Positions 1 through 64,000 of a stretch of DNA of 64,000 bases are shown here, piece by piece. Position 1 is the first letter of the stretch; each line of letters opens with the position of its first letter. Under the pieces are notes generated by a model that saw nothing but the letters and a program-made list of their open reading frames with translations, did no database searches and had not been told where the DNA came from. Where the stretch lies: positions 8,624-72,623 of the forward strand of contig JAUSKF010000006.1 of the NCBI GenBank assembly GCA_030646995.1. Direction: 5' to 3'. The position numbers and the translations under genes were made by a program. This DNA comes from a bacterium (GTDB lineage Bacteria; Patescibacteriota; Minisyncoccia; UBA6257; WO2-44-18).

Positions 1-1
1 A

Positions 2-115
2 TGGTGGTTTGCGTTGCGTCCCTCAAACACGGAAAATCTTTTGCGTTTAGTGATGGAAGCGAAAAACGAAGAAGTTTTGCGGTCAAAACTTGCGGAGATT
101 AAAGAGCTTCTATAG
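2..115 (+). CDS. 3' end of an upstream ORF cut by the window edge (…LVMEAKNEEVLRSKLAEIKELL*)
   Basis: Frame 2 is open from the window edge to a TAG at 113-115. It is too short to classify. A GAGGAGG Shine-Dalgarno sequence for the next gene follows. Confidence 0.15.
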   Translation, partial: WWFALRPSNTENLLRLVMEAKNEEVLRSKLAEIKELL

Positions 116-149
116 GATTTGATTAGCAACTTTATAGCGAGGAGGCGGA

Positions 150-935
150 ATGCAGATCCTATATGGCCACGCCGTAGTTAAAGGAGTCATCGACTATTTG
201 CGGGCGTCTCCAAAGCGAAATAAGCAGCTTGCGATTATTGTTCCCGTGAATGATGACGCGGCTAGCGATGGATTTGTCGCGGAAGTTAATAACTTTGCTT
301 CCAATTTGGCGATTTCTACCAGAACCCTTTTCAAGACGATTAATGCTACGACAGAAGAGTTGATTGCTGATTTGGATCGGTTATCAGCCGATAAGGACGT
401 TGGCGGCGTGGTTTTGGTTTTGCCTTTGCCGAAGAATATTGATCGTGAAAAAGTTCTTTTGGCGATTCCGATCCGGAAGGACGTTGATGTGCTCAATCCC
501 GGAAATAAGGTTAGTGAGCCACCGGCCGTTCGGACTGTTTCGGAGATTTGGAAAGAATTTAATGATGGCTATCATCCGCGAAATGGCCCACCAAAGAAGG
601 TAGCAGTTGTCGGGCGCGGCTTGTTGATTGGGGCGCCCATCGCTAAGTATTTGCGTATGTGGGGGCATAGCGTTGAAGTTTATAACAGCAAAACCTCGCT
701 GGATGGCTTGAGAGACGCAGACGTTGTGATTCTCGGCGCCGGAGTTCCCAAATTGGTTTCTCCTTCAATACTCAAAGCCGGGGCGCATGTAATCGATTTC
801 GGCTATCCGGGAGATTTCGATTCAAAACATCCCGAAGCAGGAAAGGTCGGAATATATGTACCGGCCCGAGGCGGTACCGGGACGATCCTGACCGTTTCGA
901 TGTTCTACAACTTTTACCTTCTGAATAGCTGGTAG
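150..935 (+). CDS. FolD-like methylene-THF dehydrogenase/cyclohydrolase paralog, divergent and possibly non-catalytic
   Basis: FolD-like architecture: VGGVVLVLPLPKNI (canonical DGILVQLPLP), KDVD, Rossmann VVGRGLLIGAPIAKYL, C-terminal GGTGTILTVSMFYNFY. The canonical S-x-x-Y-x-x-x-K catalytic stretch is FVAEV with no Lys. It is paralogous to the ORF at 31867..32646. A GAGGAGG Shine-Dalgarno sequence lies 7 nt upstream. Confidence 0.55.
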   Translation: MQILYGHAVVKGVIDYLRASPKRNKQLAIIVPVNDDAASDGFVAEVNNFASNLAISTRTLFKTINATTEELIADLDRLSADKDVGGVVLVLPLPKNIDREKVLLAIPIRKDVDVLNPGNKVSEPPAVRTVSEIWKEFNDGYHPRNGPPKKVAVVGRGLLIGAPIAKYLRMWGHSVEVYNSKTSLDGLRDADVVILGAGVPKLVSPSILKAGAHVIDFGYPGDFDSKHPEAGKVGIYVPARGGTGTILTVSMFYNFYLLNSW

Positions 936-994
936 CGAATTGACAGGACCGTCAAGGTAGGTTATTATCTTGACGGTCTTTTTTTAAGGAGAAA

Positions 995-1456
995 GTGATG
1001 ATTCGCTTGGTCACGGCAGTGCTGATGGCGCTCGTGGTGGTCTCGTGCGTCGGTTGCGGTGGCATGAATTGGAGCGTGACTCCATATGCCGGAGTTAGCG
1101 GCAATACGGATGATGAGTATTATCAGGGAATGGGCTGGCAAGCAGGAGTTTCCGTCACGCTTTATAGCGGGAGGTACCCGGCGCCTCCGGCAGTAATCCA
1201 GCCGGCTCCGGTCTATCGAAACGAGACCAAGGTGGAGAACAATGTTTCCAGCTCGTCCTCAAGTTCTTCGAGCTCGAATAGCTCGGCGACACAGAGTCAG
1301 ACGCAAAATCAGGAGCAGTCGCAGAGCCAGTCCCAGAGCCAGAATCAGGATCAGAGTCAGTCTGGTGGTGGTGAGGGAGGCGATGATGATGACCACGGTC
1401 ACGGCCATGACGATGAGCATGGTGGCCATGGTCATGATGACGACCATCCCGATTAG
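995..1456 (+). CDS. Small lipoprotein with Ser/Gln-rich low-complexity region and His/Asp-rich (HGHGHDDEHGGHGHDDDH) C-terminal tail
   Basis: N-terminal signal peptide with lipobox-like VVSC/VGC. The coding DNA has TCN/AGC and CAG-AGC microrepeats at 1255..1375. The His-rich tail suggests metal binding. A hairpin terminator follows directly. Confidence 0.45.
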   Translation: MMIRLVTAVLMALVVVSCVGCGGMNWSVTPYAGVSGNTDDEYYQGMGWQAGVSVTLYSGRYPAPPAVIQPAPVYRNETKVENNVSSSSSSSSSSNSSATQSQTQNQEQSQSQSQSQNQDQSQSGGGEGGDDDDHGHGHDDEHGGHGHDDDHPD

Positions 1457-1461
1457 CCGGA

Positions 1462-1490
1462 AGCCCCGCAGTACGCGGGGCTTTTTTATT
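1462..1490. terminator. Rho-independent terminator (8-bp GC stem AGCCCCGC/GCGGGGCT plus T-run)
   Basis: AGCCCCGCagtacGCGGGGCTTTTTTATTTG seen directly. It sits between the convergent genes at 995..1456 and 1502..2092. Confidence 0.65.
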
Positions 1491-1501
1491 TGTGAATAAT
1501 A

Positions 1502-2092
1502 CTAGAAAAGAGTTGCCGGCAGGGATTCTTCTTGCCAGTTGAATTCGGCCTTCGATAATTCTTCTGTGTATTTTTTCGGGACCATTAGGTGTTTTTGTTT
1601 TTTTGCCAAGTCGTACAATTCTTTGGTGATTTTCACGTCGTTGAGGCAATAGCTGGCGAGCTCATCCATTTTTCCTTCTTTGTATAGCCGGATAGCCTCC
1701 AAGCCAGAGGAATGTGTTTTTCCGATTCCTAGGTTAGTTTTGGCCAGCATGTCCAGGCTGATCCGGTGGCCGAGAGCCAACTCGATCTCATCCAGCAGGT
1801 CCAGCCGGGGGAGGGCCATAATATTGAACTTGCAATGCTTGGCAAGCACCGGAAGATCGAAGCGGTTGATGCTAAATCCAATAATCAGTCCGGCTTTTTG
1901 AATCAAGACAGCGAGTTTGTCTAATTCATTTTCAAAAAAAGAAAGATATTTATCTTGGTTGTAGGAATAAACTCCTACAAAGGAGACCTCCAATTTATCG
2001 ATATTACTTTGCCCGCCTACGTCGGCGAAGCTATTTTTAGTTTCGATATCTATGACCAATTTATCCATTTTATACGTGTTTATCCGCAACAT
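1502..2092 (-). CDS. DEDD-family 3'-5' exonuclease (DnaQ/RNase D-like, DEDDy type)
   Basis: Exo I motif LVIDIETKN, Exo II FSINRFDLPVL, Exo III YCLNDV. Confidence 0.5.
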   Translation of the reverse strand: MLRINTYKMDKLVIDIETKNSFADVGGQSNIDKLEVSFVGVYSYNQDKYLSFFENELDKLAVLIQKAGLIIGFSINRFDLPVLAKHCKFNIMALPRLDLLDEIELALGHRISLDMLAKTNLGIGKTHSSGLEAIRLYKEGKMDELASYCLNDVKITKELYDLAKKQKHLMVPKKYTEELSKAEFNWQEESLPATLF

Positions 2093-2555
2093 TTGAAGCG
2101 GCGTAGCTCTCCGGTTTGGTTTTCGCTTCGAAATTGTGGGCGCGGATCATTCCAACTAATTCCTGGATCATTACTTTCGTAGCCCCATTTTGTCCGATAT
2201 CAACGTGGATCTCGAAATCAAACTTTGGCGCGTCTTTAAAAGCCGCCAAGGATTCCGAGAACTGATTCGCGGAATCAAGCGAGATAAGCACCTCTCTGGT
2301 GATGCGGTCGCGAAGAGAATGAAATTTTATCGGCTCTCCGCTTCGAGTCCAAAAATAACGGGCGCCTTTGCCGATGCGGTGCACTACGATAGCAGTAACG
2401 AAGTCGGCTTTTTGTTCGATGTTGGCTTGAGAGTCCGTGCCAATCGTTACCCGGTATTCGGAGAGCCGATCATCTTTCATAAAATCAATAATTTGCTGAA
2501 CCACTTGTTCAGCCGTAATTGAAAATGGGAGACTGCTATTGAAGTATTTACTCAT
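2070..2555 (-). CDS. DUF458 (YkuK-like) predicted RNase H-like fold protein
   Basis: From memory it resembles the Bacillus YkuK family: TIGTDSQ, FVTAIVVHR, EIHVDIGQNG, KPESYAASNVADK. It overlaps the exonuclease gene by 23 nt. Confidence 0.4.
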   Translation of the reverse strand: MSKYFNSSLPFSITAEQVVQQIIDFMKDDRLSEYRVTIGTDSQANIEQKADFVTAIVVHRIGKGARYFWTRSGEPIKFHSLRDRITREVLISLDSANQFSESLAAFKDAPKFDFEIHVDIGQNGATKVMIQELVGMIRAHNFEAKTKPESYAASNVADKHV

Positions 2556-2598
2556 TGGTTATAAAATACCCTTTCTTGCCTGTTTTGGCAAGTATAAT

Positions 2599-3816
2599 AT
2601 GAAGATGAAAGAAGTTTATCTTGATTATGCGGCCTCTACTCCCGTAGATCCCAGAGTTGAGGAGGCAATGAAGCCATATTTAGGGGGAGTTTTTGGTAAC
2701 CCTCATTCTATGCATCGCTTTGGTCAGAAGGCTTCTCGGGCGGTTTTCGAGTCGCGTAAGGCCATTGCCGAATCTATCGGAGCTCATTACGAAGACATTA
2801 TCTTTACCGGATCGGCTACCGAAGCAAATAATTTGGCAATTCGCGGGTTAGTGAGCGGAGTATTGGCATCTCGTAAATTTTCTAAGCCAAGAATTATTAC
2901 TCTAGCAATTGAGCACGAGTCGATTTTGAGTACCTGCCAAGCCTTGTCGCTGAATGTAGAGACGATTTTTATTCCAGTCGACAAAAATGGCTTTGTGAAT
3001 TTGAAAAAGTTCAAAGAGGCGTTGAACGATCAGACGGTCTTAGTTTCGATAATGCACGCTAATAACGAAGTTGGGACAATCCAGCCGATTGCCGCCATAG
3101 CGGCAGAAATTAGAAATTGGAAATTGGAAATTAAGAGCGACTTGTTCCCTATTTTCCATACTGACGCCGCGCAGTCTTTCCAATATCTAGACTGTCAGGT
3201 AGAAAATTTGGGAGTGGATTTGATGACCTTGTCGGCTCATAAGATTTACGGCCCTAAAGGAATTGGGCTATTGTATGCTGGAAAAAATGCCCGCGAGATA
3301 ATGAAGCCGGTAATTACAGGAGCCGGCCAGGAAGGAGGTTTGCGTTCCGGCACGGACAACGTTCCGTATATAGTGGCCTTTGCGAAAGCCGTGGAGATTG
3401 CCGATAAGTTGCGGGAAAAAGAATCAAGGCGAATCGGAGAATTAAGGGATTATTTTTGGGTGAAGCTGGAAAAAGCGCTTGGCTTGAAGAAGGTGGTATT
3501 AAACGGAGTAATGCGAGACCGATTGCCTAATAATTTAAATCTTTATTTTCTAAAGCAAAAAGCTCACGATTTGTTAATTAAGTTGGATTTATTGGGTATT
3601 GCGGTTTCGCCGGGAGCGGCCTGTTCGGCGAGAGTTGCTAAAGCGTCTTATGTTTTGGAGGAGCTGGGCTTTTCGGAGGCGCGCGCTTCTGGAAGCTTGC
3701 GGTTCAGCCTCGGAAGACAGACCAGCAAGGATGACATTGATTACGTAATTTCTGCTACGTGTACCAGCCTTATAAAAACTAAGCGGGATGGTATAATTAA
3801 AGTATTGGATAGGTAG
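2599..3816 (+). CDS. iscS: Cysteine desulfurase (IscS/NifS type, class V aminotransferase)
   Basis: EVYLDYAASTP, GSATEANNLAI, HTDAAQS, SAHKIYGPKGIGLLY (PLP Lys), GTDNVPYIV, AACSA. The start was moved to the in-frame ATG at 2599, because the track's 2539 start adds a non-homologous leader. Confidence 0.85.
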   Translation: MKMKEVYLDYAASTPVDPRVEEAMKPYLGGVFGNPHSMHRFGQKASRAVFESRKAIAESIGAHYEDIIFTGSATEANNLAIRGLVSGVLASRKFSKPRIITLAIEHESILSTCQALSLNVETIFIPVDKNGFVNLKKFKEALNDQTVLVSIMHANNEVGTIQPIAAIAAEIRNWKLEIKSDLFPIFHTDAAQSFQYLDCQVENLGVDLMTLSAHKIYGPKGIGLLYAGKNAREIMKPVITGAGQEGGLRSGTDNVPYIVAFAKAVEIADKLREKESRRIGELRDYFWVKLEKALGLKKVVLNGVMRDRLPNNLNLYFLKQKAHDLLIKLDLLGIAVSPGAACSARVAKASYVLEELGFSEARASGSLRFSLGRQTSKDDIDYVISATCTSLIKTKRDGIIKVLDR

Positions 3817-3822
3817 CAGTTC

Positions 3823-3851
3823 TTGAAAATTAGTATTTTTATTGATATAAT
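3823..3851 (+). promoter_or_regulatory. Sigma70-type promoter for clpB: TTGAAA -17- TGaTATAAT (extended -10)
   Basis: -35 TTGAAA at 3823-3828. Extended -10 TGaTATAAT at 3843-3851. This is 15 nt upstream of the clpB ATG, so the leader is short. Confidence 0.45.
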
Positions 3852-3865
3852 CCGTTAAAATCAAA

Positions 3866-6481
3866 ATGCCTTCTTTTAATAGATTCACTATCCGAGCCCA
3901 AGAGGCTCTCCAAAATGCTCAAGAGTTAGCCGCTAAGAGAAGTCACGGCGAATTCCGCGTTTTGCATCTTTTGCATACTCTCTTGCAAGACGAGCAAACT
4001 CTCGTCAGGCCAATGCTGATTAAGGCAGGTTTGAATGTGGAAAACTTTTTGCGTTCAGTGGAGGCGGAAATGAAGAAAATGCCAAAGATTTTCACCGCTT
4101 CCAATGTCGGTCAGCTCTATCTTTCTCCGGAATTAATGCAGGTCTTGGAGCGGGCCGGAAAGATCGCTATTTCTCAAAAAGATGAATATATCTCCTGCGA
4201 GCATTTGCTTTTGGGTATTTTTGATTCTTCTTCTTCGGCGCAAAAAATGCTTGAGAAATTCGGTTTGAAAAGGGATTTGGCTTTCCGTGCGCTTGCGCAG
4301 CTACGTGGCTCTACTCGTATTACCGATGAAACGCCGGAAAGTAAGTTCCAAGTTTTGGAAAAATACGCAGTTAATCTCACTGATCGGGCTCGAGATGGTA
4401 AGTTGGATCCGGTAATTGGCCGACAGGAAGAGTTGCGCCGTTTAATTCAAGTTTTGAGTCGGAGAACCAAGAATAATCCCGTGTTAATAGGAGAGTCGGG
4501 TGTGGGTAAGACCGCAATCGTTGAGGGATTAGCCCAGAGGATTGTTTCCGGTGATGTGCCGGAGACTCTGAAGGATAAGGAGATTATTATGTTGGATTTG
4601 GGTTCATTAATCGCCGGAACTAAGTTCCGTGGTGAGTTTGAAGATCGTTTGAAGGCCTTCGTGAAGGAAATCCAGAACTCTGCCGGCCGGTTAATCCTGT
4701 TTATTGATGAGATACACATGATAGTAGGAGCCGGCGCCGCAGAAGGGGCAATTGATGCTTCTAATCTTCTCAAGCCACCGCTCGCCCGTGGTGAGTTGCA
4801 TGCAATCGGCGCCACTACTATTCGGGAATATCAGCGTCATATTGAAAAAGACCCGGCTTTAGAGCGCCGGTTTCAGCCGATTATGGTTGAAGAGCCGAAC
4901 ACGGAAGATGCGGTTTCTATTTTGCGTGGCTTAAAAGAAAAATATGAGATGCATCATGGGTTGCAGATTAGCGACGAGGCTATTAGAGCGGCTGTGAATC
5001 TTTCTGCTCGATATATCACAGATCGCTTTTTGCCCGACAAAGCGGTGGATTTGATTGACGAAGCCGCTGCGGCGCGACGTCTGGAAACCGAAAGTCTGCC
5101 GATTGAATTGGATAAGATTCGTAGAGAGATTACCCGCCGAGAAATTGAGCGTTCAGCGCTTTCTCAAGAGAGTTCGGTTAAAAATAAGAGTCGGATGAAG
5201 ACTATCGACGGTGAGGTGGGTAAGTTGAAGGAAAAGAACGATGATCTATCGGCCTCTTGGCATGCGGAAAAAATTACTTTTGAAAATTTACATAATCTAA
5301 GGAAAAAAATTGAAGATTTGAAACGACAGGCTGAATTAGCCGAGCGAGAGGGCGATTTGGAGGGAGTTGCGCAAATTGTTTATGGAAGCTTGCCGCAGGC
5401 CGAGAAAGATTATAAGAGCTTCACGAAAAAACACGCTAAATCGTCCGGATTCATCAAAGAGAAGGTGGATGCCGAAGATATTGCTGCGGTGGTGGCTCGG
5501 TGGACGGGCATTCCGGTGAGTCGGATGTTGGAATCTGAGGCAAAAAAATTGATAAGAATTGAAGAGGCTTTACAGGGTCGGGTTATCGGGCAGGGAGCTG
5601 CCGTTAAGGCCGTGGCTAGCTCCTTGCGGCGTGCCCGCGCAGGGCTTTCCGATGAAAATCGCCCTCTCGGCTCATTTATGTTCTTGGGGCCGACCGGAGT
5701 CGGAAAAACTGAACTCGCTAAAGCCCTAGCGGAGTTTATGTTTAACGATGAAAAGTCCCTAATTCGCATAGATATGTCTGAATATATGGAGAAACATTCG
5801 GTTGCGCGTTTAATCGGATCGCCGCCGGGATATGTTGGTTTCGAGGATGGCGGGCAGCTGACTGAATTAGTGCGGCATCGGCCATATAGTCTGATTTTGT
5901 TTGATGAGATAGAAAAAGCGCATCCGGAGGTGTTTAATATTCTGCTACAAATTTTGGATAACGGACGGTTAACGGACAGCAAGGGCCGAGTAATTAACTT
6001 TAAAAATTCCATTATTTTACTTACCTCCAACGTGGGCAGTCATTACTTCAAGGCAATGTCGAACATAGGGTTTTCTTCTTCTGGAGACTCCGCTCACGAG
6101 TCTCAAGAGGAGGGATTACGCTCTAAAGTCAGCGAATCTTTAAAGCGGACTTTTAAACCGGAATTTCTGAATCGTTTAGATGAAACAATTATTTTTAATA
6201 CCTTAACAAAAAAAGAGATTGAGCAGATTGTTGATTTGCAGATTGATCAGGTGAAAGAAAGGCTAAAAGAGCGCAGTATCATCATTAATGTAGACGTGGC
6301 TGCTAAAAAGTATATAGTTGAGAACGGATTTGACCCGGAATACGGAGCTAGGCCGATTAGACGGTTAATACAAAAAACTATTCTCGATAAGCTTGCCGAC
6401 AAGATAATCGGCGGGGAAATTAAAGATGGTGACAAAGTTAAAATCGGTTTTTCTAAGTCCTCAATCAGCGTTAGCGTTTAA
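3866..6481 (+). CDS. clpB: ATP-dependent chaperone ClpB (two AAA+ modules plus coiled-coil middle domain)
   Basis: N-terminal Clp repeats; Walker [19 protein letters not shown] and [15 protein letters not shown]; a long M-domain; 871 aa, typical for ClpB. Confidence 0.9.
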
Positions 6482-7136
6482 GGCGGCTGTTTTCGCCGGT
6501 TTTTTTGCTTTGGCAAAACTAGGCGATTTCAGCCTATTTTCGTTATCTGTATTTTTTGTGGCTGCCTGGGTTTTATACACCCGACCATTTTTTAGGACGT
6601 TTGAGATGGCCGGAACTTTTGTTGTGTTATTGGCTAGCTCAATTGTATTTAGCCACACATTTACTGATTCGATTGATTTCCTGTTCGCAATTGTATATTT
6701 CTCGGCGCTCTTCTATATACTGGTGGGAATTAAGGATTTAGTCCTGATTAACAGAGATGGTTGGAGGGTATTTTTGAACTTCGCTTTGGCCTATCCGGCC
6801 TTTCTTATGTACTTTTACTACAATCAAGGTCATTTTTGGTGGAAATTGCCCTTATTGTTCGCAGTCCTCTTGTTTTTATCCAAGGATTTTCTCAAGAAGA
6901 GGATTGTCTTCTGGTTGGTCGCATTTTTAGGTTCACAAATTGCCTGGGCTGCCGATTTTTTACCAATCGGCTTCGTTAGCTCTGCTAATTTAGCGATTCT
7001 CTTCTATGCTACGGCCGTGTCCTATTGCGACCAGTATTTACGGGAAGGCCTGACTAAAAGACACATTCTTGCGTCTTTTAGTATTTTTCTTGTTCTTTTA
7101 GTCGCTATTTTCGCCTTCTCCTCCTGGGGATTTTAG
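6426..7136 (+). CDS. Multi-pass integral membrane protein of unknown function
   Basis: Five or more hydrophobic helices. The start is ambiguous. The ATG at 6426 has a GGGGAA Shine-Dalgarno sequence but overlaps the clpB 3' end by 56 nt. An alternative ATG at 6606 has an AGGA Shine-Dalgarno sequence. Confidence 0.4.
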   Translation: MVTKLKSVFLSPQSALAFKAAVFAGFFALAKLGDFSLFSLSVFFVAAWVLYTRPFFRTFEMAGTFVVLLASSIVFSHTFTDSIDFLFAIVYFSALFYILVGIKDLVLINRDGWRVFLNFALAYPAFLMYFYYNQGHFWWKLPLLFAVLLFLSKDFLKKRIVFWLVAFLGSQIAWAADFLPIGFVSSANLAILFYATAVSYCDQYLREGLTKRHILASFSIFLVLLVAIFAFSSWGF

Positions 7137-7943
7137 GTATTCCCTGAACTCGGGCCCGAAGTCCTTATGCTTCAAGCCAAAATATACCTGCGCTTTTAAA
7201 ATCCCGATTTTGGATCCCGCATCAAACCTTTTACCAGGGAACTCCCAGGCATAAATTGAGCCTCCTTTAGACACATAGCTTCTTAGCGCGTCTGCTAGGG
7301 GGATTTCTTTGCCCGTGTATGGGTATAATTTTTCTAATTCTTCGAAAATCTCCGGAGTTAAAAGGTATCTGCCGATAATTGCCAGATTTGACGGCGCCTG
7401 GCCTTGGGCGGGTTTTTCCACAATATCCTCGATTAGTCGTAGGTCCTCATACTGCCCATCGGGCGCCACCTTAACCATGCCGTAGCTGGAGGCCAGCTCC
7501 GGAGGGACCGATTCTACCACTACTATCGGGGCATTAGCCTTTTTGAACTGGTCTACTAAGTTCTTTAGAGGCGGAATTTTGTCAGCCAGCAGGTCGTCGC
7601 CGAAACAAACCAAAAAGGGCTCATTTTTTATGAATTGGCGAGCCAGATATACCGCGTCGCCGTTTCCGGCCAGTTTTTCTTGTATAACGAAATCAAATTT
7701 TATTCCCAGCGTTTTCCAGCTGGGATCTTTTTCCAAATGGGTGATGTATTTTTTGAACTCCGGTTGATTTGGCCCGGTCACCAAAATAATATGATTGATT
7801 CCGGCGGCTACGATTTCGTCTATGACATAGTGAATAATCGGTCGGTCTACAATCCCAATCATTCCCTTTGGTTGATGTAGAGTCAGGGGCATTACTCGGG
7901 TCCCTAATCCGGCAACCGGCAAGATGGCTTTTTTGACTTCCAT
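7098..7943 (-). CDS. galU: UTP--glucose-1-phosphate uridylyltransferase
   Basis: KAILPVAGLGTRVMPLT...PKGMIGIVDRPIIHYVIDE is the classic GalU N-terminus. Its stop overlaps the end of the previous gene. Confidence 0.85.
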   Translation of the reverse strand: MEVKKAILPVAGLGTRVMPLTLHQPKGMIGIVDRPIIHYVIDEIVAAGINHIILVTGPNQPEFKKYITHLEKDPSWKTLGIKFDFVIQEKLAGNGDAVYLARQFIKNEPFLVCFGDDLLADKIPPLKNLVDQFKKANAPIVVVESVPPELASSYGMVKVAPDGQYEDLRLIEDIVEKPAQGQAPSNLAIIGRYLLTPEIFEELEKLYPYTGKEIPLADALRSYVSKGGSIYAWEFPGKRFDAGSKIGILKAQVYFGLKHKDFGPEFREYLKSPGGEGENSD

Positions 7944-7969
7944 ATTTGGGAAGTATAGAATAATTTCTA

Positions 7970-8611
7970 ATGTTTGTTAATCAAAAATCTACCGAAATCT
8001 GTTATGCCTTATTGCGGGTGGCGGCGCAGATTCGTCGTCAGCAACTAAAGCAGAACCTTGAGAAGTTGGCTTTCAGGTTTCTGGAAGCCGCCACCTCGGA
8101 GGATTTTGACTTGGCGTTGAAAACATCATCTTCTATTGATGCGATGCTGAAGATTGGTCAATCTCTCTATGAAATCGAACCGGTTAACTCTAAGGTTATT
8201 TCTGGCGAGCTTGAAGCGGTTAACGCGGCAATGCGGCAATCATTGGGCATAGATGGATTGCCGAATCTAGACAGGATTTTTGAAAAGGCGAATAATGCGG
8301 CAAGCTATTCGGCAAAAACTTTTGCCGATATACGGCCATCTGCCGGATTGCCGGATTCTTTGCCTGTTTCTGAAAATAATAACGGCAATAGCAATGGATT
8401 CTCGGCAACAATCCGGCAATCGGCAATTTTGGATAAGATTCGGCAATCCGGCAACAACCAGGCAGCACTTAAAGATATCATTGCCGCATTCCCGGAAATC
8501 AGTGAGCGGACTATGAGATATGACCTCCAAAAGCTATGTCTCCAAGGCTTAATAGAGCGTGTCGGTAGTGGTGGTCCGGGTAGCTACTATTCGGTCAAAA
8601 ATGGGGCGTAA
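7970..8611 (+). CDS. Hypothetical protein with C-terminal winged-HTH (DeoR / Fic-C-terminal-like ISERTMRYDLQKLCLQGLIERVGSG)
   Basis: The C-terminal 45 aa match the S-E-R-T-x-R-x-D-L wHTH pattern. The N-terminal domain is helical. The coding DNA at 8220-8500 carries CGGCAA microrepeats. It is transcribed divergently from galU. Confidence 0.35.
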   Translation: MFVNQKSTEICYALLRVAAQIRRQQLKQNLEKLAFRFLEAATSEDFDLALKTSSSIDAMLKIGQSLYEIEPVNSKVISGELEAVNAAMRQSLGIDGLPNLDRIFEKANNAASYSAKTFADIRPSAGLPDSLPVSENNNGNSNGFSATIRQSAILDKIRQSGNNQAALKDIIAAFPEISERTMRYDLQKLCLQGLIERVGSGGPGSYYSVKNGA

Positions 8612-8788
8612 TAAAACGAAAATAGCCTCGTTATATCTAGGTAATGACTTTGTGTGAGGCTGGGTCATTTACGAAGGCTTTTAATGTTTAAATATTTCAA
8701 TATTTAAATGTTGTAGCCCTTACCAGCCCTCCCACATCGGGAGAGTTTTTTTATTCCTCACAAGTAAAAAACTCCCAGTAATTACTTA

Positions 8789-8826
8789 AGACCTATAGGT
8801 CCTATAAGACTTATAAGTCCTATGTC
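8789..8826. repeat. Four tandem ~9-bp units (AGACCTATAGG / TCCTATAAG / ACTTATAAG / TCCTATGTC) including the palindrome GACCTATAGGTC
   Basis: Seen directly about 135 bp upstream of the 1250-aa surface protein gene. A GCGCGCactaGCGCG hairpin follows at 8874..8889. Confidence 0.5.
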
Positions 8827-8959
8827 AGCTTGAAACAAAGAAAAGATTGATTTTCGGTCCGTGGTCGATTCTTGCGCGCACTAGCGCGTCGGAAGGAACA
8901 GGAAACGATCTTTTAGTCAGTAATAAAAACAATTAAGTTAAAGGTAAAATAAATTAAAC

Positions 8960-11900
8960 ATGGGAAATATAACAAAGAAATTTGCTTCGATTGCCATTTC
9001 GGTGGCGACCGTCGCATCACTTTCGGGCTTCTCAATGTTGGTACCTGTCGCTCACGCGCAGACCAGCTTGCAAGCTCAAATCGATGCTTTGTTAGCTCAG
9101 ATTGCTGCGCTACAATCCCAGTTAGCTAGTTCGAGCCCTGTTAGCACCGCCCTCTGCTCTTTCACCCGAGACCTCACCTTGGGAGTAAGAGGAGATGATG
9201 TAATGTGCTTACAGAAATACTTGAATAGCACTGGACATAAAGTATCAACCAGTGGACCAGGTTCCATTGGAAACGAAACATCCTACTTCGGTGCATTGAC
9301 CGCTTCGGCTGTTGCCAAATGGCAGGCCGCTAACGGCGTTGCTCCGGCTGCTGGATATTTTGGACGCATCTCTCGAGCTAAATATGCATCATTGGCTGTC
9401 GTGGCCCCAGCTCCGGCCCCGGCTCCAGTTCCTGGCACTCCGGCCCCAGTTCCTTCTGGTTCTGGATTGACAGTCACATTAGCTTCCGATCAACCGTCCA
9501 ACGGCTTATTCGGCGAATCATTTGCTAGCCGCCCATTCACGAAACTCACGTTGCGTGCTTCGGCTGATGGCGATGTAACCGTTAAAGCTATGGTTGTTGA
9601 AAGGACTGGTCAGGGTAGTGATGCCGCCTTCTCTGGCGTTATCGCTACTGATGAATCAGGTCTCCGTCTTGGTCCGTCCAAAACTTTTGGTTCTGACCAC
9701 AGACTACGCTTGACCGAGAAAGTTGTTGTTAAAGCGGGTCAAACCAGGACCATCGTCTTGGCTGGTGATTCCGATAGCGATCAAAATGACTACAATGGTC
9801 AATTGGTTAGCTTGAGCTTAGTCGGTGTAGAAACCGAAGGAGCTACCGCCGTTAACGCTTCATTCCCGATGACTGGCGCGACTCACACAGTAAATAGCAC
9901 GTTGGCGATCGGTAGCATGACTATCGCTCGCGGCGCTTTCGATCCAGGCTCCGGCTTGACGAAAGAAATCGGAACCGTGGGATATACCTTCTCCGGTTTG
10001 CGGTTGAATGCCGGCACTAACGAAGATGTTTTGGTAAAAGCAATTCAGTGGAACCAATCCGGTTCGGCTGGTTTGGCTGATTTGACCAACGTCAAAGTTG
10101 TGCTTGACGGTACTACTTATGACGTCACCAGCACCGATGGCAAAGACTATGTTGCCAAATTCGGAGCCGGTTTGAAGATTGAAAAAGGTTTGAGCAAGGA
10201 AGTTTACATTAAAGGCGATGTTGCTGGCGGTTCCGCCCGTACCGTTGACTTTGACCTCTTCCGCTACTCTGACATTCAAGTTGTCGGCTTAACCTATGGC
10301 TACGCTTTGTTGCCATCGGGTACAGAAATCGCAGCTGATAACGATGATGACGGCGAAATACAAGACGCCGAGCCTCGTTTTGACGCTTATCAGGTTCACA
10401 TTGGCGCAGGCAGTATCAGCGCTCAAAACGCGCCGACTGTCGGATCCCAGAACGTTGCCGTCAACCTTTCCAACCAGCCTTTGGGTGGTTTGTTGATAGA
10501 CGTTAAGGGTGAAGATGTCACTGTCGCTGCGATGAACTTTGACTTGAGCATCATTGAGTCAACGTCTCAAACCGATGTTGATACCAATGACATCACCAAT
10601 ATCACTTTGGTTGATGAAAACGGAAAGGTAGTTGCGGGTCCGGTTGACGCTGTGGCTGGTGGCAATAATGCTATCCGCTTCTCCGACACCGTTACCTTCA
10701 AGCCTGGCCGTATGGTTTATACCTTGAAAGGTAAAGTCGGAACCGATGTTGGAACCAACGATACAATCGCTGCTTCCACCACTCCAAACTCTGATTGGAC
10801 CACTGTTCGTGGTGTAACCTCCGCGGTAACCATCACCCCAACCCCATCGAGCGCTGTTACTATGAGCACGATGACGGTGAAGGCTGCTTCTTTGAGCATT
10901 ACTTTGTCGTCCGATACCCAGCAGGGCGTTGCTAGCTCTACCGCGCAAACCGTGGTTTCCGGCACCTCTGGATATACGTTCACACAGTATGTGTTAGATG
11001 CTAGCGGTTCTGGTGAAGATCTTCGCATTAATGCTATGCAGTTGTTGTTAACCTTCAGCTCGGCTAACGCCGCTGATGATTTGACCAATTGCCAATTATT
11101 CGATGGCGCTACCGCGTTAAACACCGGAGGCAACATCGTCAATCCGAGCAACAGCGATTCTACCGGTGCAGCTAAGACCTTCAGCTTTGACTCGAGCTTA
11201 ATCGTTGCAAAAGGCACCGTTAAGACCTTGTCTATGAAGTGCAACTTAGTTTCCGGCGCTGCCTCTGGACATTATTGGAATTGGGGTATTGCTGATGCAG
11301 ATGCTTCCATCAACTCCACCGGTATGACCTCAGGTCAAACCGTTGACGGTTCGGATGCAATCACCGCTGATAACGGCCGCATCGTAATTGCCGCGACTTC
11401 CGGAACATTGTCTTTGGTATTGGATGCTTCGAGCCCGTCTCTAAAATGGGCCCAATCCGGTTCCACTGATAACATCTTGGCAGTCTTCCGCTTGAACGCT
11501 ACCAATGAATCGGTTCGCGTAGACACTCTTGGCTTGCAGTTAGCTACTTCTACCAATTCTTCTGCTGTAAACGGTTCCAGCACTCCGAGCGACTTAACTA
11601 AAGTCACTTTGTGGGTTGGCGCCTTGAAAGTTGGTGAAGTTGTCTTCACTGCCAGCGATTATGCTACCGCCACCCTTTCCGGAGTAACTGTTCCGAAAGA
11701 TGGTCAGGTGCTGATTACCGCTAAAGGCGATATCGGCAACATCGGCACTGGTTTGTCGGCTCGTCCGGGCCACTTGGTCAACGTCAATTATGACGCTTCC
11801 AATAGCTCCGATGAATCAAACCTTGGTGCAATTGGTGTAGGTCTTTCTTCCGGCACTACTATTAGCGCTGGTGGATCTGACACTGGTTCCAATGGCGCTA

Positions 11901-12712
11901 GAATCGCTCGGGCTATCCCGACGGTGTCTAAAGAAGCCTTGGCTTCTAACACGTTCTCCAATTCCTCCAATCAGGCACTGTACCGATTTAAGGTTACAGC
12001 TCCGTCTGGTGGTAATGGTGTGAGCTTGTACAAGATGACCTTTGCGATTGCTACTAGCACCCTTAGCTCTCAAGAGACTGATGGTCAAAAAGTAGCTTCG
12101 ACTTATAGGGTGACCAACTTCGATCTGTATTGCTATGAGAATGCAGCTTTCTCGGTTGCTTCTTGCAATACGTTTGATAACTCTGGTCTCTTGAACCAGG
12201 GAGGTTTGGCCAATGCTTCGCACGACAAGTTGGGTCTTAACAACACCAATGAAGGTGCATATAGCTCCTCTTCCCCGAGCGTTAGCGTTCGCTTCAACCC
12301 GACTGACACTACACAGGGTTCTACTGCTGAAGCTATTAGATTGGCTGCTGGTGAAACCAAATACTTCGTCTTACAGGCGGACGTAACTGGTGGAACCAAC
12401 ACCCCGTCTATCACTGTTAGAATGGATGGCGATGCAACTTTCGCTTCGCTGAACGATTCTACTGACTTCGGCGCGGATGCAACTGGTGAAGATAAAGACT
12501 TCACCAATGGTCACGACAACTGGTCCACGGGTCGTTATGTCTTCGCAACCACGGCTTCTATTGTGGATGCGTGGGATAATGATGACTTCATCTGGTCCGG
12601 TAACTCTACCAACACCTCGCAGGGCATTTCGTCTTACGATTGGTTCAACGGATTCTTAGTTCCGGGCCTGTCTAACTCCGACAACGGCGCCACCGAAGTG
12701 TTAACTCTCTAA
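8960..12712 (+). CDS. Large secreted cell-surface protein (candidate S-layer / wall protein): signal peptide, coiled coil, peptidoglycan-binding domain, Pro/Ala linker, ~1050-aa Thr/Ser/Gly/Ala-rich beta-type region
   Basis: Signal peptide ending AHA/QT. PG_binding_1-like motif LTLGVRGDDVMCLQKYLN...GYFGALTASAVAKWQAANGV. APAPAPAPVPGTPAPVP linker. Almost Cys-free and acidic. Codon usage is clearly shifted to C/T-ending codons relative to its neighbours. A strong terminator lies downstream. Confidence 0.8.
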   Translation: MGNITKKFASIAISVATVASLSGFSMLVPVAHAQTSLQAQIDALLAQIAALQSQLASSSPVSTALCSFTRDLTLGVRGDDVMCLQKYLNSTGHKVSTSGPGSIGNETSYFGALTASAVAKWQAANGVAPAAGYFGRISRAKYASLAVVAPAPAPAPVPGTPAPVPSGSGLTVTLASDQPSNGLFGESFASRPFTKLTLRASADGDVTVKAMVVERTGQGSDAAFSGVIATDESGLRLGPSKTFGSDHRLRLTEKVVVKAGQTRTIVLAGDSDSDQNDYNGQLVSLSLVGVETEGATAVNASFPMTGATHTVNSTLAIGSMTIARGAFDPGSGLTKEIGTVGYTFSGLRLNAGTNEDVLVKAIQWNQSGSAGLADLTNVKVVLDGTTYDVTSTDGKDYVAKFGAGLKIEKGLSKEVYIKGDVAGGSARTVDFDLFRYSDIQVVGLTYGYALLPSGTEIAADNDDDGEIQDAEPRFDAYQVHIGAGSISAQNAPTVGSQNVAVNLSNQPLGGLLIDVKGEDVTVAAMNFDLSIIESTSQTDVDTNDITNITLVDENGKVVAGPVDAVAGGNNAIRFSDTVTFKPGRMVYTLKGKVGTDVGTNDTIAASTTPNSDWTTVRGVTSAVTITPTPSSAVTMSTMTVKAASLSITLSSDTQQGVASSTAQTVVSGTSGYTFTQYVLDASGSGEDLRINAMQLLLTFSSANAADDLTNCQLFDGATALNTGGNIVNPSNSDSTGAAKTFSFDSSLIVAKGTVKTLSMKCNLVSGAASGHYWNWGIADADASINSTGMTSGQTVDGSDAITADNGRIVIAATSGTLSLVLDASSPSLKWAQSGSTDNILAVFRLNATNESVRVDTLGLQLATSTNSSAVNGSSTPSDLTKVTLWVGALKVGEVVFTASDYATATLSGVTVPKDGQVLITAKGDIGNIGTGLSARPGHLVNVNYDASNSSDESNLGAIGVGLSSGTTISAGGSDTGSNGARIARAIPTVSKEALASNTFSNSSNQALYRFKVTAPSGGNGVSLYKMTFAIATSTLSSQETDGQKVASTYRVTNFDLYCYENAAFSVASCNTFDNSGLLNQGGLANASHDKLGLNNTNEGAYSSSSPSVSVRFNPTDTTQGSTAEAIRLAAGETKYFVLQADVTGGTNTPSITVRMDGDATFASLNDSTDFGADATGEDKDFTNGHDNWSTGRYVFATTASIVDAWDNDDFIWSGNSTNTSQGISSYDWFNGFLVPGLSNSDNGATEVLTL

Positions 12713-12740
12713 CGGGACTTGAGACCCGCTTAGTGAATCA

Positions 12741-12768
12741 AAACCCCCCGCAAGGGGGGTTTTGATTT
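12741..12768 (+). terminator. Rho-independent terminator AAACCCCCCgcaaGGGGGGTTTTGATTT
   Basis: 6-bp G/C stem with a GCAA loop and a T-run, 29 nt after the stop of the surface protein gene. Confidence 0.75.
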
Positions 12769-12826
12769 GGGGAAGAAGGGTTGGAAATTAGATTAAAATC
12801 TGTTAGAATTCCAGTAATCTAAGATC

Positions 12827-13621
12827 ATGAAGAAAATCTTATTAACTTTAGGAGGACTAGTTGTAATCGGTGCGTCTACCGCCGTTTTTTATTCTAATTA
12901 TTACAAACCGAAAGGCGATGTGGTTACTCCGACGCAAGGTCAGAGCGATGACGGCATCGTTCTAGCAACCAGCTCTCCAGAAAAGCCGGCCGAGAAGCCG
13001 ATTGTTATTGATAGTACTCCGAAGTACAAAGGGCAGGATTTAAATTTTTTGGCTTCCCCAAAAGAGCTTTCCGGTTATCCGAAAGAATTCGTGGAGGCGC
13101 AGCAAAAGAAATTACTCGGAATTATTAAGTTGGTGAATGAAAACCCTAAAGATGAGACTAACTGGATAGACGTCGGGTTGGTGAAAAAAGTTTTTAATAA
13201 TTATATCGGCGCTCGTGATGTTTGGGAATATGCCAAACTGCTAAATCCGAATGCCTCAATGTCTTACAGTAATCTTGGCAAGCTTTATTCGGGATATTTA
13301 TCAGATAATAAAAAAGCGGAAGAAAATTTTTTGGCCGCCTTGAAACTAGACCCCGGAATAAGCGATGGCTATCTCGCTTTAGCCGAGTTTTACCGTGATT
13401 TTTATAAGGAAAAATTTGACCAAGTGGATGACGTTTTGCTCGCAGGAATTAAGGTTGTGCCATTGGATCTCAATTTGCATCTCCAGCTGGCCTTTTACTA
13501 TAAAAACATCGGAGATAAAGAAAATGCGATAAAGTATTTTGAGAAGTTTTTGAAGCTTCCTGACCTGACCGGAGCTCAACAAAAAGCCATTGAAGAAGAA
13601 GTGGTTGCTCTTAAGAGTTAA
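12827..13621 (+). CDS. N-terminally membrane-anchored protein with TPR-like helical repeats
   Basis: One N-terminal TM helix (ILLTLGGLVVIGASTAVFY). The rest is helical-repeat-like (…KAEENFLAALKLDP…NAIKYFEKFLKL). Its 3' end overlaps the convergent GT4 gene by 11 nt. Confidence 0.45.
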   Translation: MKKILLTLGGLVVIGASTAVFYSNYYKPKGDVVTPTQGQSDDGIVLATSSPEKPAEKPIVIDSTPKYKGQDLNFLASPKELSGYPKEFVEAQQKKLLGIIKLVNENPKDETNWIDVGLVKKVFNNYIGARDVWEYAKLLNPNASMSYSNLGKLYSGYLSDNKKAEENFLAALKLDPGISDGYLALAEFYRDFYKEKFDQVDDVLLAGIKVVPLDLNLHLQLAFYYKNIGDKENAIKYFEKFLKLPDLTGAQQKAIEEEVVALKS

Positions 13622-14738
13622 GATAGATCTTTTCTGTAGCGGCCACCATCAACTCTAAGTTTAGAGATTCTTTCAGGAAGGTATTCCCCTTTTGCGCTAA
13701 TTGCTCCGCCACCTCTTTATTGTTGATTAGGTGCTCGATGGCTCGGGCCAATTCGCCTGGCATATTGGGTTGCATCACCAGGCCGCGATCTGTGGCTATC
13801 TCGGTCATACCGCCTACTCGCGTGGTGATTACCGGCAGTCCGGCGGCCATAGCCTCAAGGAGGGTGTAGGGCAGACCTTCTTTGATTGACGACAGTAGGA
13901 AGATATCGAAGGCTTTCATATATGGCGCGGCCGGAGCAACGCCATTGACGATGTAGAATTTATTTTCCAGGCCCAGTTTTTTTATTCTGGAGAGCAAGCG
14001 GTCTTTCAGTGGCCCGTCGCCGATTATAAAAAATTGTACATTTTCGTTTTTTACTAAAGCAGCGGCATCAACGAAGTCGCGGTAGCTTTTTTCTATGACT
14101 AGCCGGCCGATTGAGCCGACCCAAATTGAGTTTGTGAGTTGATGAGTTGATAGGTTTAATCCGGCCAGAGTTGTCAGCGCCTTGCGGGAGGTTTTTTTAT
14201 CAAAAAATTTAAGGTTTTCCCAGTCCAAGCCATTATAAATGGTCACCAGTTTATTTAATGGAGCAATCTTATTTTGGATCGCCAAGCTTCTGTCATATTC
14301 GGATACGTTGATTATGACATCCTGATACCGGGCGGCCATTCTATGTATTAAAGTGAAAAGCTTTCTTTTTAAGTACCCCAAGGAGTTATCCGGATTAAAA
14401 ACCCATCCATGAGCGGTAAATACTACTTTGGGGACGCCGCTTAGTTTGGCGGCGATTGCTCCCACCACGCCGGCCTTTGAGCTGTTGAGGTGTACTACAT
14501 CCGGCTTTTCTTTTTTGAAGAAAAAGAACAATTCCGCAATTGCCAGCCAGTCATTGATGAATAAAAGGTGCGGCCAAAAAGAATTGGAGAGGAAGAAAAT
14601 CCCCTTTTTCCCTCCGGTAACTACCCTCACCTCAAATTTATCTTTATTTAAGTTGTCGGCGAGATCTTGGACGTATTTTTGCGCTCCGCCAACGTCTTCT
14701 TTGGTGATTAAATATAATACTTTCGTTCTCATATTCAC
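13611..14738 (-). CDS. GT4-family glycosyltransferase (GT-B, retaining)
   Basis: EGLPYTLLEAMAAGLPVITTRVGG E-x7-E motif and a GT4-like N-terminus (VGGAQKYVQDLA). Confidence 0.8.
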   Translation of the reverse strand: MNMRTKVLYLITKEDVGGAQKYVQDLADNLNKDKFEVRVVTGGKKGIFFLSNSFWPHLLFINDWLAIAELFFFFKKEKPDVVHLNSSKAGVVGAIAAKLSGVPKVVFTAHGWVFNPDNSLGYLKRKLFTLIHRMAARYQDVIINVSEYDRSLAIQNKIAPLNKLVTIYNGLDWENLKFFDKKTSRKALTTLAGLNLSTHQLTNSIWVGSIGRLVIEKSYRDFVDAAALVKNENVQFFIIGDGPLKDRLLSRIKKLGLENKFYIVNGVAPAAPYMKAFDIFLLSSIKEGLPYTLLEAMAAGLPVITTRVGGMTEIATDRGLVMQPNMPGELARAIEHLINNKEVAEQLAQKGNTFLKESLNLELMVAATEKIYLNS

Positions 14739-14776
14739 TCTTTAATTTTACCAATTTATAAGATAATATAAGACCA

Positions 14777-17032
14777 ATGTCAAAGCCCTGCGTTGCCGTC
14801 TTCAGTTTAGCTTACCACCCTTTTGTGGGGGGCGCGGAAATAGCAGTCAAGGAGATTATTTCCCGTAACCCTGCCAGTGACTTTGTGATTCTCACAAAGA
14901 AGTTTGATCGAGCTTGGCCGTCGGCGGAGTCCTCCGATAATTGCTCTATTTTGCGTCTTGGGCGGGGCGAAATTTCACCCCGCAGTTATTATGGCGGATT
15001 TTTCGGTAAGATTTTTTATATTTTCCAAGCGGTTCGAGTTGCCGAAAAGATTCACCGCTCCCAGCCATTTTCGGCTATTTGGGGAATGATGGCTTCCTAT
15101 GCCGGCATTGCCGCTTTAATATTTAAGTTGCGACACCCAAGCGTGCCCTTTTTGCTTACTTTGCAGGAAGGCGACTCCGAAGCGCATATTTTGAGAAAAG
15201 TAGGAATTTTTTATCCATTTTGGAGAAAGATATTTAAAAAGGCGGATAGCATACAAGTTATAAGTAGGTATTTGGCGAATTTTGCTAGGCGCCACGGAGC
15301 TATTTGCCCGATTGAGGTGATCCCGAACGGAGTGGATTTGTCTGATTATGGGACCGATAGGACTTATGAGTCTTATAAGACCAATACATCTAATGAGCCT
15401 TATGTGATCATCACCACTTCCCGATTAGTTCATAAGAACGGAGTAGATATTTTGATTGCTTCGTTGCCGTTGCTACATACTACTAACTACAAGCTACTAA
15501 TTTTAGGCGACGGCCCGGATAAAGAAAAATTAAAGGACCTGGCCATTCAGTTGGGTGTTTCCGATAAGATAGAGTTCCTTGGCCACGTCGAACCCGATCT
15601 CATTCCTTCCTACTTGCTACAAGCTACTATCTTCGTCCGCGCCTCTCGCTCGGAGGGCTTGGGAAACTCATTTCTTGAGGCGATGGCCGCCGGGTTGCCT
15701 GTAATTGGAACTCCGGTCGGCGGCATCCCGGATTTTTTGAAGGATGGAGAAACGGGCATTTTCTGCCGAGTGGACGATCCGAAGGATTTAGCGAGAAAGA
15801 TCAACCTCTTGATAGAGAATAAGGATTTATACAAAAAGATTTCGGAGTCGGGGCGGGTTTTGGTCGCCAAAAATTATTCTTGGGATGAAATATCTTCAAA
15901 AATGAGCTTAATTTTCCAATCCCTTAATACTAAATACTTGCTACTTACTACTCGTTTGTTGATTGCGACTGGAATATACCCCCCGGACATCGGAGGGCCG
16001 GCGACCTATACGGTGCTTATGGAGAAAGAGCTGCCAAAGCGTGGCTTTGCAGTGGATCATTTGGCCTTCACGGATTATCGGAAGAAGCCCAAGGTAATTC
16101 GCCATTTCCTATATTTATGGGATTGCTGGAGGAAGGCGAAAAATTTTGATGCGATTTACGCGCAAGATCCGGTAAGTGTTGGCTTGCCTGCGTTAATCGC
16201 CGCCCGACTTCGCGGCAAAAAGTTTTTCATCCGCGTCGCCGGAGATTATGCTTGGGAGCAATCGGCCCAGCGTTTTGGCGTAAAAGAGACGATAGACGAG
16301 TTCCAAAATAAGAAATATGGCTTCCGGGTCGGAGTGTTGCGGGCAATCCAGCGCTTTGTTGTTGGTCGCGCTGATTTAGTTATTACGCCGAGCAATTATT
16401 TCAGGAAACTTGTCGGCGGCTGGATAAAAAATCCGGAGAAAGTAAAAACTATCTATAACGGAATTGAGCTAGAAAGAATTCAGAAAACAAATCTACAAAA
16501 CTCGAACGCCAAACTTATTGCTTCCACCGGACGCCTAGTCCCCTGGAAGGGCTTTGATGTATTAATAGAATTGATGAAAGAAGAGGATCTAAAAGATTGG
16601 TCCCTTCGAATATACGGCGATGGCCCGGACAAACAAAAACTGCAGAATCTGATATCCAAAAATGATCTTCAAGACAGAGTTTTATTAGTAGGGGCGCAGG
16701 ATAGAAAAACTTTACTTAGCGATGCCGAAGCCGCCTCAATATTTGTGTTGAATACCACTTTCGAGAGTTTTTCTTTTCAGGTCGTTGAAGAGATGTATCG
16801 AGGTGTTCCCGTTGTTACTACCAATATTGGCAGCCTGCCTGAATTGATTGAAAACAATAAAGAGGGCATATTGGTTGAGCCAAACAATAAGGGTCAGATA
16901 TTGGATGCTATAAAGAAAATTTCCCAAGATGAAGCTTTTCGGGAATTGATTGTTAAAAATGCCCAGGAGAAAGCCCAACAATTTTCTATAACCAGAACTG
17001 TCGATAATCTAGTAAAATTAATAAGCAATTAA
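14777..17032 (+). CDS. Tandem double GT4 glycosyltransferase (two complete GT-B modules fused, 751 aa)
   Basis: Module 1 EGLGNSFLEAMAAGLPVIGTPVGG; module 2 starts LLIATGIYPPDIGGPATY and carries FQVVEEMYRGVPVVTTNIGS. There is no stop between the modules. Confidence 0.8.
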   Translation: MSKPCVAVFSLAYHPFVGGAEIAVKEIISRNPASDFVILTKKFDRAWPSAESSDNCSILRLGRGEISPRSYYGGFFGKIFYIFQAVRVAEKIHRSQPFSAIWGMMASYAGIAALIFKLRHPSVPFLLTLQEGDSEAHILRKVGIFYPFWRKIFKKADSIQVISRYLANFARRHGAICPIEVIPNGVDLSDYGTDRTYESYKTNTSNEPYVIITTSRLVHKNGVDILIASLPLLHTTNYKLLILGDGPDKEKLKDLAIQLGVSDKIEFLGHVEPDLIPSYLLQATIFVRASRSEGLGNSFLEAMAAGLPVIGTPVGGIPDFLKDGETGIFCRVDDPKDLARKINLLIENKDLYKKISESGRVLVAKNYSWDEISSKMSLIFQSLNTKYLLLTTRLLIATGIYPPDIGGPATYTVLMEKELPKRGFAVDHLAFTDYRKKPKVIRHFLYLWDCWRKAKNFDAIYAQDPVSVGLPALIAARLRGKKFFIRVAGDYAWEQSAQRFGVKETIDEFQNKKYGFRVGVLRAIQRFVVGRADLVITPSNYFRKLVGGWIKNPEKVKTIYNGIELERIQKTNLQNSNAKLIASTGRLVPWKGFDVLIELMKEEDLKDWSLRIYGDGPDKQKLQNLISKNDLQDRVLLVGAQDRKTLLSDAEAASIFVLNTTFESFSFQVVEEMYRGVPVVTTNIGSLPELIENNKEGILVEPNNKGQILDAIKKISQDEAFRELIVKNAQEKAQQFSITRTVDNLVKLISN

Positions 17033-17034
17033 AT

Positions 17035-17673
17035 ATGGATGTACAAGTAAATAAAACTCATTACTTCCGCAAAAAATACGACGACCTTGATCGGTTTATT
17101 TCCTATTTCTATCAGGTCGATCTATCGCAGGAAGCGATCAGTAAAGAAGCGAAGGTTTTGGAGATTGGAAAAGGAAACGGGTTTTATTCTGACTATATGA
17201 AAAAACTCGGGTATCAGGTTTCGACCTGTGATTTTGATAAGGATCTTAGCCCAGATGTGGTGGCCGATATCCGCAAACTTCCTTTCCCGGATAACAGTTT
17301 TGATCTGGTGACGGCGTTTGAGGTTCTTGAGCATCTTCCTTTTGAGGACGTTGAGGTCGCATTAGCTGAATTAAAAAGAGTTTCCAGCGGCAAGGTTCTT
17401 ATTTCTGTTCCATATAAATCTACTTATTTTGAGATGGTTTTAAAGTTTCCCTTTGTTCGCACGATTCTTCGCCGGATGTTTTTGGATATACACTTCCGGA
17501 TTCCGCTGGTTTTCGGCGGCATCAAGGTTTCCGGCCAGCATTATTGGGAAGTAGATTTGTTTAAAACCCCTTTGCGAAAAGTTCGGAAGGTAATCCGGAA
17601 ATTCTTTGCGATTGAGAAAGAGGTCAGCCCGGTGCTGGATCATTATCACCGATTCTTCGTTCTGAAAAAATAA
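17035..17673 (+). CDS. Class I SAM-dependent methyltransferase
   Basis: Motif I VLEIGKGNGF, post-I acidic D, FDLVTAFEVLEHL. Confidence 0.7.
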   Translation: MDVQVNKTHYFRKKYDDLDRFISYFYQVDLSQEAISKEAKVLEIGKGNGFYSDYMKKLGYQVSTCDFDKDLSPDVVADIRKLPFPDNSFDLVTAFEVLEHLPFEDVEVALAELKRVSSGKVLISVPYKSTYFEMVLKFPFVRTILRRMFLDIHFRIPLVFGGIKVSGQHYWEVDLFKTPLRKVRKVIRKFFAIEKEVSPVLDHYHRFFVLKK

Positions 17674-18731
17674 TGAAGGTTTTACTACTATCAACCGATA
17701 GTCAGATATTCAACGAAGCGAGCCAAGTGCGCGCTCGAATTTTAGAATACGGGAAATTGTTTGAGGAGTTGCATGTCATCGTTTACACAAAACCAGGGTA
17801 TAAAGAAAAAATAATCGGCAATGTTCATCTCTGGCCAACGAATAATAAATTCCGGGTGGGATACCAAAGAGCCGTGTTCGGCTATGTTCGCAAAAATTGC
17901 AAAAAGGGCAGTGATTGGACCGTTTCGTCGCAGGACCCTTTTGAGGCGGGTTGGGTGGGATATAAGTTAAAATCTTTTTTAGGGGCCCATTTCCAGATCC
18001 AGATTCATACGGATTTTTTAAGCCCATTTTTTGCCAAGGAGTCCTGGAGGCATCGTACCCGGGTTTTATTGGCGAAGTGGCTGGTTAAAAAGGCAGACCG
18101 AATCCGGGTAGTTTCAGAACGTATTAAAAAATCTTTAATTGCCTTGGACGCCGATTTAGAAAGGAAAATTGTAGTCCTGCCTATTTTTGTGGACAGGGAA
18201 GTTTTTCATTTAGCTATCTCCGAGAGCCGAGAAATAAATGTCGTTGGTCCGGATGACGTCTTGGTGCTGACCGTGGCGCGGAAAGGCCCGGAAAAGAATA
18301 TAGATTTAGCAAATAGTATAATTGGGGAGCTAAAGAGCAGAGGCAACAAAGTGAAGTGGCTTCATATTGGATATAAAGCCAGCGACAAGGAGCCTGAGTG
18401 GCTCGTTCAATTTATAGAAAATCCGAAATCCATAGCTTCCTTCTATAAAATGGCCGACCTGTTTTTATTGACCTCAAATTACGAAGGGTACGGAATGGCC
18501 GCCGTTGAAGCAGCGGCTGCGGGCGTACCGGTAGTAATGACTGATGTTGGCGTAGCTTTGGGCGCAACATTTCCCGTTGGCGACAAAGAAAGAGCGGTCG
18601 CGATAATTGAGGAATTAATTCAGAGCCCGGAGAAGCGACGGCAATTAGTGGAAAAACAAAACGAATTTTTCAAGAATTGGCCGACCAAGGAGCAATACTT
18701 GGAGCAATTTAAAAAAAGTCTAACTTTTTAA
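17673..18731 (+). CDS. GT4-family glycosyltransferase
   Basis: NYEGYGMAAVEAAAAGVPVVMTDVG E-x7-E region. Confidence 0.7.
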   Translation: MKVLLLSTDSQIFNEASQVRARILEYGKLFEELHVIVYTKPGYKEKIIGNVHLWPTNNKFRVGYQRAVFGYVRKNCKKGSDWTVSSQDPFEAGWVGYKLKSFLGAHFQIQIHTDFLSPFFAKESWRHRTRVLLAKWLVKKADRIRVVSERIKKSLIALDADLERKIVVLPIFVDREVFHLAISESREINVVGPDDVLVLTVARKGPEKNIDLANSIIGELKSRGNKVKWLHIGYKASDKEPEWLVQFIENPKSIASFYKMADLFLLTSNYEGYGMAAVEAAAAGVPVVMTDVGVALGATFPVGDKERAVAIIEELIQSPEKRRQLVEKQNEFFKNWPTKEQYLEQFKKSLTF

Positions 18732-18733
18732 AC

Positions 18734-19837
18734 ATGCGCCTATTATTTATTACTCAAAAAGTTGATAAGAACGATGACGTGCTTGGCGTCTATCACCGTT
18801 GGATAGAGAAGCTTGCCGCAAAAACCGAAAAAATAAATGTTATCTGTTTGTATAAAGGAAAAGTGGAGATGCCCGGCAATGTAGTGGTCCATTCTCTGGG
18901 CAAAGAGCTGACGGGGCATAATCGTTTCCGATATCTTGGGAACTTTTTCCGGTTAGTTTGGAAATTGCGTTCGGAGTATGATGTTGTCTTTGTCCACATG
19001 AACCCGGAGTATGTGATTCTGGCGGGGTGGCTCTGGCGGATGTTGGGCAAGCGCGTGGTTCTTTGGTATGCCCACTATTTATCCAACTTGAAATTGCGGA
19101 TTGCCGCCATATTCCCGAATATTATCGTCACCTCTACTCGTCGAGCCTTTCCTTATGCCAGTAAAAAATTAATAGTGTTGCAGCAGGGCATAGATACGGG
19201 AAATTTTTCTTCGCTTCCTCGGCCCGTGTCCTCCGAAGGAGGATCCGCCTCCGGCGGAAAGGACGCCGCAGTTGTTAAGTTTTTGTTTTTGGGTCGGATC
19301 GCTCCGGTAAAGAAGCTGGAGGTATTGGTCCGCGCGATACAGTTGGCTTCCCAGAGAATTAACGCGCGATTGTCGGTGGTGGGATCGCCGACGGCCGGCA
19401 AGCCGGTGGAGGCGGAATATTTAAGGGAGGTTCAGAAATTAGTTTCCGGGTTGGGCCTGTCGGGCCGGATAGGTTTTGAAAAGCCGGTTGCTAATATTCT
19501 CACTCCGGAGATTTATCGGAAGCATGATATTTTCGTGAACCTGACCGTGACCGGAAGCTTTGATAAAAGCACTCTGGAAGCGATGGCGTGTGGATCTCCG
19601 ATTTTGGTAAGCAACTTGGCCTTTCGGGATGTTCTGCCTGAAGATTTACAGAGCTTATTGATGTTCCAAGAGGGCGATCATCGGGATTTAGCCGAGCAAA
19701 TGGTCAAATTAGCTGCTTTGTCGGCTCAAGATAGGGAGGCAATAGGGGGCCGGTTGCGTGATATTATAGTTGAGAAGCACGGACTAGATGGTTTGGTGGA
19801 TAAATTGTATAGTGCCCTTTCAGCCAATGATAATTAA
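18734..19837 (+). CDS. GT4-family glycosyltransferase
   Basis: FDKSTLEAMACGSPILVSN; GRIAPVKKLEVLV; a Gly/Ser linker between lobes. Confidence 0.75.
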   Translation: MRLLFITQKVDKNDDVLGVYHRWIEKLAAKTEKINVICLYKGKVEMPGNVVVHSLGKELTGHNRFRYLGNFFRLVWKLRSEYDVVFVHMNPEYVILAGWLWRMLGKRVVLWYAHYLSNLKLRIAAIFPNIIVTSTRRAFPYASKKLIVLQQGIDTGNFSSLPRPVSSEGGSASGGKDAAVVKFLFLGRIAPVKKLEVLVRAIQLASQRINARLSVVGSPTAGKPVEAEYLREVQKLVSGLGLSGRIGFEKPVANILTPEIYRKHDIFVNLTVTGSFDKSTLEAMACGSPILVSNLAFRDVLPEDLQSLLMFQEGDHRDLAEQMVKLAALSAQDREAIGGRLRDIIVEKHGLDGLVDKLYSALSANDN

Positions 19838-21224
19838 TGCTTCGGACCAGAAACACTCCTTGTTGCACTACTTCTTTAAGGGCGAGGCCCTGAAGAGGTT
19901 TTTTGATACGCTGGCGACCGGCATCGGGTTAATCAATTCCTACTTCATCATCAGCACTCTCTCCGTTTTCCACTTCGGTTTGTATCAGTTAGTACTATCT
20001 TTCATAGCCATACTGGACGGCTTCAGTTTGGATGTGATGGATGGAGTGGTAGTGGTAGATATGCGTAGTTATCTTAATAAAGGTTTGAGGGGAGCCGCTA
20101 AAAAACTTTATTTGGCGTATATAAAGTTGAAACTTGGAATCTCTATCATGATGGCGGTCGGCGCTTTTTTCCTTTCCGGCATAATTGCCAAGTCTTATAG
20201 CGAGGACATCGGACTGCTGATAAAGATCGCCAGCTTGCTGCTGATATTCAGATCCCTTCAATCATTGGAGTCGTTGATTCTGAAAGTGATAATGAACTTT
20301 ACTTATTGGAGTTATCCGGCCGTGCGCGAGGTCGCCAAGTTGGGTCTTATTATATTTTTGTTGGTTACGAGTGGAAGTTTTTCAATAGTTCAACTGCTGA
20401 CCGCCCACGTTATAGCCGATGGCGTGGCGGTGCTGTTTCTGACCTTGGTTTTGTTTTGGAGGAATTTTTATAAGGTATTTCACGGGGTCGTTAGCGATGC
20501 CGAGAACCACTTGTGGGGGGTAATCAAAACATATGGCCATTGGACGGTTTTGCGTTATGTTTTTTCCAAGATCAGCAAAAATGTCACACCCTGGTTCTTG
20601 AAGTTCTTTATTAACACAGAGGCGGTCGCTTTTTATTCGTTAGCGATCAATCTCATAGCCTTTATCGAGAATCTATTTCCTCTGGATGGGCTTTCCCCGA
20701 TCCTGGCTCTTAAGTCGGACAATCGGGGGGAAATTAGCTTTATCTTCAAGAGGGCGGTTAAGTACGCTTTTTGGTTGGGAATGATTCTAATGGTAGTGAG
20801 TTTTATCTTCGTGCCTCCGGTGGTGACGTTTATTTTCCCCAAGTATCAGCCGGCCATGCCCATCTTCAAGGTAATGATTTTGGCTTTGCCTATTTTCGGA
20901 TTCTATAAGATTCTTAAGGCTACTTTGACGGTTTTGAAAGAGCAGAGAGTGCTAACGATGCGTCTACTGAACGAATCATTGATGGTGCCGCTGGGTTTGA
21001 CTATCTTCCTGCCAATCTTTAAATTGGCGGGAGCTGGCGCGGCATACGCTATGGCTTACGTAGAAAGAGTTTGGTTCTTTTATTCCCAGCTGATTAAGAA
21101 ATATCCGGAATTTCGGATTAAGATTCGGCAGTTCTTCAAGATTGATGAATATGACCGCGAAATTTTTCGTCGTACGATCCGGCGTCCTTTGCAGGCGATT
21201 AAAGAATTGCGAAAAAATAAATAA
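19827..21224 (+). CDS. Polysaccharide biosynthesis/export membrane protein (Wzx/MOP flippase-like, about 12 TM helices)
   Basis: Roughly 465-aa multi-pass protein with a Wzx-like N-terminus (LKRFFDTLATGIGLINSYFI). The start is set to the internal ATG at 19827 (MIINAS), which overlaps the upstream GT4 by 11 nt. Confidence 0.5.
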   Translation: MIINASDQKHSLLHYFFKGEALKRFFDTLATGIGLINSYFIISTLSVFHFGLYQLVLSFIAILDGFSLDVMDGVVVVDMRSYLNKGLRGAAKKLYLAYIKLKLGISIMMAVGAFFLSGIIAKSYSEDIGLLIKIASLLLIFRSLQSLESLILKVIMNFTYWSYPAVREVAKLGLIIFLLVTSGSFSIVQLLTAHVIADGVAVLFLTLVLFWRNFYKVFHGVVSDAENHLWGVIKTYGHWTVLRYVFSKISKNVTPWFLKFFINTEAVAFYSLAINLIAFIENLFPLDGLSPILALKSDNRGEISFIFKRAVKYAFWLGMILMVVSFIFVPPVVTFIFPKYQPAMPIFKVMILALPIFGFYKILKATLTVLKEQRVLTMRLLNESLMVPLGLTIFLPIFKLAGAGAAYAMAYVERVWFFYSQLIKKYPEFRIKIRQFFKIDEYDREIFRRTIRRPLQAIKELRKNK

Positions 21225-22570
21225 TGCAAACCAAAACCGTTTTTATATCCTGTTTTTTTAATCTGGTGGCGCGCAATGTTTTGGAAACCAGTTTTTTTCA
21301 AAAATTGCGCAGCCGTACCGATTTGAAGATTGTTCTTCTTGCTCCGCAGGGCAAAGGAGATTTTTTTCGTAAGGAATTTGGTGGATCGAATGTGGCGGTG
21401 GAGGAGGTGCCGACGCGTCCGATGTCCAAACCTGGTCTTTTGTTTCACTTGTTGGCGTGGAATTTATTAAGAACAAAGAGCAAGGAGATACACCGCTTTG
21501 TTCAGTTAGGAAAGGACCGTAATTATGCGCGATATTTTTTCACGTCGGCCATGAATTGGTTTGGTGGTCGGCCGCTTATTCGCCGAGCGTTTCGTTATTT
21601 CGATGCCTTTATGCCTAGCGGTGGCTTTGACTATCTTTTTGATCGTTATCGGCCAGATTTGGTGTTTGCCACAGATATTCAAGATCTACGTGTGCAGGAG
21701 TTAAGCGATACCGCGCTTATCCGGGCCGCTCGGCGACGGGGAGTGAACAGCGTGGGTATGTCGCGCTCGTGGGACAGCATGACCACTAAGGGGTTGCTGC
21801 GCACCCTGCCCGATTTGTTAGTAGTTCAAACAGACAATATCAAAAGCCAGGCAGTCGCCTACCACAGCGTCCCCGCTGATCGTGTGGTCGTAGTCGGCGT
21901 GCCACACTATGATTCCTATATAACCGGTACTCGGACATCCCGAGAAGATTTTTTCAAAAGGATCGGGTTGGATCCGGCTAAAAAACTTATATTTTTTGCC
22001 CCACCCAGCGATATTTGGACCGGCGACAAGTCTTTGAACCCATTTTTATTCAAAACGATCGCTTCCATTGGGGAGCAAGTGGTCGCCCGCTTTCCTATAT
22101 TTGGAGAGTTGGACCTAGGGGATTTCGCGCGACCCGCTAATATGGTTTTTGACCGACCAACCAACTCGGATAATTTAGCGGAGGCTTTATTAGCGAAAAA
22201 AGACGATGCCCACTTTGCTAATCTTCTCTACCACAGCGATGTAGTAGTTACTGGGCCGTCGAGTGTGATCTTAGATGCTTCTCTATTCAATAAGCCAACG
22301 ATCTTGATCGGTTTTGATGGAGAAAAAATAAAGCCCTATTGGCAAAGATTGAGTCGATATTATGATTACGAACACCAGGATGCGGCGATCAGGTTAGGCG
22401 AGCTTAGGGTCGCCAAAAGCCGGGGAGAGCTGGTAGAGTATATAAAAGAAGGTCTTAGTCAGCCTAAGCGCGGAGAAGAGGGTCGTCGACGGTTAGCAAA
22501 TAGTTTCTGCCAGGATTTAGACGGAAGATCCGGGGAGCGTTTGGCGGCAGCGATCACTGATAATCTATGA
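21224..22570 (+). CDS. TagB/TagF-like (CDP-glycerol glycerophosphotransferase family, PF04464-like) polyol-/glycosyl-phosphate transferase, paralog 1
   Basis: C-terminal TagF-like signatures VVTGPSSVILDASLFNKPTILIGFDGE (compare ITDYSSVFFDYALLDKPIIFF) and terminal DGRSGERLAAAI. One of five paralogs in the window. Confidence 0.5.
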   Translation: MQTKTVFISCFFNLVARNVLETSFFQKLRSRTDLKIVLLAPQGKGDFFRKEFGGSNVAVEEVPTRPMSKPGLLFHLLAWNLLRTKSKEIHRFVQLGKDRNYARYFFTSAMNWFGGRPLIRRAFRYFDAFMPSGGFDYLFDRYRPDLVFATDIQDLRVQELSDTALIRAARRRGVNSVGMSRSWDSMTTKGLLRTLPDLLVVQTDNIKSQAVAYHSVPADRVVVVGVPHYDSYITGTRTSREDFFKRIGLDPAKKLIFFAPPSDIWTGDKSLNPFLFKTIASIGEQVVARFPIFGELDLGDFARPANMVFDRPTNSDNLAEALLAKKDDAHFANLLYHSDVVVTGPSSVILDASLFNKPTILIGFDGEKIKPYWQRLSRYYDYEHQDAAIRLGELRVAKSRGELVEYIKEGLSQPKRGEEGRRRLANSFCQDLDGRSGERLAAAITDNL

Positions 22571-23256
22571 AATATTTGAGCCCCGAAGATATAAAGAATT
22601 CTCCAGATGAGTTGATGGCGCTACAACAGCACGCTAGCTGGGATATCCGTAGTGGCCGGGCTTTAAGCTTGGTCCAGCGGTATGTCCCCGATAAAGATGG
22701 AGCGATTTTGGATTGCGCCTCTGCTAGCGGCGGATTTTTGTTACAGTTGGCGAAAAACGGCTATTCCAACGTCAACGGATTGGATATTGACGACTATCGC
22801 CAGCCGGAAGCGAAGAAATTTAATTTCAAAACAGGCGATGTTTGTCTGCAACCGATACCTTGGCCGGACCATTCCTTTGACGCAGTAGTTTCTTTGCAGA
22901 CCATAGAGCATTTGGAGAATCCATATTATTTTGTTCGTGAGGTAAGTCGGGTTTTAAAGCCCGGCGGTATTTTTACTGTTTCTATGCCGAATCCATTTCA
23001 TATTTTAAATCGCCTGCTCTTTTTATCCCGCGGCAATCTATATCATTGGCTGGAAAGTGACAATCACATCACCTTTTTTACTAAAGCGACTTTTAAAAAG
23101 GCATTTTTGAATAATTTTAAATTGTTGGAGATGGGTTATTCCAAGCCGGAGTTTAAGTACCACATCTTCAGCCGCCTACGAGCTTTTTGGAAGATTTTGC
23201 CCGCAAATCAGTGGTTTGGCCGCTATACTTATTTTGTATTGAAGAACAAGGAATAA
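22567..23256 (+). CDS. Class I SAM-dependent methyltransferase
   Basis: Motif I ILDCASASGGF, DAVVSLQTIEHLENP, LKPGGIFTVSMPN. Confidence 0.65.
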   Translation: MKYLSPEDIKNSPDELMALQQHASWDIRSGRALSLVQRYVPDKDGAILDCASASGGFLLQLAKNGYSNVNGLDIDDYRQPEAKKFNFKTGDVCLQPIPWPDHSFDAVVSLQTIEHLENPYYFVREVSRVLKPGGIFTVSMPNPFHILNRLLFLSRGNLYHWLESDNHITFFTKATFKKAFLNNFKLLEMGYSKPEFKYHIFSRLRAFWKILPANQWFGRYTYFVLKNKE

Positions 23257-23269
23257 GATTTCAGGATGA

Positions 23270-23299
23270 TTGACTGATCCGCCTCTTTATCTTAAATTG
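23270..23299 (+). promoter_or_regulatory. Candidate promoter TTGACT -18- TAAATT
   Basis: Hexamers only. It lies upstream of the NeuC-like gene, which has an AAGGAAA Shine-Dalgarno sequence at 23328-23334 and a TTG start. Confidence 0.2.
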
Positions 23300-23340
23300 T
23301 GGCTAGTTGTTTTATATCAGTTTTTTAAAGGAAATCAAAA

Positions 23341-24498
23341 TTGCGCAGAAAAATTTGTGTGTTCTCCGGTAAGCGCGGTGGATTCGGGGCTTATCTGAAC
23401 TTGATGCGTTTAATCGAGAATGATCCTGATCTAGAATTGCAGATCATTTTGAGCGATATGCACGCTTCCGATAAATTCGGAGCGACCGCAAAAGAGGTGA
23501 AAGGATTTTTCCCTAACGTAGATATGGAAGTGGTTCCGATGAATTCCTCCAGCTCAGATTCTCCGGTGGCTCGCGCAACGAATCTTGGTGCCTGCCTAGA
23601 AGGCTTGGCTCCGGCGCTCGAGCGTCTTAAGCCGAATATTCTGATGGTGCACGGAGATCGCGGAGAACATTTGATGGCAGCATTTGCAGCTCTCAATCTT
23701 GGCATCCCCGTTACTCACACCCAAGGAGGCGAGACTTCCGGAAACATCGATGATGTTCAGCGTCATGCGATTACCAAGTTGGCACATTTGCATTTTCCGG
23801 AAACAGAGAAGGCAGCCCAGAAGATCCGCGCACTTGGAGAAGATGATTGGAGAATCCGAGTTGTCGGGTCTTTGTATATCGATCGGATCGTGGGAAAGCA
23901 GTACTCCGATGTCGGTGAGATGAAGAAGCGTTATGATGCGCCCGGTGAGTACGTTCTCGTGTTGTATCATCCCGACACCTTTCTTACCCCTGCCGAGAAT
24001 CGACAAGTGATGACGGACATCCTGGTTGCGGTTATGCACGTATGGAGGATTAGGACGATCGTCGTTCATCCTTGCTCTGATCCCGGTCATGAGGAAGTGA
24101 TTAGCACAATCAACGCCGCGAAAAAAGAAGACGTTTTTGACCACCTTCGGGTTTACAAGAACATCGATAACTTAGACTTCTTGGGGTTGATGGCCGGTGC
24201 CAGTGCCCTGATTGGAAATTCTTCCGCCGCCTTGGTCGAGGCTCCTTATTTTCATCTGCCGGCAGTCAATGTCGGAGATCGGCAGCGAGGGCGTGATCAC
24301 GAGCTGAACATCATCAACTCCGCAACGGAAATAAATTCCATCGTGAACGCCGTGGGTAAGGCGATCAACCCCTCTGGCGATTTGCGGGATATTTTGAAGA
24401 GTTGTGGGCAGAGATTGGGCGATGGGCATGCCTCCGAAAAGATTTTTGCGGCTCTGAAAGCAGTAGAGATCAACGAAAAACTTTTGCGTAAAAGTTAA
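23341..24498 (+). CDS. UDP-N-acetylglucosamine 2-epimerase, hydrolysing type (NeuC/LegG-like)
   Basis: RKICVFSGKRGGFG...DPDLELQIILSDMH (compare NeuC ILCITGTRADFG...HPDLELHLIVTGMH); HGDRGEHLMAAFAALNLGIPVTHTQGGE. TTG start with a good Shine-Dalgarno sequence, and an in-frame TAA 12 nt upstream. Confidence 0.7.
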   Translation: MRRKICVFSGKRGGFGAYLNLMRLIENDPDLELQIILSDMHASDKFGATAKEVKGFFPNVDMEVVPMNSSSSDSPVARATNLGACLEGLAPALERLKPNILMVHGDRGEHLMAAFAALNLGIPVTHTQGGETSGNIDDVQRHAITKLAHLHFPETEKAAQKIRALGEDDWRIRVVGSLYIDRIVGKQYSDVGEMKKRYDAPGEYVLVLYHPDTFLTPAENRQVMTDILVAVMHVWRIRTIVVHPCSDPGHEEVISTINAAKKEDVFDHLRVYKNIDNLDFLGLMAGASALIGNSSAALVEAPYFHLPAVNVGDRQRGRDHELNIINSATEINSIVNAVGKAINPSGDLRDILKSCGQRLGDGHASEKIFAALKAVEINEKLLRKS

Positions 24499-24523
24499 CC
24501 CGGCTAGAAAGGCCGGGTTTTTA
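24499..24523 (+). terminator. Rho-independent terminator CCCGGCtagaaagGCCGGGTTTTT
   Basis: Starts immediately after the stop codon. Confidence 0.6.
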
Positions 24524-24570
24524 ATTTGTTGTAAAATAATGCGTGCGCAGTTATATTGAGATTGGTTTAC

Positions 24571-25284
24571 ATGATAAATTATGAACATAGTGCCGTTGCG
24601 ATTATTCCTGCTCGTGGCGGATCCAAGGGGCTACCGGGCAAGAATACTAAGTTATTAGCCGGAAAGCCGCTGATCGCCTACAGCATTGAAGCAGCCAAAA
24701 AAAGCCGGTTCGTTAGTCGGGTAATCGTCACCACCGACGATCCAAAGATAGCGGAAGTTGCCAAGGCCGCGGGTGCCGAAGTCCCCTTTTTGCGTCCGGC
24801 GGAGATAGCCCAAGACAGCACCCCGATGTTGCCGGTGGTCCGCCATACCCTAGAATGGTTACAGCAAAATGAAAATTTTGCGCCGGAATTTGTGTTGATG
24901 ATCCAGCCGACTTCTCCATTCGTGAAAACTGAGCAGATAGATGCTCTATTCGAACTTTTGGTTTCCAAAGGAGCTGATTCAGGAATTACTACTATCGAAT
25001 TGCCGCGCCCATTCCATCCATATCACGTGCGCCATCTCACCGAGAGCGGGTATTTAGAATTTGATCAACCGGAATTACATTATCAGCACCCGACTAGGCA
25101 ATCCGATCCGAAACGCTACGCCTTCGCGAGCGTTTATTGGTTCAATCGTGACCTTTTTCTGAAAGAAAATAAAATTGAACCGGGTAAAAGAGTAGGTTTA
25201 CCGGTGGACCCGGCAACCGCGCACGATATCAACAATGCTTTTGATTGGGAAATAGCGGAAGTCCTGGTTAAGAAATACGGCTAG
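24571..25284 (+). CDS. Acylneuraminate/nonulosonate cytidylyltransferase family (NeuA/LegF/PseF/KdsB-like, CTP_transf_3)
   Basis: AIIPARGGSKGLPGKN...VIVTTDDPKIAEVAKAAGAEVPFLRP is a near-textbook NeuA N-terminus. The ATG at 24571 is chosen over the TTG at 24556. Confidence 0.75.
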   Translation: MINYEHSAVAIIPARGGSKGLPGKNTKLLAGKPLIAYSIEAAKKSRFVSRVIVTTDDPKIAEVAKAAGAEVPFLRPAEIAQDSTPMLPVVRHTLEWLQQNENFAPEFVLMIQPTSPFVKTEQIDALFELLVSKGADSGITTIELPRPFHPYHVRHLTESGYLEFDQPELHYQHPTRQSDPKRYAFASVYWFNRDLFLKENKIEPGKRVGLPVDPATAHDINNAFDWEIAEVLVKKYG

Positions 25285-25294
25285 AGCCATATTT

Positions 25295-26191
25295 ATGGAA
25301 CCCACAAAAGAGCAGTATATAATTGTTGCCTATCACTATGTAAGGGATCCGGATCCCAAATGGACCGGTATTCATTCTTGCTCAATTCGCGAATTTGATC
25401 GGCAGATCAAGCTTCTGTCGGAGCAATTCAAGATTGTTTCCGTTTCCGAAGTGGCCGAAGCGGCCCGACAGGCACGGGCTGGGAAGTTTTGCGCAATAAC
25501 TTTTGACGATGGACTTTTGGATAATTATCAGAATGCTCTGCCTGTATTGGAAAAATATGGAGCGAAGGCCACCTTTTTTATAATCACCTCGGTTTTTGAC
25601 GGTGGAGTGCCTCTTACTCACAAACTGCATGCTCTTTTCTCTCAGGCTTCTGCCGGCGAGTTGATCGATATTTTTAATCAGTGGGCAGCTGGTCGCTATT
25701 CGATTCCAAAAGACAAACGATTGGATCAGCGCCGCGTGCACGGTGATATCCTGACCAATAATTTTAAGGAAACGATGGTGATGTTGGATGAGGATACCCG
25801 TAAGAATTTTTTAGATTTTTGTTTTCAAAAGTTCCGTATCAATGAGCCTCTCCTTAATAAGCAGTTGTTTATGACTCGAGAGCAGGTAGTAGATATGAAG
25901 CGACGCGGTATGATCATTGGCAGTCATTCTCATAGCCATCATTCTTTTGAGTCCTTAAAGGCACCAGAGGCGGAAGATGATGTGTTTAGATCTAATGAGA
26001 GCTTAACGAAATTATTGGGGCGGACGCCTGATGTATTTTGCTACCCGCACGGACGCCATTCCAAGGTGACGCCCGTGATTCTGCAACAAGCCGGTTTTTC
26101 TTATGCGGTAGTCATCGAGCGCCGCGCGGTTTCTAAGAACGACGATTCATTTTTACTTCCTCGTTACGACGCTAATGATCTACGCGCTTAG
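25295..26191 (+). CDS. Polysaccharide deacetylase (NodB-homology / CE4 family), paralog A
   Basis: FCAITFDDGLLDNY, His-rich GSHSHSHH, CYPHGR; paralogous to the ORF at 42172..43113. Confidence 0.7.
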   Translation: MEPTKEQYIIVAYHYVRDPDPKWTGIHSCSIREFDRQIKLLSEQFKIVSVSEVAEAARQARAGKFCAITFDDGLLDNYQNALPVLEKYGAKATFFIITSVFDGGVPLTHKLHALFSQASAGELIDIFNQWAAGRYSIPKDKRLDQRRVHGDILTNNFKETMVMLDEDTRKNFLDFCFQKFRINEPLLNKQLFMTREQVVDMKRRGMIIGSHSHSHHSFESLKAPEAEDDVFRSNESLTKLLGRTPDVFCYPHGRHSKVTPVILQQAGFSYAVVIERRAVSKNDDSFLLPRYDANDLRA

Positions 26192-26255
26192 TTTTGACTA
26201 TCCCACGTATTTTATTGCATACTACCCCTAGTTGTTTAACAAGAGAGGAGTAGAT

Positions 26256-28343
26256 ATGGCGAGCGATGAGGTTGTTAAACCAAAGCTTGTTTATCTTAGC
26301 GATCTTACGCATACCTACCAGACAGTCGCTCTGAATACGGTTCCCTTTTCTGTTGCCGGATTGGTGTCTTACGCAAAGGCTAAACTCAAAGATTCGCAAG
26401 GTTTTCGGTTCCGCATTTTTAAGTATCCGGAAAAATTGATCACTGCTCTGCTGGAAGCCCCGCCTGATATCTTGTGTTTCAGCAATTACGTCTGGAACCT
26501 GGACCTGGGATATAGCATTGCCGAGCAGGTCAAGAAGGACCATCCGGAGGTCATCGTGATCTTCGGTGGCCCGAACTATCCCACCGATTTCAGCGAACAG
26601 GAGAAATTTCTTGCGGACCATCCGGCGATCGATTTTTATGCCTACAAAGAAGGTGAGATCGGTTTTACGGAACTGCTGGAAAGCCTAGCCACTAAGAATT
26701 TTGATGTTGCTATGGTTAAGGCTCTGAAGCCGCGCAGTTTTCATTACCTACTCGCCGGAGCTTTGGAAGTCGGCTTCTTGGCCGACCGCATCAAAGATTT
26801 GGAGGACATTCCTTCGCCATACCTGACTGGCGAGCTGGATGAGTTTTTCGACGCAACGCTAATCCCGATGATTCAGACTAATCGTGGCTGCCCGTTCACC
26901 TGCACTTTTTGCGTTGAGGGCTTGGGCTACTACAATAAGGTTAATAAGCGTTCGGTGGATACGGTGCGCAAAGAGTTGGAGTACATCGCCGGTCACAAGC
27001 ACCCCAACATCCACGATCTGCATATCGTCGATTCCAATTTCGGAATGTATAAGGAAGACGAGGCGATCGCCGATGCTATCGCGGGAGTACAGGAAAGTCA
27101 CGGCTGGCCGCAATATATCCATGTGGCTACCGGGAAAAACCAAAAGGAGCGCGTTTTGAGGGTTGCGAAGACCATCAACGGCGCTTTGCGGCTGGCCGGT
27201 TCGGTCCAGTCGCTATCGGAAAAAGTTCTCGAGAATATCAAGCGGGGGAATATCTCCGCTGATCAGCTGATGGATCTCGCTCACAAGGCAAAAGAGCTTG
27301 GTAGCAATACCTATTCCGAGATCATCGTGGCTCTGCCCGGTGAGACCAAGGAATCACACTTCGAAACGATCGGTACAATCGTCAACGCCAAATTCAATTG
27401 GGTTAGGATCTATACCCTGATGATGTTGTCGGGCGTGGAGATGTCCAATAATGAAACTCGCAAGAAGTATGAGATGCAGACCCGCTATCGGGTATTGCCT
27501 CGCTGCTTCGGATCATACAAGTTCGGCAACGAATTACTATTGAGCGCCGAGGTGGAAGAGGTTTGTGTGGCGACCAAAGATATGTCGTTTGAAGATTATC
27601 TTGATTGCCGCCTATTCCATCTGACGGTGGAGATTTTCTACAACGACAGCGTCTCTTCCGAGCTGGTGGAATTCCTGAACCTGTTCGGTATCTCGGTTTT
27701 CGACTGGCTGAAGCACATCCATGATCAACGTGATAGTTTCCCCGAACCGCTGAAGAAGATCTACCAGAATTTCTCGAGGTTGAGCCATGAAGAGCTTTGG
27801 GATTCCAAAGAACAGCTTTTGAAATTCACCAAAGACGAGCAGGTAATTCAGAAATACCTAACCGGAGAATACGGCAGCAACCTAATCTTTACCCACAAAG
27901 CGATGGCGATGACCGAAGCCCTGGAGGAGGTGTTGGCCGTTGCTTTCATCAGCGCCCGCTCCATTTTGGGTGGCACGCGACCGGAAACTCTAGGCGAATA
28001 TTCCGATTACCTTTCTAACTTGCAGGTTTACAGTGAGCTGAAGAAGAGAAGTCTCTTTGACGACAAGCTCCTGTCCGGGCCTGGAAATAGTCCGGAATTC
28101 AGCCGCTTGCTCTTCTTTGATTTTTTGGGTCTGGAAAATCAGGGATTCCGGGTTCTGCCCGACAACTTCCGCAAGCCGAACGGAGTGCTGGCAAGCTTCG
28201 TCCATACGGACGATCAGAGGAAGATCATCAAAGACAGTCTGGACCTATATGGCCGGAATATCATCGGCATTGCCCGAGTTCTGAGCAAGGTCCACGTTAC
28301 CAAGATTTACCGTATGTTGGTTCAGAATGATATCGTCGATTAA
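26256..28343 (+). CDS. Cobalamin-binding (class B) radical SAM enzyme, large (about 695 aa)
   Basis: N-terminal B12-binding-like Rossmann (ILCFSNYVWNLD...VIVIFGGPN), radical SAM cluster motif NRGCPFTCTFC (CxxxCxxC), and a long C-terminal extension. The start is moved to the ATG at 26256 (MASDEVV). Confidence 0.7.
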   Translation: MASDEVVKPKLVYLSDLTHTYQTVALNTVPFSVAGLVSYAKAKLKDSQGFRFRIFKYPEKLITALLEAPPDILCFSNYVWNLDLGYSIAEQVKKDHPEVIVIFGGPNYPTDFSEQEKFLADHPAIDFYAYKEGEIGFTELLESLATKNFDVAMVKALKPRSFHYLLAGALEVGFLADRIKDLEDIPSPYLTGELDEFFDATLIPMIQTNRGCPFTCTFCVEGLGYYNKVNKRSVDTVRKELEYIAGHKHPNIHDLHIVDSNFGMYKEDEAIADAIAGVQESHGWPQYIHVATGKNQKERVLRVAKTINGALRLAGSVQSLSEKVLENIKRGNISADQLMDLAHKAKELGSNTYSEIIVALPGETKESHFETIGTIVNAKFNWVRIYTLMMLSGVEMSNNETRKKYEMQTRYRVLPRCFGSYKFGNELLLSAEVEEVCVATKDMSFEDYLDCRLFHLTVEIFYNDSVSSELVEFLNLFGISVFDWLKHIHDQRDSFPEPLKKIYQNFSRLSHEELWDSKEQLLKFTKDEQVIQKYLTGEYGSNLIFTHKAMAMTEALEEVLAVAFISARSILGGTRPETLGEYSDYLSNLQVYSELKKRSLFDDKLLSGPGNSPEFSRLLFFDFLGLENQGFRVLPDNFRKPNGVLASFVHTDDQRKIIKDSLDLYGRNIIGIARVLSKVHVTKIYRMLVQNDIVD

Positions 28344-28345
28344 CT

Positions 28346-28377
28346 AAAAGAGCCCTTTACTGGGCTCTTTTTTTACA
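28346..28377 (+). terminator. Rho-independent terminator AAAGAGCCCtttactGGGCTCTTTTTTT
   Basis: Seen directly, 3 nt after the stop. Confidence 0.65.
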
Positions 28378-28383
28378 GTATGC

Positions 28384-28409
28384 TGGAGGCAGAATTTTGA
28401 CAGCCTCCA
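28384..28409 (+). promoter_or_regulatory. 7-bp hairpin (TGGAGGC...GCCTCCA) with TTGACA in its loop, immediately upstream of the AAGGAG Shine-Dalgarno sequence of the SQD1-like gene
   Basis: Seen directly. Its function as a 5'-UTR structure or promoter element is unknown. Confidence 0.3.
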
Positions 28410-28421
28410 AAAGGAGAAAAA

Positions 28422-29576
28422 ATGAAGAAGATCTTGGTGTTGGGGATTGACGGATATCTCGGTTGGCCGACTGCGATGCGTTTTTCTCAGTTGGGTTATG
28501 AAGTGGCCGGCGTAGATAATATGGCGAAGCGTGGCTGGGAGGACGAAGTCGGCGCCAAGCCCTTGTGGCCGGTGCCGACCTTGCAAAAGCGAGTCCGGGT
28601 CTGGGAAAAAGTTTCCGGCAAAAAGATTCGGGTATTTGTTGGGGATATCACGGGCGGACGTTTCATCTACAAAGTTTTTGAAGATTTCCGTCCGGACGTA
28701 GTTATTCATTATGCCGAACAGCCTTCGGCGCCGTATTCCATGAAGAATCGTCAGCATGCCGTTTTCACTCAGGAGAACAACGTCTCAGGTACGCTGAACG
28801 TGATTCATGCAATGATGAGTTTTTGCCCCAAAGCGCACCTGGTTAAGCTGGGTACGATGGGTGAGTATGGAACTCCGAACATCGACATTGAAGAAGGCTG
28901 GCTGGACATTGAGCACAACGGTCGTAAGGATCGGATGATGTTTCCGAAGCGGCCGGGATCTTTCTATCACCTGAGTAAGGTGCACGACAGTCACAACATT
29001 GAATTTTGCTGTCGGGTCTGGGGTTTGAGGGCGACCGATCTTAACCAGGGAGTGGTTTATGGTATCGCAACCGACGAAACGGAACTCCACCCGGAATTGC
29101 TCACCAGTTTTCATTACGATAGCGATTTCGGGACTGCCCTGAATCGCTTCTGCGTTGAAGCAGTGGCGGGAGTTCCTTTGACCGTTTACGGAAATGGTGG
29201 CCAGAAGCGCGGATTTTTGAATATCCGTGATACGCTCCAGTGCGTCCAGATCGCTACGGAGAATCCAGCCGAATCCGGAGAGTTTCGGGTATTCAATCAG
29301 TTCACGGAAGTATTTTCTGTGACGGAGCTGGCTAAGTTGGTTCAGAGTGGCGCAAAGGAGCTGGGTTTGTCGGTGAAGATCGCCAACCTGCCCAACCCTC
29401 GCGTCGAAAGTGAGGCGCATCACTATAATCCGAAAAACGATTCGCTTCTGAAGCTCGGATTGCAGCCGAATATGCTTTCTGGAGAGTTGGTTGACTCCAT
29501 GCTCCGGAAGATCCAAGACGCCCGGGAATTGATTGATCTCGAGGTCATTCATCCTAAGACGAAGTGGAAACGTTAA
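28422..29576 (+). CDS. sqdB: UDP-sulfoquinovose synthase (SQD1/SqdB/Agl3 family)
   Basis: Near-identical blocks to plant/cyanobacterial SQD1 from memory: LVKLGTMGEYGTPNIDIEEG, FYHLSKVHDSHNI, ATDLNQGVVYG, GTALNRFCVEA, YGNGGQKRGFLNIRDTLQCVQIA, EFRVFNQFTEVFSVTELA. It is a monocistronic unit flanked by terminators. Confidence 0.85.
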   Translation: MKKILVLGIDGYLGWPTAMRFSQLGYEVAGVDNMAKRGWEDEVGAKPLWPVPTLQKRVRVWEKVSGKKIRVFVGDITGGRFIYKVFEDFRPDVVIHYAEQPSAPYSMKNRQHAVFTQENNVSGTLNVIHAMMSFCPKAHLVKLGTMGEYGTPNIDIEEGWLDIEHNGRKDRMMFPKRPGSFYHLSKVHDSHNIEFCCRVWGLRATDLNQGVVYGIATDETELHPELLTSFHYDSDFGTALNRFCVEAVAGVPLTVYGNGGQKRGFLNIRDTLQCVQIATENPAESGEFRVFNQFTEVFSVTELAKLVQSGAKELGLSVKIANLPNPRVESEAHHYNPKNDSLLKLGLQPNMLSGELVDSMLRKIQDARELIDLEVIHPKTKWKR

Positions 29577-29580
29577 AATC

Positions 29581-29610
29581 AGCTCCGCATTAATGCGGAG
29601 CTTTTTATTT
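29581..29610 (+). terminator. Rho-independent terminator (perfect 22-bp palindrome AGCTCCGCATTAATGCGGAGCT plus T-run)
   Basis: Seen directly, 5 nt after the sqdB-like stop. Confidence 0.7.
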
Positions 29611-29671
29611 CTTAAATTGCCAAACCGGCTTTAAATTGTTAATTTATGGTTATAACTTCCGTCTATCAGAT

Positions 29672-30634
29672 ATGTTGAATATTCTATTAGCAGAAAAAGT
29701 TTTCAGCCCTGATGCCAAGAAGATCCTAGCCAAAAAAGGCAGGGTTGTGGATTTTGTTTCTCGCCGGGAATTTATGAAAAATCTATCGAAGGCCGATGTT
29801 TTAGTGAATGCCTTAGAGATAAAGCTGGATAAGAATATCTTGCAAAAGGCGATCCGGTTGAAGCTGATAGGTAGCCGCACCACCCAGCTTCGCTATATTG
29901 ATTTGGACGAATGCAAAAAACGAGGAATTGAAGTAGTAAATATCAAGGCCGACTCACCGGTATTGCAGATTACCCCGTCCACCGCCGAAGAGGCGATGGC
30001 TCTGATTTTTTCCGTCCTCCGTCATATTCCTTGGGCGTTCGATTCAATTAAAAATGGCCAATGGGATCGGAAAAAATATGAAGGCCGCGAACTTTATGAA
30101 AAAACAGTCGGTCTAATCGGCTTTGGACGCTTAGGAAAGATGGTAGCAAAATTCTGCCAGGCTTTTGGCGCGATAGTGATTGCTTGCGACCCTAATATAA
30201 CCGCTAAGGCTATGCAAAAATCTAAAGTAAGAAAGGTTCCTATGAAAGAGTTGCTTAAAAAAGCTGATATTATTTCTCTGCATTCTGTTTATAATGACGC
30301 TACCTTCGGGATGTTAAAGGAGGAACATTTTCGATCCATGCGGCCGACGGCGATTTTTATCAATACTGCCAGAGGAGAGATAACTGATGAAAAGGCTTTG
30401 CTGAAAGCCCTAAGGCAAAATTGGATCGCCGGATCAGGGATTGATACTTTGGCCGGAGAAATGCCCGACGGCAGACATCTGATAGGTAATCCGCTAGTGG
30501 ATTATGCGCGGAAGAATAATAATTTGATTATCCTTCCACACCTGGGGGGATCCACTAAAGAGGCGACCGAGAGAACCCAGGTCTACATAAGCGAGCTTGT
30601 AGCCCGGGAGTTAAAAGGCGCTAAATATGAATAA
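29672..30634 (+). CDS. D-isomer-specific 2-hydroxyacid dehydrogenase (SerA-like 3-phosphoglycerate/glycerate dehydrogenase)
   Basis: NAD-binding GLIGFGRLGKMVA, catalytic R/E/H context (FINTARGEITDE, HLGGST). It sits upstream of glyA. Start at the ATG at 29672 (MLNILLAEKVF). Confidence 0.65.
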   Translation: MLNILLAEKVFSPDAKKILAKKGRVVDFVSRREFMKNLSKADVLVNALEIKLDKNILQKAIRLKLIGSRTTQLRYIDLDECKKRGIEVVNIKADSPVLQITPSTAEEAMALIFSVLRHIPWAFDSIKNGQWDRKKYEGRELYEKTVGLIGFGRLGKMVAKFCQAFGAIVIACDPNITAKAMQKSKVRKVPMKELLKKADIISLHSVYNDATFGMLKEEHFRSMRPTAIFINTARGEITDEKALLKALRQNWIAGSGIDTLAGEMPDGRHLIGNPLVDYARKNNNLIILPHLGGSTKEATERTQVYISELVARELKGAKYE

Positions 30635-31865
30635 AGATCATCAATTAGGAAAATTAGTTAAAGCCGAGATCAAGAGACAGGAGGAAACCTTGGATCTTAT
30701 CCCGTCCGAAAATTACGCCTCTCCGGAAATTCTAGAATTGCTGGGTTCGCCCCTCACTAATAAATATTCCGAGGGTTATCCGGGCAAGCGCTATTATCCG
30801 GGCAATGTTTTTTATGATGAGATAGAGCGGCTGGCTCAAAAGAGGGCGTTGGAGGTCTTTACTCTGGACCAGAATGAGTGGGCGGTGAACGTACAGCCAT
30901 ATTCCGGATCCCCCGCCAATCTGGCGATCTATTCGGCCCTGATGGAGTTCGGCGATACCCTGCTTGGTTTAAAGTTAGACGCGGGTGGTCATCTCACTCA
31001 TGGGCATAAGGTTAATTTTTCCGGCAAGGCCTACAAGGTTGTTCATTATGGAGTTTCCGAAAAAACGGGATTAATAGACTACGATCAATTGGAAAAGTTG
31101 GCGCGGGAGAATAAGCCCAAGGTAATCGTTTCCGGTTTAACTGCATATCCTCGGGAGATTGATTTTAAAAGGATTGGCGCAGTGGCCAAATCGGTTGGCG
31201 CTTATCACCTGGCGGACATTTCTCATATTGCCGGATTAGTTTTGGCCGGCTTGCACCAATCCCCATTTGATTATGCCGACGTGGTGATGACCACCACTCA
31301 TAAGGCCCTCCGTGGGCCGAGAGGAGCAGTAATCTTTTCGAGAAAATTCCCAATTACTAATTCCCAATTACTAATTTCTGAAGCAATCGATAAGGCGGTT
31401 TTTCCGGGGATGCAGGGCGGGCCCCACAACAACTCCACGGCCGCCCGCGCTTTGATGTTTTGGGAGGCTGGCCAGCCATCGTTCAAAAAATATCAGGAGC
31501 AGACTCTGAAGAACTCTAAAAAACTGGCGGAATCGTTGATGAAATTGGGTTTTAAATTGCTGACCAATGGCACCGACAATCATTTGATGGTAGTAGATTT
31601 GAAGAATTTTAATTTGGATGGAAAGATAGCCGAGCAGATGTTGGAAGCTAATAATATTAATGCTAATCGCAATTCTATTCCCGGAGATCTTTCGCCTCTG
31701 AAGCCGAGCGGTATTCGTATAGGCACTCCAGCGGTTACGACTCGTGGAATGAAGGAGCGAGAAATGGAATTAATCGCTGATTTTATTTATCGGGTATTAG
31801 TTAAAAAGGAAGACGTGGGCGCAGAGGCCAAGAAGCTTTGCAAAAAGTTCCCGCTCCCTTATTAA
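30627..31865 (+). CDS. glyA: Serine hydroxymethyltransferase
   Basis: DLIPSENY, VQPYSGSPAN, TTTHKALRGPRGAVIF, AVFPGMQGGPHNN. It contains a perfect 14-bp tandem duplication at 31347..31374. Confidence 0.9.
   Translation: MNKDHQLGKLVKAEIKRQEETLDLIPSENYASPEILELLGSPLTNKYSEGYPGKRYYPGNVFYDEIERLAQKRALEVFTLDQNEWAVNVQPYSGSPANLAIYSALMEFGDTLLGLKLDAGGHLTHGHKVNFSGKAYKVVHYGVSEKTGLIDYDQLEKLARENKPKVIVSGLTAYPREIDFKRIGAVAKSVGAYHLADISHIAGLVLAGLHQSPFDYADVVMTTTHKALRGPRGAVIFSRKFPITNSQLLISEAIDKAVFPGMQGGPHNNSTAARALMFWEAGQPSFKKYQEQTLKNSKKLAESLMKLGFKLLTNGTDNHLMVVDLKNFNLDGKIAEQMLEANNINANRNSIPGDLSPLKPSGIRIGTPAVTTRGMKEREMELIADFIYRVLVKKEDVGAEAKKLCKKFPLPY
31347..31374 (+). repeat. Perfect 14-bp tandem direct repeat (TTCCCAATTACTAA x2) inside glyA coding sequence
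   Basis: Seen directly. It encodes PITN|SQLL inside the variable loop between the PLP-Lys region and the FPGMQGGP motif. Confidence 0.6.
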
Positions 31866-31866
31866 A

Positions 31867-32646
31867 ATGATTATTAACGGCAAAGAAATAGCCGCTAAAG
31901 TTTTGGCGGAGTTGAAATCTCGACCACGGCCCTTGAAAAGCTTAGTGGCTGTTTTGGTTGGAGATGATGCCGCTTCTTTGAGTTTTTTAAAACAGAAAGA
32001 AAAGATTGCGAAGGAGTTAGAGGTGCCATTTACGTTGGAGAGAATTGCTGAAGAGACCAACGAAGAAGATTTAAAAGAAAGGATTGAAGAGATTTGCTCC
32101 GACAAGGGGGTGGGTGGAGTGATTGTGCAATTGCCGTTGCCGGAAAAATTTAATCGCAGCGAGGTTTTGTCGGCGATTGCGCCGGAAAAAGACGTTGATG
32201 GCTTAGTCGGCGCCGCCTTGCCGCCTGCGGCTTTAACCGTTAAAGAAATTTTGAATAATTTGAGTTTTGATTTGGAGGGAAAGACAGTCGGAGTAGTCGG
32301 CAAAGGATTTTTAGTCGGTGCACCGATTGCGAAGTGGCTGGCCGGAAAATGCGGGGAGGTGATAGTTTTCGATAGCAAAAGTGATTTATCCGGACTAAAA
32401 AAGGCCGACTTAGTGATAACTGGCACCGGAAGGGCCGGCTTGATCAAGCCGGAAATGTTAAAAGTTGGCGCGGGAGTAATTGATTTTGGTTTTGGAATGG
32501 TGGACGGGAAGATTCGTGGCGACCTCGACACTTTTAACTTTGAACTTTTAACTTTAAACTTGTCTTTTTATACCCCGACTCCCGGAGGCACGGGCCCAAT
32601 CTTAGTTGCAGAATTGTTTCGGAACTTTTACGATCTGAATAAGTAA
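31867..32646 (+). CDS. folD: Bifunctional methylene-THF dehydrogenase / methenyl-THF cyclohydrolase (FolD), divergent
   Basis: IINGKEIA, VLVGDDAAS, catalytic-region Lys retained (ASLSFLKQKEK), VGGVIVQLPLPEKF, KDVDG, VVGKGFLVGAPIA, PGGTGPILVAELFRNFY. Confidence 0.7.
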   Translation: MIINGKEIAAKVLAELKSRPRPLKSLVAVLVGDDAASLSFLKQKEKIAKELEVPFTLERIAEETNEEDLKERIEEICSDKGVGGVIVQLPLPEKFNRSEVLSAIAPEKDVDGLVGAALPPAALTVKEILNNLSFDLEGKTVGVVGKGFLVGAPIAKWLAGKCGEVIVFDSKSDLSGLKKADLVITGTGRAGLIKPEMLKVGAGVIDFGFGMVDGKIRGDLDTFNFELLTLNLSFYTPTPGGTGPILVAELFRNFYDLNK

Positions 32647-33674
32647 TGCGTATATTATTTTTTAACCACAGTATCAGTCCTTATTCCGGAGTAGGGCGAT
32701 TTTATATTTATTTAACCTCCGCCCTGAAGCACATAATTCCCGACCTATCTATAAAGGTGGCTACCTCCGAAGATTTAATTTCTCGGAGTAAATTTAAGTT
32801 ATTGTGGAATTTCCCGAAAATTTTGAAAATGGCTAGGCAGAGCGATATACTCCATGCCCTTGATGGCTGGCCCTACGGCTTTGTTGCCGCGGTCTGCGCC
32901 AAATTGTTGAATAAAAAATTAGTGATTACTGCGGTTGGCACTGGAGGAGTGAAGCCGCTATATAATTTTTGGCAGCGCCCATTATTGCGCTGGGCCTACC
33001 GATTCGCCGATCAGTTAGTATCTGTCAGCAATCAGACAAAAAAAGAAATTCTTAAAGTAGTTCCCGGATTGGAGATTGAGGTGATTAATCACGGAGTTTC
33101 TCCGGGACGCTATCAATCCTCTTCGGAGAGTTTTAAAGAGTTCCAGCCGTATATTTTGAGCGTTGGAGCCTGGAAGCCGCGCAAGGGGCTGGAGACATCA
33201 ATTCAGGCATTCAATGAATTACGGAAAAATTTCCCCAAGCTCAACTACTTAATTTTGAGTAATCCGCCGGAGGAAGTTAAAAAGAAATATAATCAGGTGA
33301 ATTTTTTAAGTGGACTCTCCGAGAAGCAATTAATTGCTTTATATCAGAATGCGGAATTATTTATTTTACTTCCCCAAGACGATAAAAAAGATATTGAAGG
33401 TTTCGGATTGGCTTATTTAGAGGCCGCCGCCGCCGGCTTGCCGGTGATTGGCGCTAGAGATACCAGTGCCGAAGACGCGATGTTGGACGGCAAGAGCGGA
33501 TTTTTGGTTGACGGGAAAGACGCGGGAGAGGCCTCTTATAAGATGCTAGAAATCCTCAACGATCCTGCCTTGCGCTCAAAGATGTCTGAAGAGTCCAAGA
33601 AATTTGCTCAACTAATGACTTGGGAAAAAGCGGCTAGCTCTTATTCGCGACTCTACTCTTCTGCCACTCAATAG
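32646..33674 (+). CDS. GT4-family glycosyltransferase
   Basis: EGFGLAYLEAAAAGLPVIGARDTSAEDAM. Confidence 0.75.
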   Translation: MRILFFNHSISPYSGVGRFYIYLTSALKHIIPDLSIKVATSEDLISRSKFKLLWNFPKILKMARQSDILHALDGWPYGFVAAVCAKLLNKKLVITAVGTGGVKPLYNFWQRPLLRWAYRFADQLVSVSNQTKKEILKVVPGLEIEVINHGVSPGRYQSSSESFKEFQPYILSVGAWKPRKGLETSIQAFNELRKNFPKLNYLILSNPPEEVKKKYNQVNFLSGLSEKQLIALYQNAELFILLPQDDKKDIEGFGLAYLEAAAAGLPVIGARDTSAEDAMLDGKSGFLVDGKDAGEASYKMLEILNDPALRSKMSEESKKFAQLMTWEKAASSYSRLYSSATQ

Positions 33675-34620
33675 TCCTCTTTAATCCCTTTTCGAATTTT
33701 ACTTTCGGGTCATAGCCAAGCCATTCTTGAGCTTTGGAAATATCTGCGTAGGAATGTTTGATATCTCCGGCGCGAGATGGGCGGTTCTCCAGTTCCAGTT
33801 TTTTTCCGGAATATTTTTCTATCAATTCGCGGACCTGGTTCACGCTGGTTTTGTCGCCACAGGCGATATTGAAAACTTCTCCGCCGAGCGGTTTCGGATA
33901 TTGCATTGCCAAAATATTCGCTTCAACAACATTGTCGATATAGCAGAAATCCCGCGACTGTTCGCCGTCCCCTTCTATGAATAAATGTTTTTTGCTGTCC
34001 GGTTGGTAAATTGCCTCCAGCCATCCGGAAATGACACTGGCGTAAGGCGAGTCGCCGTATTGGCCTGGGCCGAAAACATTGAAGTATCTCAAAACTACGG
34101 TATCCAGGCCATAAAGCTCGCTGAATATTCTGCAAAGCGGTTCGCCTGCGTATTTCTGAAAAGCATACGGTGATTTTGGATTCGGGGCATTTTCCGATTC
34201 TTTTGTCGGGAGCTTGGCCGCTCCGCCATATACGGAGGATGAGGAGGAATAGATGAAGCGTTTTGCTTTGTGATCTTTTGCCGCTTCAAGGAGGGCAACC
34301 GTGCCTACCACGTTATTTTCGGTCGTCTCCCGGGGGTGCTCCACCGAATAAGCTACGCGAGGGATGGCGGCGAAATGGAAAACATATTCCGGCTTGTGTT
34401 TCCGGAAGATCTGCTCCAGTAGGTTTTTGTCTAGCACCGATCCTTCATAGAAAGTGACGTTCGGATCAATGGCCGAGCGACGCCCGGTGGCAAAGTTATC
34501 TACGCCAACCACCGCTGTTCCCGGGAATCTTTCTCGGAACTGGTTCACAAAATTACTCCCGATAAATCCGGCGCAACCCGTTACCAATATAGCTTTCGGC
34601 CCTTCTTTCACATCTTCCAT
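33634..34620 (-). CDS. NAD-dependent nucleotide-sugar epimerase/dehydratase (extended SDR; UDP-hexose/GlcNAc 4-epimerase-like)
   Basis: GCAGFIGSNFV, catalytic S...YAFQK. Its 3' end overlaps the convergent GT4 gene by 41 nt. Confidence 0.7.
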   Translation of the reverse strand: MEDVKEGPKAILVTGCAGFIGSNFVNQFRERFPGTAVVGVDNFATGRRSAIDPNVTFYEGSVLDKNLLEQIFRKHKPEYVFHFAAIPRVAYSVEHPRETTENNVVGTVALLEAAKDHKAKRFIYSSSSSVYGGAAKLPTKESENAPNPKSPYAFQKYAGEPLCRIFSELYGLDTVVLRYFNVFGPGQYGDSPYASVISGWLEAIYQPDSKKHLFIEGDGEQSRDFCYIDNVVEANILAMQYPKPLGGEVFNIACGDKTSVNQVRELIEKYSGKKLELENRPSRAGDIKHSYADISKAQEWLGYDPKVKFEKGLKRTIEWQKSRVANKS

Positions 34621-34733
34621 ATATGGTCATTCTATAAGCGGCGTCGGTTTTAATCAATTGCTAAAACTAACTATTTTGGGTATAGTGTGCTTGGAACTTT
34701 CACATTTCATTTACACAAAAAGGAGACTCAAAG

Positions 34734-36023
34734 ATGTCTGACGGAGTCAAGAAAACGGTTGGCGAACTCCGCAAGGAAGCGGTGGCCACCCACGATGAAC
34801 GCTCTGAAAAGATCTTCAATTGGGCCAAGGAGCATGGGGGCGTGCACCACCGGGTAAGTCGCTATAAGACCAGGGCAACTCCGGAAAACGTGCAGAAACT
34901 GATCGATTTGATCTCCGGCGCGCTGGAGGCCAGCGTCCGACCGGATGCTTCTATTCTGATTTCGGTGATGGCCTACCTTCAGAAGTATGATCCTACCAAT
35001 ACTGATGAAGCGGGGCGGGACACCGGTGGTTTCTCCCTTGCTCTAAGCGAGATTGACGTCGCATTGACGCATCTCGATGACAGCCAAGAGAAAGCGCTCC
35101 GTTACCTGGCATATCGCTACAAATCCAAAATGTATCCGGATGAGAGCCGAGTCGTGGATTTCCCGACTATTCTTTATGTTGAATCGGCGTTGGCCTGCAA
35201 TCTGATGTGCACGATGTGCTATCAGTCGGATAAGAAACTTGTCGAAGTGATAAGATCTACAGAAAAGAAGGTAATGGATTGGGATCTTTATCAGAAAGTG
35301 ATCGATGAGGGCGCGGAAAACGGCCTTTGCGCGGTTGTATTTGCCGGCAGGGGCGAGCCTACGCTGAATAAAAACTTCACCCAGATGCTCCGGTACGCCG
35401 ACGATAAGGGAGTCCTGGACATCAAGATCAATACCAACGCCACTAGACTCACGGAGCAGATGGTTCGCGATTGGCTTTCCATCGGCGCTCCTCTGACTGT
35501 GGTTTTCTCGGTAGACGCCGCCGACAAAGAAGGCTTCGAGGCAATCCGCCTTGGCGCTAACTTCGACGAGGTGATTGCCAACATCAAGATGTTTGACCGG
35601 ATCCGCTCGGAAGAATTTCCGGACTCTCCGGTCCGCACCCGCATCTCGATGACTCTTTTTCAGGATAGTCAGGATCCGGAAGCGGCGAGAAATTTGTGGG
35701 GTAGTCTGGTTGATGAGTTTACCGCCAAGAACGCTCGTGGCGAGCAGTCCGGCAGTATTTATCAGACCGGCATTGGCGGCCAGCCCAAGAATCTGAATCC
35801 CGGTAAGAAGTGTCGAGTACTCTTCGACCGCCTGTATATCTGGTGTGATGGCAAGGTGAATCCTTGCGAGGATGATTACTTGAGCACGCTTCAACTCGGC
35901 AATGCCTACACGCACACACTGAAGTCTCTTTGGGGTTCCAAGGAGATGAACACGATGCGGATCCGGCATATGACCGGCTGTAAGAACAAGATCAGCCCGT
36001 GCAACGGCTGCAACGGATACTAA
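34734..36023 (+). CDS. Radical SAM enzyme with C-terminal SPASM/twitch Cys-rich domain and a ~140-aa N-terminal extension
   Basis: CNLMCTMC (CxxxCxxC) at residues ~155-162, glycine-rich GRGEPTL, C-terminal Cys cluster CRVLFDRLYIWCDGKVNPCED...CKNKISPCNGCNGY. AAAGGAG Shine-Dalgarno sequence. Confidence 0.7.
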   Translation: MSDGVKKTVGELRKEAVATHDERSEKIFNWAKEHGGVHHRVSRYKTRATPENVQKLIDLISGALEASVRPDASILISVMAYLQKYDPTNTDEAGRDTGGFSLALSEIDVALTHLDDSQEKALRYLAYRYKSKMYPDESRVVDFPTILYVESALACNLMCTMCYQSDKKLVEVIRSTEKKVMDWDLYQKVIDEGAENGLCAVVFAGRGEPTLNKNFTQMLRYADDKGVLDIKINTNATRLTEQMVRDWLSIGAPLTVVFSVDAADKEGFEAIRLGANFDEVIANIKMFDRIRSEEFPDSPVRTRISMTLFQDSQDPEAARNLWGSLVDEFTAKNARGEQSGSIYQTGIGGQPKNLNPGKKCRVLFDRLYIWCDGKVNPCEDDYLSTLQLGNAYTHTLKSLWGSKEMNTMRIRHMTGCKNKISPCNGCNGY

Positions 36024-36033
36024 AGGAGAAAAC

Positions 36034-36999
36034 ATGAAAAACAAAGTTTACCTAGCTGGTCTGGGAAACTTCGGGAAGAAGATCGGGGAGTATCTCGAAA
36101 AGATGGGCAAGAACGTTTGCGTTCTGCCGAAAGACTTGGCGGCGCAGACCGAGGCCCTCAAAGATCCCGAAGTGGAAGCCCTGTTTGTAGTCACTCCCAA
36201 CGATCGGCATTATGAATTGCTGGATAAAGCCTTGAAGGGAGGGCGGCACCACATTTTTGTGGAAAAGCCGATCACGTCTTCTTGGGGGGATGCTTTGCAG
36301 CTTCGCGATCTAGCGAAAGCAAACAGGAACATTTTGATGGTTGGTCACAACCAGCGGCGTGAAGCAGTTTTCCGGAAAGCAAAAGAAATTTTGGATTCCG
36401 GAAGGATCGGCAAGGTTGTCAGTGCGTACTTCAACTACTCTCACGGCGCGGCGTTCAATATCTCGCCGGATAATTGGCGAGCGCAGATCAAGCGGCATCG
36501 TGAAGGCCCGTTGATCACTCTTGGTAGTCATAGCATTGATACCCTGCATTATCTTCTGGGCCCGGTGAAATTGGTCACGGCGTTCATTCAGAATTTGACC
36601 GGCAAGATCGAGGCACCGGATGCGAATGCGGTGACGATGTTGATGGAAAACGGAGCAACTGTTTTTTTGCAGGCGGATTACAATATCCCCAGCGAGAAGA
36701 TCTGCTTGATCCACGGGACGGAAGGAGTAATCGGGATTAACCGCGACAAGATTCACCTGCGGATCGGCCGGGACGTTGATCGGAAACCTTCCGAGTATGA
36801 AGAGATCCCGGTCGCTCACGTGGATACGATTGAAGAAGAGCTGGAAGAGTTCTTTGCGGCGATTGAAGGCAGGGCCACCGTGGAGACTGGTTTTTCCGAA
36901 GCCTTCAACGTGATGGCCGTGATAGATAGTTGTTTTCATAGCGATAGACATCGCCCACTGCTTTCTGTGGCTGATGAATCGCCCGGCTACTTTTCTTAG
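36034..36999 (+). CDS. Gfo/Idh/MocA-family NAD(P)-dependent oxidoreductase (sugar/cyclitol dehydrogenase-like)
   Basis: N-terminal Rossmann KVYLAGLGNFGKK, HIFVEKP motif, C-terminal alpha/beta domain. Forms a two-gene unit with the radical SAM/SPASM gene, and a terminator follows. Confidence 0.7.
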   Translation: MKNKVYLAGLGNFGKKIGEYLEKMGKNVCVLPKDLAAQTEALKDPEVEALFVVTPNDRHYELLDKALKGGRHHIFVEKPITSSWGDALQLRDLAKANRNILMVGHNQRREAVFRKAKEILDSGRIGKVVSAYFNYSHGAAFNISPDNWRAQIKRHREGPLITLGSHSIDTLHYLLGPVKLVTAFIQNLTGKIEAPDANAVTMLMENGATVFLQADYNIPSEKICLIHGTEGVIGINRDKIHLRIGRDVDRKPSEYEEIPVAHVDTIEEELEEFFAAIEGRATVETGFSEAFNVMAVIDSCFHSDRHRPLLSVADESPGYFS

Positions 37000-37001
37000 A
37001 T

Positions 37002-37028
37002 GAGCCCCTTGTAAGGGGCTCTTTTTTA
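37002..37028 (+). terminator. Rho-independent terminator GAGCCCCTtgtaAGGGGCTCTTTTTT
   Basis: Seen directly, 3 nt after the stop. Confidence 0.7.
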
Positions 37029-37044
37029 ACTTAATAATTAGGGA

Positions 37045-38364
37045 ATGCGAACCATCTTTTTATTCGTGGATAAGCCGACTTTCATAGGGGACCTGTTGGA
37101 CACCTCTTATCTGCCTTACCTAGCCTCCAAATATAAGGTGATAGTTTTTACTCGCAAAGTAGACCAGCGGGAGGCGGCGGCGCGCGGTTACCACCAGTCG
37201 CCAAATATTACTTATATGAAATGGCAGATCGAGAACAATCGTCTGCTGGGAGCGATGAAGTTTTTCCGATTTTCCTGCATACGGGAATTCGATTATCTGA
37301 TTACCACAAAATATATACGCAATCGCCGCGGTGAAGATGGAAATAGTTCTCTATTAAGAATTGCCTCTTGGCCCTTAGCCTGGTTGTTCACCTCAAAGTT
37401 TTTTAATTTCATTGAGCGTTTGCTGATGAGGCGTTCGGCCAAGTTTTCCGAATATTGCCGGACTTATCAGCCATCACTGGTCATCACCGCCACCCCCGGT
37501 TTGAATAATTTTGAGGCGGAAGCGGTTTGGCTCGCTAAAAAAGCCGGCCTGCCTACGGTAGCGGTCGATTGCGCTTGGGACAACCTCACTACCCGTGTTA
37601 CCCGCGTTCGTCCCACTGACTATTTTTTTGCCTGGCATGAGCCGATGCGTCAGGAGGCGATAAGGATACACGGCCTTTCTCCGGAACGAGTGCAGGTTAC
37701 CGGACCTTTGCGTTTTGATTATTACTTCACCAAGGAGCCTCAGCAGCCAACCAAGGAAGAGTTTTTGCAATCGTGCGGGCTGGATCCGAAGCTGCCGGCC
37801 ATTTTATATACCACGCAAAAATCCCATCTTTTTGAGGATGATTTTTTAAGGAATCTTATCCAGATGCGTAATGAGCAGCAGATCCCATATGCCAGCATCT
37901 TTATCAGAGTGCACCCACTGGCAAAGCCGGGCCGTTTTCAGGAATTTGAAAAGTTGAAAGATATTTTTGTTGATAGGCCGACAGAAGTTATGTCGTCTGC
38001 CGATCTACGTCATTTAAAATACTCGCTTATGTATGCCGACCTGAATATTAACTATTCCTCCACCATTTCTTTGGAGGCGATGGCTTTTGATAAGCCGGTG
38101 ATAAATTATTTCGAGCCCAGCCTGAAAAGTTTTGAGTTGAATCATTATAAGCCCTTGTTGGATATGAAAGCGTTAAAGTTGGTTTATGACACCAAAAATG
38201 AGCTGGCCAAAGCCATCCGCGATTATTTAGAAGATCCGAGTATTGATCGGGAAGCCCGCAATAAGGTTTTGAATATCTATTTCCCGTTCCGGGACGGCCT
38301 GTGTTATAAGAGGAATGTAGATTTCCTAGAGGAAATTGCAAATTATGGAAATAAGAAAGATTAA
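37045..38364 (+). CDS. TagB/TagF-like polyol-/glycosyl-phosphate transferase, paralog 2
   Basis: LVITATPGLNNFEAEAVWLAKKAGLPTVAVDCAWDNLTTR; C-terminal INYSSTISLEAMAFDKPVINYFEP. Homologous to the ORFs at 21224, 39444, 40809 and 53823. Confidence 0.5.
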   Translation: MRTIFLFVDKPTFIGDLLDTSYLPYLASKYKVIVFTRKVDQREAAARGYHQSPNITYMKWQIENNRLLGAMKFFRFSCIREFDYLITTKYIRNRRGEDGNSSLLRIASWPLAWLFTSKFFNFIERLLMRRSAKFSEYCRTYQPSLVITATPGLNNFEAEAVWLAKKAGLPTVAVDCAWDNLTTRVTRVRPTDYFFAWHEPMRQEAIRIHGLSPERVQVTGPLRFDYYFTKEPQQPTKEEFLQSCGLDPKLPAILYTTQKSHLFEDDFLRNLIQMRNEQQIPYASIFIRVHPLAKPGRFQEFEKLKDIFVDRPTEVMSSADLRHLKYSLMYADLNINYSSTISLEAMAFDKPVINYFEPSLKSFELNHYKPLLDMKALKLVYDTKNELAKAIRDYLEDPSIDREARNKVLNIYFPFRDGLCYKRNVDFLEEIANYGNKKD

Positions 38365-39439
38365 AAAATCAGAGCTTGGCAAAGTTATGGAATTCAACCG
38401 GAAGGAATATCCGGCTGGCCATATTTTGCAGAACGAAACTTACTACAATTGGCAGTTTGATAATGTTTTCAATCCGGAATCGGACAGTTATACCTCCCTC
38501 GGCCTTTTTAATGATGCGGGAGAGTTGGTCGGCACTAATGGATTATTCCCTGCCCCAATCACTTTTTTAAGCAAAAGTCTCCCGTGTATTTGGTTCGCCA
38601 ATTTGATCGTTCGTGAAGATCTACGTAGTTTGGGATATGGCTATCTTCTGATGGAGAAAAGTGTATCGATGGCGGATATGGCGGTAGACCACAATATAAA
38701 TGCTGCGGCGTGGCCTCTTTTTATTAAATCTGGCTGGCAAGGCGGAGATATTGAGCGGTATTTGGGAATTATTAATCCGGAAGGGGCCGAGAGAGTGATT
38801 GGTCAGAGTAATTTAGGGTTGAAGGTCTTGAGTTCTCTGCCGACTAATGATTCCGGTTTGAATTTTGAGTCAGTTTCCAAATTTGATTCGGAAGTGGATG
38901 CTTTGTGGGAAAGCGTCTCGCAGCGTTATCCAATTTCTATAGAGCGAAGTAGTAAATATCTCAATTGGAGATATGCCGAGCATCCGATGACGAAATATCA
39001 CATTTTTTCGGCCAACGCTGGAAACGAAATGAAAGGATTTATTGTGTTGCGCATAGATGAGATCACCGAAGGACCGGAACGAAAGCCGTCGGGAGTTAAG
39101 ATCGGCAGGATAATTGATTGGGTGGCTGACTCGAGCGCAGAAGAATTTATTTTGTTGCAGGCAATCGAGTGGTGCCGGGATCAAAAAGTGGATTTTATTG
39201 ATTATTTCACTACTGAGAATTTTCACGCCGAAAGTCTGAAGAAGTTGGGTTTCGTGAATGATAGGGAAGAGCCTTATTCTTTGATGCCAACCCTCCTGAA
39301 CCCGATCGACCGAGTTAAAAGGACGCGACATAATTTTGCCTTTAAGATTTCTAATCCTGAAAGATTAGATTCCAAGGCGCAAGATTTGGGTAATTGGTAT
39401 GCAGTTAAAGGTTGTGGCGACCAGGATCGGCCATATTAA
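38345..39439 (+). CDS. Acyltransferase of the GNAT fold, FemAB-like tandem architecture (tentative)
   Basis: About 365 aa, in two roughly 170-aa halves with GNAT-like beta-strand/helix patterns (…GYGYLLMEKSV…; …KGFIVLRIDE…). Weak call from sequence alone. Confidence 0.3.
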   Translation: MEIRKIKKSELGKVMEFNRKEYPAGHILQNETYYNWQFDNVFNPESDSYTSLGLFNDAGELVGTNGLFPAPITFLSKSLPCIWFANLIVREDLRSLGYGYLLMEKSVSMADMAVDHNINAAAWPLFIKSGWQGGDIERYLGIINPEGAERVIGQSNLGLKVLSSLPTNDSGLNFESVSKFDSEVDALWESVSQRYPISIERSSKYLNWRYAEHPMTKYHIFSANAGNEMKGFIVLRIDEITEGPERKPSGVKIGRIIDWVADSSAEEFILLQAIEWCRDQKVDFIDYFTTENFHAESLKKLGFVNDREEPYSLMPTLLNPIDRVKRTRHNFAFKISNPERLDSKAQDLGNWYAVKGCGDQDRPY

Positions 39440-39443
39440 AAAG

Positions 39444-40799
39444 ATGAAAACGATTTTTCTAACTAGTTTTAATCCGTTTATCGCGCGCAACATTCTGGCT
39501 ACGGATGTTTTGCGGATTTTGAAGGAATGCAGCGATTTGAAGATCGTAGTTTTTGTGCCAGATTATAAAATTGATTGGTTTAAGAAGAATTTTTCCGGAC
39601 TGAATGTGGTTTTTGAAGGCATTATGTCGCAAAAGATTTCCCGCACCGATGTTATTTTTACCTACCTTGCCAGCTCTCTTTTAGACAGTAAGACCTTGGC
39701 CATTCATAAGAGAGAAGAATTGGCGAAGGATCATAATTATTTTAAATTCGCAGCCTCTTGGGCGCTCAGGAAAATCATTGGCCGCGCAAAAACCTTTCGC
39801 TGGTTAGTTCGATTGCTGGATAGTAAATTTTCTTTCAGATTGGAGTTGAAAAAATATTTTGATAGTTATAAGCCAGATCTTTTGTTTGCGACTGATGTTT
39901 ATCACAATGACGATGTCCATTTTCTATTGGAGGCCCAGCGGCGCTGTGTCTCTACGATCGGAATGATCCGTTCTTGGGATAATATTACTAACAAGGGAAT
40001 TTTCCGGGCCAAGCCCGATCAGTTGATTGTGCACAATGAAACCATTCGGGATGAGGCGGTCCAATTCAATGATTTCAATTCTGAGAAAATTTTTGTTTCC
40101 GGCATCCCTCAATATGATGACTTCGTTAAAGGGCAGAGGATGGAGCGAGCGGAATTTTTCGCCAAGCTCGGGCTGGATCCAGCGAAGAAACTTATTATGT
40201 ATTCTCCGTTTGGAGGTCGTTTTTATAAATATGACGGAGAAATATTAGAAATTTTAAAGGAGTTAGGTGAGCAAGTTCTGGTGCGCATGCCCCCAAACGA
40301 CAAGACTGAATTGATAGGCTTCCAGCCAACAAAACTTTTTTATATTGATCAGTCTGGTCACAAATTCCAAAAAGATACTTTGCGTGATGTGGAATTAAAC
40401 CAGCAGGATATGCGTTGGCTCGGAGATTCCTTGTATCATACCGATGTGCTGGTCGCCTGCGGGGCAAGTATCGCTATTGATGCCGCGCTATTCAACAAGC
40501 CGTCCGTATTCATTTATTTTGATGGCTTAGAAGAAGATTTGCCGTACATGAAGAGTGCTCGCCGATGGCTAGATTTTGACCATGCGAGAAAGCTTCGGGA
40601 TCTCGGCGGATCAGTGTCGGCGATGAGTAAAAAGGAATTACTGGAATTCGTCGGGTCTTTTTTGAGGAATCCGGCCAAGGATCAAGAGAAGAGGAGGGCT
40701 CTAGCCGAAAAGCAGTGCTGGAAGTTGGACGGAAGATCGGGCCATCGGATTGCCGAATTTATTTTAGCCAGAATTGACCTTCAGCGTTTCGGAGGATAG
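39444..40799 (+). CDS. TagB/TagF-like polyol-/glycosyl-phosphate transferase, paralog 3
   Basis: MKTIFLTSFNPFIARNIL N-terminus shared with the paralogs; LVACGASIAIDAALFNKPSVFIYFDGLEEDLPY; terminal LDGRSGHRIAEFI. The start is moved to the ATG at 39444. Confidence 0.5.
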   Translation: MKTIFLTSFNPFIARNILATDVLRILKECSDLKIVVFVPDYKIDWFKKNFSGLNVVFEGIMSQKISRTDVIFTYLASSLLDSKTLAIHKREELAKDHNYFKFAASWALRKIIGRAKTFRWLVRLLDSKFSFRLELKKYFDSYKPDLLFATDVYHNDDVHFLLEAQRRCVSTIGMIRSWDNITNKGIFRAKPDQLIVHNETIRDEAVQFNDFNSEKIFVSGIPQYDDFVKGQRMERAEFFAKLGLDPAKKLIMYSPFGGRFYKYDGEILEILKELGEQVLVRMPPNDKTELIGFQPTKLFYIDQSGHKFQKDTLRDVELNQQDMRWLGDSLYHTDVLVACGASIAIDAALFNKPSVFIYFDGLEEDLPYMKSARRWLDFDHARKLRDLGGSVSAMSKKELLEFVGSFLRNPAKDQEKRRALAEKQCWKLDGRSGHRIAEFILARIDLQRFGG

Positions 40800-40808
40800 A
40801 TTGAATGA

Positions 40809-42161
40809 ATGAAGACAGTCTTTTTAGCGGTGCCGCACGCGGTATTTTCCTCGGACCTTTTACGGACAAAATATATAGAGTATTTGGCTCAGAAATATAA
40901 AGTAGTGGTTTTGAGCGAAATGTTTGATGCCGCCGAGGCTAAGGAGCGAGGATATTTCCAGTCTTCAAATGTTGCATACATAAAGCGTGATATAGAGAAT
41001 CCGCGTTTTTGGGGCCGAATGAAATTTTTGCGCGTTGCCCTAATCAATGAGTTTGATTACTTAATTTCGATCAAGCATTTTTATAAGCGCCCCAACTATG
41101 CCAATAACTGGAAGAGAAGGGTGGTTCGCATGATTGGTTTGCCGTTCAAATATTTTTTGACCGCTGATTTTTTTACAAAATGGGAATTAAAATACTGCCC
41201 CATCTCCCCCCAATTCAATTCTTTACTTTCGGAGTATAAACCGGATCTACTGATTACCGCTACGCCGGGCTTTTCTCCTCTAGAGGCGGAATTAGTTGTT
41301 TTAGCGAAGCGCTCCGGCTTGCCGTCGGTAGCGGTTAACTTTAGCTGGGATAACCTGACTATGAATTCCAAGCATATCCGCAAAACCGATTGGTTGATCG
41401 CTTGGAATGAGGTGATGCGGCAAGAAGCTATTAATATACATAAATATTCTCCTGAAAAAGTTTCTGTGTCGGGTACTTTGAGATTTGACCCATATTTTGA
41501 TGACTCCGACGCTGTGATCGGAGCAGGTAAAGAAGAGCCAACGCGGAAAACTTTTTTGGAGTCCAAGGGATTGAACCCAGAGAATAAAACCGTTTTTCAC
41601 ACTACGGTTACTAAGGCTTACCCGTTCCAGAAAAAATATATTAATGATCTGATCAAATTGAGGGATTCCAAAAAAATCCCCTACGTTAATTTCTTGATCC
41701 GAATCCATCCCTTGGATTTGATAGAGAACTATTCGGAATTCAAGAATATTCCCGATCTTTGCTTGGAAAGGTCCGGTCAAAATGTAGAAATGAGCTATAC
41801 CGACCTGCTGAACCTTAAATATTCTTTGAAATATACCGATCTGAACATCAATTATGCTTCTACGATCACCATTGAGGCCTGTATTTTCGATAAGCCGGTC
41901 ATCAACATTGGCTATTTGGATCGCTTCGCCTTGGCCTATGAGTTCAACCATTATCAACCAATTTATGAAAGTGGAGCGATAAAGTTAGCGAAGACTGACG
42001 AGGACTTACCGATCCTTATTAATCAATACTTAGAGCATCCGGAATCAGGAAGGGAGCAGCGGTTAGCAATCGTGGATAAGTATGTACAATTCACTGATGG
42101 TTTATCATATAAACGTAGCGTAGACGCGCTAAGCGCAATATTTAAATATTTAAATATTTAA
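40809..42161 (+). CDS. TagB/TagF-like polyol-/glycosyl-phosphate transferase, paralog 4
   Basis: MKTVFLAVPH…; LLITATPGFSPLEAELVVLAKRSGLPSVAVNFSWDNLT; INYASTITIEACIFDKPVINIGY. Confidence 0.5.
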   Translation: MKTVFLAVPHAVFSSDLLRTKYIEYLAQKYKVVVLSEMFDAAEAKERGYFQSSNVAYIKRDIENPRFWGRMKFLRVALINEFDYLISIKHFYKRPNYANNWKRRVVRMIGLPFKYFLTADFFTKWELKYCPISPQFNSLLSEYKPDLLITATPGFSPLEAELVVLAKRSGLPSVAVNFSWDNLTMNSKHIRKTDWLIAWNEVMRQEAINIHKYSPEKVSVSGTLRFDPYFDDSDAVIGAGKEEPTRKTFLESKGLNPENKTVFHTTVTKAYPFQKKYINDLIKLRDSKKIPYVNFLIRIHPLDLIENYSEFKNIPDLCLERSGQNVEMSYTDLLNLKYSLKYTDLNINYASTITIEACIFDKPVINIGYLDRFALAYEFNHYQPIYESGAIKLAKTDEDLPILINQYLEHPESGREQRLAIVDKYVQFTDGLSYKRSVDALSAIFKYLNI

Positions 42162-42171
42162 ACTTAAAAAT

Positions 42172-43113
42172 ATGTCTGATTTATCGAAAGATAAATATAT
42201 CATTGTTAACTACCACTACGTGGAAGATCCGCGCCCTAAGTCGGCGGGAATTTCTCCCTGTTCGATTGCTGAGTTTGATCGTCAGATCAGTTATTTGTCA
42301 AAGAATTTTAAAATAGTCAACTTGGGAGAGATTTATCAGGCCGCGGTTTCCGGTAAGGAGGGGAAGTTTTGTGCTATTACTTTCGATGATGGCCTGAAAG
42401 ACAATTATGTTAATGCTTTTCCAATCCTCCAGAAATATCAGGCAACGGCTACTTTCTTTATCATTACCTCTGTATTCGAGCATCGTCTACCCGCAGCTCA
42501 CAAGATCCATATTTTACTTTCTAGATTTACCGCTGATCAGATTATCGATCTTTTCCATACTTTCATAGGTGAGTTTTATCCAGACCTAAAAAACCAATAT
42601 ATCATTCCCAAGGACCGTCGTTTAACAGAGCGTAGGATGCATGAAGGAGTAGCAATGGCTAATTTCAAAGAAACAATGATCGCCTTGCCGGAAGATGTGC
42701 GGAGTCAGTTTTTGCGTTATGGATTTAAGATTAATAAATTGAACGAGGAAAAAATCAGTAGCCATTTATTTTTAAATCGAGAAGAAATCAAGGCTTTGCT
42801 GGATGGGGGCATGCAAATCGGTTCGCACTCCCATGGTCATTATTCTATGTCAGGAGACGATGAATCTTTTTTGCGAAAAGACGTAAAACTTTCCAAAGAA
42901 ATTTTATCAGGGATCATCGGCGCTTATCCCAAATGGTTTTCCTATCCGCATGGGCGTTCTAGCGCGGTGGCCGAACGGGTTCTGCGAGAGGAGGGTTTTG
43001 ATTTAGCGGTGACTATTCAGCGGAAAAAAATAGAGAGCACCGATAGTCCGTTGACGATCCCTCGGTATGATACGATAGATATAAAAGAGTATTTGGATGA
43101 GCAAAAGATTTAG
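42172..43113 (+). CDS. Polysaccharide deacetylase (NodB-homology / CE4), paralog B
   Basis: FCAITFDDGLKDNY, GSHSHGHY, SYPHGR; paralogous to the ORF at 25295..26191. Confidence 0.7.
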   Translation: MSDLSKDKYIIVNYHYVEDPRPKSAGISPCSIAEFDRQISYLSKNFKIVNLGEIYQAAVSGKEGKFCAITFDDGLKDNYVNAFPILQKYQATATFFIITSVFEHRLPAAHKIHILLSRFTADQIIDLFHTFIGEFYPDLKNQYIIPKDRRLTERRMHEGVAMANFKETMIALPEDVRSQFLRYGFKINKLNEEKISSHLFLNREEIKALLDGGMQIGSHSHGHYSMSGDDESFLRKDVKLSKEILSGIIGAYPKWFSYPHGRSSAVAERVLREEGFDLAVTIQRKKIESTDSPLTIPRYDTIDIKEYLDEQKI

Positions 43114-44929
43114 TTTTTTAATTCTGGGTTTGGCAGTGTTAGTTGGGGTGCTTTATCTAGCACCTCAACTCCTAATCAAGCGCGCTGTGGAAAATTCCGG
43201 TCGTACTTTCGTATTGGCTCAATTCAACCAGCTGCATGATGGGGGAGAAGTCTATTTCCAGTTTGCTCGCGAGGCCGCTGAAGGCCATATTCCGCCTGCC
43301 GATCTTTATTTTGACCAGCAGCTCCCCAATATTTATCCGCCTCTTCCACCGGTGATTTTGTCGGTATTGATCCGAATATTCGGAGACGTGACCGGGGCTT
43401 ATTTGGCCGCGTTGTTTATTTTTCCGGCGATTACCTTTCTGTTCTTCTTTTGGTTGGGCTGGATTGTTTTTGATCGCAATAAGCTTTGGTCGGTTTTTAT
43501 GGCTTTGACTGGAATTCTAACTCCTATATTTTTAGTAACCTCGCAAATATTTTTAGGCCCTTCATATTTTGCAAATATCGTATTGAAGAATTTTTATCCC
43601 GGCATCCAGACCCTGCTACCGCTTTTATTCTTCTCCCGGGTTGATCACCCCCTGATTACCAGCTTAATTTACCTTCCGGCCATCGCTTCGTTGTTGATCT
43701 TTTGGAAAAGACCGAGCGCCAAGACGGCGGTTTTAACCGGGTTTGTTTCCGGGCTGCTTTTCTACACCTACTTTCACTTCTGGGCCTATTGGGTGGTGGT
43801 GGGCGGGTTGTTGTTGGTAGCGTCACTACTCTTGTGGCGCCATGAAAAAGCTTTGATAAAAAATTTCCTTGGACTGATCGGCGTTTTTATTGTGATAAGT
43901 ATCCCATATGTAGTTAATCAGTTTCGGTTAAGTCGGTTGCCGGGGTATGACGAGTTTATTAAGCGGGTGGGGGTGGATTTTGGACACGGTGTCGGTTGGC
44001 AGTGGTGGCCATATTATTTGATTTACGCCGGAATGGCGATTTTGATTTACGCGGTTCTTTGGAAGAAAGAGAATGAAAAAAAACGAGCGGTTTTTTACTG
44101 GGTGGCGTTGTTGTCCGGAGTGGTGGCGTTGAATGTTCAGGTGATTACAGGATTCGTACCGCATCCAGATCATTGGTCTAGAGCCGTAGATCCAATCTTG
44201 GCATTGATGATATTTGAGATCATTTATCATCTAGCGAAGAGAGCTTCGGCTCGTTATCCAAATTTCAAAAAGGCGTTGCCGATAGCACTCGCTTTGCTGA
44301 TGGTTCTACTTGTGGCGAAAAAGGCGGTGAACGTGGCCGGCTTTGTGAGGCCTGACCCGGAGTCGCTGGTTCAGTACGCGATGCCGGAGGATTTGTTGGA
44401 ATCTTGGCGATGGATGGATGAAAACCTGAAAGAACCAAAGATTATTTCGCCTTCTATCATCACGACTATTTATTCCACGGCATTCAGTTCGGCGCGGCCG
44501 TTTTTGCCATCAGGTGGCGTTATCCCAATAACCAACGAAAAACTGGAAGACCTTTTTTTGATTGCCAATAAAGTTTTTGGAGTGAGTGTGGATGTAGTGG
44601 AGAAGCGATTAAGAGGGGGCGTGGGATTAGATTGTAAATATCTTTGCGATTGGAACCCTGCGCTCGTGAACATCGAGGGAGCTTCAGGGTTTCTGTACTC
44701 CTCTTATTTTAAGCACCTGACGGGCTCTAAGGCGGTACCGGAAGAAAAGATTGCCGAACTTTCTCGTAAGTATCGGAAAATTCGAGCTGATTGGGATAAC
44801 TTGGGGGCGAATTATGTCTATTATGGGCCGCTCGAGAGGCAATTTTCCACAATTGATCCAAAGAAAGATTCTCGGTTGGAATTGGTTTATAAAAATACCT
44901 CGGTAGAGATTTATAAAATTAAGCGCTAG
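43097..44929 (+). CDS. Large polytopic membrane protein, GT-C-like (ArnT/PMT-like lipid-linked-sugar transferase candidate)
   Basis: About 14 TM helices. Homologous to the C-terminal 600 aa of the GT2 fusion at 61116..63629 (HEKALIKNFLGL versus HDKALIKNFLIL; YVYYGPLERQF versus YVYYGPWEKQF). Confidence 0.5.
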   Translation: MSKRFSFLILGLAVLVGVLYLAPQLLIKRAVENSGRTFVLAQFNQLHDGGEVYFQFAREAAEGHIPPADLYFDQQLPNIYPPLPPVILSVLIRIFGDVTGAYLAALFIFPAITFLFFFWLGWIVFDRNKLWSVFMALTGILTPIFLVTSQIFLGPSYFANIVLKNFYPGIQTLLPLLFFSRVDHPLITSLIYLPAIASLLIFWKRPSAKTAVLTGFVSGLLFYTYFHFWAYWVVVGGLLLVASLLLWRHEKALIKNFLGLIGVFIVISIPYVVNQFRLSRLPGYDEFIKRVGVDFGHGVGWQWWPYYLIYAGMAILIYAVLWKKENEKKRAVFYWVALLSGVVALNVQVITGFVPHPDHWSRAVDPILALMIFEIIYHLAKRASARYPNFKKALPIALALLMVLLVAKKAVNVAGFVRPDPESLVQYAMPEDLLESWRWMDENLKEPKIISPSIITTIYSTAFSSARPFLPSGGVIPITNEKLEDLFLIANKVFGVSVDVVEKRLRGGVGLDCKYLCDWNPALVNIEGASGFLYSSYFKHLTGSKAVPEEKIAELSRKYRKIRADWDNLGANYVYYGPLERQFSTIDPKKDSRLELVYKNTSVEIYKIKR

Positions 44930-44945
44930 AAGATCTTTGCGTAGG

Positions 44946-44975
44946 TTGATTTTTTTGGGCTAAATGGTCTAGTAT
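44946..44975 (+). promoter_or_regulatory. Candidate promoter TTGATT -18- TAGTAT, ending 8 nt before the rfbF ATG (leaderless-type)
   Basis: Hexamers only; no Shine-Dalgarno sequence upstream of the ATG. Confidence 0.2.
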
Positions 44976-44982
44976 TCAGGGT

Positions 44983-45786
44983 ATGAAAGTAGTTATCTTG
45001 TGCGGCGGGAAAGGAATGCGGCTCCGCGAGGAAACCGAGCACAAACCTAAGCCATTAGTAACTATCGGCGAGATGCCGATTCTTTGGCATATTATGAAAA
45101 CCTACGCCCACTATGGGTTCAGGGATTTTGTGCTTTGCCTGGGTTATAAAGGCGAAATGATTAAGGATTATTTTCTTGGCCTTGATGAAGCGGCCAACGA
45201 TTTCACCCTGAAGCTTGGTTCCGGACCGAAAGTGATTACTCATCACAACAAGCGTGGTTTGGCGGATGACTGGAATATCACCTTCGTGAATACCGGCCTG
45301 AATTCCAATACCGGCTCCCGCCTCGCTAAAATAAAAGATTTCATTGGCAATGACGAAGAGTTTTTGTTGACCTACGGCGATGGCGTCGCGGACATTGATA
45401 TCAACGCTGCGGTGGCCTACCACAAGCAGAAGGGGAAGGTGGCTACACTTTCCGGAGTGAATTGGATTAATCCTTTTGGTGTCATTGAGCCGCAAGATGG
45501 ATTAGTGGCGGCCTTCAAAGAGAAGCCCCGCTCCAAGGCCTTCATCAACGGCGGATTTTATATATTAAACAAGAAAGTTTTTGACTACGTGAAAAAAGAC
45601 GAGGACTGCATTTTGGAAAAAGAACCGATGGAAAAATTATCGCGGGAAGGTCAGTTGGCAATCTATGAGCATCACGGATTCTGGTACTGTGTAGATACGA
45701 TGAAGCACTTAGAAGATTTGAATGTGATGTATGCCTCCGGTAATCGTCCGTGGATGGTTTGGGAAAATAAAACGACCGAAGTTTAA
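44983..45786 (+). CDS. rfbF: Glucose-1-phosphate cytidylyltransferase
   Basis: MKVVILCGGKGMRLREET..KPKPLVTIGEMPILWHIMK...FLLTYGDGVADIDI...INGGFYILN...HHGFWYCVDT closely matches RfbF/DdhA. Confidence 0.8.
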   Translation: MKVVILCGGKGMRLREETEHKPKPLVTIGEMPILWHIMKTYAHYGFRDFVLCLGYKGEMIKDYFLGLDEAANDFTLKLGSGPKVITHHNKRGLADDWNITFVNTGLNSNTGSRLAKIKDFIGNDEEFLLTYGDGVADIDINAAVAYHKQKGKVATLSGVNWINPFGVIEPQDGLVAAFKEKPRSKAFINGGFYILNKKVFDYVKKDEDCILEKEPMEKLSREGQLAIYEHHGFWYCVDTMKHLEDLNVMYASGNRPWMVWENKTTEV

Positions 45787-45803
45787 ACTTCGGTCGTTTT
45801 ATT
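45766..45803. terminator. Perfect 38-bp palindrome (AAAACGACCGAAGTTTAAACTTCGGTCGTTTT core), a bidirectional terminator shared by convergent genes whose stop codons overlap at its centre
   Basis: Seen directly. The GTTTAAAC centre supplies TAA on both strands, and both genes end with the peptide NKTTEV. Confidence 0.7.
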
Positions 45804-46847
45804 CCAGTAGAGTTTTTCGTCAATCTCCTTCTTGTCTTTCAGGTGATTGATTTGCTTAAGACGAATGAAATGCCGCTGTTCTAAGGGTTTTTCCGGTAAT
45901 CCATGTTTTTGGAAATCATCCCGTAGTTCTTCCGCCGCTTTTTTCAGGTCCCATTTAAATTTGAAATCTGGAAGTATTTTCTGCAGTTTTTGGAAAGACA
46001 CTCGATAACTGCGGGAATCTTTATCGGGCTTGTCCGATAGGGAAATTTTGGCCTTTGGGAAGACTCCTTGAACTATCTGCGCTATTTCTTTGACTTGATA
46101 GTTTTCTTTATCCTGGCCGCAATTAATCGCTTCTCCGCGCACTTTTTCTTCCGGAGTCTCCAGAAAGGCCACGAATAGCCGAGCGATATCTTCTGCGTGA
46201 ATCATCGGCCTCCACGGAGTTCCGTCGCTCAAGATTTTCACCTCGCCAGCCGAGAAGGCATTGGCGGCGAAATTATTCAGCACTATGTCTAGGCGAAGCT
46301 TGCTGGAAGAGCCATAGGCGGTGGCGTTACGGAGGATTATCGGGCAGAATTTTTCATCGGCCATTCCTTTTAATACTTTTTCAAATTCTACTTTTGATAT
46401 TGCATAAGCTGTTCGTGGGTCGGTGGGCGTTTCTTCGTCCACTGGTTTTTCTCCGCCGAGAGCTCCATAGATACTACAAGAAGAAGAGAAGAGGAATTTT
46501 TTTACGCCTGATTCTTTGGCGAGCTTGGCGAGCCGGATGGAGCCGTTGAGGTTGATGTCCATTGTGAGCTGGGAGTCTAGTGCTCCCATCGGATCGTTAG
46601 AGAGGGCGGCCAGATGGCAGATGGCATCTACGCTGGAGAGGTCGCTTTCATTGATATCCCGCACGTCTTTTTTAATGGCGGTAAAATTGGCGGTCTTTTT
46701 GAAAACGCATTCCGGGTCGTCAAAATAGCCGGCATCCACGCCGAGCACTTCGTATCCTTTTTCCTGCAATAACGGCACCAGCAGAGAGCCAATATAGCCA
46801 TTACTGCCGGTTACCAGCACCTTTTTTAGCTTATCCATATAGCGCAA
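45783..46847 (-). CDS. NAD-dependent nucleotide-sugar epimerase/dehydratase (extended SDR)
   Basis: VLVTGSNGYIGS, catalytic S…YAISK. Convergent with rfbF; 354 aa. Confidence 0.7.
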   Translation of the reverse strand: MRYMDKLKKVLVTGSNGYIGSLLVPLLQEKGYEVLGVDAGYFDDPECVFKKTANFTAIKKDVRDINESDLSSVDAICHLAALSNDPMGALDSQLTMDINLNGSIRLAKLAKESGVKKFLFSSSCSIYGALGGEKPVDEETPTDPRTAYAISKVEFEKVLKGMADEKFCPIILRNATAYGSSSKLRLDIVLNNFAANAFSAGEVKILSDGTPWRPMIHAEDIARLFVAFLETPEEKVRGEAINCGQDKENYQVKEIAQIVQGVFPKAKISLSDKPDKDSRSYRVSFQKLQKILPDFKFKWDLKKAAEELRDDFQKHGLPEKPLEQRHFIRLKQINHLKDKKEIDEKLYWNKTTEV

Positions 46848-46875
46848 TGATTATGAAACAAAAACTGGAAAATAT

Positions 46876-46900
46876 AAAGCCCCGATTTTGTCGGGGCTTT
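46876..46900 (-). terminator. Hairpin terminator AAAGCCCCGAttttgTCGGGGCTTT
   Basis: Immediately downstream (on the minus strand) of the stop of the DUF218-like gene. Confidence 0.5.
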
Positions 46901-46904
46901 GTTT

Positions 46905-47576
46905 TTACATTTCGTCGCGAATTCTAAGATATTCAAACATCTCGGGGATGGTGGCGTTTGGAGTGAAGTCGACGCCGTCCTTTTGAGCGTACTTCACGAT
47001 TCGGTCGTATTCACCCTGTACGTGGTCTACGAGCGTCCCGTCCATCGTTCCGCCACCGAGTAGCGGTTTCGCGAGCGGTTTGCTCCAATCCACTACGTGG
47101 AAAGTGCGATTGTACGCCTTCACGAAGATGCCCAACTTTTTCATCGAGGCGATGATTTGCAGGAAACAGCGGAGTTGGTGATGTGGAGCAGTAACGATTG
47201 TCACTGCTCTAAGATCTTGATCGTGCATCATCTTCAGCAAAGTTTCCGATTCGGCAGCGGTGTGATCGGCTCCTGCGATTATGCTGATGTCATCACGCCT
47301 AACTCCACAGCGCTCTAGTTCATCGGTAAATACTTCTAGGCCGGGATAGGCGAGGCCGCGCAAGCTGCAGACTAGATGCGAATGGCCGTTCAAGAAAATA
47401 TTCTTCGTCATCTTCTCTTTGTAGAACCGACCGATTGTGATTGCGGCCTCTCGGTTGTGTGCGGTGCTGGTGGTCGGGCTCCCATGCCAGAACAGACAGT
47501 CGGTTTTCTTCTCCTTGTCCATGAGGACCATCAGCACGGCCTTCATCATTTCGGCGCTTGTCGGCTCCCACTTCAC
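46905..47576 (-). CDS. DUF218 (YdcF/ElyC/SanA-like) domain protein
   Basis: AVTIVTAPHHQLR matches the DUF218 T-x-x-x-H-x-x-R signature; Rossmann-like; about 220 aa. Confidence 0.45.
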   Translation of the reverse strand: MKWEPTSAEMMKAVLMVLMDKEKKTDCLFWHGSPTTSTAHNREAAITIGRFYKEKMTKNIFLNGHSHLVCSLRGLAYPGLEVFTDELERCGVRRDDISIIAGADHTAAESETLLKMMHDQDLRAVTIVTAPHHQLRCFLQIIASMKKLGIFVKAYNRTFHVVDWSKPLAKPLLGGGTMDGTLVDHVQGEYDRIVKYAQKDGVDFTPNATIPEMFEYLRIRDEM

Positions 47577-47676
47577 GGGCCACCTCCTTTGTTGGGGTTC
47601 TGTGGGAAATAATAAATCAAAAAACCAGTAATGTCAAGGTTGAAAGAAAGCCGATTTTATCGTAAAATATCGGAGT

Positions 47677-48630
47677 ATGTTAAGTGAACCGAAAGCGGTT
47701 TTAGTGACCGGGGCGACCGGTTTTGTGGGTTCTCATTTGGTGCAGAGATTGACCAATGAGGGATATCAGACCCATATCTTATTGAGAACAAAGTCCGATC
47801 CGTGGAGGATAGCGGACATTTTGCCGAAACTGAAAGCGCATAATGTGGACCTGACTGATAGAGAAGGATTAGTAAAACTGATGGAAGAGGTGAGGCCGAA
47901 CTTTATATTCCATTTGGCAACCGCCGGGGTTTATGGAGGGAAGTCTTTACCTGATCAAGATCTTTTGAAAATAAATTTGGGCGGATTCTTAAATTTGGTG
48001 GAGGCAACTAATGATCTCGAATATTCTTTGTTCGTTAACACTGGAAGTTCAAGTGAATACGGTCCCAAAAATGAAGCGATGAAAGAGGGTGATGTGTGTC
48101 AACCTTCAAATATGTATGGGATCACCAAGTTGGCCGCCACTTTATACGGCCAGGCAGTCGCTGCGACCCACAAAAAGCCGATCGTGACTTTGCGGCTTTT
48201 CTCTCCGTTCGGCTCGCACGACGATGCCAAGCGTTTTATGGCGATTGCTGTAAGCGGGGGAATAAAAAATGAGGAATTGATCCTTAGTAACCCCACAGCT
48301 GTGCGCGACTTTATTTATATTGACGATGTGATTGATGCCTATCTACAATGTATGAGCAAAGCGGAAGCGCTTCGCGGCCAGGTGCTCAATATCGGCAGTG
48401 GCATAGAGATTGGCATTCCGTCCCTGTGCGAGAAGCTAAAAGAAATAGGCAAGTTTACCAACACTATCCGTAAGGAGCCGGGTCAGCCGAGGCTGGGAGA
48501 GTCTCCGAGTTGGCAGGCGGACATCACGAAAGCCAAAAAGTTGTTGGGGTGGCAACCCAAGCGTTCGCTGGAAGAGGGGCTGGAAAAGACTATTACTTGG
48601 TTTAGGGAGAATCTTAAATCTTATGAATAA
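47677..48630 (+). CDS. NAD-dependent nucleotide-sugar epimerase/dehydratase (extended SDR)
   Basis: VLVTGATGFVGSHLV, S…YGITK catalytic motif. First gene of the 16-kb co-directional operon. Confidence 0.7.
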   Translation: MLSEPKAVLVTGATGFVGSHLVQRLTNEGYQTHILLRTKSDPWRIADILPKLKAHNVDLTDREGLVKLMEEVRPNFIFHLATAGVYGGKSLPDQDLLKINLGGFLNLVEATNDLEYSLFVNTGSSSEYGPKNEAMKEGDVCQPSNMYGITKLAATLYGQAVAATHKKPIVTLRLFSPFGSHDDAKRFMAIAVSGGIKNEELILSNPTAVRDFIYIDDVIDAYLQCMSKAEALRGQVLNIGSGIEIGIPSLCEKLKEIGKFTNTIRKEPGQPRLGESPSWQADITKAKKLLGWQPKRSLEEGLEKTITWFRENLKSYE

Positions 48631-49573
48631 CCATCTGACACAAAAGAAAATTTCCGTAGTGATTGCCTGCTACAACGAGGAGGCAAACATCCGGACCTTA
48701 TACGACCGGCTGATTAACGTTTTTAAAGACATCACCCCTCACTACGAATTTATCTACGTTGATAACAACAGCACTGATAGTTCGCCGCAGATCTATAAAG
48801 AGCTGGCGGCGCAGGACAAATCCGTTTCCGCCATATTAATGGCCAGGAATTTCGGAACTTCCGATTCTTCTTTTTCGGCCGGTACCGAATATGCCTCCGG
48901 CGACGCCGTGATCTGGATAGACGGTGACATCCAAGATCCTCCGGAGTTGATAAAAGAATTCGTGCAGAAATGGTTGGAAGGCAATGATGTTGTTTATGGC
49001 ATCCGGGCGAAGCGCGATGCCAGCTTGGTAATGAAGCTAGGTTCTAAGTTGTTCTATCGTGTCTTTAACAAAATGTCTTATATCCATATGCCGGTGGACG
49101 CGGGAGATTTCGGCTTGATGGACCGAAAGGTGGTGGACGTCTTCAATCAGCTGCCGGAGCGCGACCGGTTCGTGCGTGGATTACGGGCTTGGGTAGGCTT
49201 TAAGCAGACCGGAATACCGTACAAGCGAGCCGACCGCCAAGCAGGAGTGAGTACGCAAAAGATTTCGCGTTATTTTTACACCTTCCGCAAAGGAATCTTC
49301 TCCTTTTCTTATTACCCACTTTCCCTGATCACTTATCTGGCTGTTTTCGCTTTCTTTATTTTGGTGGCGGCAGGAATTATTTACCCGATTTGGTCCATTA
49401 TTGATCCCGCGCCTTCCGGATTCCTGACAATCTTAATGATTGTTTTGTTTATCGGCAGTGTGCAAATGATTTCTCTGGCAATCTTGGGCGAATATCTTGG
49501 AAGAATTTTTGAAGAAGTGAAGGGTCGGCCGAAGTATGTAATTCGGGAGATTATTAACGATAAAAGAAAATAA
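48623..49573 (+). CDS. GT2 polyprenyl-phosphate glycosyltransferase (ArnC/GtrB/DPM1-like) with C-terminal TM helices
   Basis: ISVVIACYNEEANI, YVDNNSTDSS, WIDGDIQDPPE (DxD region), two C-terminal TM helices. Confidence 0.75.
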   Translation: MNNHLTQKKISVVIACYNEEANIRTLYDRLINVFKDITPHYEFIYVDNNSTDSSPQIYKELAAQDKSVSAILMARNFGTSDSSFSAGTEYASGDAVIWIDGDIQDPPELIKEFVQKWLEGNDVVYGIRAKRDASLVMKLGSKLFYRVFNKMSYIHMPVDAGDFGLMDRKVVDVFNQLPERDRFVRGLRAWVGFKQTGIPYKRADRQAGVSTQKISRYFYTFRKGIFSFSYYPLSLITYLAVFAFFILVAAGIIYPIWSIIDPAPSGFLTILMIVLFIGSVQMISLAILGEYLGRIFEEVKGRPKYVIREIINDKRK

Positions 49574-51351
49574 TGAAGTTATCCGACTATTTAATTGAAT
49601 ATCTACGCGACCAAGGGGTGAAGGATGTTTTTTTGGTAACCGGAGGAGCGGTGGCGCACATCGTGGACTCTTTTCGAAACATAAAGGGCATTGATTATGT
49701 GTGCACCCAACACGAACAGCCGGCGGCGATGGCGGCAGAGGCTTACGCGCGTGTTACCGGAAATATTGGAGTGGCGATGGCGACCAGTGGGCCGGGAGCG
49801 ACTAATTTAATTACCGGAATGTGTTGCGCTTGGTTTGATTCTATCCCGACGGTTTATATCACGGGGCAGGTCAATCGCGGAGAGTCAAAAGGAAAGAGCG
49901 GAGCGCGGCAGGTCGGTTTCCAGGAAACCGACATTGTCAGCATGGTGAAGCCAATCACTAAGTACGCAGTATTAGTGGATGATCATTTGAAAATAAAATA
50001 TTACTTAGACAAAGCTTTTTATATGGCCAAAGAAGGCCGGCCCGGACCGGTTCTGATTGATGTGCCGATGGATGTCCAGCGGCAGGAAATTGACCCAGCG
50101 AAACTCAGGGGTTTTAACGCGCCGAAAGAAAAAACTGTGGATGCGGTTTTAAAAAAGAAAATTAAATCCGCCTTGGCATTGGTTGCGAAATCCCAGCGCC
50201 CGGTAATCCTTGCGGGTGGGGGAATTAAGTTAGCTAAGGGCAATGCTGAGCTTTTGGAATTCATTAAGAAAACCGGCTTCCCGGTAGTTACCTCTTGGAG
50301 CGGATTTGACCTAGTGCCGCACAACCATAAAATGTTGGTAGGGCAATTCGGAGTTTATGGAAACCGAGGAGCTAACTTTGCCGTGCAAAATGCTGATTTG
50401 ATAATTAGCGTGGGTTCTCGTTTGGATACAAGGCAAACCGGCGGCCGTCCGGCTACTTTTGCCAGAGAGGCAAAAAAAATTGTTGTGGACATTGATCAGT
50501 CTGAGCTGGATAAGCGCCGAGGTCTGACTCCTGATGTTGAGATTTGCGCCGACGCTAAGTTATTTTTGAAAGAGATGAATCAATCTCTTAAAGATATAAA
50601 AATTCCCAAGATTGATTCATGGCTGAAAAAGGCGGCTGAATGGAAAGTGAAATATCCTACAGTTCTCCCTGAATATGAAAAGCAAAAGGGCAGCGTTAAT
50701 TCCTATGTTTTCGCTAAAACTCTTTCCGAAGAAGCCGCGGCGAATTCAATCGTCCTTCCCGATGACGGAGGCAACCTTACTTGGACAATGCAGTCTTGGC
50801 AGCTGAAAGAAGGCCAGATGCTTTTTTCGGCCTTCGGGAATTCTCCGATGGGTTATTCTTTCCCGGCGGCGATTGGCGCTTCTTATGCCGCCGACCACAA
50901 ACGTCCGGTGATTTGTATCATCGGTGACGGCAGTTTCCAGATGAATATTCACGAACTGCAAACCGTTGCTCACTATAAGATTCCAATCAAGATATTTATT
51001 TTGAATAATCACTCTTACGGAATCATCAAGCAATTCCAGGATATGTATTTTGGTGGCCGACACGAGGCTTCTTCCTCGGACAAAGGCTATAGCTGTCCGG
51101 ATTTTATTAAAGTTGCTCAAGCATACGGGCTAAAGACTGTTTCTATTAATAATCATCAGGAGTTACGGAAAAAGATTAAGGAGGTGCTGGCCTCTAAGGA
51201 GGCAGTTCTATGTGATGTGTTGTTGGATGAAGGGCAAAAGTTGATGCCGAAATTGGAATTCGGAAAATCGATTGAAGACTTGATGCCTTATTTGCCGCGC
51301 GAGGAGTTTAAGAAAAATATGATCGTGAAGCCGTTGGACGAACCAAGATAA
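49573..51351 (+). CDS. Thiamine-pyrophosphate-dependent enzyme, acetolactate-synthase-like (YerE/IlvB family)
   Basis: TPP_enzyme N/M/C architecture; TPP-binding GDGSFQMNIHELQT with NN…; about 590 aa. Confidence 0.75.
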   Translation: MKLSDYLIEYLRDQGVKDVFLVTGGAVAHIVDSFRNIKGIDYVCTQHEQPAAMAAEAYARVTGNIGVAMATSGPGATNLITGMCCAWFDSIPTVYITGQVNRGESKGKSGARQVGFQETDIVSMVKPITKYAVLVDDHLKIKYYLDKAFYMAKEGRPGPVLIDVPMDVQRQEIDPAKLRGFNAPKEKTVDAVLKKKIKSALALVAKSQRPVILAGGGIKLAKGNAELLEFIKKTGFPVVTSWSGFDLVPHNHKMLVGQFGVYGNRGANFAVQNADLIISVGSRLDTRQTGGRPATFAREAKKIVVDIDQSELDKRRGLTPDVEICADAKLFLKEMNQSLKDIKIPKIDSWLKKAAEWKVKYPTVLPEYEKQKGSVNSYVFAKTLSEEAAANSIVLPDDGGNLTWTMQSWQLKEGQMLFSAFGNSPMGYSFPAAIGASYAADHKRPVICIIGDGSFQMNIHELQTVAHYKIPIKIFILNNHSYGIIKQFQDMYFGGRHEASSSDKGYSCPDFIKVAQAYGLKTVSINNHQELRKKIKEVLASKEAVLCDVLLDEGQKLMPKLEFGKSIEDLMPYLPREEFKKNMIVKPLDEPR

Positions 51352-52517
51352 TGGAGCATCAATTTTCTAAAGACGCAAAAAATTTAGTTGGCAGCCCGAT
51401 GTTCAAAATGATGGCGCGGGTGCAGGAGCTGGAAAAGTCCGGCAAGAAGATCATCCATTTTGAAATAGGCGATCCCGATTTTTCCACGCCTCAGCGTATT
51501 ACCGATGCGGCAATCGATGCTTTGAAGGCCGGAGAAACTCACTATGTGAATTCTTCCGGTATGGCCCAGCTACGCGATGCTATCTGCGATTCCACCGAAA
51601 AAGATCTGGGTTGGAGGCCGGAGCGTGAGCAGGTCGTCGTTGCCCCAGCGATTTCTTTTATTTATTTTACCGTCCGGGCGTTGGTTAATCCCGGTGAAGA
51701 AGTGATTGTAGCAGAGCCGGGCTATTCTTCATATTTTTCTACTTTTGACTTCATCGGCGTAAAGGCCGTCACCGTTCCGGTATTTGAAAAGAATAATTTT
51801 CGGCTAGCGGCGGCCGATCTGGAAAAAGCGATTACTCCAAAAACTCGGTTGGTAATTCTCACTTCTCCTAGTAATCCGACCGGGGCGATGATGACCAAGG
51901 AGAATTTGACGGCCATCTACAAGCTGGCGGAGAAGCATAATTTTTATATCTTGAGCGACGAGGTTTATAAAAAAATGACTTACGACTTGCCCTTTAGCTC
52001 CATTTCGGCCAACGACCGTTGCCAGGAACGGGTGATTATTTTGGATGGATTTTCAAAGGCTTATGCAATGACTGGCTGGCGTCTGGGTTATTCTATTGCT
52101 CCGAAGCCAATCGCTGAAAAATTAGGATTAATGATTCAGACGGTCATTTCCAATGTGCCCCCATTTATTCAATTGGCAGGCGTTGAGGCCCTTTCCGGAG
52201 ATCAGAGCAGTATAAAAGTGATGATGGATGAGTATCGAAAGAGAAAGGATGTGATGATTAAAGGATTTAATGAATTGCCTGGAGTTTCCTGCATAGATCC
52301 CGATGGAGCTTTTTATGCATTTCCGAATATTCAGAAAACCGGAATGACCAGCAAAGAATTTGCGGAATTTATTTTAGAAAAGGCCAACGTTGCGCTGTTG
52401 CCCGGCACTGATTTTGGGCCGCACGGCGAGGGATATTTACGTGTTACCTTTGCCACCTCTTTGTCTAATATTGAAGAAGGGCTTCGCCGGATGAAAGAAG
52501 CGCTGTCAAAAAAATAA
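51351..52517 (+). CDS. PLP-dependent aminotransferase, class I/II (AspB-like)
   Basis: IHFEIGDPDF, SPSNPTG, PLP-Lys SKAYAMTGWRLGY. Confidence 0.7.
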   Translation: MEHQFSKDAKNLVGSPMFKMMARVQELEKSGKKIIHFEIGDPDFSTPQRITDAAIDALKAGETHYVNSSGMAQLRDAICDSTEKDLGWRPEREQVVVAPAISFIYFTVRALVNPGEEVIVAEPGYSSYFSTFDFIGVKAVTVPVFEKNNFRLAAADLEKAITPKTRLVILTSPSNPTGAMMTKENLTAIYKLAEKHNFYILSDEVYKKMTYDLPFSSISANDRCQERVIILDGFSKAYAMTGWRLGYSIAPKPIAEKLGLMIQTVISNVPPFIQLAGVEALSGDQSSIKVMMDEYRKRKDVMIKGFNELPGVSCIDPDGAFYAFPNIQKTGMTSKEFAEFILEKANVALLPGTDFGPHGEGYLRVTFATSLSNIEEGLRRMKEALSKK

Positions 52518-52518
52518 A

Positions 52519-53823
52519 ATGGATAAAGAAATAGCGGGTTTCATAAAAAAGTATTACCAGAAGAACTTCGCGGGGAAGAAATTCGTTCCCGGCGAAACAC
52601 ATATTCCCGCTTCGGGAAAATCTTTTGATTATCAGGAGATGGTTTTGATGACGGAAGCCGTTTTGGATGGTTGGTGGACCGAGGGACGGTTCGCGGCGGC
52701 TTTTGAGAAGCAGTTGGCCGAATTCGTAGGCGTCAAACATTGCGTTACCACCAATTCCGGATCTTCGGCCAATCTTCTGGCTATTTCCGCGCTGACTTCT
52801 TATCATCTGGGCGAACGACGCTTGAAACCGGGAGATGAAGTGATTACTTTGGCAGCCGGATTCCCAACCACTATTAATCCGATAATTCTTCATCAAGCCA
52901 TCCCGGTTTTCGTGGATATTGATCTCGCGACTGCCAACGTGGATATTGGAAAATTAGAGAAAGCTTTCTCTAAAAAAACTAAAGCTGTGTTCCTTCCTCA
53001 CCATCTCGGCAATCCATTTAACGTGGCAGCCGTTCAGAAGCTTTGCAAAAAACATAAAGCCTGGCTGATAGAGGATTGTTGCGATGCTCTGGGGGCGAAA
53101 TTCGGTGGGAAGCGCGTCGGCAGCTTCGGCGACTTGTCCACCTTCAGTTTTTATGCCGCACACCACATAACCAGCGGAGAAGGAGGAGCGATAATGACCA
53201 ATGATGAGCGGCTGGCCGCCATCGTGCGTTCATTCCGTGATTGGGGTCGGGAATATTGGTTCAAGACTGGCGAGGATATCCGACGCAACAAAGGCCTGGG
53301 AACGGTTAAGCACAGCAAGCTTCCGGCTGATTACGATGATAAATTTATCTTCTCCGAGATCGGCTACAACCTGCGCCTGACCGATATGCAGGCCGCGCTG
53401 GGTTTAGTTCAACTCGGAAAGATCGGAGAGTTCGCGAAACGTCGGGAAAGCAATTTCCAATATTTGTATAAGTTGATGAGCCCGTATAAAAAGTTCTTTA
53501 TTTTGCCGGGCATGGAAAAATCCGCAGCGCCTTCTTGGTTTGGATTTTTAATGACCCTGAAGCCGGATTGCCCATTTACTCGTAAGGAATTCGTGGATTA
53601 TTTGCACAAACACAACGTTGGTACCCGTATGTTCCTCGCCGGCAACGTTATCAAGCAGCCGTACTTCCAGATATATAAGGTAAAGTTTAAAGCTGGGAAT
53701 CTTGCCAGCACGGATTACGTTTTGAGTAATTCCGTTTGGGTCGGAGTCCATCAGGCGATTGATAATGAGAGGAGGGAATATATGGGGAAAGTCTTGAAGT
53801 CGTTTTTGGCGAAGTATAAATAA
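52519..53823 (+). CDS. DegT/DnrJ/EryC1/StrS-family PLP/PMP enzyme, RfbH/DdhC-like (CDP-4-keto-6-deoxyglucose 3-dehydratase-like)
   Basis: KKFVPGETHIPASGKSFDYQEMVLMTEAVLDGWWTEGRF…VKHCVTTNSGSSANLLAISALTS matches the RfbH N-terminus; 434 aa, which is the RfbH size class. Confidence 0.7.
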   Translation: MDKEIAGFIKKYYQKNFAGKKFVPGETHIPASGKSFDYQEMVLMTEAVLDGWWTEGRFAAAFEKQLAEFVGVKHCVTTNSGSSANLLAISALTSYHLGERRLKPGDEVITLAAGFPTTINPIILHQAIPVFVDIDLATANVDIGKLEKAFSKKTKAVFLPHHLGNPFNVAAVQKLCKKHKAWLIEDCCDALGAKFGGKRVGSFGDLSTFSFYAAHHITSGEGGAIMTNDERLAAIVRSFRDWGREYWFKTGEDIRRNKGLGTVKHSKLPADYDDKFIFSEIGYNLRLTDMQAALGLVQLGKIGEFAKRRESNFQYLYKLMSPYKKFFILPGMEKSAAPSWFGFLMTLKPDCPFTRKEFVDYLHKHNVGTRMFLAGNVIKQPYFQIYKVKFKAGNLASTDYVLSNSVWVGVHQAIDNERREYMGKVLKSFLAKYK

Positions 53824-55172
53824 TGACAAAGACCATTTTTATTACGATCTTCCAAGGAGTGGAGGCGCGTAATATTCTCCGAACCGATATATATAAGGAA
53901 TTGGTTGGTCGTCCGGATGTTCGGCTGGTTCTTTTTACCGACAGTGAAGAGAAAAGGAATTATTATCAAAAGGAATTTAACGGTCCGAACGTGATCTATG
54001 AGGTCGTTGGGGAATATCACGCTCGCGGCATTCAGAAATTTTTTGGTGCAGCCAAATTCAATCTAATTAATACTGCCACGGTTGATATTAAAAGAGATAT
54101 CCTGTTTTTCAAAGAACATAGTTATCTGAAATTTTATCGGCGGTGGCTGATCAATCGGCTGTTCGCGCGCAATTTTGTTCGCCGGATAGTTCGCTGGTTG
54201 GACTGGCGGTTGGTTTCTGACCAGTTTTTTAAAAAGTATTTTGATCAATACGATCCGGATCTAGTCCTATCAGCACATCTTTTTGGTGGCACAGAGACCG
54301 CAGTGATTCGGGAGGCGCGCCGTCGTGGAGTTGTCAGCGTCGGATTGATCAATTCCTGGGATAAACTGACCGCCAGAGCAATGATCCGTTTGCTTCCGGA
54401 TTGGATGATTGTTCATAACGATTCAGTGAAAAAAGATGCGATTATTTATGCCGATATGCCAGCTGGTCGCATCTTCGTTTCCGGCATACCCCACTTCGAT
54501 CGGTATAAGACCGGGACCAGGGCTCCGCGCGATCGCTTTTTGCAAGAGATCGGCCTTGACCCCGATAAAAAAACCATTTTGTATCTTCCAGTCGGTCGCG
54601 CCGCCAGTGATGATGATGCCGATATGATGAAATTTTTTGCCGATCTGTTATCGGATAAACGTTTGAAATTTCCGACTCAGCTGATTTTTCGATTCCCGCC
54701 TAATGATGAGATTGTCGCGGAGGGAAAATTTCCAAATGGTGTAGTTATTCAAACACCGGGACGAAGATTCTCTTTGAAACGTGGATCGGATTGGGATATG
54801 AATGAGGACGATTTCCGGATCCTAGCCGACACAATTACTAGCAGTGATGTCGTGGTCGGGTATCCTTCAACGATGATGATAGATGCGGCGATTTTTGATA
54901 AGCCGGTGATTAACATTGCATATGAGCGGCGCCCGCATCCCCGAAATTTCATCCTCTGGGCTTACGAGGTGGATCACTATCGGTCCGTGCTCAATACCGG
55001 CGCCGTCCGGTTGGTTAAGAATGACGATGAATTAATTGATCAGCTGAATGCTTATTTTGCGGATCCTTCATCGGATCGTGAGGGGCGCCGTCGTTTAGTC
55101 GCGGAGCAATGCGGCGCACAGGACGGTAAGGCGGGAAAGCGGGTGGCGGATTTTTTGCTAAACCGTATTTAA
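53823..55172 (+). CDS. TagB/TagF-like polyol-/glycosyl-phosphate transferase, paralog 5
   Basis: MTKTIFITIFQGVEARNIL; VVGYPSTMMIDAAIFDKPVINIAYE; terminal QDGKAGKRVADFLLNRI. Confidence 0.5.
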   Translation: MTKTIFITIFQGVEARNILRTDIYKELVGRPDVRLVLFTDSEEKRNYYQKEFNGPNVIYEVVGEYHARGIQKFFGAAKFNLINTATVDIKRDILFFKEHSYLKFYRRWLINRLFARNFVRRIVRWLDWRLVSDQFFKKYFDQYDPDLVLSAHLFGGTETAVIREARRRGVVSVGLINSWDKLTARAMIRLLPDWMIVHNDSVKKDAIIYADMPAGRIFVSGIPHFDRYKTGTRAPRDRFLQEIGLDPDKKTILYLPVGRAASDDDADMMKFFADLLSDKRLKFPTQLIFRFPPNDEIVAEGKFPNGVVIQTPGRRFSLKRGSDWDMNEDDFRILADTITSSDVVVGYPSTMMIDAAIFDKPVINIAYERRPHPRNFILWAYEVDHYRSVLNTGAVRLVKNDDELIDQLNAYFADPSSDREGRRRLVAEQCGAQDGKAGKRVADFLLNRI

Positions 55173-55190
55173 AACGATACTATTAAACCA

Positions 55191-55667
55191 ATGATCTCAT
55201 TTGAAATATTAAGGAAATACAGTGACCGGGATCGAGCTGATATTAATCGGCTCCTTCCTCAAATTGCCGAAAAACCTCATTTGTTATCAAAGAAAGAATT
55301 CCAGAAAGTTTTGAACGAGAAGGACAATTGCAATCTGGTGGTGGCCAGAGACAGCATTAAGAAAAGGATCGCGGGGATGGCTGCCGTCACTTTTGCTCGA
55401 GTCCCTACTGGTCTTTTGGCGATGGTTGAGGACGTGGTAGTGGATTCCGATTATCGTGGAATGGGTATTGGAGCTAAGCTGACCGAAAAGTTGATCGCCT
55501 TAGCGAAGAAAAGGATGGCGAAGCACATCAGTCTTACGACTAATCCGGCGCGCGAAGCTGCCAACGCCATGTATAAGAAAATGGGGTTTTTTTTGAAGGA
55601 AACTAATTATTACCGCATCAACTTGCACCTACCAAAGCCCAACCTTAAGAGGGGTAAGAATCTATAG
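55191..55667 (+). CDS. GNAT-family N-acetyltransferase
   Basis: Motif A VVVDSDYRGMGIGAKL; 158 aa. Confidence 0.65.
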   Translation: MISFEILRKYSDRDRADINRLLPQIAEKPHLLSKKEFQKVLNEKDNCNLVVARDSIKKRIAGMAAVTFARVPTGLLAMVEDVVVDSDYRGMGIGAKLTEKLIALAKKRMAKHISLTTNPAREAANAMYKKMGFFLKETNYYRINLHLPKPNLKRGKNL

Positions 55668-55717
55668 GGTGTATTGGATTTTTCCTGATTTTGTTGCATA
55701 GTCTTAGGGAAATTATG

Positions 55718-55939
55718 GAGTATATAAAGCTCAAGCGGCGCAAGGACAACCTGATTATCCTGCGTTATCCCGACGGCCACGAAGTGGTCAGCTTGGTAAG
55801 TGAAGTTCAGCATCCCGTGATTCGGGAAGCCTTGGAGTCTCGGAGCTTTCGTGGCGGGCTGGATTTGGTGGCCAGTTCCGCAATCGCCAAGCGAGAAGAT
55901 GTCCTGCAGGCATTGGATCGCGAATCGTTAACCTCTTAA
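55718..55939 (+). CDS. Small hypothetical protein (74 aa)
   Basis: An ORF with no recognisable motif, between the GNAT and acpS genes. Kept only because the operon is tightly packed. Confidence 0.15.
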   Translation, partial: EYIKLKRRKDNLIILRYPDGHEVVSLVSEVQHPVIREALESRSFRGGLDLVASSAIAKREDVLQALDRESLTS

Positions 55940-55943
55940 AAAA

Positions 55944-56291
55944 ATGGAAAAAATTTTGGGTATCGGTGTGGATCTTGCAGAGGTCGGGAGGTTTCGGAAA
56001 ATGCCGTTTAAGCGGCATTCCGATTTCTATAAAAAAATTTTTACCGCGTCGGAGATAAAGTATTGTTTATCGAAAGAAAATCCTTATCCGCACTTCGCCG
56101 CTCGCTTTGCCGCCAAAGAAGCGGTGCTTAAGTGTATTCAAGGTACTATTTATAAAATTTTGGATGTGGAGATTTTCAATGATAAAAATGGAGCTCCGAG
56201 TGTTAAAGTTAAAAAGCAGCGAGGAAGATTTTTGGTTTCGCTTTCGCACACCAAAGATCACGCTATTGCCACAGCAATATGGTTAAATTAA
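55944..56291 (+). CDS. acpS: Holo-[acyl-carrier-protein] synthase (4'-phosphopantetheinyl transferase, AcpS type)
   Basis: ILGIGVDLAEV, RFAAKEAVLKCIQ, SLSHTKDHAIATAI. Confidence 0.7.
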   Translation: MEKILGIGVDLAEVGRFRKMPFKRHSDFYKKIFTASEIKYCLSKENPYPHFAARFAAKEAVLKCIQGTIYKILDVEIFNDKNGAPSVKVKKQRGRFLVSLSHTKDHAIATAIWLN

Positions 56292-57757
56292 TTCAAGAAT
56301 ATTTTTCCGCATCAGCCGAGAAATTTCCGGATAAGATTGCGGTTAACTGGAAAGATCAAAATATTACTTTTGCGGAATTAGAGAGCCGGAGTAATCAGCT
56401 GGCTTTCGCTCTCAAAGGATTAGGGGTGAAGCGAGGAGATCGCATAGCTTTTTGTCTTCAAAAATCTCCCAAAGCAATTCAAGTAATTCTCGGAATTTTG
56501 AAGGTAGATGCGGCCTATGTACCTTTGAATCCCAGAGCTCCGGAAGCAAGGATCGCGCAAATGATTAACGACGCGCAGCCATCGGTTGTGATTTGCGAAC
56601 GGGCTACTAAGGCTTTGGTGAAAAGTGGCAAGGTTTTTGATTTGGACGAAAAGGCAGAAATGCTAGCAGATATGCCGGTCAGTGCGATGCATTGCAAAAA
56701 TACCTCCGTTGATCTTGCCTACATCCTTTACACTTCCGGCTCTACTGGTATTCCTAAGGGCGTAATGATTACGCATGGCAATATTATCAACGCAACCGAT
56801 TGGGCAGTAGAAGAATTTGGTATTAGCGAAAAAGATAGGATGTCTCAGCATCCGCCGTTGCACTTTGACCTCTCCACTTTTGATCTTTATTGCGCTTTTA
56901 AGGCAGGAGCGACTTTGTATTTGGTGCCGGAGGAGTTATCCTTATTCCCGGGCCAGCTTCTGAAATTTATTGAAGAGAGTAAATTAACTATTTGGAATTC
57001 TGTGCCATCAGTTTTAGTTTATCTTTGGAACTCGGGTTTAATTAAAGAGGATCGTTTATCACTGGTACGGAAATTTTTCTTCAATGGCGAAGGATTTCCG
57101 ACCCGATTTTTGGCCGAGTGGATGAAAACTTTTCCGAAAAAAGAATTCGTGAATATGTATGGGCCGACCGAGACGACCGTTCAGTGTACTTTCTATCGGA
57201 TACCAGAGGCGCCGACCGATCTGACCAAGTTGGTGCCTATCGGCAAGGCCTGTCGCAATGTGGAAGTTTTTCTTGTGGATGGAGAATTGTGTGTTGCCGG
57301 CGACGGCGTGGGGCTGGGGTATTGGAATAACCCCGAAAAGACAGCAGTCTCATTTGTGGATATTACGGGCAAGGGGCGAGTCTATAAAACCGGAGATTCG
57401 GGTCGGTTACTTCCGGATGGCAACTATGAATTTATCGGGCGGAAGGATTTTCAGGTAAAAATAATGGGCAATCGGATAGAATTGGGCGATGTGGAGGCGG
57501 CTTTGTTAGCTTTGCCATATATCGAAGACGCTGCAGCGGTTGCGATAGACGCGTCCGCAACAGGAGGGCAGGAGCTTATCGGTTTTGTGAAGTTGAAAGA
57601 AGCGAAGGAGGAATTGATGATCAAAATAGATTTGGCAAAACTTATTCCGCAATATATGGTTCCGGCAAAGATAGTAGTGCGTCCTCTTTTGCCCCGTACC
57701 AGCACCGGGAAGGTGGATCGTAATGCTTTAAAATCAGACTATGGAGATAAAAAATAA
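56279..57757 (+). CDS. Stand-alone adenylation (AMP-binding) enzyme, DltA-like carrier-protein ligase
   Basis: A3 YILYTSGSTGIPKGV, A5 YGPTETTV, A7 YKTGDSGRL, A8 GRKDFQVKIMGNRIELGDVE, A10 PRTSTGKVDRNAL. About 490 aa with no condensation domain. Confidence 0.75.
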   Translation: MVKLIQEYFSASAEKFPDKIAVNWKDQNITFAELESRSNQLAFALKGLGVKRGDRIAFCLQKSPKAIQVILGILKVDAAYVPLNPRAPEARIAQMINDAQPSVVICERATKALVKSGKVFDLDEKAEMLADMPVSAMHCKNTSVDLAYILYTSGSTGIPKGVMITHGNIINATDWAVEEFGISEKDRMSQHPPLHFDLSTFDLYCAFKAGATLYLVPEELSLFPGQLLKFIEESKLTIWNSVPSVLVYLWNSGLIKEDRLSLVRKFFFNGEGFPTRFLAEWMKTFPKKEFVNMYGPTETTVQCTFYRIPEAPTDLTKLVPIGKACRNVEVFLVDGELCVAGDGVGLGYWNNPEKTAVSFVDITGKGRVYKTGDSGRLLPDGNYEFIGRKDFQVKIMGNRIELGDVEAALLALPYIEDAAAVAIDASATGGQELIGFVKLKEAKEELMIKIDLAKLIPQYMVPAKIVVRPLLPRTSTGKVDRNALKSDYGDKK

Positions 57758-57962
57758 AGTTCGGGAATTTCTTAAAACAGAAACTCAAAAAGAAATTACC
57801 AACGATTCGGAGAATCTGATTACTTCCGGAGTGCTCGATTCTTTTTCGATGATTAAATTGATTACTTTTATTGAGAGCGAGCTAAAGATCAAGGTGGATA
57901 TGGAAAAATTATCTGCGGAAAATTTTAATTCCATCGAGAAGATAGATGAATTTCTTCGGTAA
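57741..57962 (+). CDS. Acyl/aminoacyl carrier protein (DltC-like)
   Basis: 73 aa with GVLDSFSMIKLITFIE; the Ser in the LDS motif is the phosphopantetheine attachment site. Overlaps the adenylating enzyme gene by 17 nt. Confidence 0.6.
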   Translation: MEIKNKVREFLKTETQKEITNDSENLITSGVLDSFSMIKLITFIESELKIKVDMEKLSAENFNSIEKIDEFLR

Positions 57963-58004
57963 ATAGGCTTGCCAAAAGCAGTAAATTCTCGTATATTTTT
58001 TATT

Positions 58005-59012
58005 ATGAAAAAGGCGCTTATTACTGGAATCGCCGGCCAAGACGGAAGCCATTTGGCAGAGCTTTTACTCGGAAAGGGATATGAGGTTCACGGAGTCATC
58101 CGACGTTCTTCCAGCTTCAATACCGCCCGCATCGCCCATCTTTTTAGCGATATTCATGAGCCCAACCAACGGCTCCATCTCCACTATGGAGATCTCTCTG
58201 ATGCGGCGATGATTCGTAAAATTATTTATAAGATATCCCCGGATGAGATATATAATTTGGGCGCTCAATCGCATGTGCGGGTGTCGTTCGATATTCCGGA
58301 GTACACCGCTGACATTACCGGTTTGGGCGCGCTTCGGGTTTTGGATGCAATTAAGGATTTTCAGGAACACACAGGCAAGAAAGTAAAATATTATCAGGCA
58401 TCTTCTTCGGAGATGTTTGGGGCTGCTGTTCCGCCGCAGAATGAAGAAACGCCGTTTTGGCCAAGAAGTCCGTATGGCGTGGCCAAGACCTTCGCCTATT
58501 ATACAACTAAGAATTATCGGGAGGCCTACGGAATTTTCGCAGTGAACGGAATTTTATTTAATCATGAAGGTCCGCGCCGTGGAGAGACGTTTGTGACCCG
58601 GAAAATTTCCCGAGGAGTTGCCAGAATTAAAGCCGGATTGGATAAGAAAATTTATCTGGGATATTTAGATTCGCGGAGAGATTGGGGGTATGCTCCGGAA
58701 TACGTAGAGGCCATGTGGATGATGCTTCAGCAGGACAAGCCGGAGGATTATGTTATCGGTACCGGAGAATCCCATTCAATTCGGGACTTTTTGGATGTTG
58801 CGTTCGCTCATGCCGGATTAGGAGATTGGAAGCCCTATGTGGAAATCGATCCTCGCTACCATCGTCCAGCGGAGGTAGAGAATCTGGTCGCCGATACTCG
58901 GAAGGCCAAAGAAAAACTCGGATGGGTCGCCAAGACTAAATTCCATGATTTAGTGAAGATAATGGTGGACGCTGACATTAAAGCGATATGCCCAGACAAA
59001 TTAGAAAAATAG
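58005..59012 (+). CDS. gmd: GDP-mannose 4,6-dehydratase
   Basis: [34 protein letters not shown], catalytic [18 protein letters not shown]. Start at the ATG at 58005. Confidence 0.85.
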
Positions 59013-60190
59013 GGGTTGGCACGGTGAAGATATCGCCGCTTGCCAAAAAATACGTCAACGAAGCTTTGGATAATCACAGGCTTTCTTATGGGCCGTTTTT
59101 ACGCAGATTTGAAAATGAATTCGCTAAGTTGCATGCGAGAAAATATGCGATCAGTTGCAATAGTGGCACCGGAGCCTTGCAGATCGCAATCGGGGCCTTG
59201 AAAGAAGTTCACAATTGGAAAGATGGAGACGAGGTGATCGTGCCGGCGCTGACTTTTATCGCCACTTCTAATGTGGTTATTCAAAATGGACTGAAGCCGA
59301 TCTTCGTGGATATCGATCCAGTTACCTATAATATCGACCCTTCGAAAATAGAGGAGAAGATCACCAAGCGCACCCGGGCGATCATGCCGGTCCATCTTTT
59401 CGGTCTTTCTTCCGATATGGAAGCCGTGATGAAGATTGCAAAGAAATATAAATTGAAAGTAGTGGAGGATTCTTGTGAGTCCATGTTCGCTGATCATAAG
59501 GGAATGCCTGTGGGTTCTCGGGGAGATATTTCCTGCTTCTCTACTTATGCCGCCCATCTTGTGGTCACCGGCGTCGGCGGTTTGTCGCTGACCAACAATC
59601 CGAAGTACGCCGTGGTGATGAAAAGCATGATGAATCATGGCCGTGATTCTATTTATATGAATATTGACGACGATGATAAGCTGACTGACGATCGATCAAT
59701 TTTTAAAATGGCCGACCGGCGTTTTTCTTTCGTTAGAATGGGTTACAGCCTTCGCCTAACAGAGCTGGAGGGCGCGCTTGGCGTTGCGGAGCTGGAAAAT
59801 CGGCACAGTAATCTGAAAAATCGTTCGATTAACGCCGACTACTTACTCAAAGGACTCTCGAAATTTTCCAATTTGATCCAGCTTCCTTCCTGGCCGAAGC
59901 ATTCCGAACACGCCTTTATGATGTTCCCGATAGTGGTGAAGGATAAGCAAATCAGCAGGGATAAGTTGATTACTTATCTAGAAAAGAACGGTGTTGAGAC
60001 GCGCTACATGCTTCCTTTGTTGAATCAGCCCTATTACAAAAAGATCTTTGGTGATATCGAGAAAAATTATCCGGTGGCCCAATGGATCAATAATAATGGT
60101 TTTTATATCGGTTGCCATCAGAATCTTTCCCGCAAAGATCTGGATTACGTCATCGAAGTTTTCTCTGATTTTCTTAAAAAATGGATCTAA
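58988..60190 (+). CDS. DegT/DnrJ/EryC1/StrS-family sugar aminotransferase (GDP-perosamine synthetase-like)
   Basis: [26 protein letters not shown]; sits immediately after gmd. Confidence 0.75.
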
Positions 60191-61116
60191 GTAAAAAAAA
60201 TATACTTATTACCGGCGGAGCCGGTTTTTTGGGCCGTAGGGTTTTTGACAAGTTGGTTGAGCGCGGCGTGCCGGCTGAGAAGATTTCCGTTACTCGGTCA
60301 AAAGAGTACGATCTGCGTGATGCCGCGGCCTGCAAAGAGGTCGTTAAGGGGAGGGATATCGTTATTCATCTGGCGGCCATCGTCGGCGGTATCGGCTACA
60401 ATCGTAAGCATCCCGGAGTGGCATTTTACGACAATGCGGCGATGGGGATGAATATTTTGGAGGCCTTTCGGTTGGCGGGTGGAGAAAAATTTGTGGGAGT
60501 TGGCAGTGTCTGCTCCTATCCGAAGTTTGCCCCGGTACCTTTTCAGGAAAAAGATCTATGGAACGGTTATCCGGAGGAAACCAATGCTTCTTATGGTCTC
60601 GCTAAGAAAATGATGTTAGTGCAATCGCAAGCCTATCGGCAAGAATATGGGACTAATGCCGTCCACCTTTTAATGGTGAATCTCTATGGCCCCGGTGACA
60701 ATTTTGACCCGGAGAATTCTCATGTAGTCCCGGCTCTGATTCGAAAGGTGGCGGAGGCAAAAAAGGAGGGTCGCCCATTCATAGAAGCTTGGGGCACCGG
60801 CTCTGCCACCCGTGAGTTTCTATACGTTGATGATGCTGCCGAAGCGATTGTGCTGGCGGCAGAAAAATATGACAAAGGTGAGCCAGTAAATATCGGCTCC
60901 GGTCAGGAGATGAGCATTAAAGACCTGATGGTTACTATCTGTCGGTTGATGGATTATAATGGAGAAATCCGTTGGGATAGTTCTAGGCCCGATGGCCAAC
61001 CTCGCCGCTGTTTGGATGTCGGTTTAGCTGAAAAAGAATTTGGTTTTCGGGCCAAGACTTCCATGGAAGAGGGGTTTCGTAAAACTATTAATTGGTTTTT
61101 GGAAAATCATAAATAA
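60181..61116 (+). CDS. fcl: GDP-L-fucose synthase-like 3,5-epimerase/4-reductase (Fcl/WcaG family)
   Basis: ILITGGAGFLGRRV, SVCSYPKFAPVPFQE, YGLAKKM, NLYGPGDNFDPENSHVVPALIRK. Confidence 0.8.
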   Translation: MDLSKKNILITGGAGFLGRRVFDKLVERGVPAEKISVTRSKEYDLRDAAACKEVVKGRDIVIHLAAIVGGIGYNRKHPGVAFYDNAAMGMNILEAFRLAGGEKFVGVGSVCSYPKFAPVPFQEKDLWNGYPEETNASYGLAKKMMLVQSQAYRQEYGTNAVHLLMVNLYGPGDNFDPENSHVVPALIRKVAEAKKEGRPFIEAWGTGSATREFLYVDDAAEAIVLAAEKYDKGEPVNIGSGQEMSIKDLMVTICRLMDYNGEIRWDSSRPDGQPRRCLDVGLAEKEFGFRAKTSMEEGFRKTINWFLENHK

Positions 61117-63629
61117 TGAAATTAGCGCTCTGCTTTTTAACTTATAACGAAGCGGAATGTTTGAAGAAAATTTTACCTGGCCTCGATACTTCAATGTTCG
61201 ATGAGGTTTTTGCTGTTGATGGCGGTTCTACCGATGGCACTTTGGATATCTACCAGCAGAAGAATATCCGGGTTATTCCGCAGAAGTCTCGGGGTCGTGG
61301 CGAGGCGTTTAAGTTGGCGGAAAAATCTACCGACGCGGATGCTGTCGTGTATTTTAGCCCGGACGGCAATGAAGACTCGGCCGATTTTCCTAAATTTAGA
61401 ATTTTGTTGGAGCAAGGAGCGGACATCGTGATTGCCTCTAGGATGATGAGGGGGGCTATAAATGAAGAAGATATTTCCTGGTGGCGGCCGCGCAAGTGGG
61501 TAAACAATGCCTTTAATTTGGCTGCCAATATTTTATGGAATCGTTCGGGAAAATATATTACCGACTCTATCAACGGTTTCCGGGCTCTGCGTCGGGGAAT
61601 TATTGAGAGGCTTGGTCAGGACGCCATCGGATACACTATTGAATATCAAAATACGATTCGGGCAATGAAAGCCGGTTTGAAGATCGTGGAATTTCCGACT
61701 CATGAAGGTCAGCGCCTTGCCGGTGGAACCCAGGCGCAGTCCTTGAAAGTTGGGCTGCAATTCGTCAAATGTCTTTTTCGGGAAATCGGATTAAGTTTTT
61801 CAAAAAATAGGTTCCTTTTGTTACTAGCTGCGAGCGCGGTTTTTGTTGGGTTGGTTTATGTTCTCCCGCCACTTCTAATCGAGAGAAAAATATTGAGTCA
61901 GGGGGATTCTTTTTTATTAGTCCAGCCGGAAACTTATCGGGATGAGTTTTTCAGCTATGTTCCGCGTGATCGGGAGGTTTTCGACGGGCACTTCCCGGCG
62001 GCGGGCCCCTACGCGAACGATAATCCGCAAACGCTGATGAATCAGTTCCCGCCATTGATATTCTCCGCCTTCATTTATTTGTTTGGCGGTAATGTAGAGT
62101 CCGGATATCTTGCTTTGCAATTTGTTTTTTCCGCCCTGGCTTTTTTGTTATTTTTTTCCCTAGGATCGGCAATGATGAAGTCGCGGTTGTGGGGAGTTCT
62201 GCTGGGTTTTATTGGAGTTTTCACCTATCTTGCCCAACAGATATTTTATTATGCTTATCGCAATCCGCTTGCTATCTACTTCAATAATTTCATTCCGTTC
62301 GTCCGGACGCCGATCTCGAAAATGCCGCTTGCGCGTATTGAAGACCCGCTGATCACCCTCCCTGTTTTTCTAGCCGTGCTTATCGCCTTCTATTCTTTTT
62401 GGAATAAACCCAGACGTTCTACTGCGATTATTACCGCCCTGCTTTCTGGATTGCTGGCCTACACCTATCTTCATCATTGGCTTATGATGATGGTCATCAT
62501 CGGATCAGTTTTTATTCTGGTTCTGCTGACGCGTCGCCACGACAAGGCCTTGATCAAAAATTTCTTGATTTTATTCTCCGTCGCTGGGGTAGTAGTTTTG
62601 CCATATTTGATAAATAATTTTTCTTTCCTGGCCACCCATGGAAAAGACTTTGCTTTGCGTTTGGGATTGGAGCAGGGCCGAGGTCATATTTGGCAGATGA
62701 TCTTTGAAACCCCGATCGTTTTCGACCATATCATCTACTCAATCCTTTTCGCCGTAGTTTATCTGGTTTATTTCCGCTGGCGCCCTGATAGAAAAAAAGG
62801 GCTTTTTATGGCCGGCCTTACCTTATCAATGTTCTTGGTTTGGCAGATACCGTTGATTTTGGGATCTTTTCCTCAGATCTCGCATTTTATAAAATCGGTA
62901 AGTTTAGTAGCTTTGTTGATCATCGTAAATCTCATTTATGACGTGCTGGTTGGATTGGGTAAACGGGGAAGATTGGCGGCCTTGGCGTTGGGTATTTCTT
63001 TAATCGCTGGCCTAGCAGGCAAAAAATTAGTGAATACTTTGATATTCATCAACCCGCCCGCAGGCATCGTGAAAGAGTATAGTTTTCCTAAAGAAATGTT
63101 GGATTCCTGGAGTTGGATAGATGCTAATTTGGGCAAAGAGCCGAAGATCGTTTCTTCATCTTTAGTGACCTCGCTTTATCTTGCCGGTAACACCAAGGCG
63201 CGCCCTTATCTTCCGACCGGATTTATTTCGGCTTTACCAACGACCGAATTGGAGAAAAGATTTATGTTGGTGAATAAATTATTTGGAGTTACTCCGGAGA
63301 TGTTGAGTCGGAGGATAAAAGATTTTGACGATGATTTTAGTGACATCTGCGCCGGAGAAGAGTGCTTTAAGGCCTCGCATTTTAATTTTACAAAAAACCG
63401 ATGGTACTTGGCTGAGCATGGTTGGTATATGACAGAGATGGCTTCTAGTCCGGAAAAGGCGATTGCGGGGTACCGGAAAATGAAGGCCTCTTGGAAAGAC
63501 ACTAACGCTGACTATGTTTATTATGGCCCCTGGGAAAAACAGTTTGGCGCTGCCCGTCTTTCGAGCGACCCCAATCTTAAGCAGGTCTTCAAAAATTCTT
63601 TGGTAGAGATATATCAGATCCAGAGATAG
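61116..63629 (+). CDS. Fusion protein: N-terminal GT2 (DPM1/ArnC-like polyprenyl-phosphate glycosyltransferase) plus C-terminal ~600-aa GT-C-like polytopic membrane domain
   Basis: GT2 domain KLALCFLTYNEAECL…FAVDGGSTDGT…; multi-TM C-terminal domain homologous to the ORF at 43097..44929. 837 aa. Confidence 0.7.
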   Translation: MKLALCFLTYNEAECLKKILPGLDTSMFDEVFAVDGGSTDGTLDIYQQKNIRVIPQKSRGRGEAFKLAEKSTDADAVVYFSPDGNEDSADFPKFRILLEQGADIVIASRMMRGAINEEDISWWRPRKWVNNAFNLAANILWNRSGKYITDSINGFRALRRGIIERLGQDAIGYTIEYQNTIRAMKAGLKIVEFPTHEGQRLAGGTQAQSLKVGLQFVKCLFREIGLSFSKNRFLLLLAASAVFVGLVYVLPPLLIERKILSQGDSFLLVQPETYRDEFFSYVPRDREVFDGHFPAAGPYANDNPQTLMNQFPPLIFSAFIYLFGGNVESGYLALQFVFSALAFLLFFSLGSAMMKSRLWGVLLGFIGVFTYLAQQIFYYAYRNPLAIYFNNFIPFVRTPISKMPLARIEDPLITLPVFLAVLIAFYSFWNKPRRSTAIITALLSGLLAYTYLHHWLMMMVIIGSVFILVLLTRRHDKALIKNFLILFSVAGVVVLPYLINNFSFLATHGKDFALRLGLEQGRGHIWQMIFETPIVFDHIIYSILFAVVYLVYFRWRPDRKKGLFMAGLTLSMFLVWQIPLILGSFPQISHFIKSVSLVALLIIVNLIYDVLVGLGKRGRLAALALGISLIAGLAGKKLVNTLIFINPPAGIVKEYSFPKEMLDSWSWIDANLGKEPKIVSSSLVTSLYLAGNTKARPYLPTGFISALPTTELEKRFMLVNKLFGVTPEMLSRRIKDFDDDFSDICAGEECFKASHFNFTKNRWYLAEHGWYMTEMASSPEKAIAGYRKMKASWKDTNADYVYYGPWEKQFGAARLSSDPNLKQVFKNSLVEIYQIQR

Positions 63630-63674
63630 CTTCTTGATTCACTAGTGATTCTATGATTAAATCTTTGTATTATG

Positions 63675-64000
63675 GAAAAAGTTGGGTGCGAGGTCTGCGC
63701 TTTTCGTAATCCCAGGGCGACGGTCACGGCTTTGATTTTGAAAGATAAAAAAGTTCTTTTGGCGAAGCGCACACAGGAACCCTTCTTGGGCTGGTGGGAT
63801 CTAATAGGCGGGTATATGAGTGAGCAAGAAGTTCCTGAGGACGCCCTGCGAAGAGAAATCAAGGAAGAGTTGTCTATAGATTGTGGTAAAATGGAACTTG
63901 TCGGATTTTTCCCCGGTTACGCGGAATGGAAGGGGGTAAGTAATCCGATTCTTTCTATCGTATATCGAACTGATTTATCTGATCAGAAAATTAATTTAAG
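63675..64000 (+). CDS. NUDIX hydrolase (5' part; continues beyond the window)
   Basis: Nudix box GGYMSEQEVPEDALRREIKEELS (GX5EX7REUXEEXGU); N-terminal CEVC zinc-ribbon-like Cys pair; no stop before the window end. Confidence 0.6.

Follow-up and report, generated by a model that had tools for sequence, protein, structure and literature searches.

The gene at 61116..63629 encodes an 837-aa protein that probably combines in one polypeptide the two catalytic activities of a Gtr/Arn/Dol-P-Man-type glycosylation pathway, which runs through a polyprenyl-phosphate-monosaccharide; we put the probability of this reading at roughly 70%. An earlier note on the window (the whole 64,000-nt stretch of DNA that was analysed) had proposed a polyprenyl-phosphate-sugar GT2 fused to a GT-C-type transferase, accompanied by a stand-alone GT-C paralog, and predicted fold, acidic loop motif, domain fusions, and gene neighbourhoods all agree with this proposal. 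Both open reading frames are present as described, the paralog being a 610-aa protein encoded at 43097..44929. Like every gene of the two neighbourhoods described below, they lie on the forward strand.

Domain organization of the fusion protein

The N-terminus of the fusion (aa 1-205, 61116..61730) is a DPMS/AglJ-like GT2 domain with a GT-A fold, as claimed: PF00535 matches residues 9-166 with E=4.8e-11 and residues 1-223 match the dolichyl-phosphate mannose synthase (DPMS) of PDB entry 5mlz with E=1.9e-10. The domain is nearest to those GT2 members that use polyprenyl phosphate (DPMS/GtrB/ArnC/AglJ type). Its best NCBIfam matches are AglJ, Dol-P-hexose transferase, and PpgS, and it stays under all NCBIfam equivalog cutoffs (AglJ 80.9 bits vs 325, NF041391 63 vs 375, PpgS 29 vs 370). 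The domain carries the motifs VDGGSTDGT and FSPDGNED, and the latter or a one-residue variant of it (YSPDGNED, FSPDGNEN) occurs in 15/15 of the subfamily GT2 sequences listed. Since the D-A-D of DPMS aligns with S81-P82-D83 of the fusion, the second Asp alone is retained and SPD replaces the canonical DXD.

Between the GT2 and TM1 lies an amphipathic linker helix (aa 208-230, 61737..61805; residues 209-230 in the model) with a hydrophobic moment of 0.59 at aa 208-225, which is predicted to rest at the membrane interface. It is followed by the transmembrane module (aa 232-643, 61809..63044) and by a C-terminal extracytoplasmic alpha/beta domain (aa 644-837, 63045..63626) with conserved W667, Y800, G804-P805, and E807. 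Residues 231-837 of the fusion align with residues 3-610 of the stand-alone protein at 33% identity over 634 columns (BLASTP, E=2e-95). At the sequence level this similarity is far above chance and bears out the proposed paralogy, and both conserved blocks quoted by the earlier note were found (RHDKALIKNFL / RHEKALIKNFL and DYVYYGPWEKQF / NYVYYGPLERQF). The only feature seen downstream of the fusion gene is a partial NUDIX-like ORF.

The membrane domain is predicted to adopt a GT-C fold

The AlphaFold model of the fusion has a pLDDT of 91.4, and all significant Foldseek matches (21/21) are GT-C proteins, the structural matches including Pmt4, AftA, STT3B, AglB, and ArnT. The fold of catalytic GT-C enzymes is matched over 444-450 residues, and the multi-TM core resembles that of solved GT-C structures. 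A transporter, which the earlier note had named among its counter-cases, was considered and rejected, as MFS proteins matched at a Foldseek probability of at most 0.14.

The domain crosses the membrane many times, as had been noted, but the count of about 14 TM helices has to be revised: AlphaFold models and charge distribution give 11 TM helices, besides loop helices that associate with the membrane. The N-terminus lies inside and the C-terminus outside, with a K/R density of 0.32-0.36 inside vs 0.08-0.11 outside, following the positive-inside rule. This topology places the GT2 in the cytoplasm and all residues conserved to at least 85% (D48/D276, R290, the NxQxxxG..H loop, W439, and E580) on the outer face or in TM cores.

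Features of GT-C enzymes are 8-13 TM helices, an N-terminus inside, and a long first external loop with a conserved acidic motif such as DXD or DE (PMC5836110). In the family described here, the first external loop comprises ~66 aa and contains the acidic motif that the earlier note had suggested looking for, namely D48 in the stand-alone protein (codon 43238..43240) and D276-E277 in the fusion (61941..61946, translated as YRDEF). Asp occupies this position in 92% of 203 family members, with the consensus 'DE'. D276-E277 represents the candidate catalytic acid pair, and topology together with conservation suggests that D276 sits in a GT-C-like active-site pocket. Of the two external-loop Asp residues conserved in the family, the second (D69) is replaced by Gly297 in the fusion.

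The membrane domain lies outside known GT-C sequence families

The HMM checks proposed earlier (PMT, PMT_2/ArnT, STT3, and the DUFs) were all negative. Neither window protein matched PF02366 (GT39) or PF13231 (PMT_2; GT83, ArnT-like) at E<=1. The membrane domain of both proteins retrieved nothing from Pfam plus NCBIfam at E<=1, or from the PDB when its sequences were searched with one sequence or with a profile. Among 52 alignment members searched against Pfam, two matched PMT_2 weakly (best E=0.0023) and one matched DUF6798, which is not a listed GT-C family, with E=0.089, while YfhO, DUF2079, DUF2723, DUF6056, and other bacterial GT-C Pfam families gave no match at E<=1. With the listed HMMs negative, the domain is GT-C by fold and falls outside GT39, GT83, and GT66; on the basis of the modelled fold, we regard it as a putative, previously unannotated GT-C family.

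Membership in the oligosaccharyltransferases (GT66) was rejected because the WWDYG motif is missing: it occurs in 0/203 family members, and no STT3 HMM match was obtained. A further difference from STT3/AglB/PglB is that the membrane domain has a polyprenyl-monophosphate-type GT2 as its partner. We also considered that the GT-C may work like PglB/AglB on oligosaccharides linked to polyprenyl diphosphate, whether as oligosaccharyltransferase, ligase, or polymerase, with the GT2 serving as a cytoplasmic glycan-elongating transferase that adds the last sugar, the deoxy-sugar. We rate this as unlikely.

Fusions and neighbouring genes link the GT2 with the GT-C

The membrane family comprises ~2,100 clusters at 50% identity and often occurs as two or three paralogs per tiny genome. 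The majority of its members are stand-alone proteins. Six other members are fused to unrelated GT2s (at most 25% identical), two distant members contain GtrA/DPMS-TM domains, and one carries a GT4. Other organisms have the GT2 subtype of our fusion (50-57% identical) joined in one protein with PMT/PMT_2 GT-C domains, with Gmd, or with an Fcl-like SDR. In five loci (L016, L019, L024, L028, and L031), a GT2 of the fusion type is encoded on its own, as a protein of ~230 aa, in a cluster with GT-C, Gmd, and Fcl-like genes, accompanied in L019 by a ColD-like gene (72% identical). Domain fusions and neighbourhoods thus tie the GT2 and GT-C halves together and show that the family has been repeatedly and independently fused or placed adjacent to polyprenyl-phosphate-sugar synthases. 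From this association with DPMS/ArnC-type GT2s and with GtrA domains, we infer that the membrane family uses a lipid-phosphate-linked donor on the extracytoplasmic face.

The upstream cassette points to a GDP-3,6-dideoxyhexose donor

The first cassette gene upstream of the fusion (57969..59012) encodes a GDP-mannose 4,6-dehydratase (Gmd; TIGR01472 511 bits, cutoff 415), has an 82% identical ortholog within the same cassette in locus L003, and overlaps the next gene. This second gene (58988..60190) encodes a DegT-family PLP/PMP enzyme of the ColD/E1 sugar 3-dehydratase type, with a full-length match to ColD (PDB 2gms, E=2e-45) and RfbH, under cutoff, as best NCBIfam model. In this enzyme, His190 takes the place of the Schiff-base Lys; the aligned residue is Lys in perosamine synthetase (3bn1) and His in E1 dehydrase (3bcx), and His190 is kept in L003. 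The third gene (60181..61116) encodes a GDP-L-fucose synthase-like SDR (ColC-like 3,5-epimerase/4-reductase) that scores 269 bits with NF047922 (Fcl), under the cutoff of 500, and matches GDP-fucose synthases in the PDB with E=1e-62. Its stop codon overlaps the start codon of the fusion in the junction ATAATGA. The four genes recur in Parcubacteria Gr01-1014_3 as an isolated cassette with overlaps between its members. Across 55.6-64 kb, predicted promoter and terminator sites were no commoner than in shuffled sequence.

The enzyme set of the GDP-colitose pathway is therefore present, consisting of Gmd, a His-type PMP-dependent 3-dehydratase, and an Fcl-like epimerase/reductase. Enzyme types and order are those of the GDP-L-colitose pathway of E. 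coli O55 and Yersinia (Gmd, ColD, ColC), including the His in place of the Schiff-base Lys. The product would be a GDP-3,6-dideoxyhexose, most simply GDP-L-colitose, stereochemistry aside, an assignment drawn from three family-level sequence matches of which two are under curated cutoffs. 3,6-Dideoxyhexoses are known chiefly as Gram-negative O-antigen sugars, and colitose is normally attached to O-units by cytoplasmic Leloir transferases, whereas the pathway described here would feed a DPMS-like GT2.

The stand-alone paralog probably has a separate GT2 partner

The paralog would do the same job in a split system, with a separate, full-length GT2 of the ArnC/PgfS/GtrB type as partner. This 316-aa protein (48623..49573) matches PgfS (3.1e-69) and ArnC (9.6e-45) over the full model length, both under cutoffs. 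A GT2 gene adjoins or lies near the paralog orthologs in L001, L005, and L006 and is found within 6 kb in 20/28 genome loci, and the 316-aa protein is likely the lipid-loading partner of the stand-alone GT-C.

The start of the paralog gene is overlapped by a gene for a PF01522 polysaccharide deacetylase with no signal peptide (42172..43113, PF01522 1.2e-22), which is kept upstream of the paralog orthologs and occurs in 11/28 loci. A TagF-like gene of the glycerophosphotransferase family (40809..42161) lies further upstream; it matches PF04464 with E=1.7e-4 and 21.1 bits, slightly under the cutoff of 22.1. TagF-like homologs adjoin the GT-C in L001, L005, and L006 and in 19/28 loci. In L001 and L006, overlapping genes follow the order TagF-like, deacetylase, GT2, GT-C; L005 shows synteny with the window. 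The split system resembles Arn in that a possible ArnD-like gene comes after the TagF-like gene and before the GT2/GT-C pair. This cytoplasmic deacylase would probably be part of the split system, which would also draw on a CDP-3,6-dideoxyhexose pathway.

A cell-wall glycopolymer is favoured as acceptor

The earlier note had put forward a 1250-aa Thr/Ser-rich surface protein (8960..12712) as the acceptor. Its Ser+Thr content of 22.5%, signal-peptide-like N-terminus, and PG_binding_1 domain indeed give it a surface or S-layer-like composition, but a dedicated Ser/Thr-rich tract was not found, the Ser+Thr content peaking at 37% in residues 601-700. The structural neighbours of the membrane domain include PMTs, and streptococcal GtrB/GT-C systems are reported to glycosylate Ser/Thr-rich regions (PMC12041528). 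O-glycosylation of this secreted protein by the fusion in a PMT- or Pgf-type manner is nevertheless improbable, because its gene is 48 kb away from that of the fusion and 30 kb away from that of the paralog, the four-gene cassette is also found in a setting that lacks a gene of this kind, and MIR or other peptide-binding domains are absent. In addition, the conserved neighbours of the paralog are TagF-like, deacetylase, and GT2 genes and not surface proteins. The TagF-like neighbours point to a glycopolymer acceptor instead, and we regard a cell-wall glycopolymer, teichoic-acid-like or other, as a better candidate than a protein.

Proposed pathway and membrane crossing

We propose that the translationally coupled Gmd, His-type ColD/E1-like, and Fcl/ColC-like enzymes turn GDP-mannose into a GDP-3,6-dideoxyhexose, as judged from homology and context. 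The DPMS-like GT2, held at the membrane by the amphipathic helix and the TM bundle, would load this sugar on polyprenyl (undecaprenyl-type) phosphate, and the lipid-linked sugar would then be flipped across the membrane. Finally, the 11-TM GT-C would move the sugar to an outside acceptor using Asp276(-Glu277) and the extracytoplasmic C-terminal domain. For this last step we infer the chemistry, while fold, topology, and the outside-facing conserved residues come directly from the analysis.

Searched with two GtrA domains (phmmer), neither the ORFs of the window (E<=10) nor 34 related loci (E<=1e-3) yielded a match, and the window contains no small multi-TM ORF. Describing the system as self-contained was therefore overstated, since no flippase gene was identified in the window or the 34 loci. 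The fusion may alternatively be a complete load-flip-transfer machine of a new GT-C family, so far seen in CPR only, in which the sugar crosses along or through the GT-C bundle without a dedicated flippase and decorates a teichoic-acid-like polymer; this extension is speculative and, in our estimate, rather unlikely.

It is very unlikely that the membrane domain of the fusion is no transferase and acts as an anchor or activator for the GT2, in the style of DPM3-DPM1 or GacJ-GacI, or as a flippase. In favour of such a role, the fusion-type GT2, at ~230 aa where separate, has no TM helix of its own, short GT2s of this kind need a membrane partner, as in GacI/GacJ and WpsA/WpsB (PMC10821137), and both a nearby flippase gene and the second loop Asp (G297) are lacking. 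However, 11 TM helices and a 190-aa external domain are more than an anchor needs, conservation is concentrated on the extracytoplasmic face, D276 included, most family members stand alone, and the domain is folded like catalytic GT-C enzymes.

Comparison with known systems

Patescibacteria (CPR) represent a large share of bacterial diversity, and to our knowledge their cell envelopes are almost uncharacterised. A literature search of a limited corpus found no earlier description of GT2-GT-C fusions or of CPR GT-C enzymes. Our analysis assigns a fold to a large family of membrane proteins labelled 'hypothetical', proposes a plausible function for them, and predicts that 3,6-dideoxyhexoses reach the CPR surface by a lipid-monophosphate route. 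It also suggests that whole GT-C families are missed by sequence-based annotation and can be recovered by structure prediction. As a natural compact two-enzyme unit, the fusion would suit structural work on the handover from synthase to transferase and on the flipping step.

Three-component systems are known from GtrA/GtrB/GtrC, ArnC/ArnD/ArnE-F/ArnT, and CsbB/YfhO, GtlA/GtlB, and PgfS/PgfM (PMC5836110, PMC11127046). As in Gtr- and Arn-type systems, the GT2 would load a single sugar on polyprenyl phosphate in the cytoplasm and the GT-C would transfer it outside. In contrast to them, the two catalytic parts form one polypeptide, the neighbourhood contains no gene for a GtrA- or ArnE/F-type flippase, the GT-C lies outside their sequence families, and the predicted donor pathway is GDP-based instead of UDP-based. 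AftA (galactan 5-O-arabinofuranosyltransferase, PDB 8if8, GT85) is a structural match with a sequence identity of 10%; its Pfam models gave no match at E<=1, and it differs in organism, donor sugar, and acceptor. Pyrococcus DPMS (PDB 5mlz) and archaeal AglJ resemble the GT2 half, but DPMS has four TM helices of its own where the fusion has a GT-C, its DAD is SPD here, and it uses mannose whereas the sugar predicted here is a 3,6-dideoxyhexose. Similar in layout are uncharacterised GT2-PMT_2 fusions such as P0058, P0059, and P0062, whose GT2 is of the same subtype (54-57% identity in the two that were measured, P0058 and P0059) and likewise N-terminal, with the GT-C at the C-terminus. Their GT-C halves, however, match PF13231 and PF02366 and show no detectable sequence kinship to the family described here, the hhalign comparison of our family profile with the PMT_2 halves giving a non-significant probability of 3%.

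Domain architecture and fold

The fusion protein (837 aa, 61116..63629, + strand) and its stand-alone paralog (610 aa, 43097..44929, + strand) lie exactly where an earlier note on this DNA had placed them. The first ~225 residues of the fusion form a GT2 domain (PF00535, E=4.8e-11), and its membrane half is homologous to the stand-alone protein (BLASTP of residues 231-837 against 3-610: 33% identity, E=2e-95). The two sequence blocks quoted in the note as shared are found in both proteins in the BLASTP alignment, confirming its observation. The top NCBIfam matches of the GT2 domain were AglJ, dolichyl-phosphate hexose transferase, and PpgS, each under its equivalog cutoff, and in the PDB residues 1-223 were closest in sequence to a dolichyl-phosphate mannose synthase from Pyrococcus (5mlz, E about 1e-10).

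The membrane domain is far less tractable by sequence. The GT39, GT83, GT66, and DUF models to which the earlier note had pointed did not recognize the C-terminal domain, and every sequence-level test of membership in these families or in YfhO failed. Pfam and NCBIfam gave no family for the membrane domain of either protein at E<=1, and a PDB search with a 52-homolog profile returned no match. Pfam scans of the 52 homologs one by one yielded only noise, with PMT_2 in two of them (best E=0.0023), and when the family profile was compared with profiles of bona fide PMT_2 domains, the probability was a non-significant 3%. An exhaustive profile search puts the family at 2,105 representatives at 50% clustering, 436 of them with E<=1e-30; the database homologs are all unnamed hypothetical proteins from Patescibacteria/Parcubacteria MAGs.

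Where sequence is silent, structure prediction settles the GT-C identity of this domain. A model of the paralog built from a 52-sequence alignment (mean pLDDT 94.2, pTM 0.92) gave 21 Foldseek matches at E<=1e-3, all of them GT-C, including STT3 (3e-7), PglB, AftA (TM-score 0.54), AglB, and ArnT; an MFS transporter fold reached a probability of at most 0.14. The GT-C reading therefore survives the possibility, raised in the note, of a transporter or unrelated DUF without GT-C signature. In the full-length fusion model (pLDDT 91.4, pTM 0.86), the membrane half matched Pmt4 (15.9), AftA (15.6, 444 residues), STT3B, AglB, Pmt2, and ArnT. AftA, OSTs, ArnT, and PMTs are its closest structural relatives; the OST-specific WWDYG motif is present in 0 of 203 family members. 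We consider a role as OST, ligase, or polymerase on diphosphate-linked glycans unlikely. Given the GT-C-like structure, the failed sequence-family tests, and the lack of WWDYG, the family is best classed as GT-C on the strength of its fold but as new at the sequence level.

Our preferred reading, with a probability of about 0.7, is that the fusion combines both catalytic steps of polyprenyl-phosphate-monosaccharide glycosylation in one polypeptide, the GT2 half loading polyprenyl phosphate and the GT-C half transferring the monosaccharide, and that the paralog would perform the transfer step in another such system whose components are separate proteins. What the computations show are the domain identities, the GT-C fold, the topology, the outward-facing conserved residues, and the recurrent fusion and adjacency; the lipid acceptor of the GT2, the sugar, catalysis by D276/E277, and the final acceptor are inferred. 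In this predicted function, the fusion is comparable to the Gtr, Arn, CsbB-YfhO, and Pgf systems.

Recurrent coupling of GT2 and GT-C modules

In other organisms, GT2 domains with 50-57% identity to that of the window precede a recognized PMT/PMT_2 GT-C domain, in the N-to-C order of the fusion (P0058, P0059, and P0062), or are joined to Gmd (P0068) or an Fcl-like SDR (P0063). Among the top 150 representatives of the GT-C family, six carry an N-terminal GT2 (P0102, P0164, P0181, P0194, P0210, and P0215) that is at most 25% identical, or without detectable kinship, to the window's GT2. A GtrA/DPMS-TM domain is fused in P0188 (top 150) and in the more distant member P0074; other fusions within the top 150 involve GT4 and a methyltransferase, in one representative each. 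The varied GT2 and GtrA partners therefore indicate that the family has been joined to polyprenyl-phosphate-pathway modules several separate times.

Across 28 Patescibacteria loci taken from species-representative genomes, the genes within 6 kb of a family GT-C include a GT2 (20/28), a TagF-like gene (19/28), a PF01522 deacetylase (11/28), and Gmd (10/28). Five of these loci encode the fusion-type GT2 on its own, in a gene of ~230 aa clustered with GT-C, Gmd, and an Fcl-like gene. The Ca. Harrisonbacteria cluster (L019) additionally holds a ColD-like gene (72% identical; Fcl-like gene, 71%) and is the exact split counterpart of the window's fused arrangement. In Parcubacteria Gr01-1014_3 (L003), Gmd, the ColD-like gene, the Fcl-like gene, and the fusion, 68-82% identical to those of the window, form an isolated cassette of overlapping genes with unrelated flanks.

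Individual small CPR genomes contain two or three GT-C-family paralogs (L012, L024, and L003, Parcubacteria Gr01-1014_3), and further pairs of loci share a genome (L013/L016, L011/L017, L014/L019, L018/L022, L015/L023, L010/L027, and L008/L031); the paralogs are sometimes in tandem (L019, L025). Such multiplicity implies several donor or acceptor specificities per cell.

GT2-GT-C fusions with PMT_2-type partners are already present in databases, and the two proteins hold no conceptual surprise for glycobiologists; the limited corpus of literature searched contained no published description of such fusions or of the membrane family. They do represent a sizeable enzyme family so far without annotation, a case of synthase and transferase naturally fused with no accompanying flippase, and a tangible entry point to CPR envelope chemistry.

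Sugar pathways and candidate acceptors

Upstream of the fusion lie Gmd (57969..59012; TIGR01472, 511 bits vs 415 cutoff), a DegT-family enzyme (58988..60190), and a GDP-fucose-synthase-like gene (60181..61116). The Gmd ORF as listed has a TTG start at 57969, and its L003 ortholog aligns only from residue 14 onward; the true start is probably a downstream Met (MKKALITG...). The DegT-family enzyme matches ColD over its full length. Its His190 stands where perosamine synthetase has the Schiff-base Lys and aligns with the His that the E1 3-dehydrase uses in catalysis. This Lys-to-His change of ColD and E1 is the mark of PMP-dependent 3-dehydratases. Judged by sequence, the three enzymes are consistent with a Gmd/ColD/ColC pathway whose product would be a GDP-3,6-dideoxyhexose, for example colitose, stereochemistry aside; split clusters without the ColD-like gene would supply a 6-deoxyhexose such as fucose.

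In L001 and L006, the ortholog of the paralog follows directly on TagF-like, PF01522 deacetylase, and GT2 genes, whose reading frames overlap. The gene order of L005 is syntenic with that of the window (TagF-like, GT-C, Glc-1-P cytidylyltransferase, SDRs, GT2, TPP or transketolase enzyme, aminotransferase, RfbH). In the window, the paralog's partner GT2 is likely the full-length ArnC/PgfS-like gene at 48623..49573. In the Arn pathway, the PF01522 deformylase ArnD works on the lipid-linked sugar after ArnC and before ArnT; by position, the deacetylase at 42172..43113, which has no signal peptide, may be its analog.

The window contains five TagF-like (PF04464) genes (21224..22570, 37045..38364, 39399..40799, 40809..42161, and 53823..55172), four above the Pfam cutoff and that at 40809 slightly under it. 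The recurrence of TagF-like neighbors suggests a polyol-phosphate, teichoic-acid-like polymer or other wall glycopolymer as acceptor and, given their presence in 19/28 other loci, that teichoic-acid-like polymers are common among Patescibacteria. The earlier note had suggested the 1250-aa protein (8960..12712) as a possible acceptor. Its surface-like character stands, but it lies 48 kb from the fusion and its gene does not accompany the cassette elsewhere, making this acceptor unlikely.

Topology and conserved residues

Helix boundaries of the models and the positive-inside rule predict 11 TM helices, rather than the ~14 first proposed, with the N-terminus inside and a C-terminal domain of ~190 aa outside. 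K/R density inside and outside is 0.36 vs 0.08 for the paralog and 0.32 vs 0.11 for the fusion. This topology places the GT2 domain of the fusion in the cytoplasm, linked to TM1 by a predicted amphipathic helix (about aa 208-226, hydrophobic moment 0.59).

In 203 members aligned to the family HMM, every position with at least 85% conservation maps to the outer face or to a TM core; the cytoplasmic loops contain none. In stand-alone numbering they comprise D48, G63, D69, P168, P185, Y223, Y225, R290, W439, an N346-x-Q348-x3-G352...H359 loop, and G577-P578-x-E580. D48, equivalent to D276 of the fusion, is Asp in 92% and Glu in another 4% of the sequences. An acidic motif in the first external loop is a defining GT-C feature (PMC5836110); the motif that the note had proposed to look for is there, with the family consensus "DE" and D276-E277 in the fusion, the putative catalytic residues. 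That the membrane half, with these outward-facing residues, is only an anchor or only a flippase is very unlikely.

Other genes in the window

A second, CDP-linked 3,6-dideoxyhexose pathway occupies 44983..53823, with a Glc-1-P cytidylyltransferase (292 bits, slightly under the 300 cutoff), an RfbH/E1 3-dehydrase (569 bits vs 423 cutoff), SDRs, a class I/II aminotransferase, and an acetolactate-synthase-like TPP enzyme (49573..51351), which L005 replaces with a split transketolase. The TPP enzyme beside a CDP-4-keto-3,6-dideoxyhexose pathway recalls YerE-type synthesis of branched-chain sugars (yersiniose), to which it may be analogous. Three genes sit directly upstream of the Gmd cassette (55944..57962). 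The first (55944..56291) encodes an AcpS-like phosphopantetheinyl transferase and the second (56279..57757) a DltA-like amino-acid adenylation enzyme (TIGR01733, 370 bits vs 317 cutoff; DltA models, 322-327 bits, under cutoff); the product of the third (57741..57962) is a carrier protein of 73 aa that has an LDS motif. The three may serve D-alanylation-like aminoacylation of a wall polymer; neither DltB nor DltD was seen.

The glycan locus includes two radical SAM enzymes (26232..28343 and 34734..36023), a B12-binding enzyme resembling KedN5-type C-methyltransferases and a SPASM/twitch enzyme, which may methylate or otherwise change sugars; B12-radical SAM genes are also close to the paralog orthologs in L001 and L006. 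A nonulosonic-acid branch in this locus is suggested by 23341..25284, which encodes a NeuC-type hydrolysing UDP-GlcNAc 2-epimerase (TIGR03568, 307 bits vs 236 cutoff) as well as a PseF-like CMP-sugar cytidylyltransferase; NeuB is found in the related locus L001. Two FolD-like genes, SHMT, and a D-2-hydroxyacid dehydrogenase (150..935 and 29636..32646), all within the glycan locus except one FolD, might provide one-carbon units such as formyl groups for sugar modification; no accompanying formyltransferase was identified. An ORF at 6426..7136 (236 aa, ~5 predicted TM helices, without Pfam match) shares 56 nt with the 3' end of ClpB (3866..6481). Downstream of the fusion, a partial ORF (63660..64000) with the NUDIX-box-like sequence GGYMSEQEVPEDALRREIKEELS may encode a nucleotide-sugar hydrolase; the paralog loci L001 and L006 contain NUDIX genes as well.
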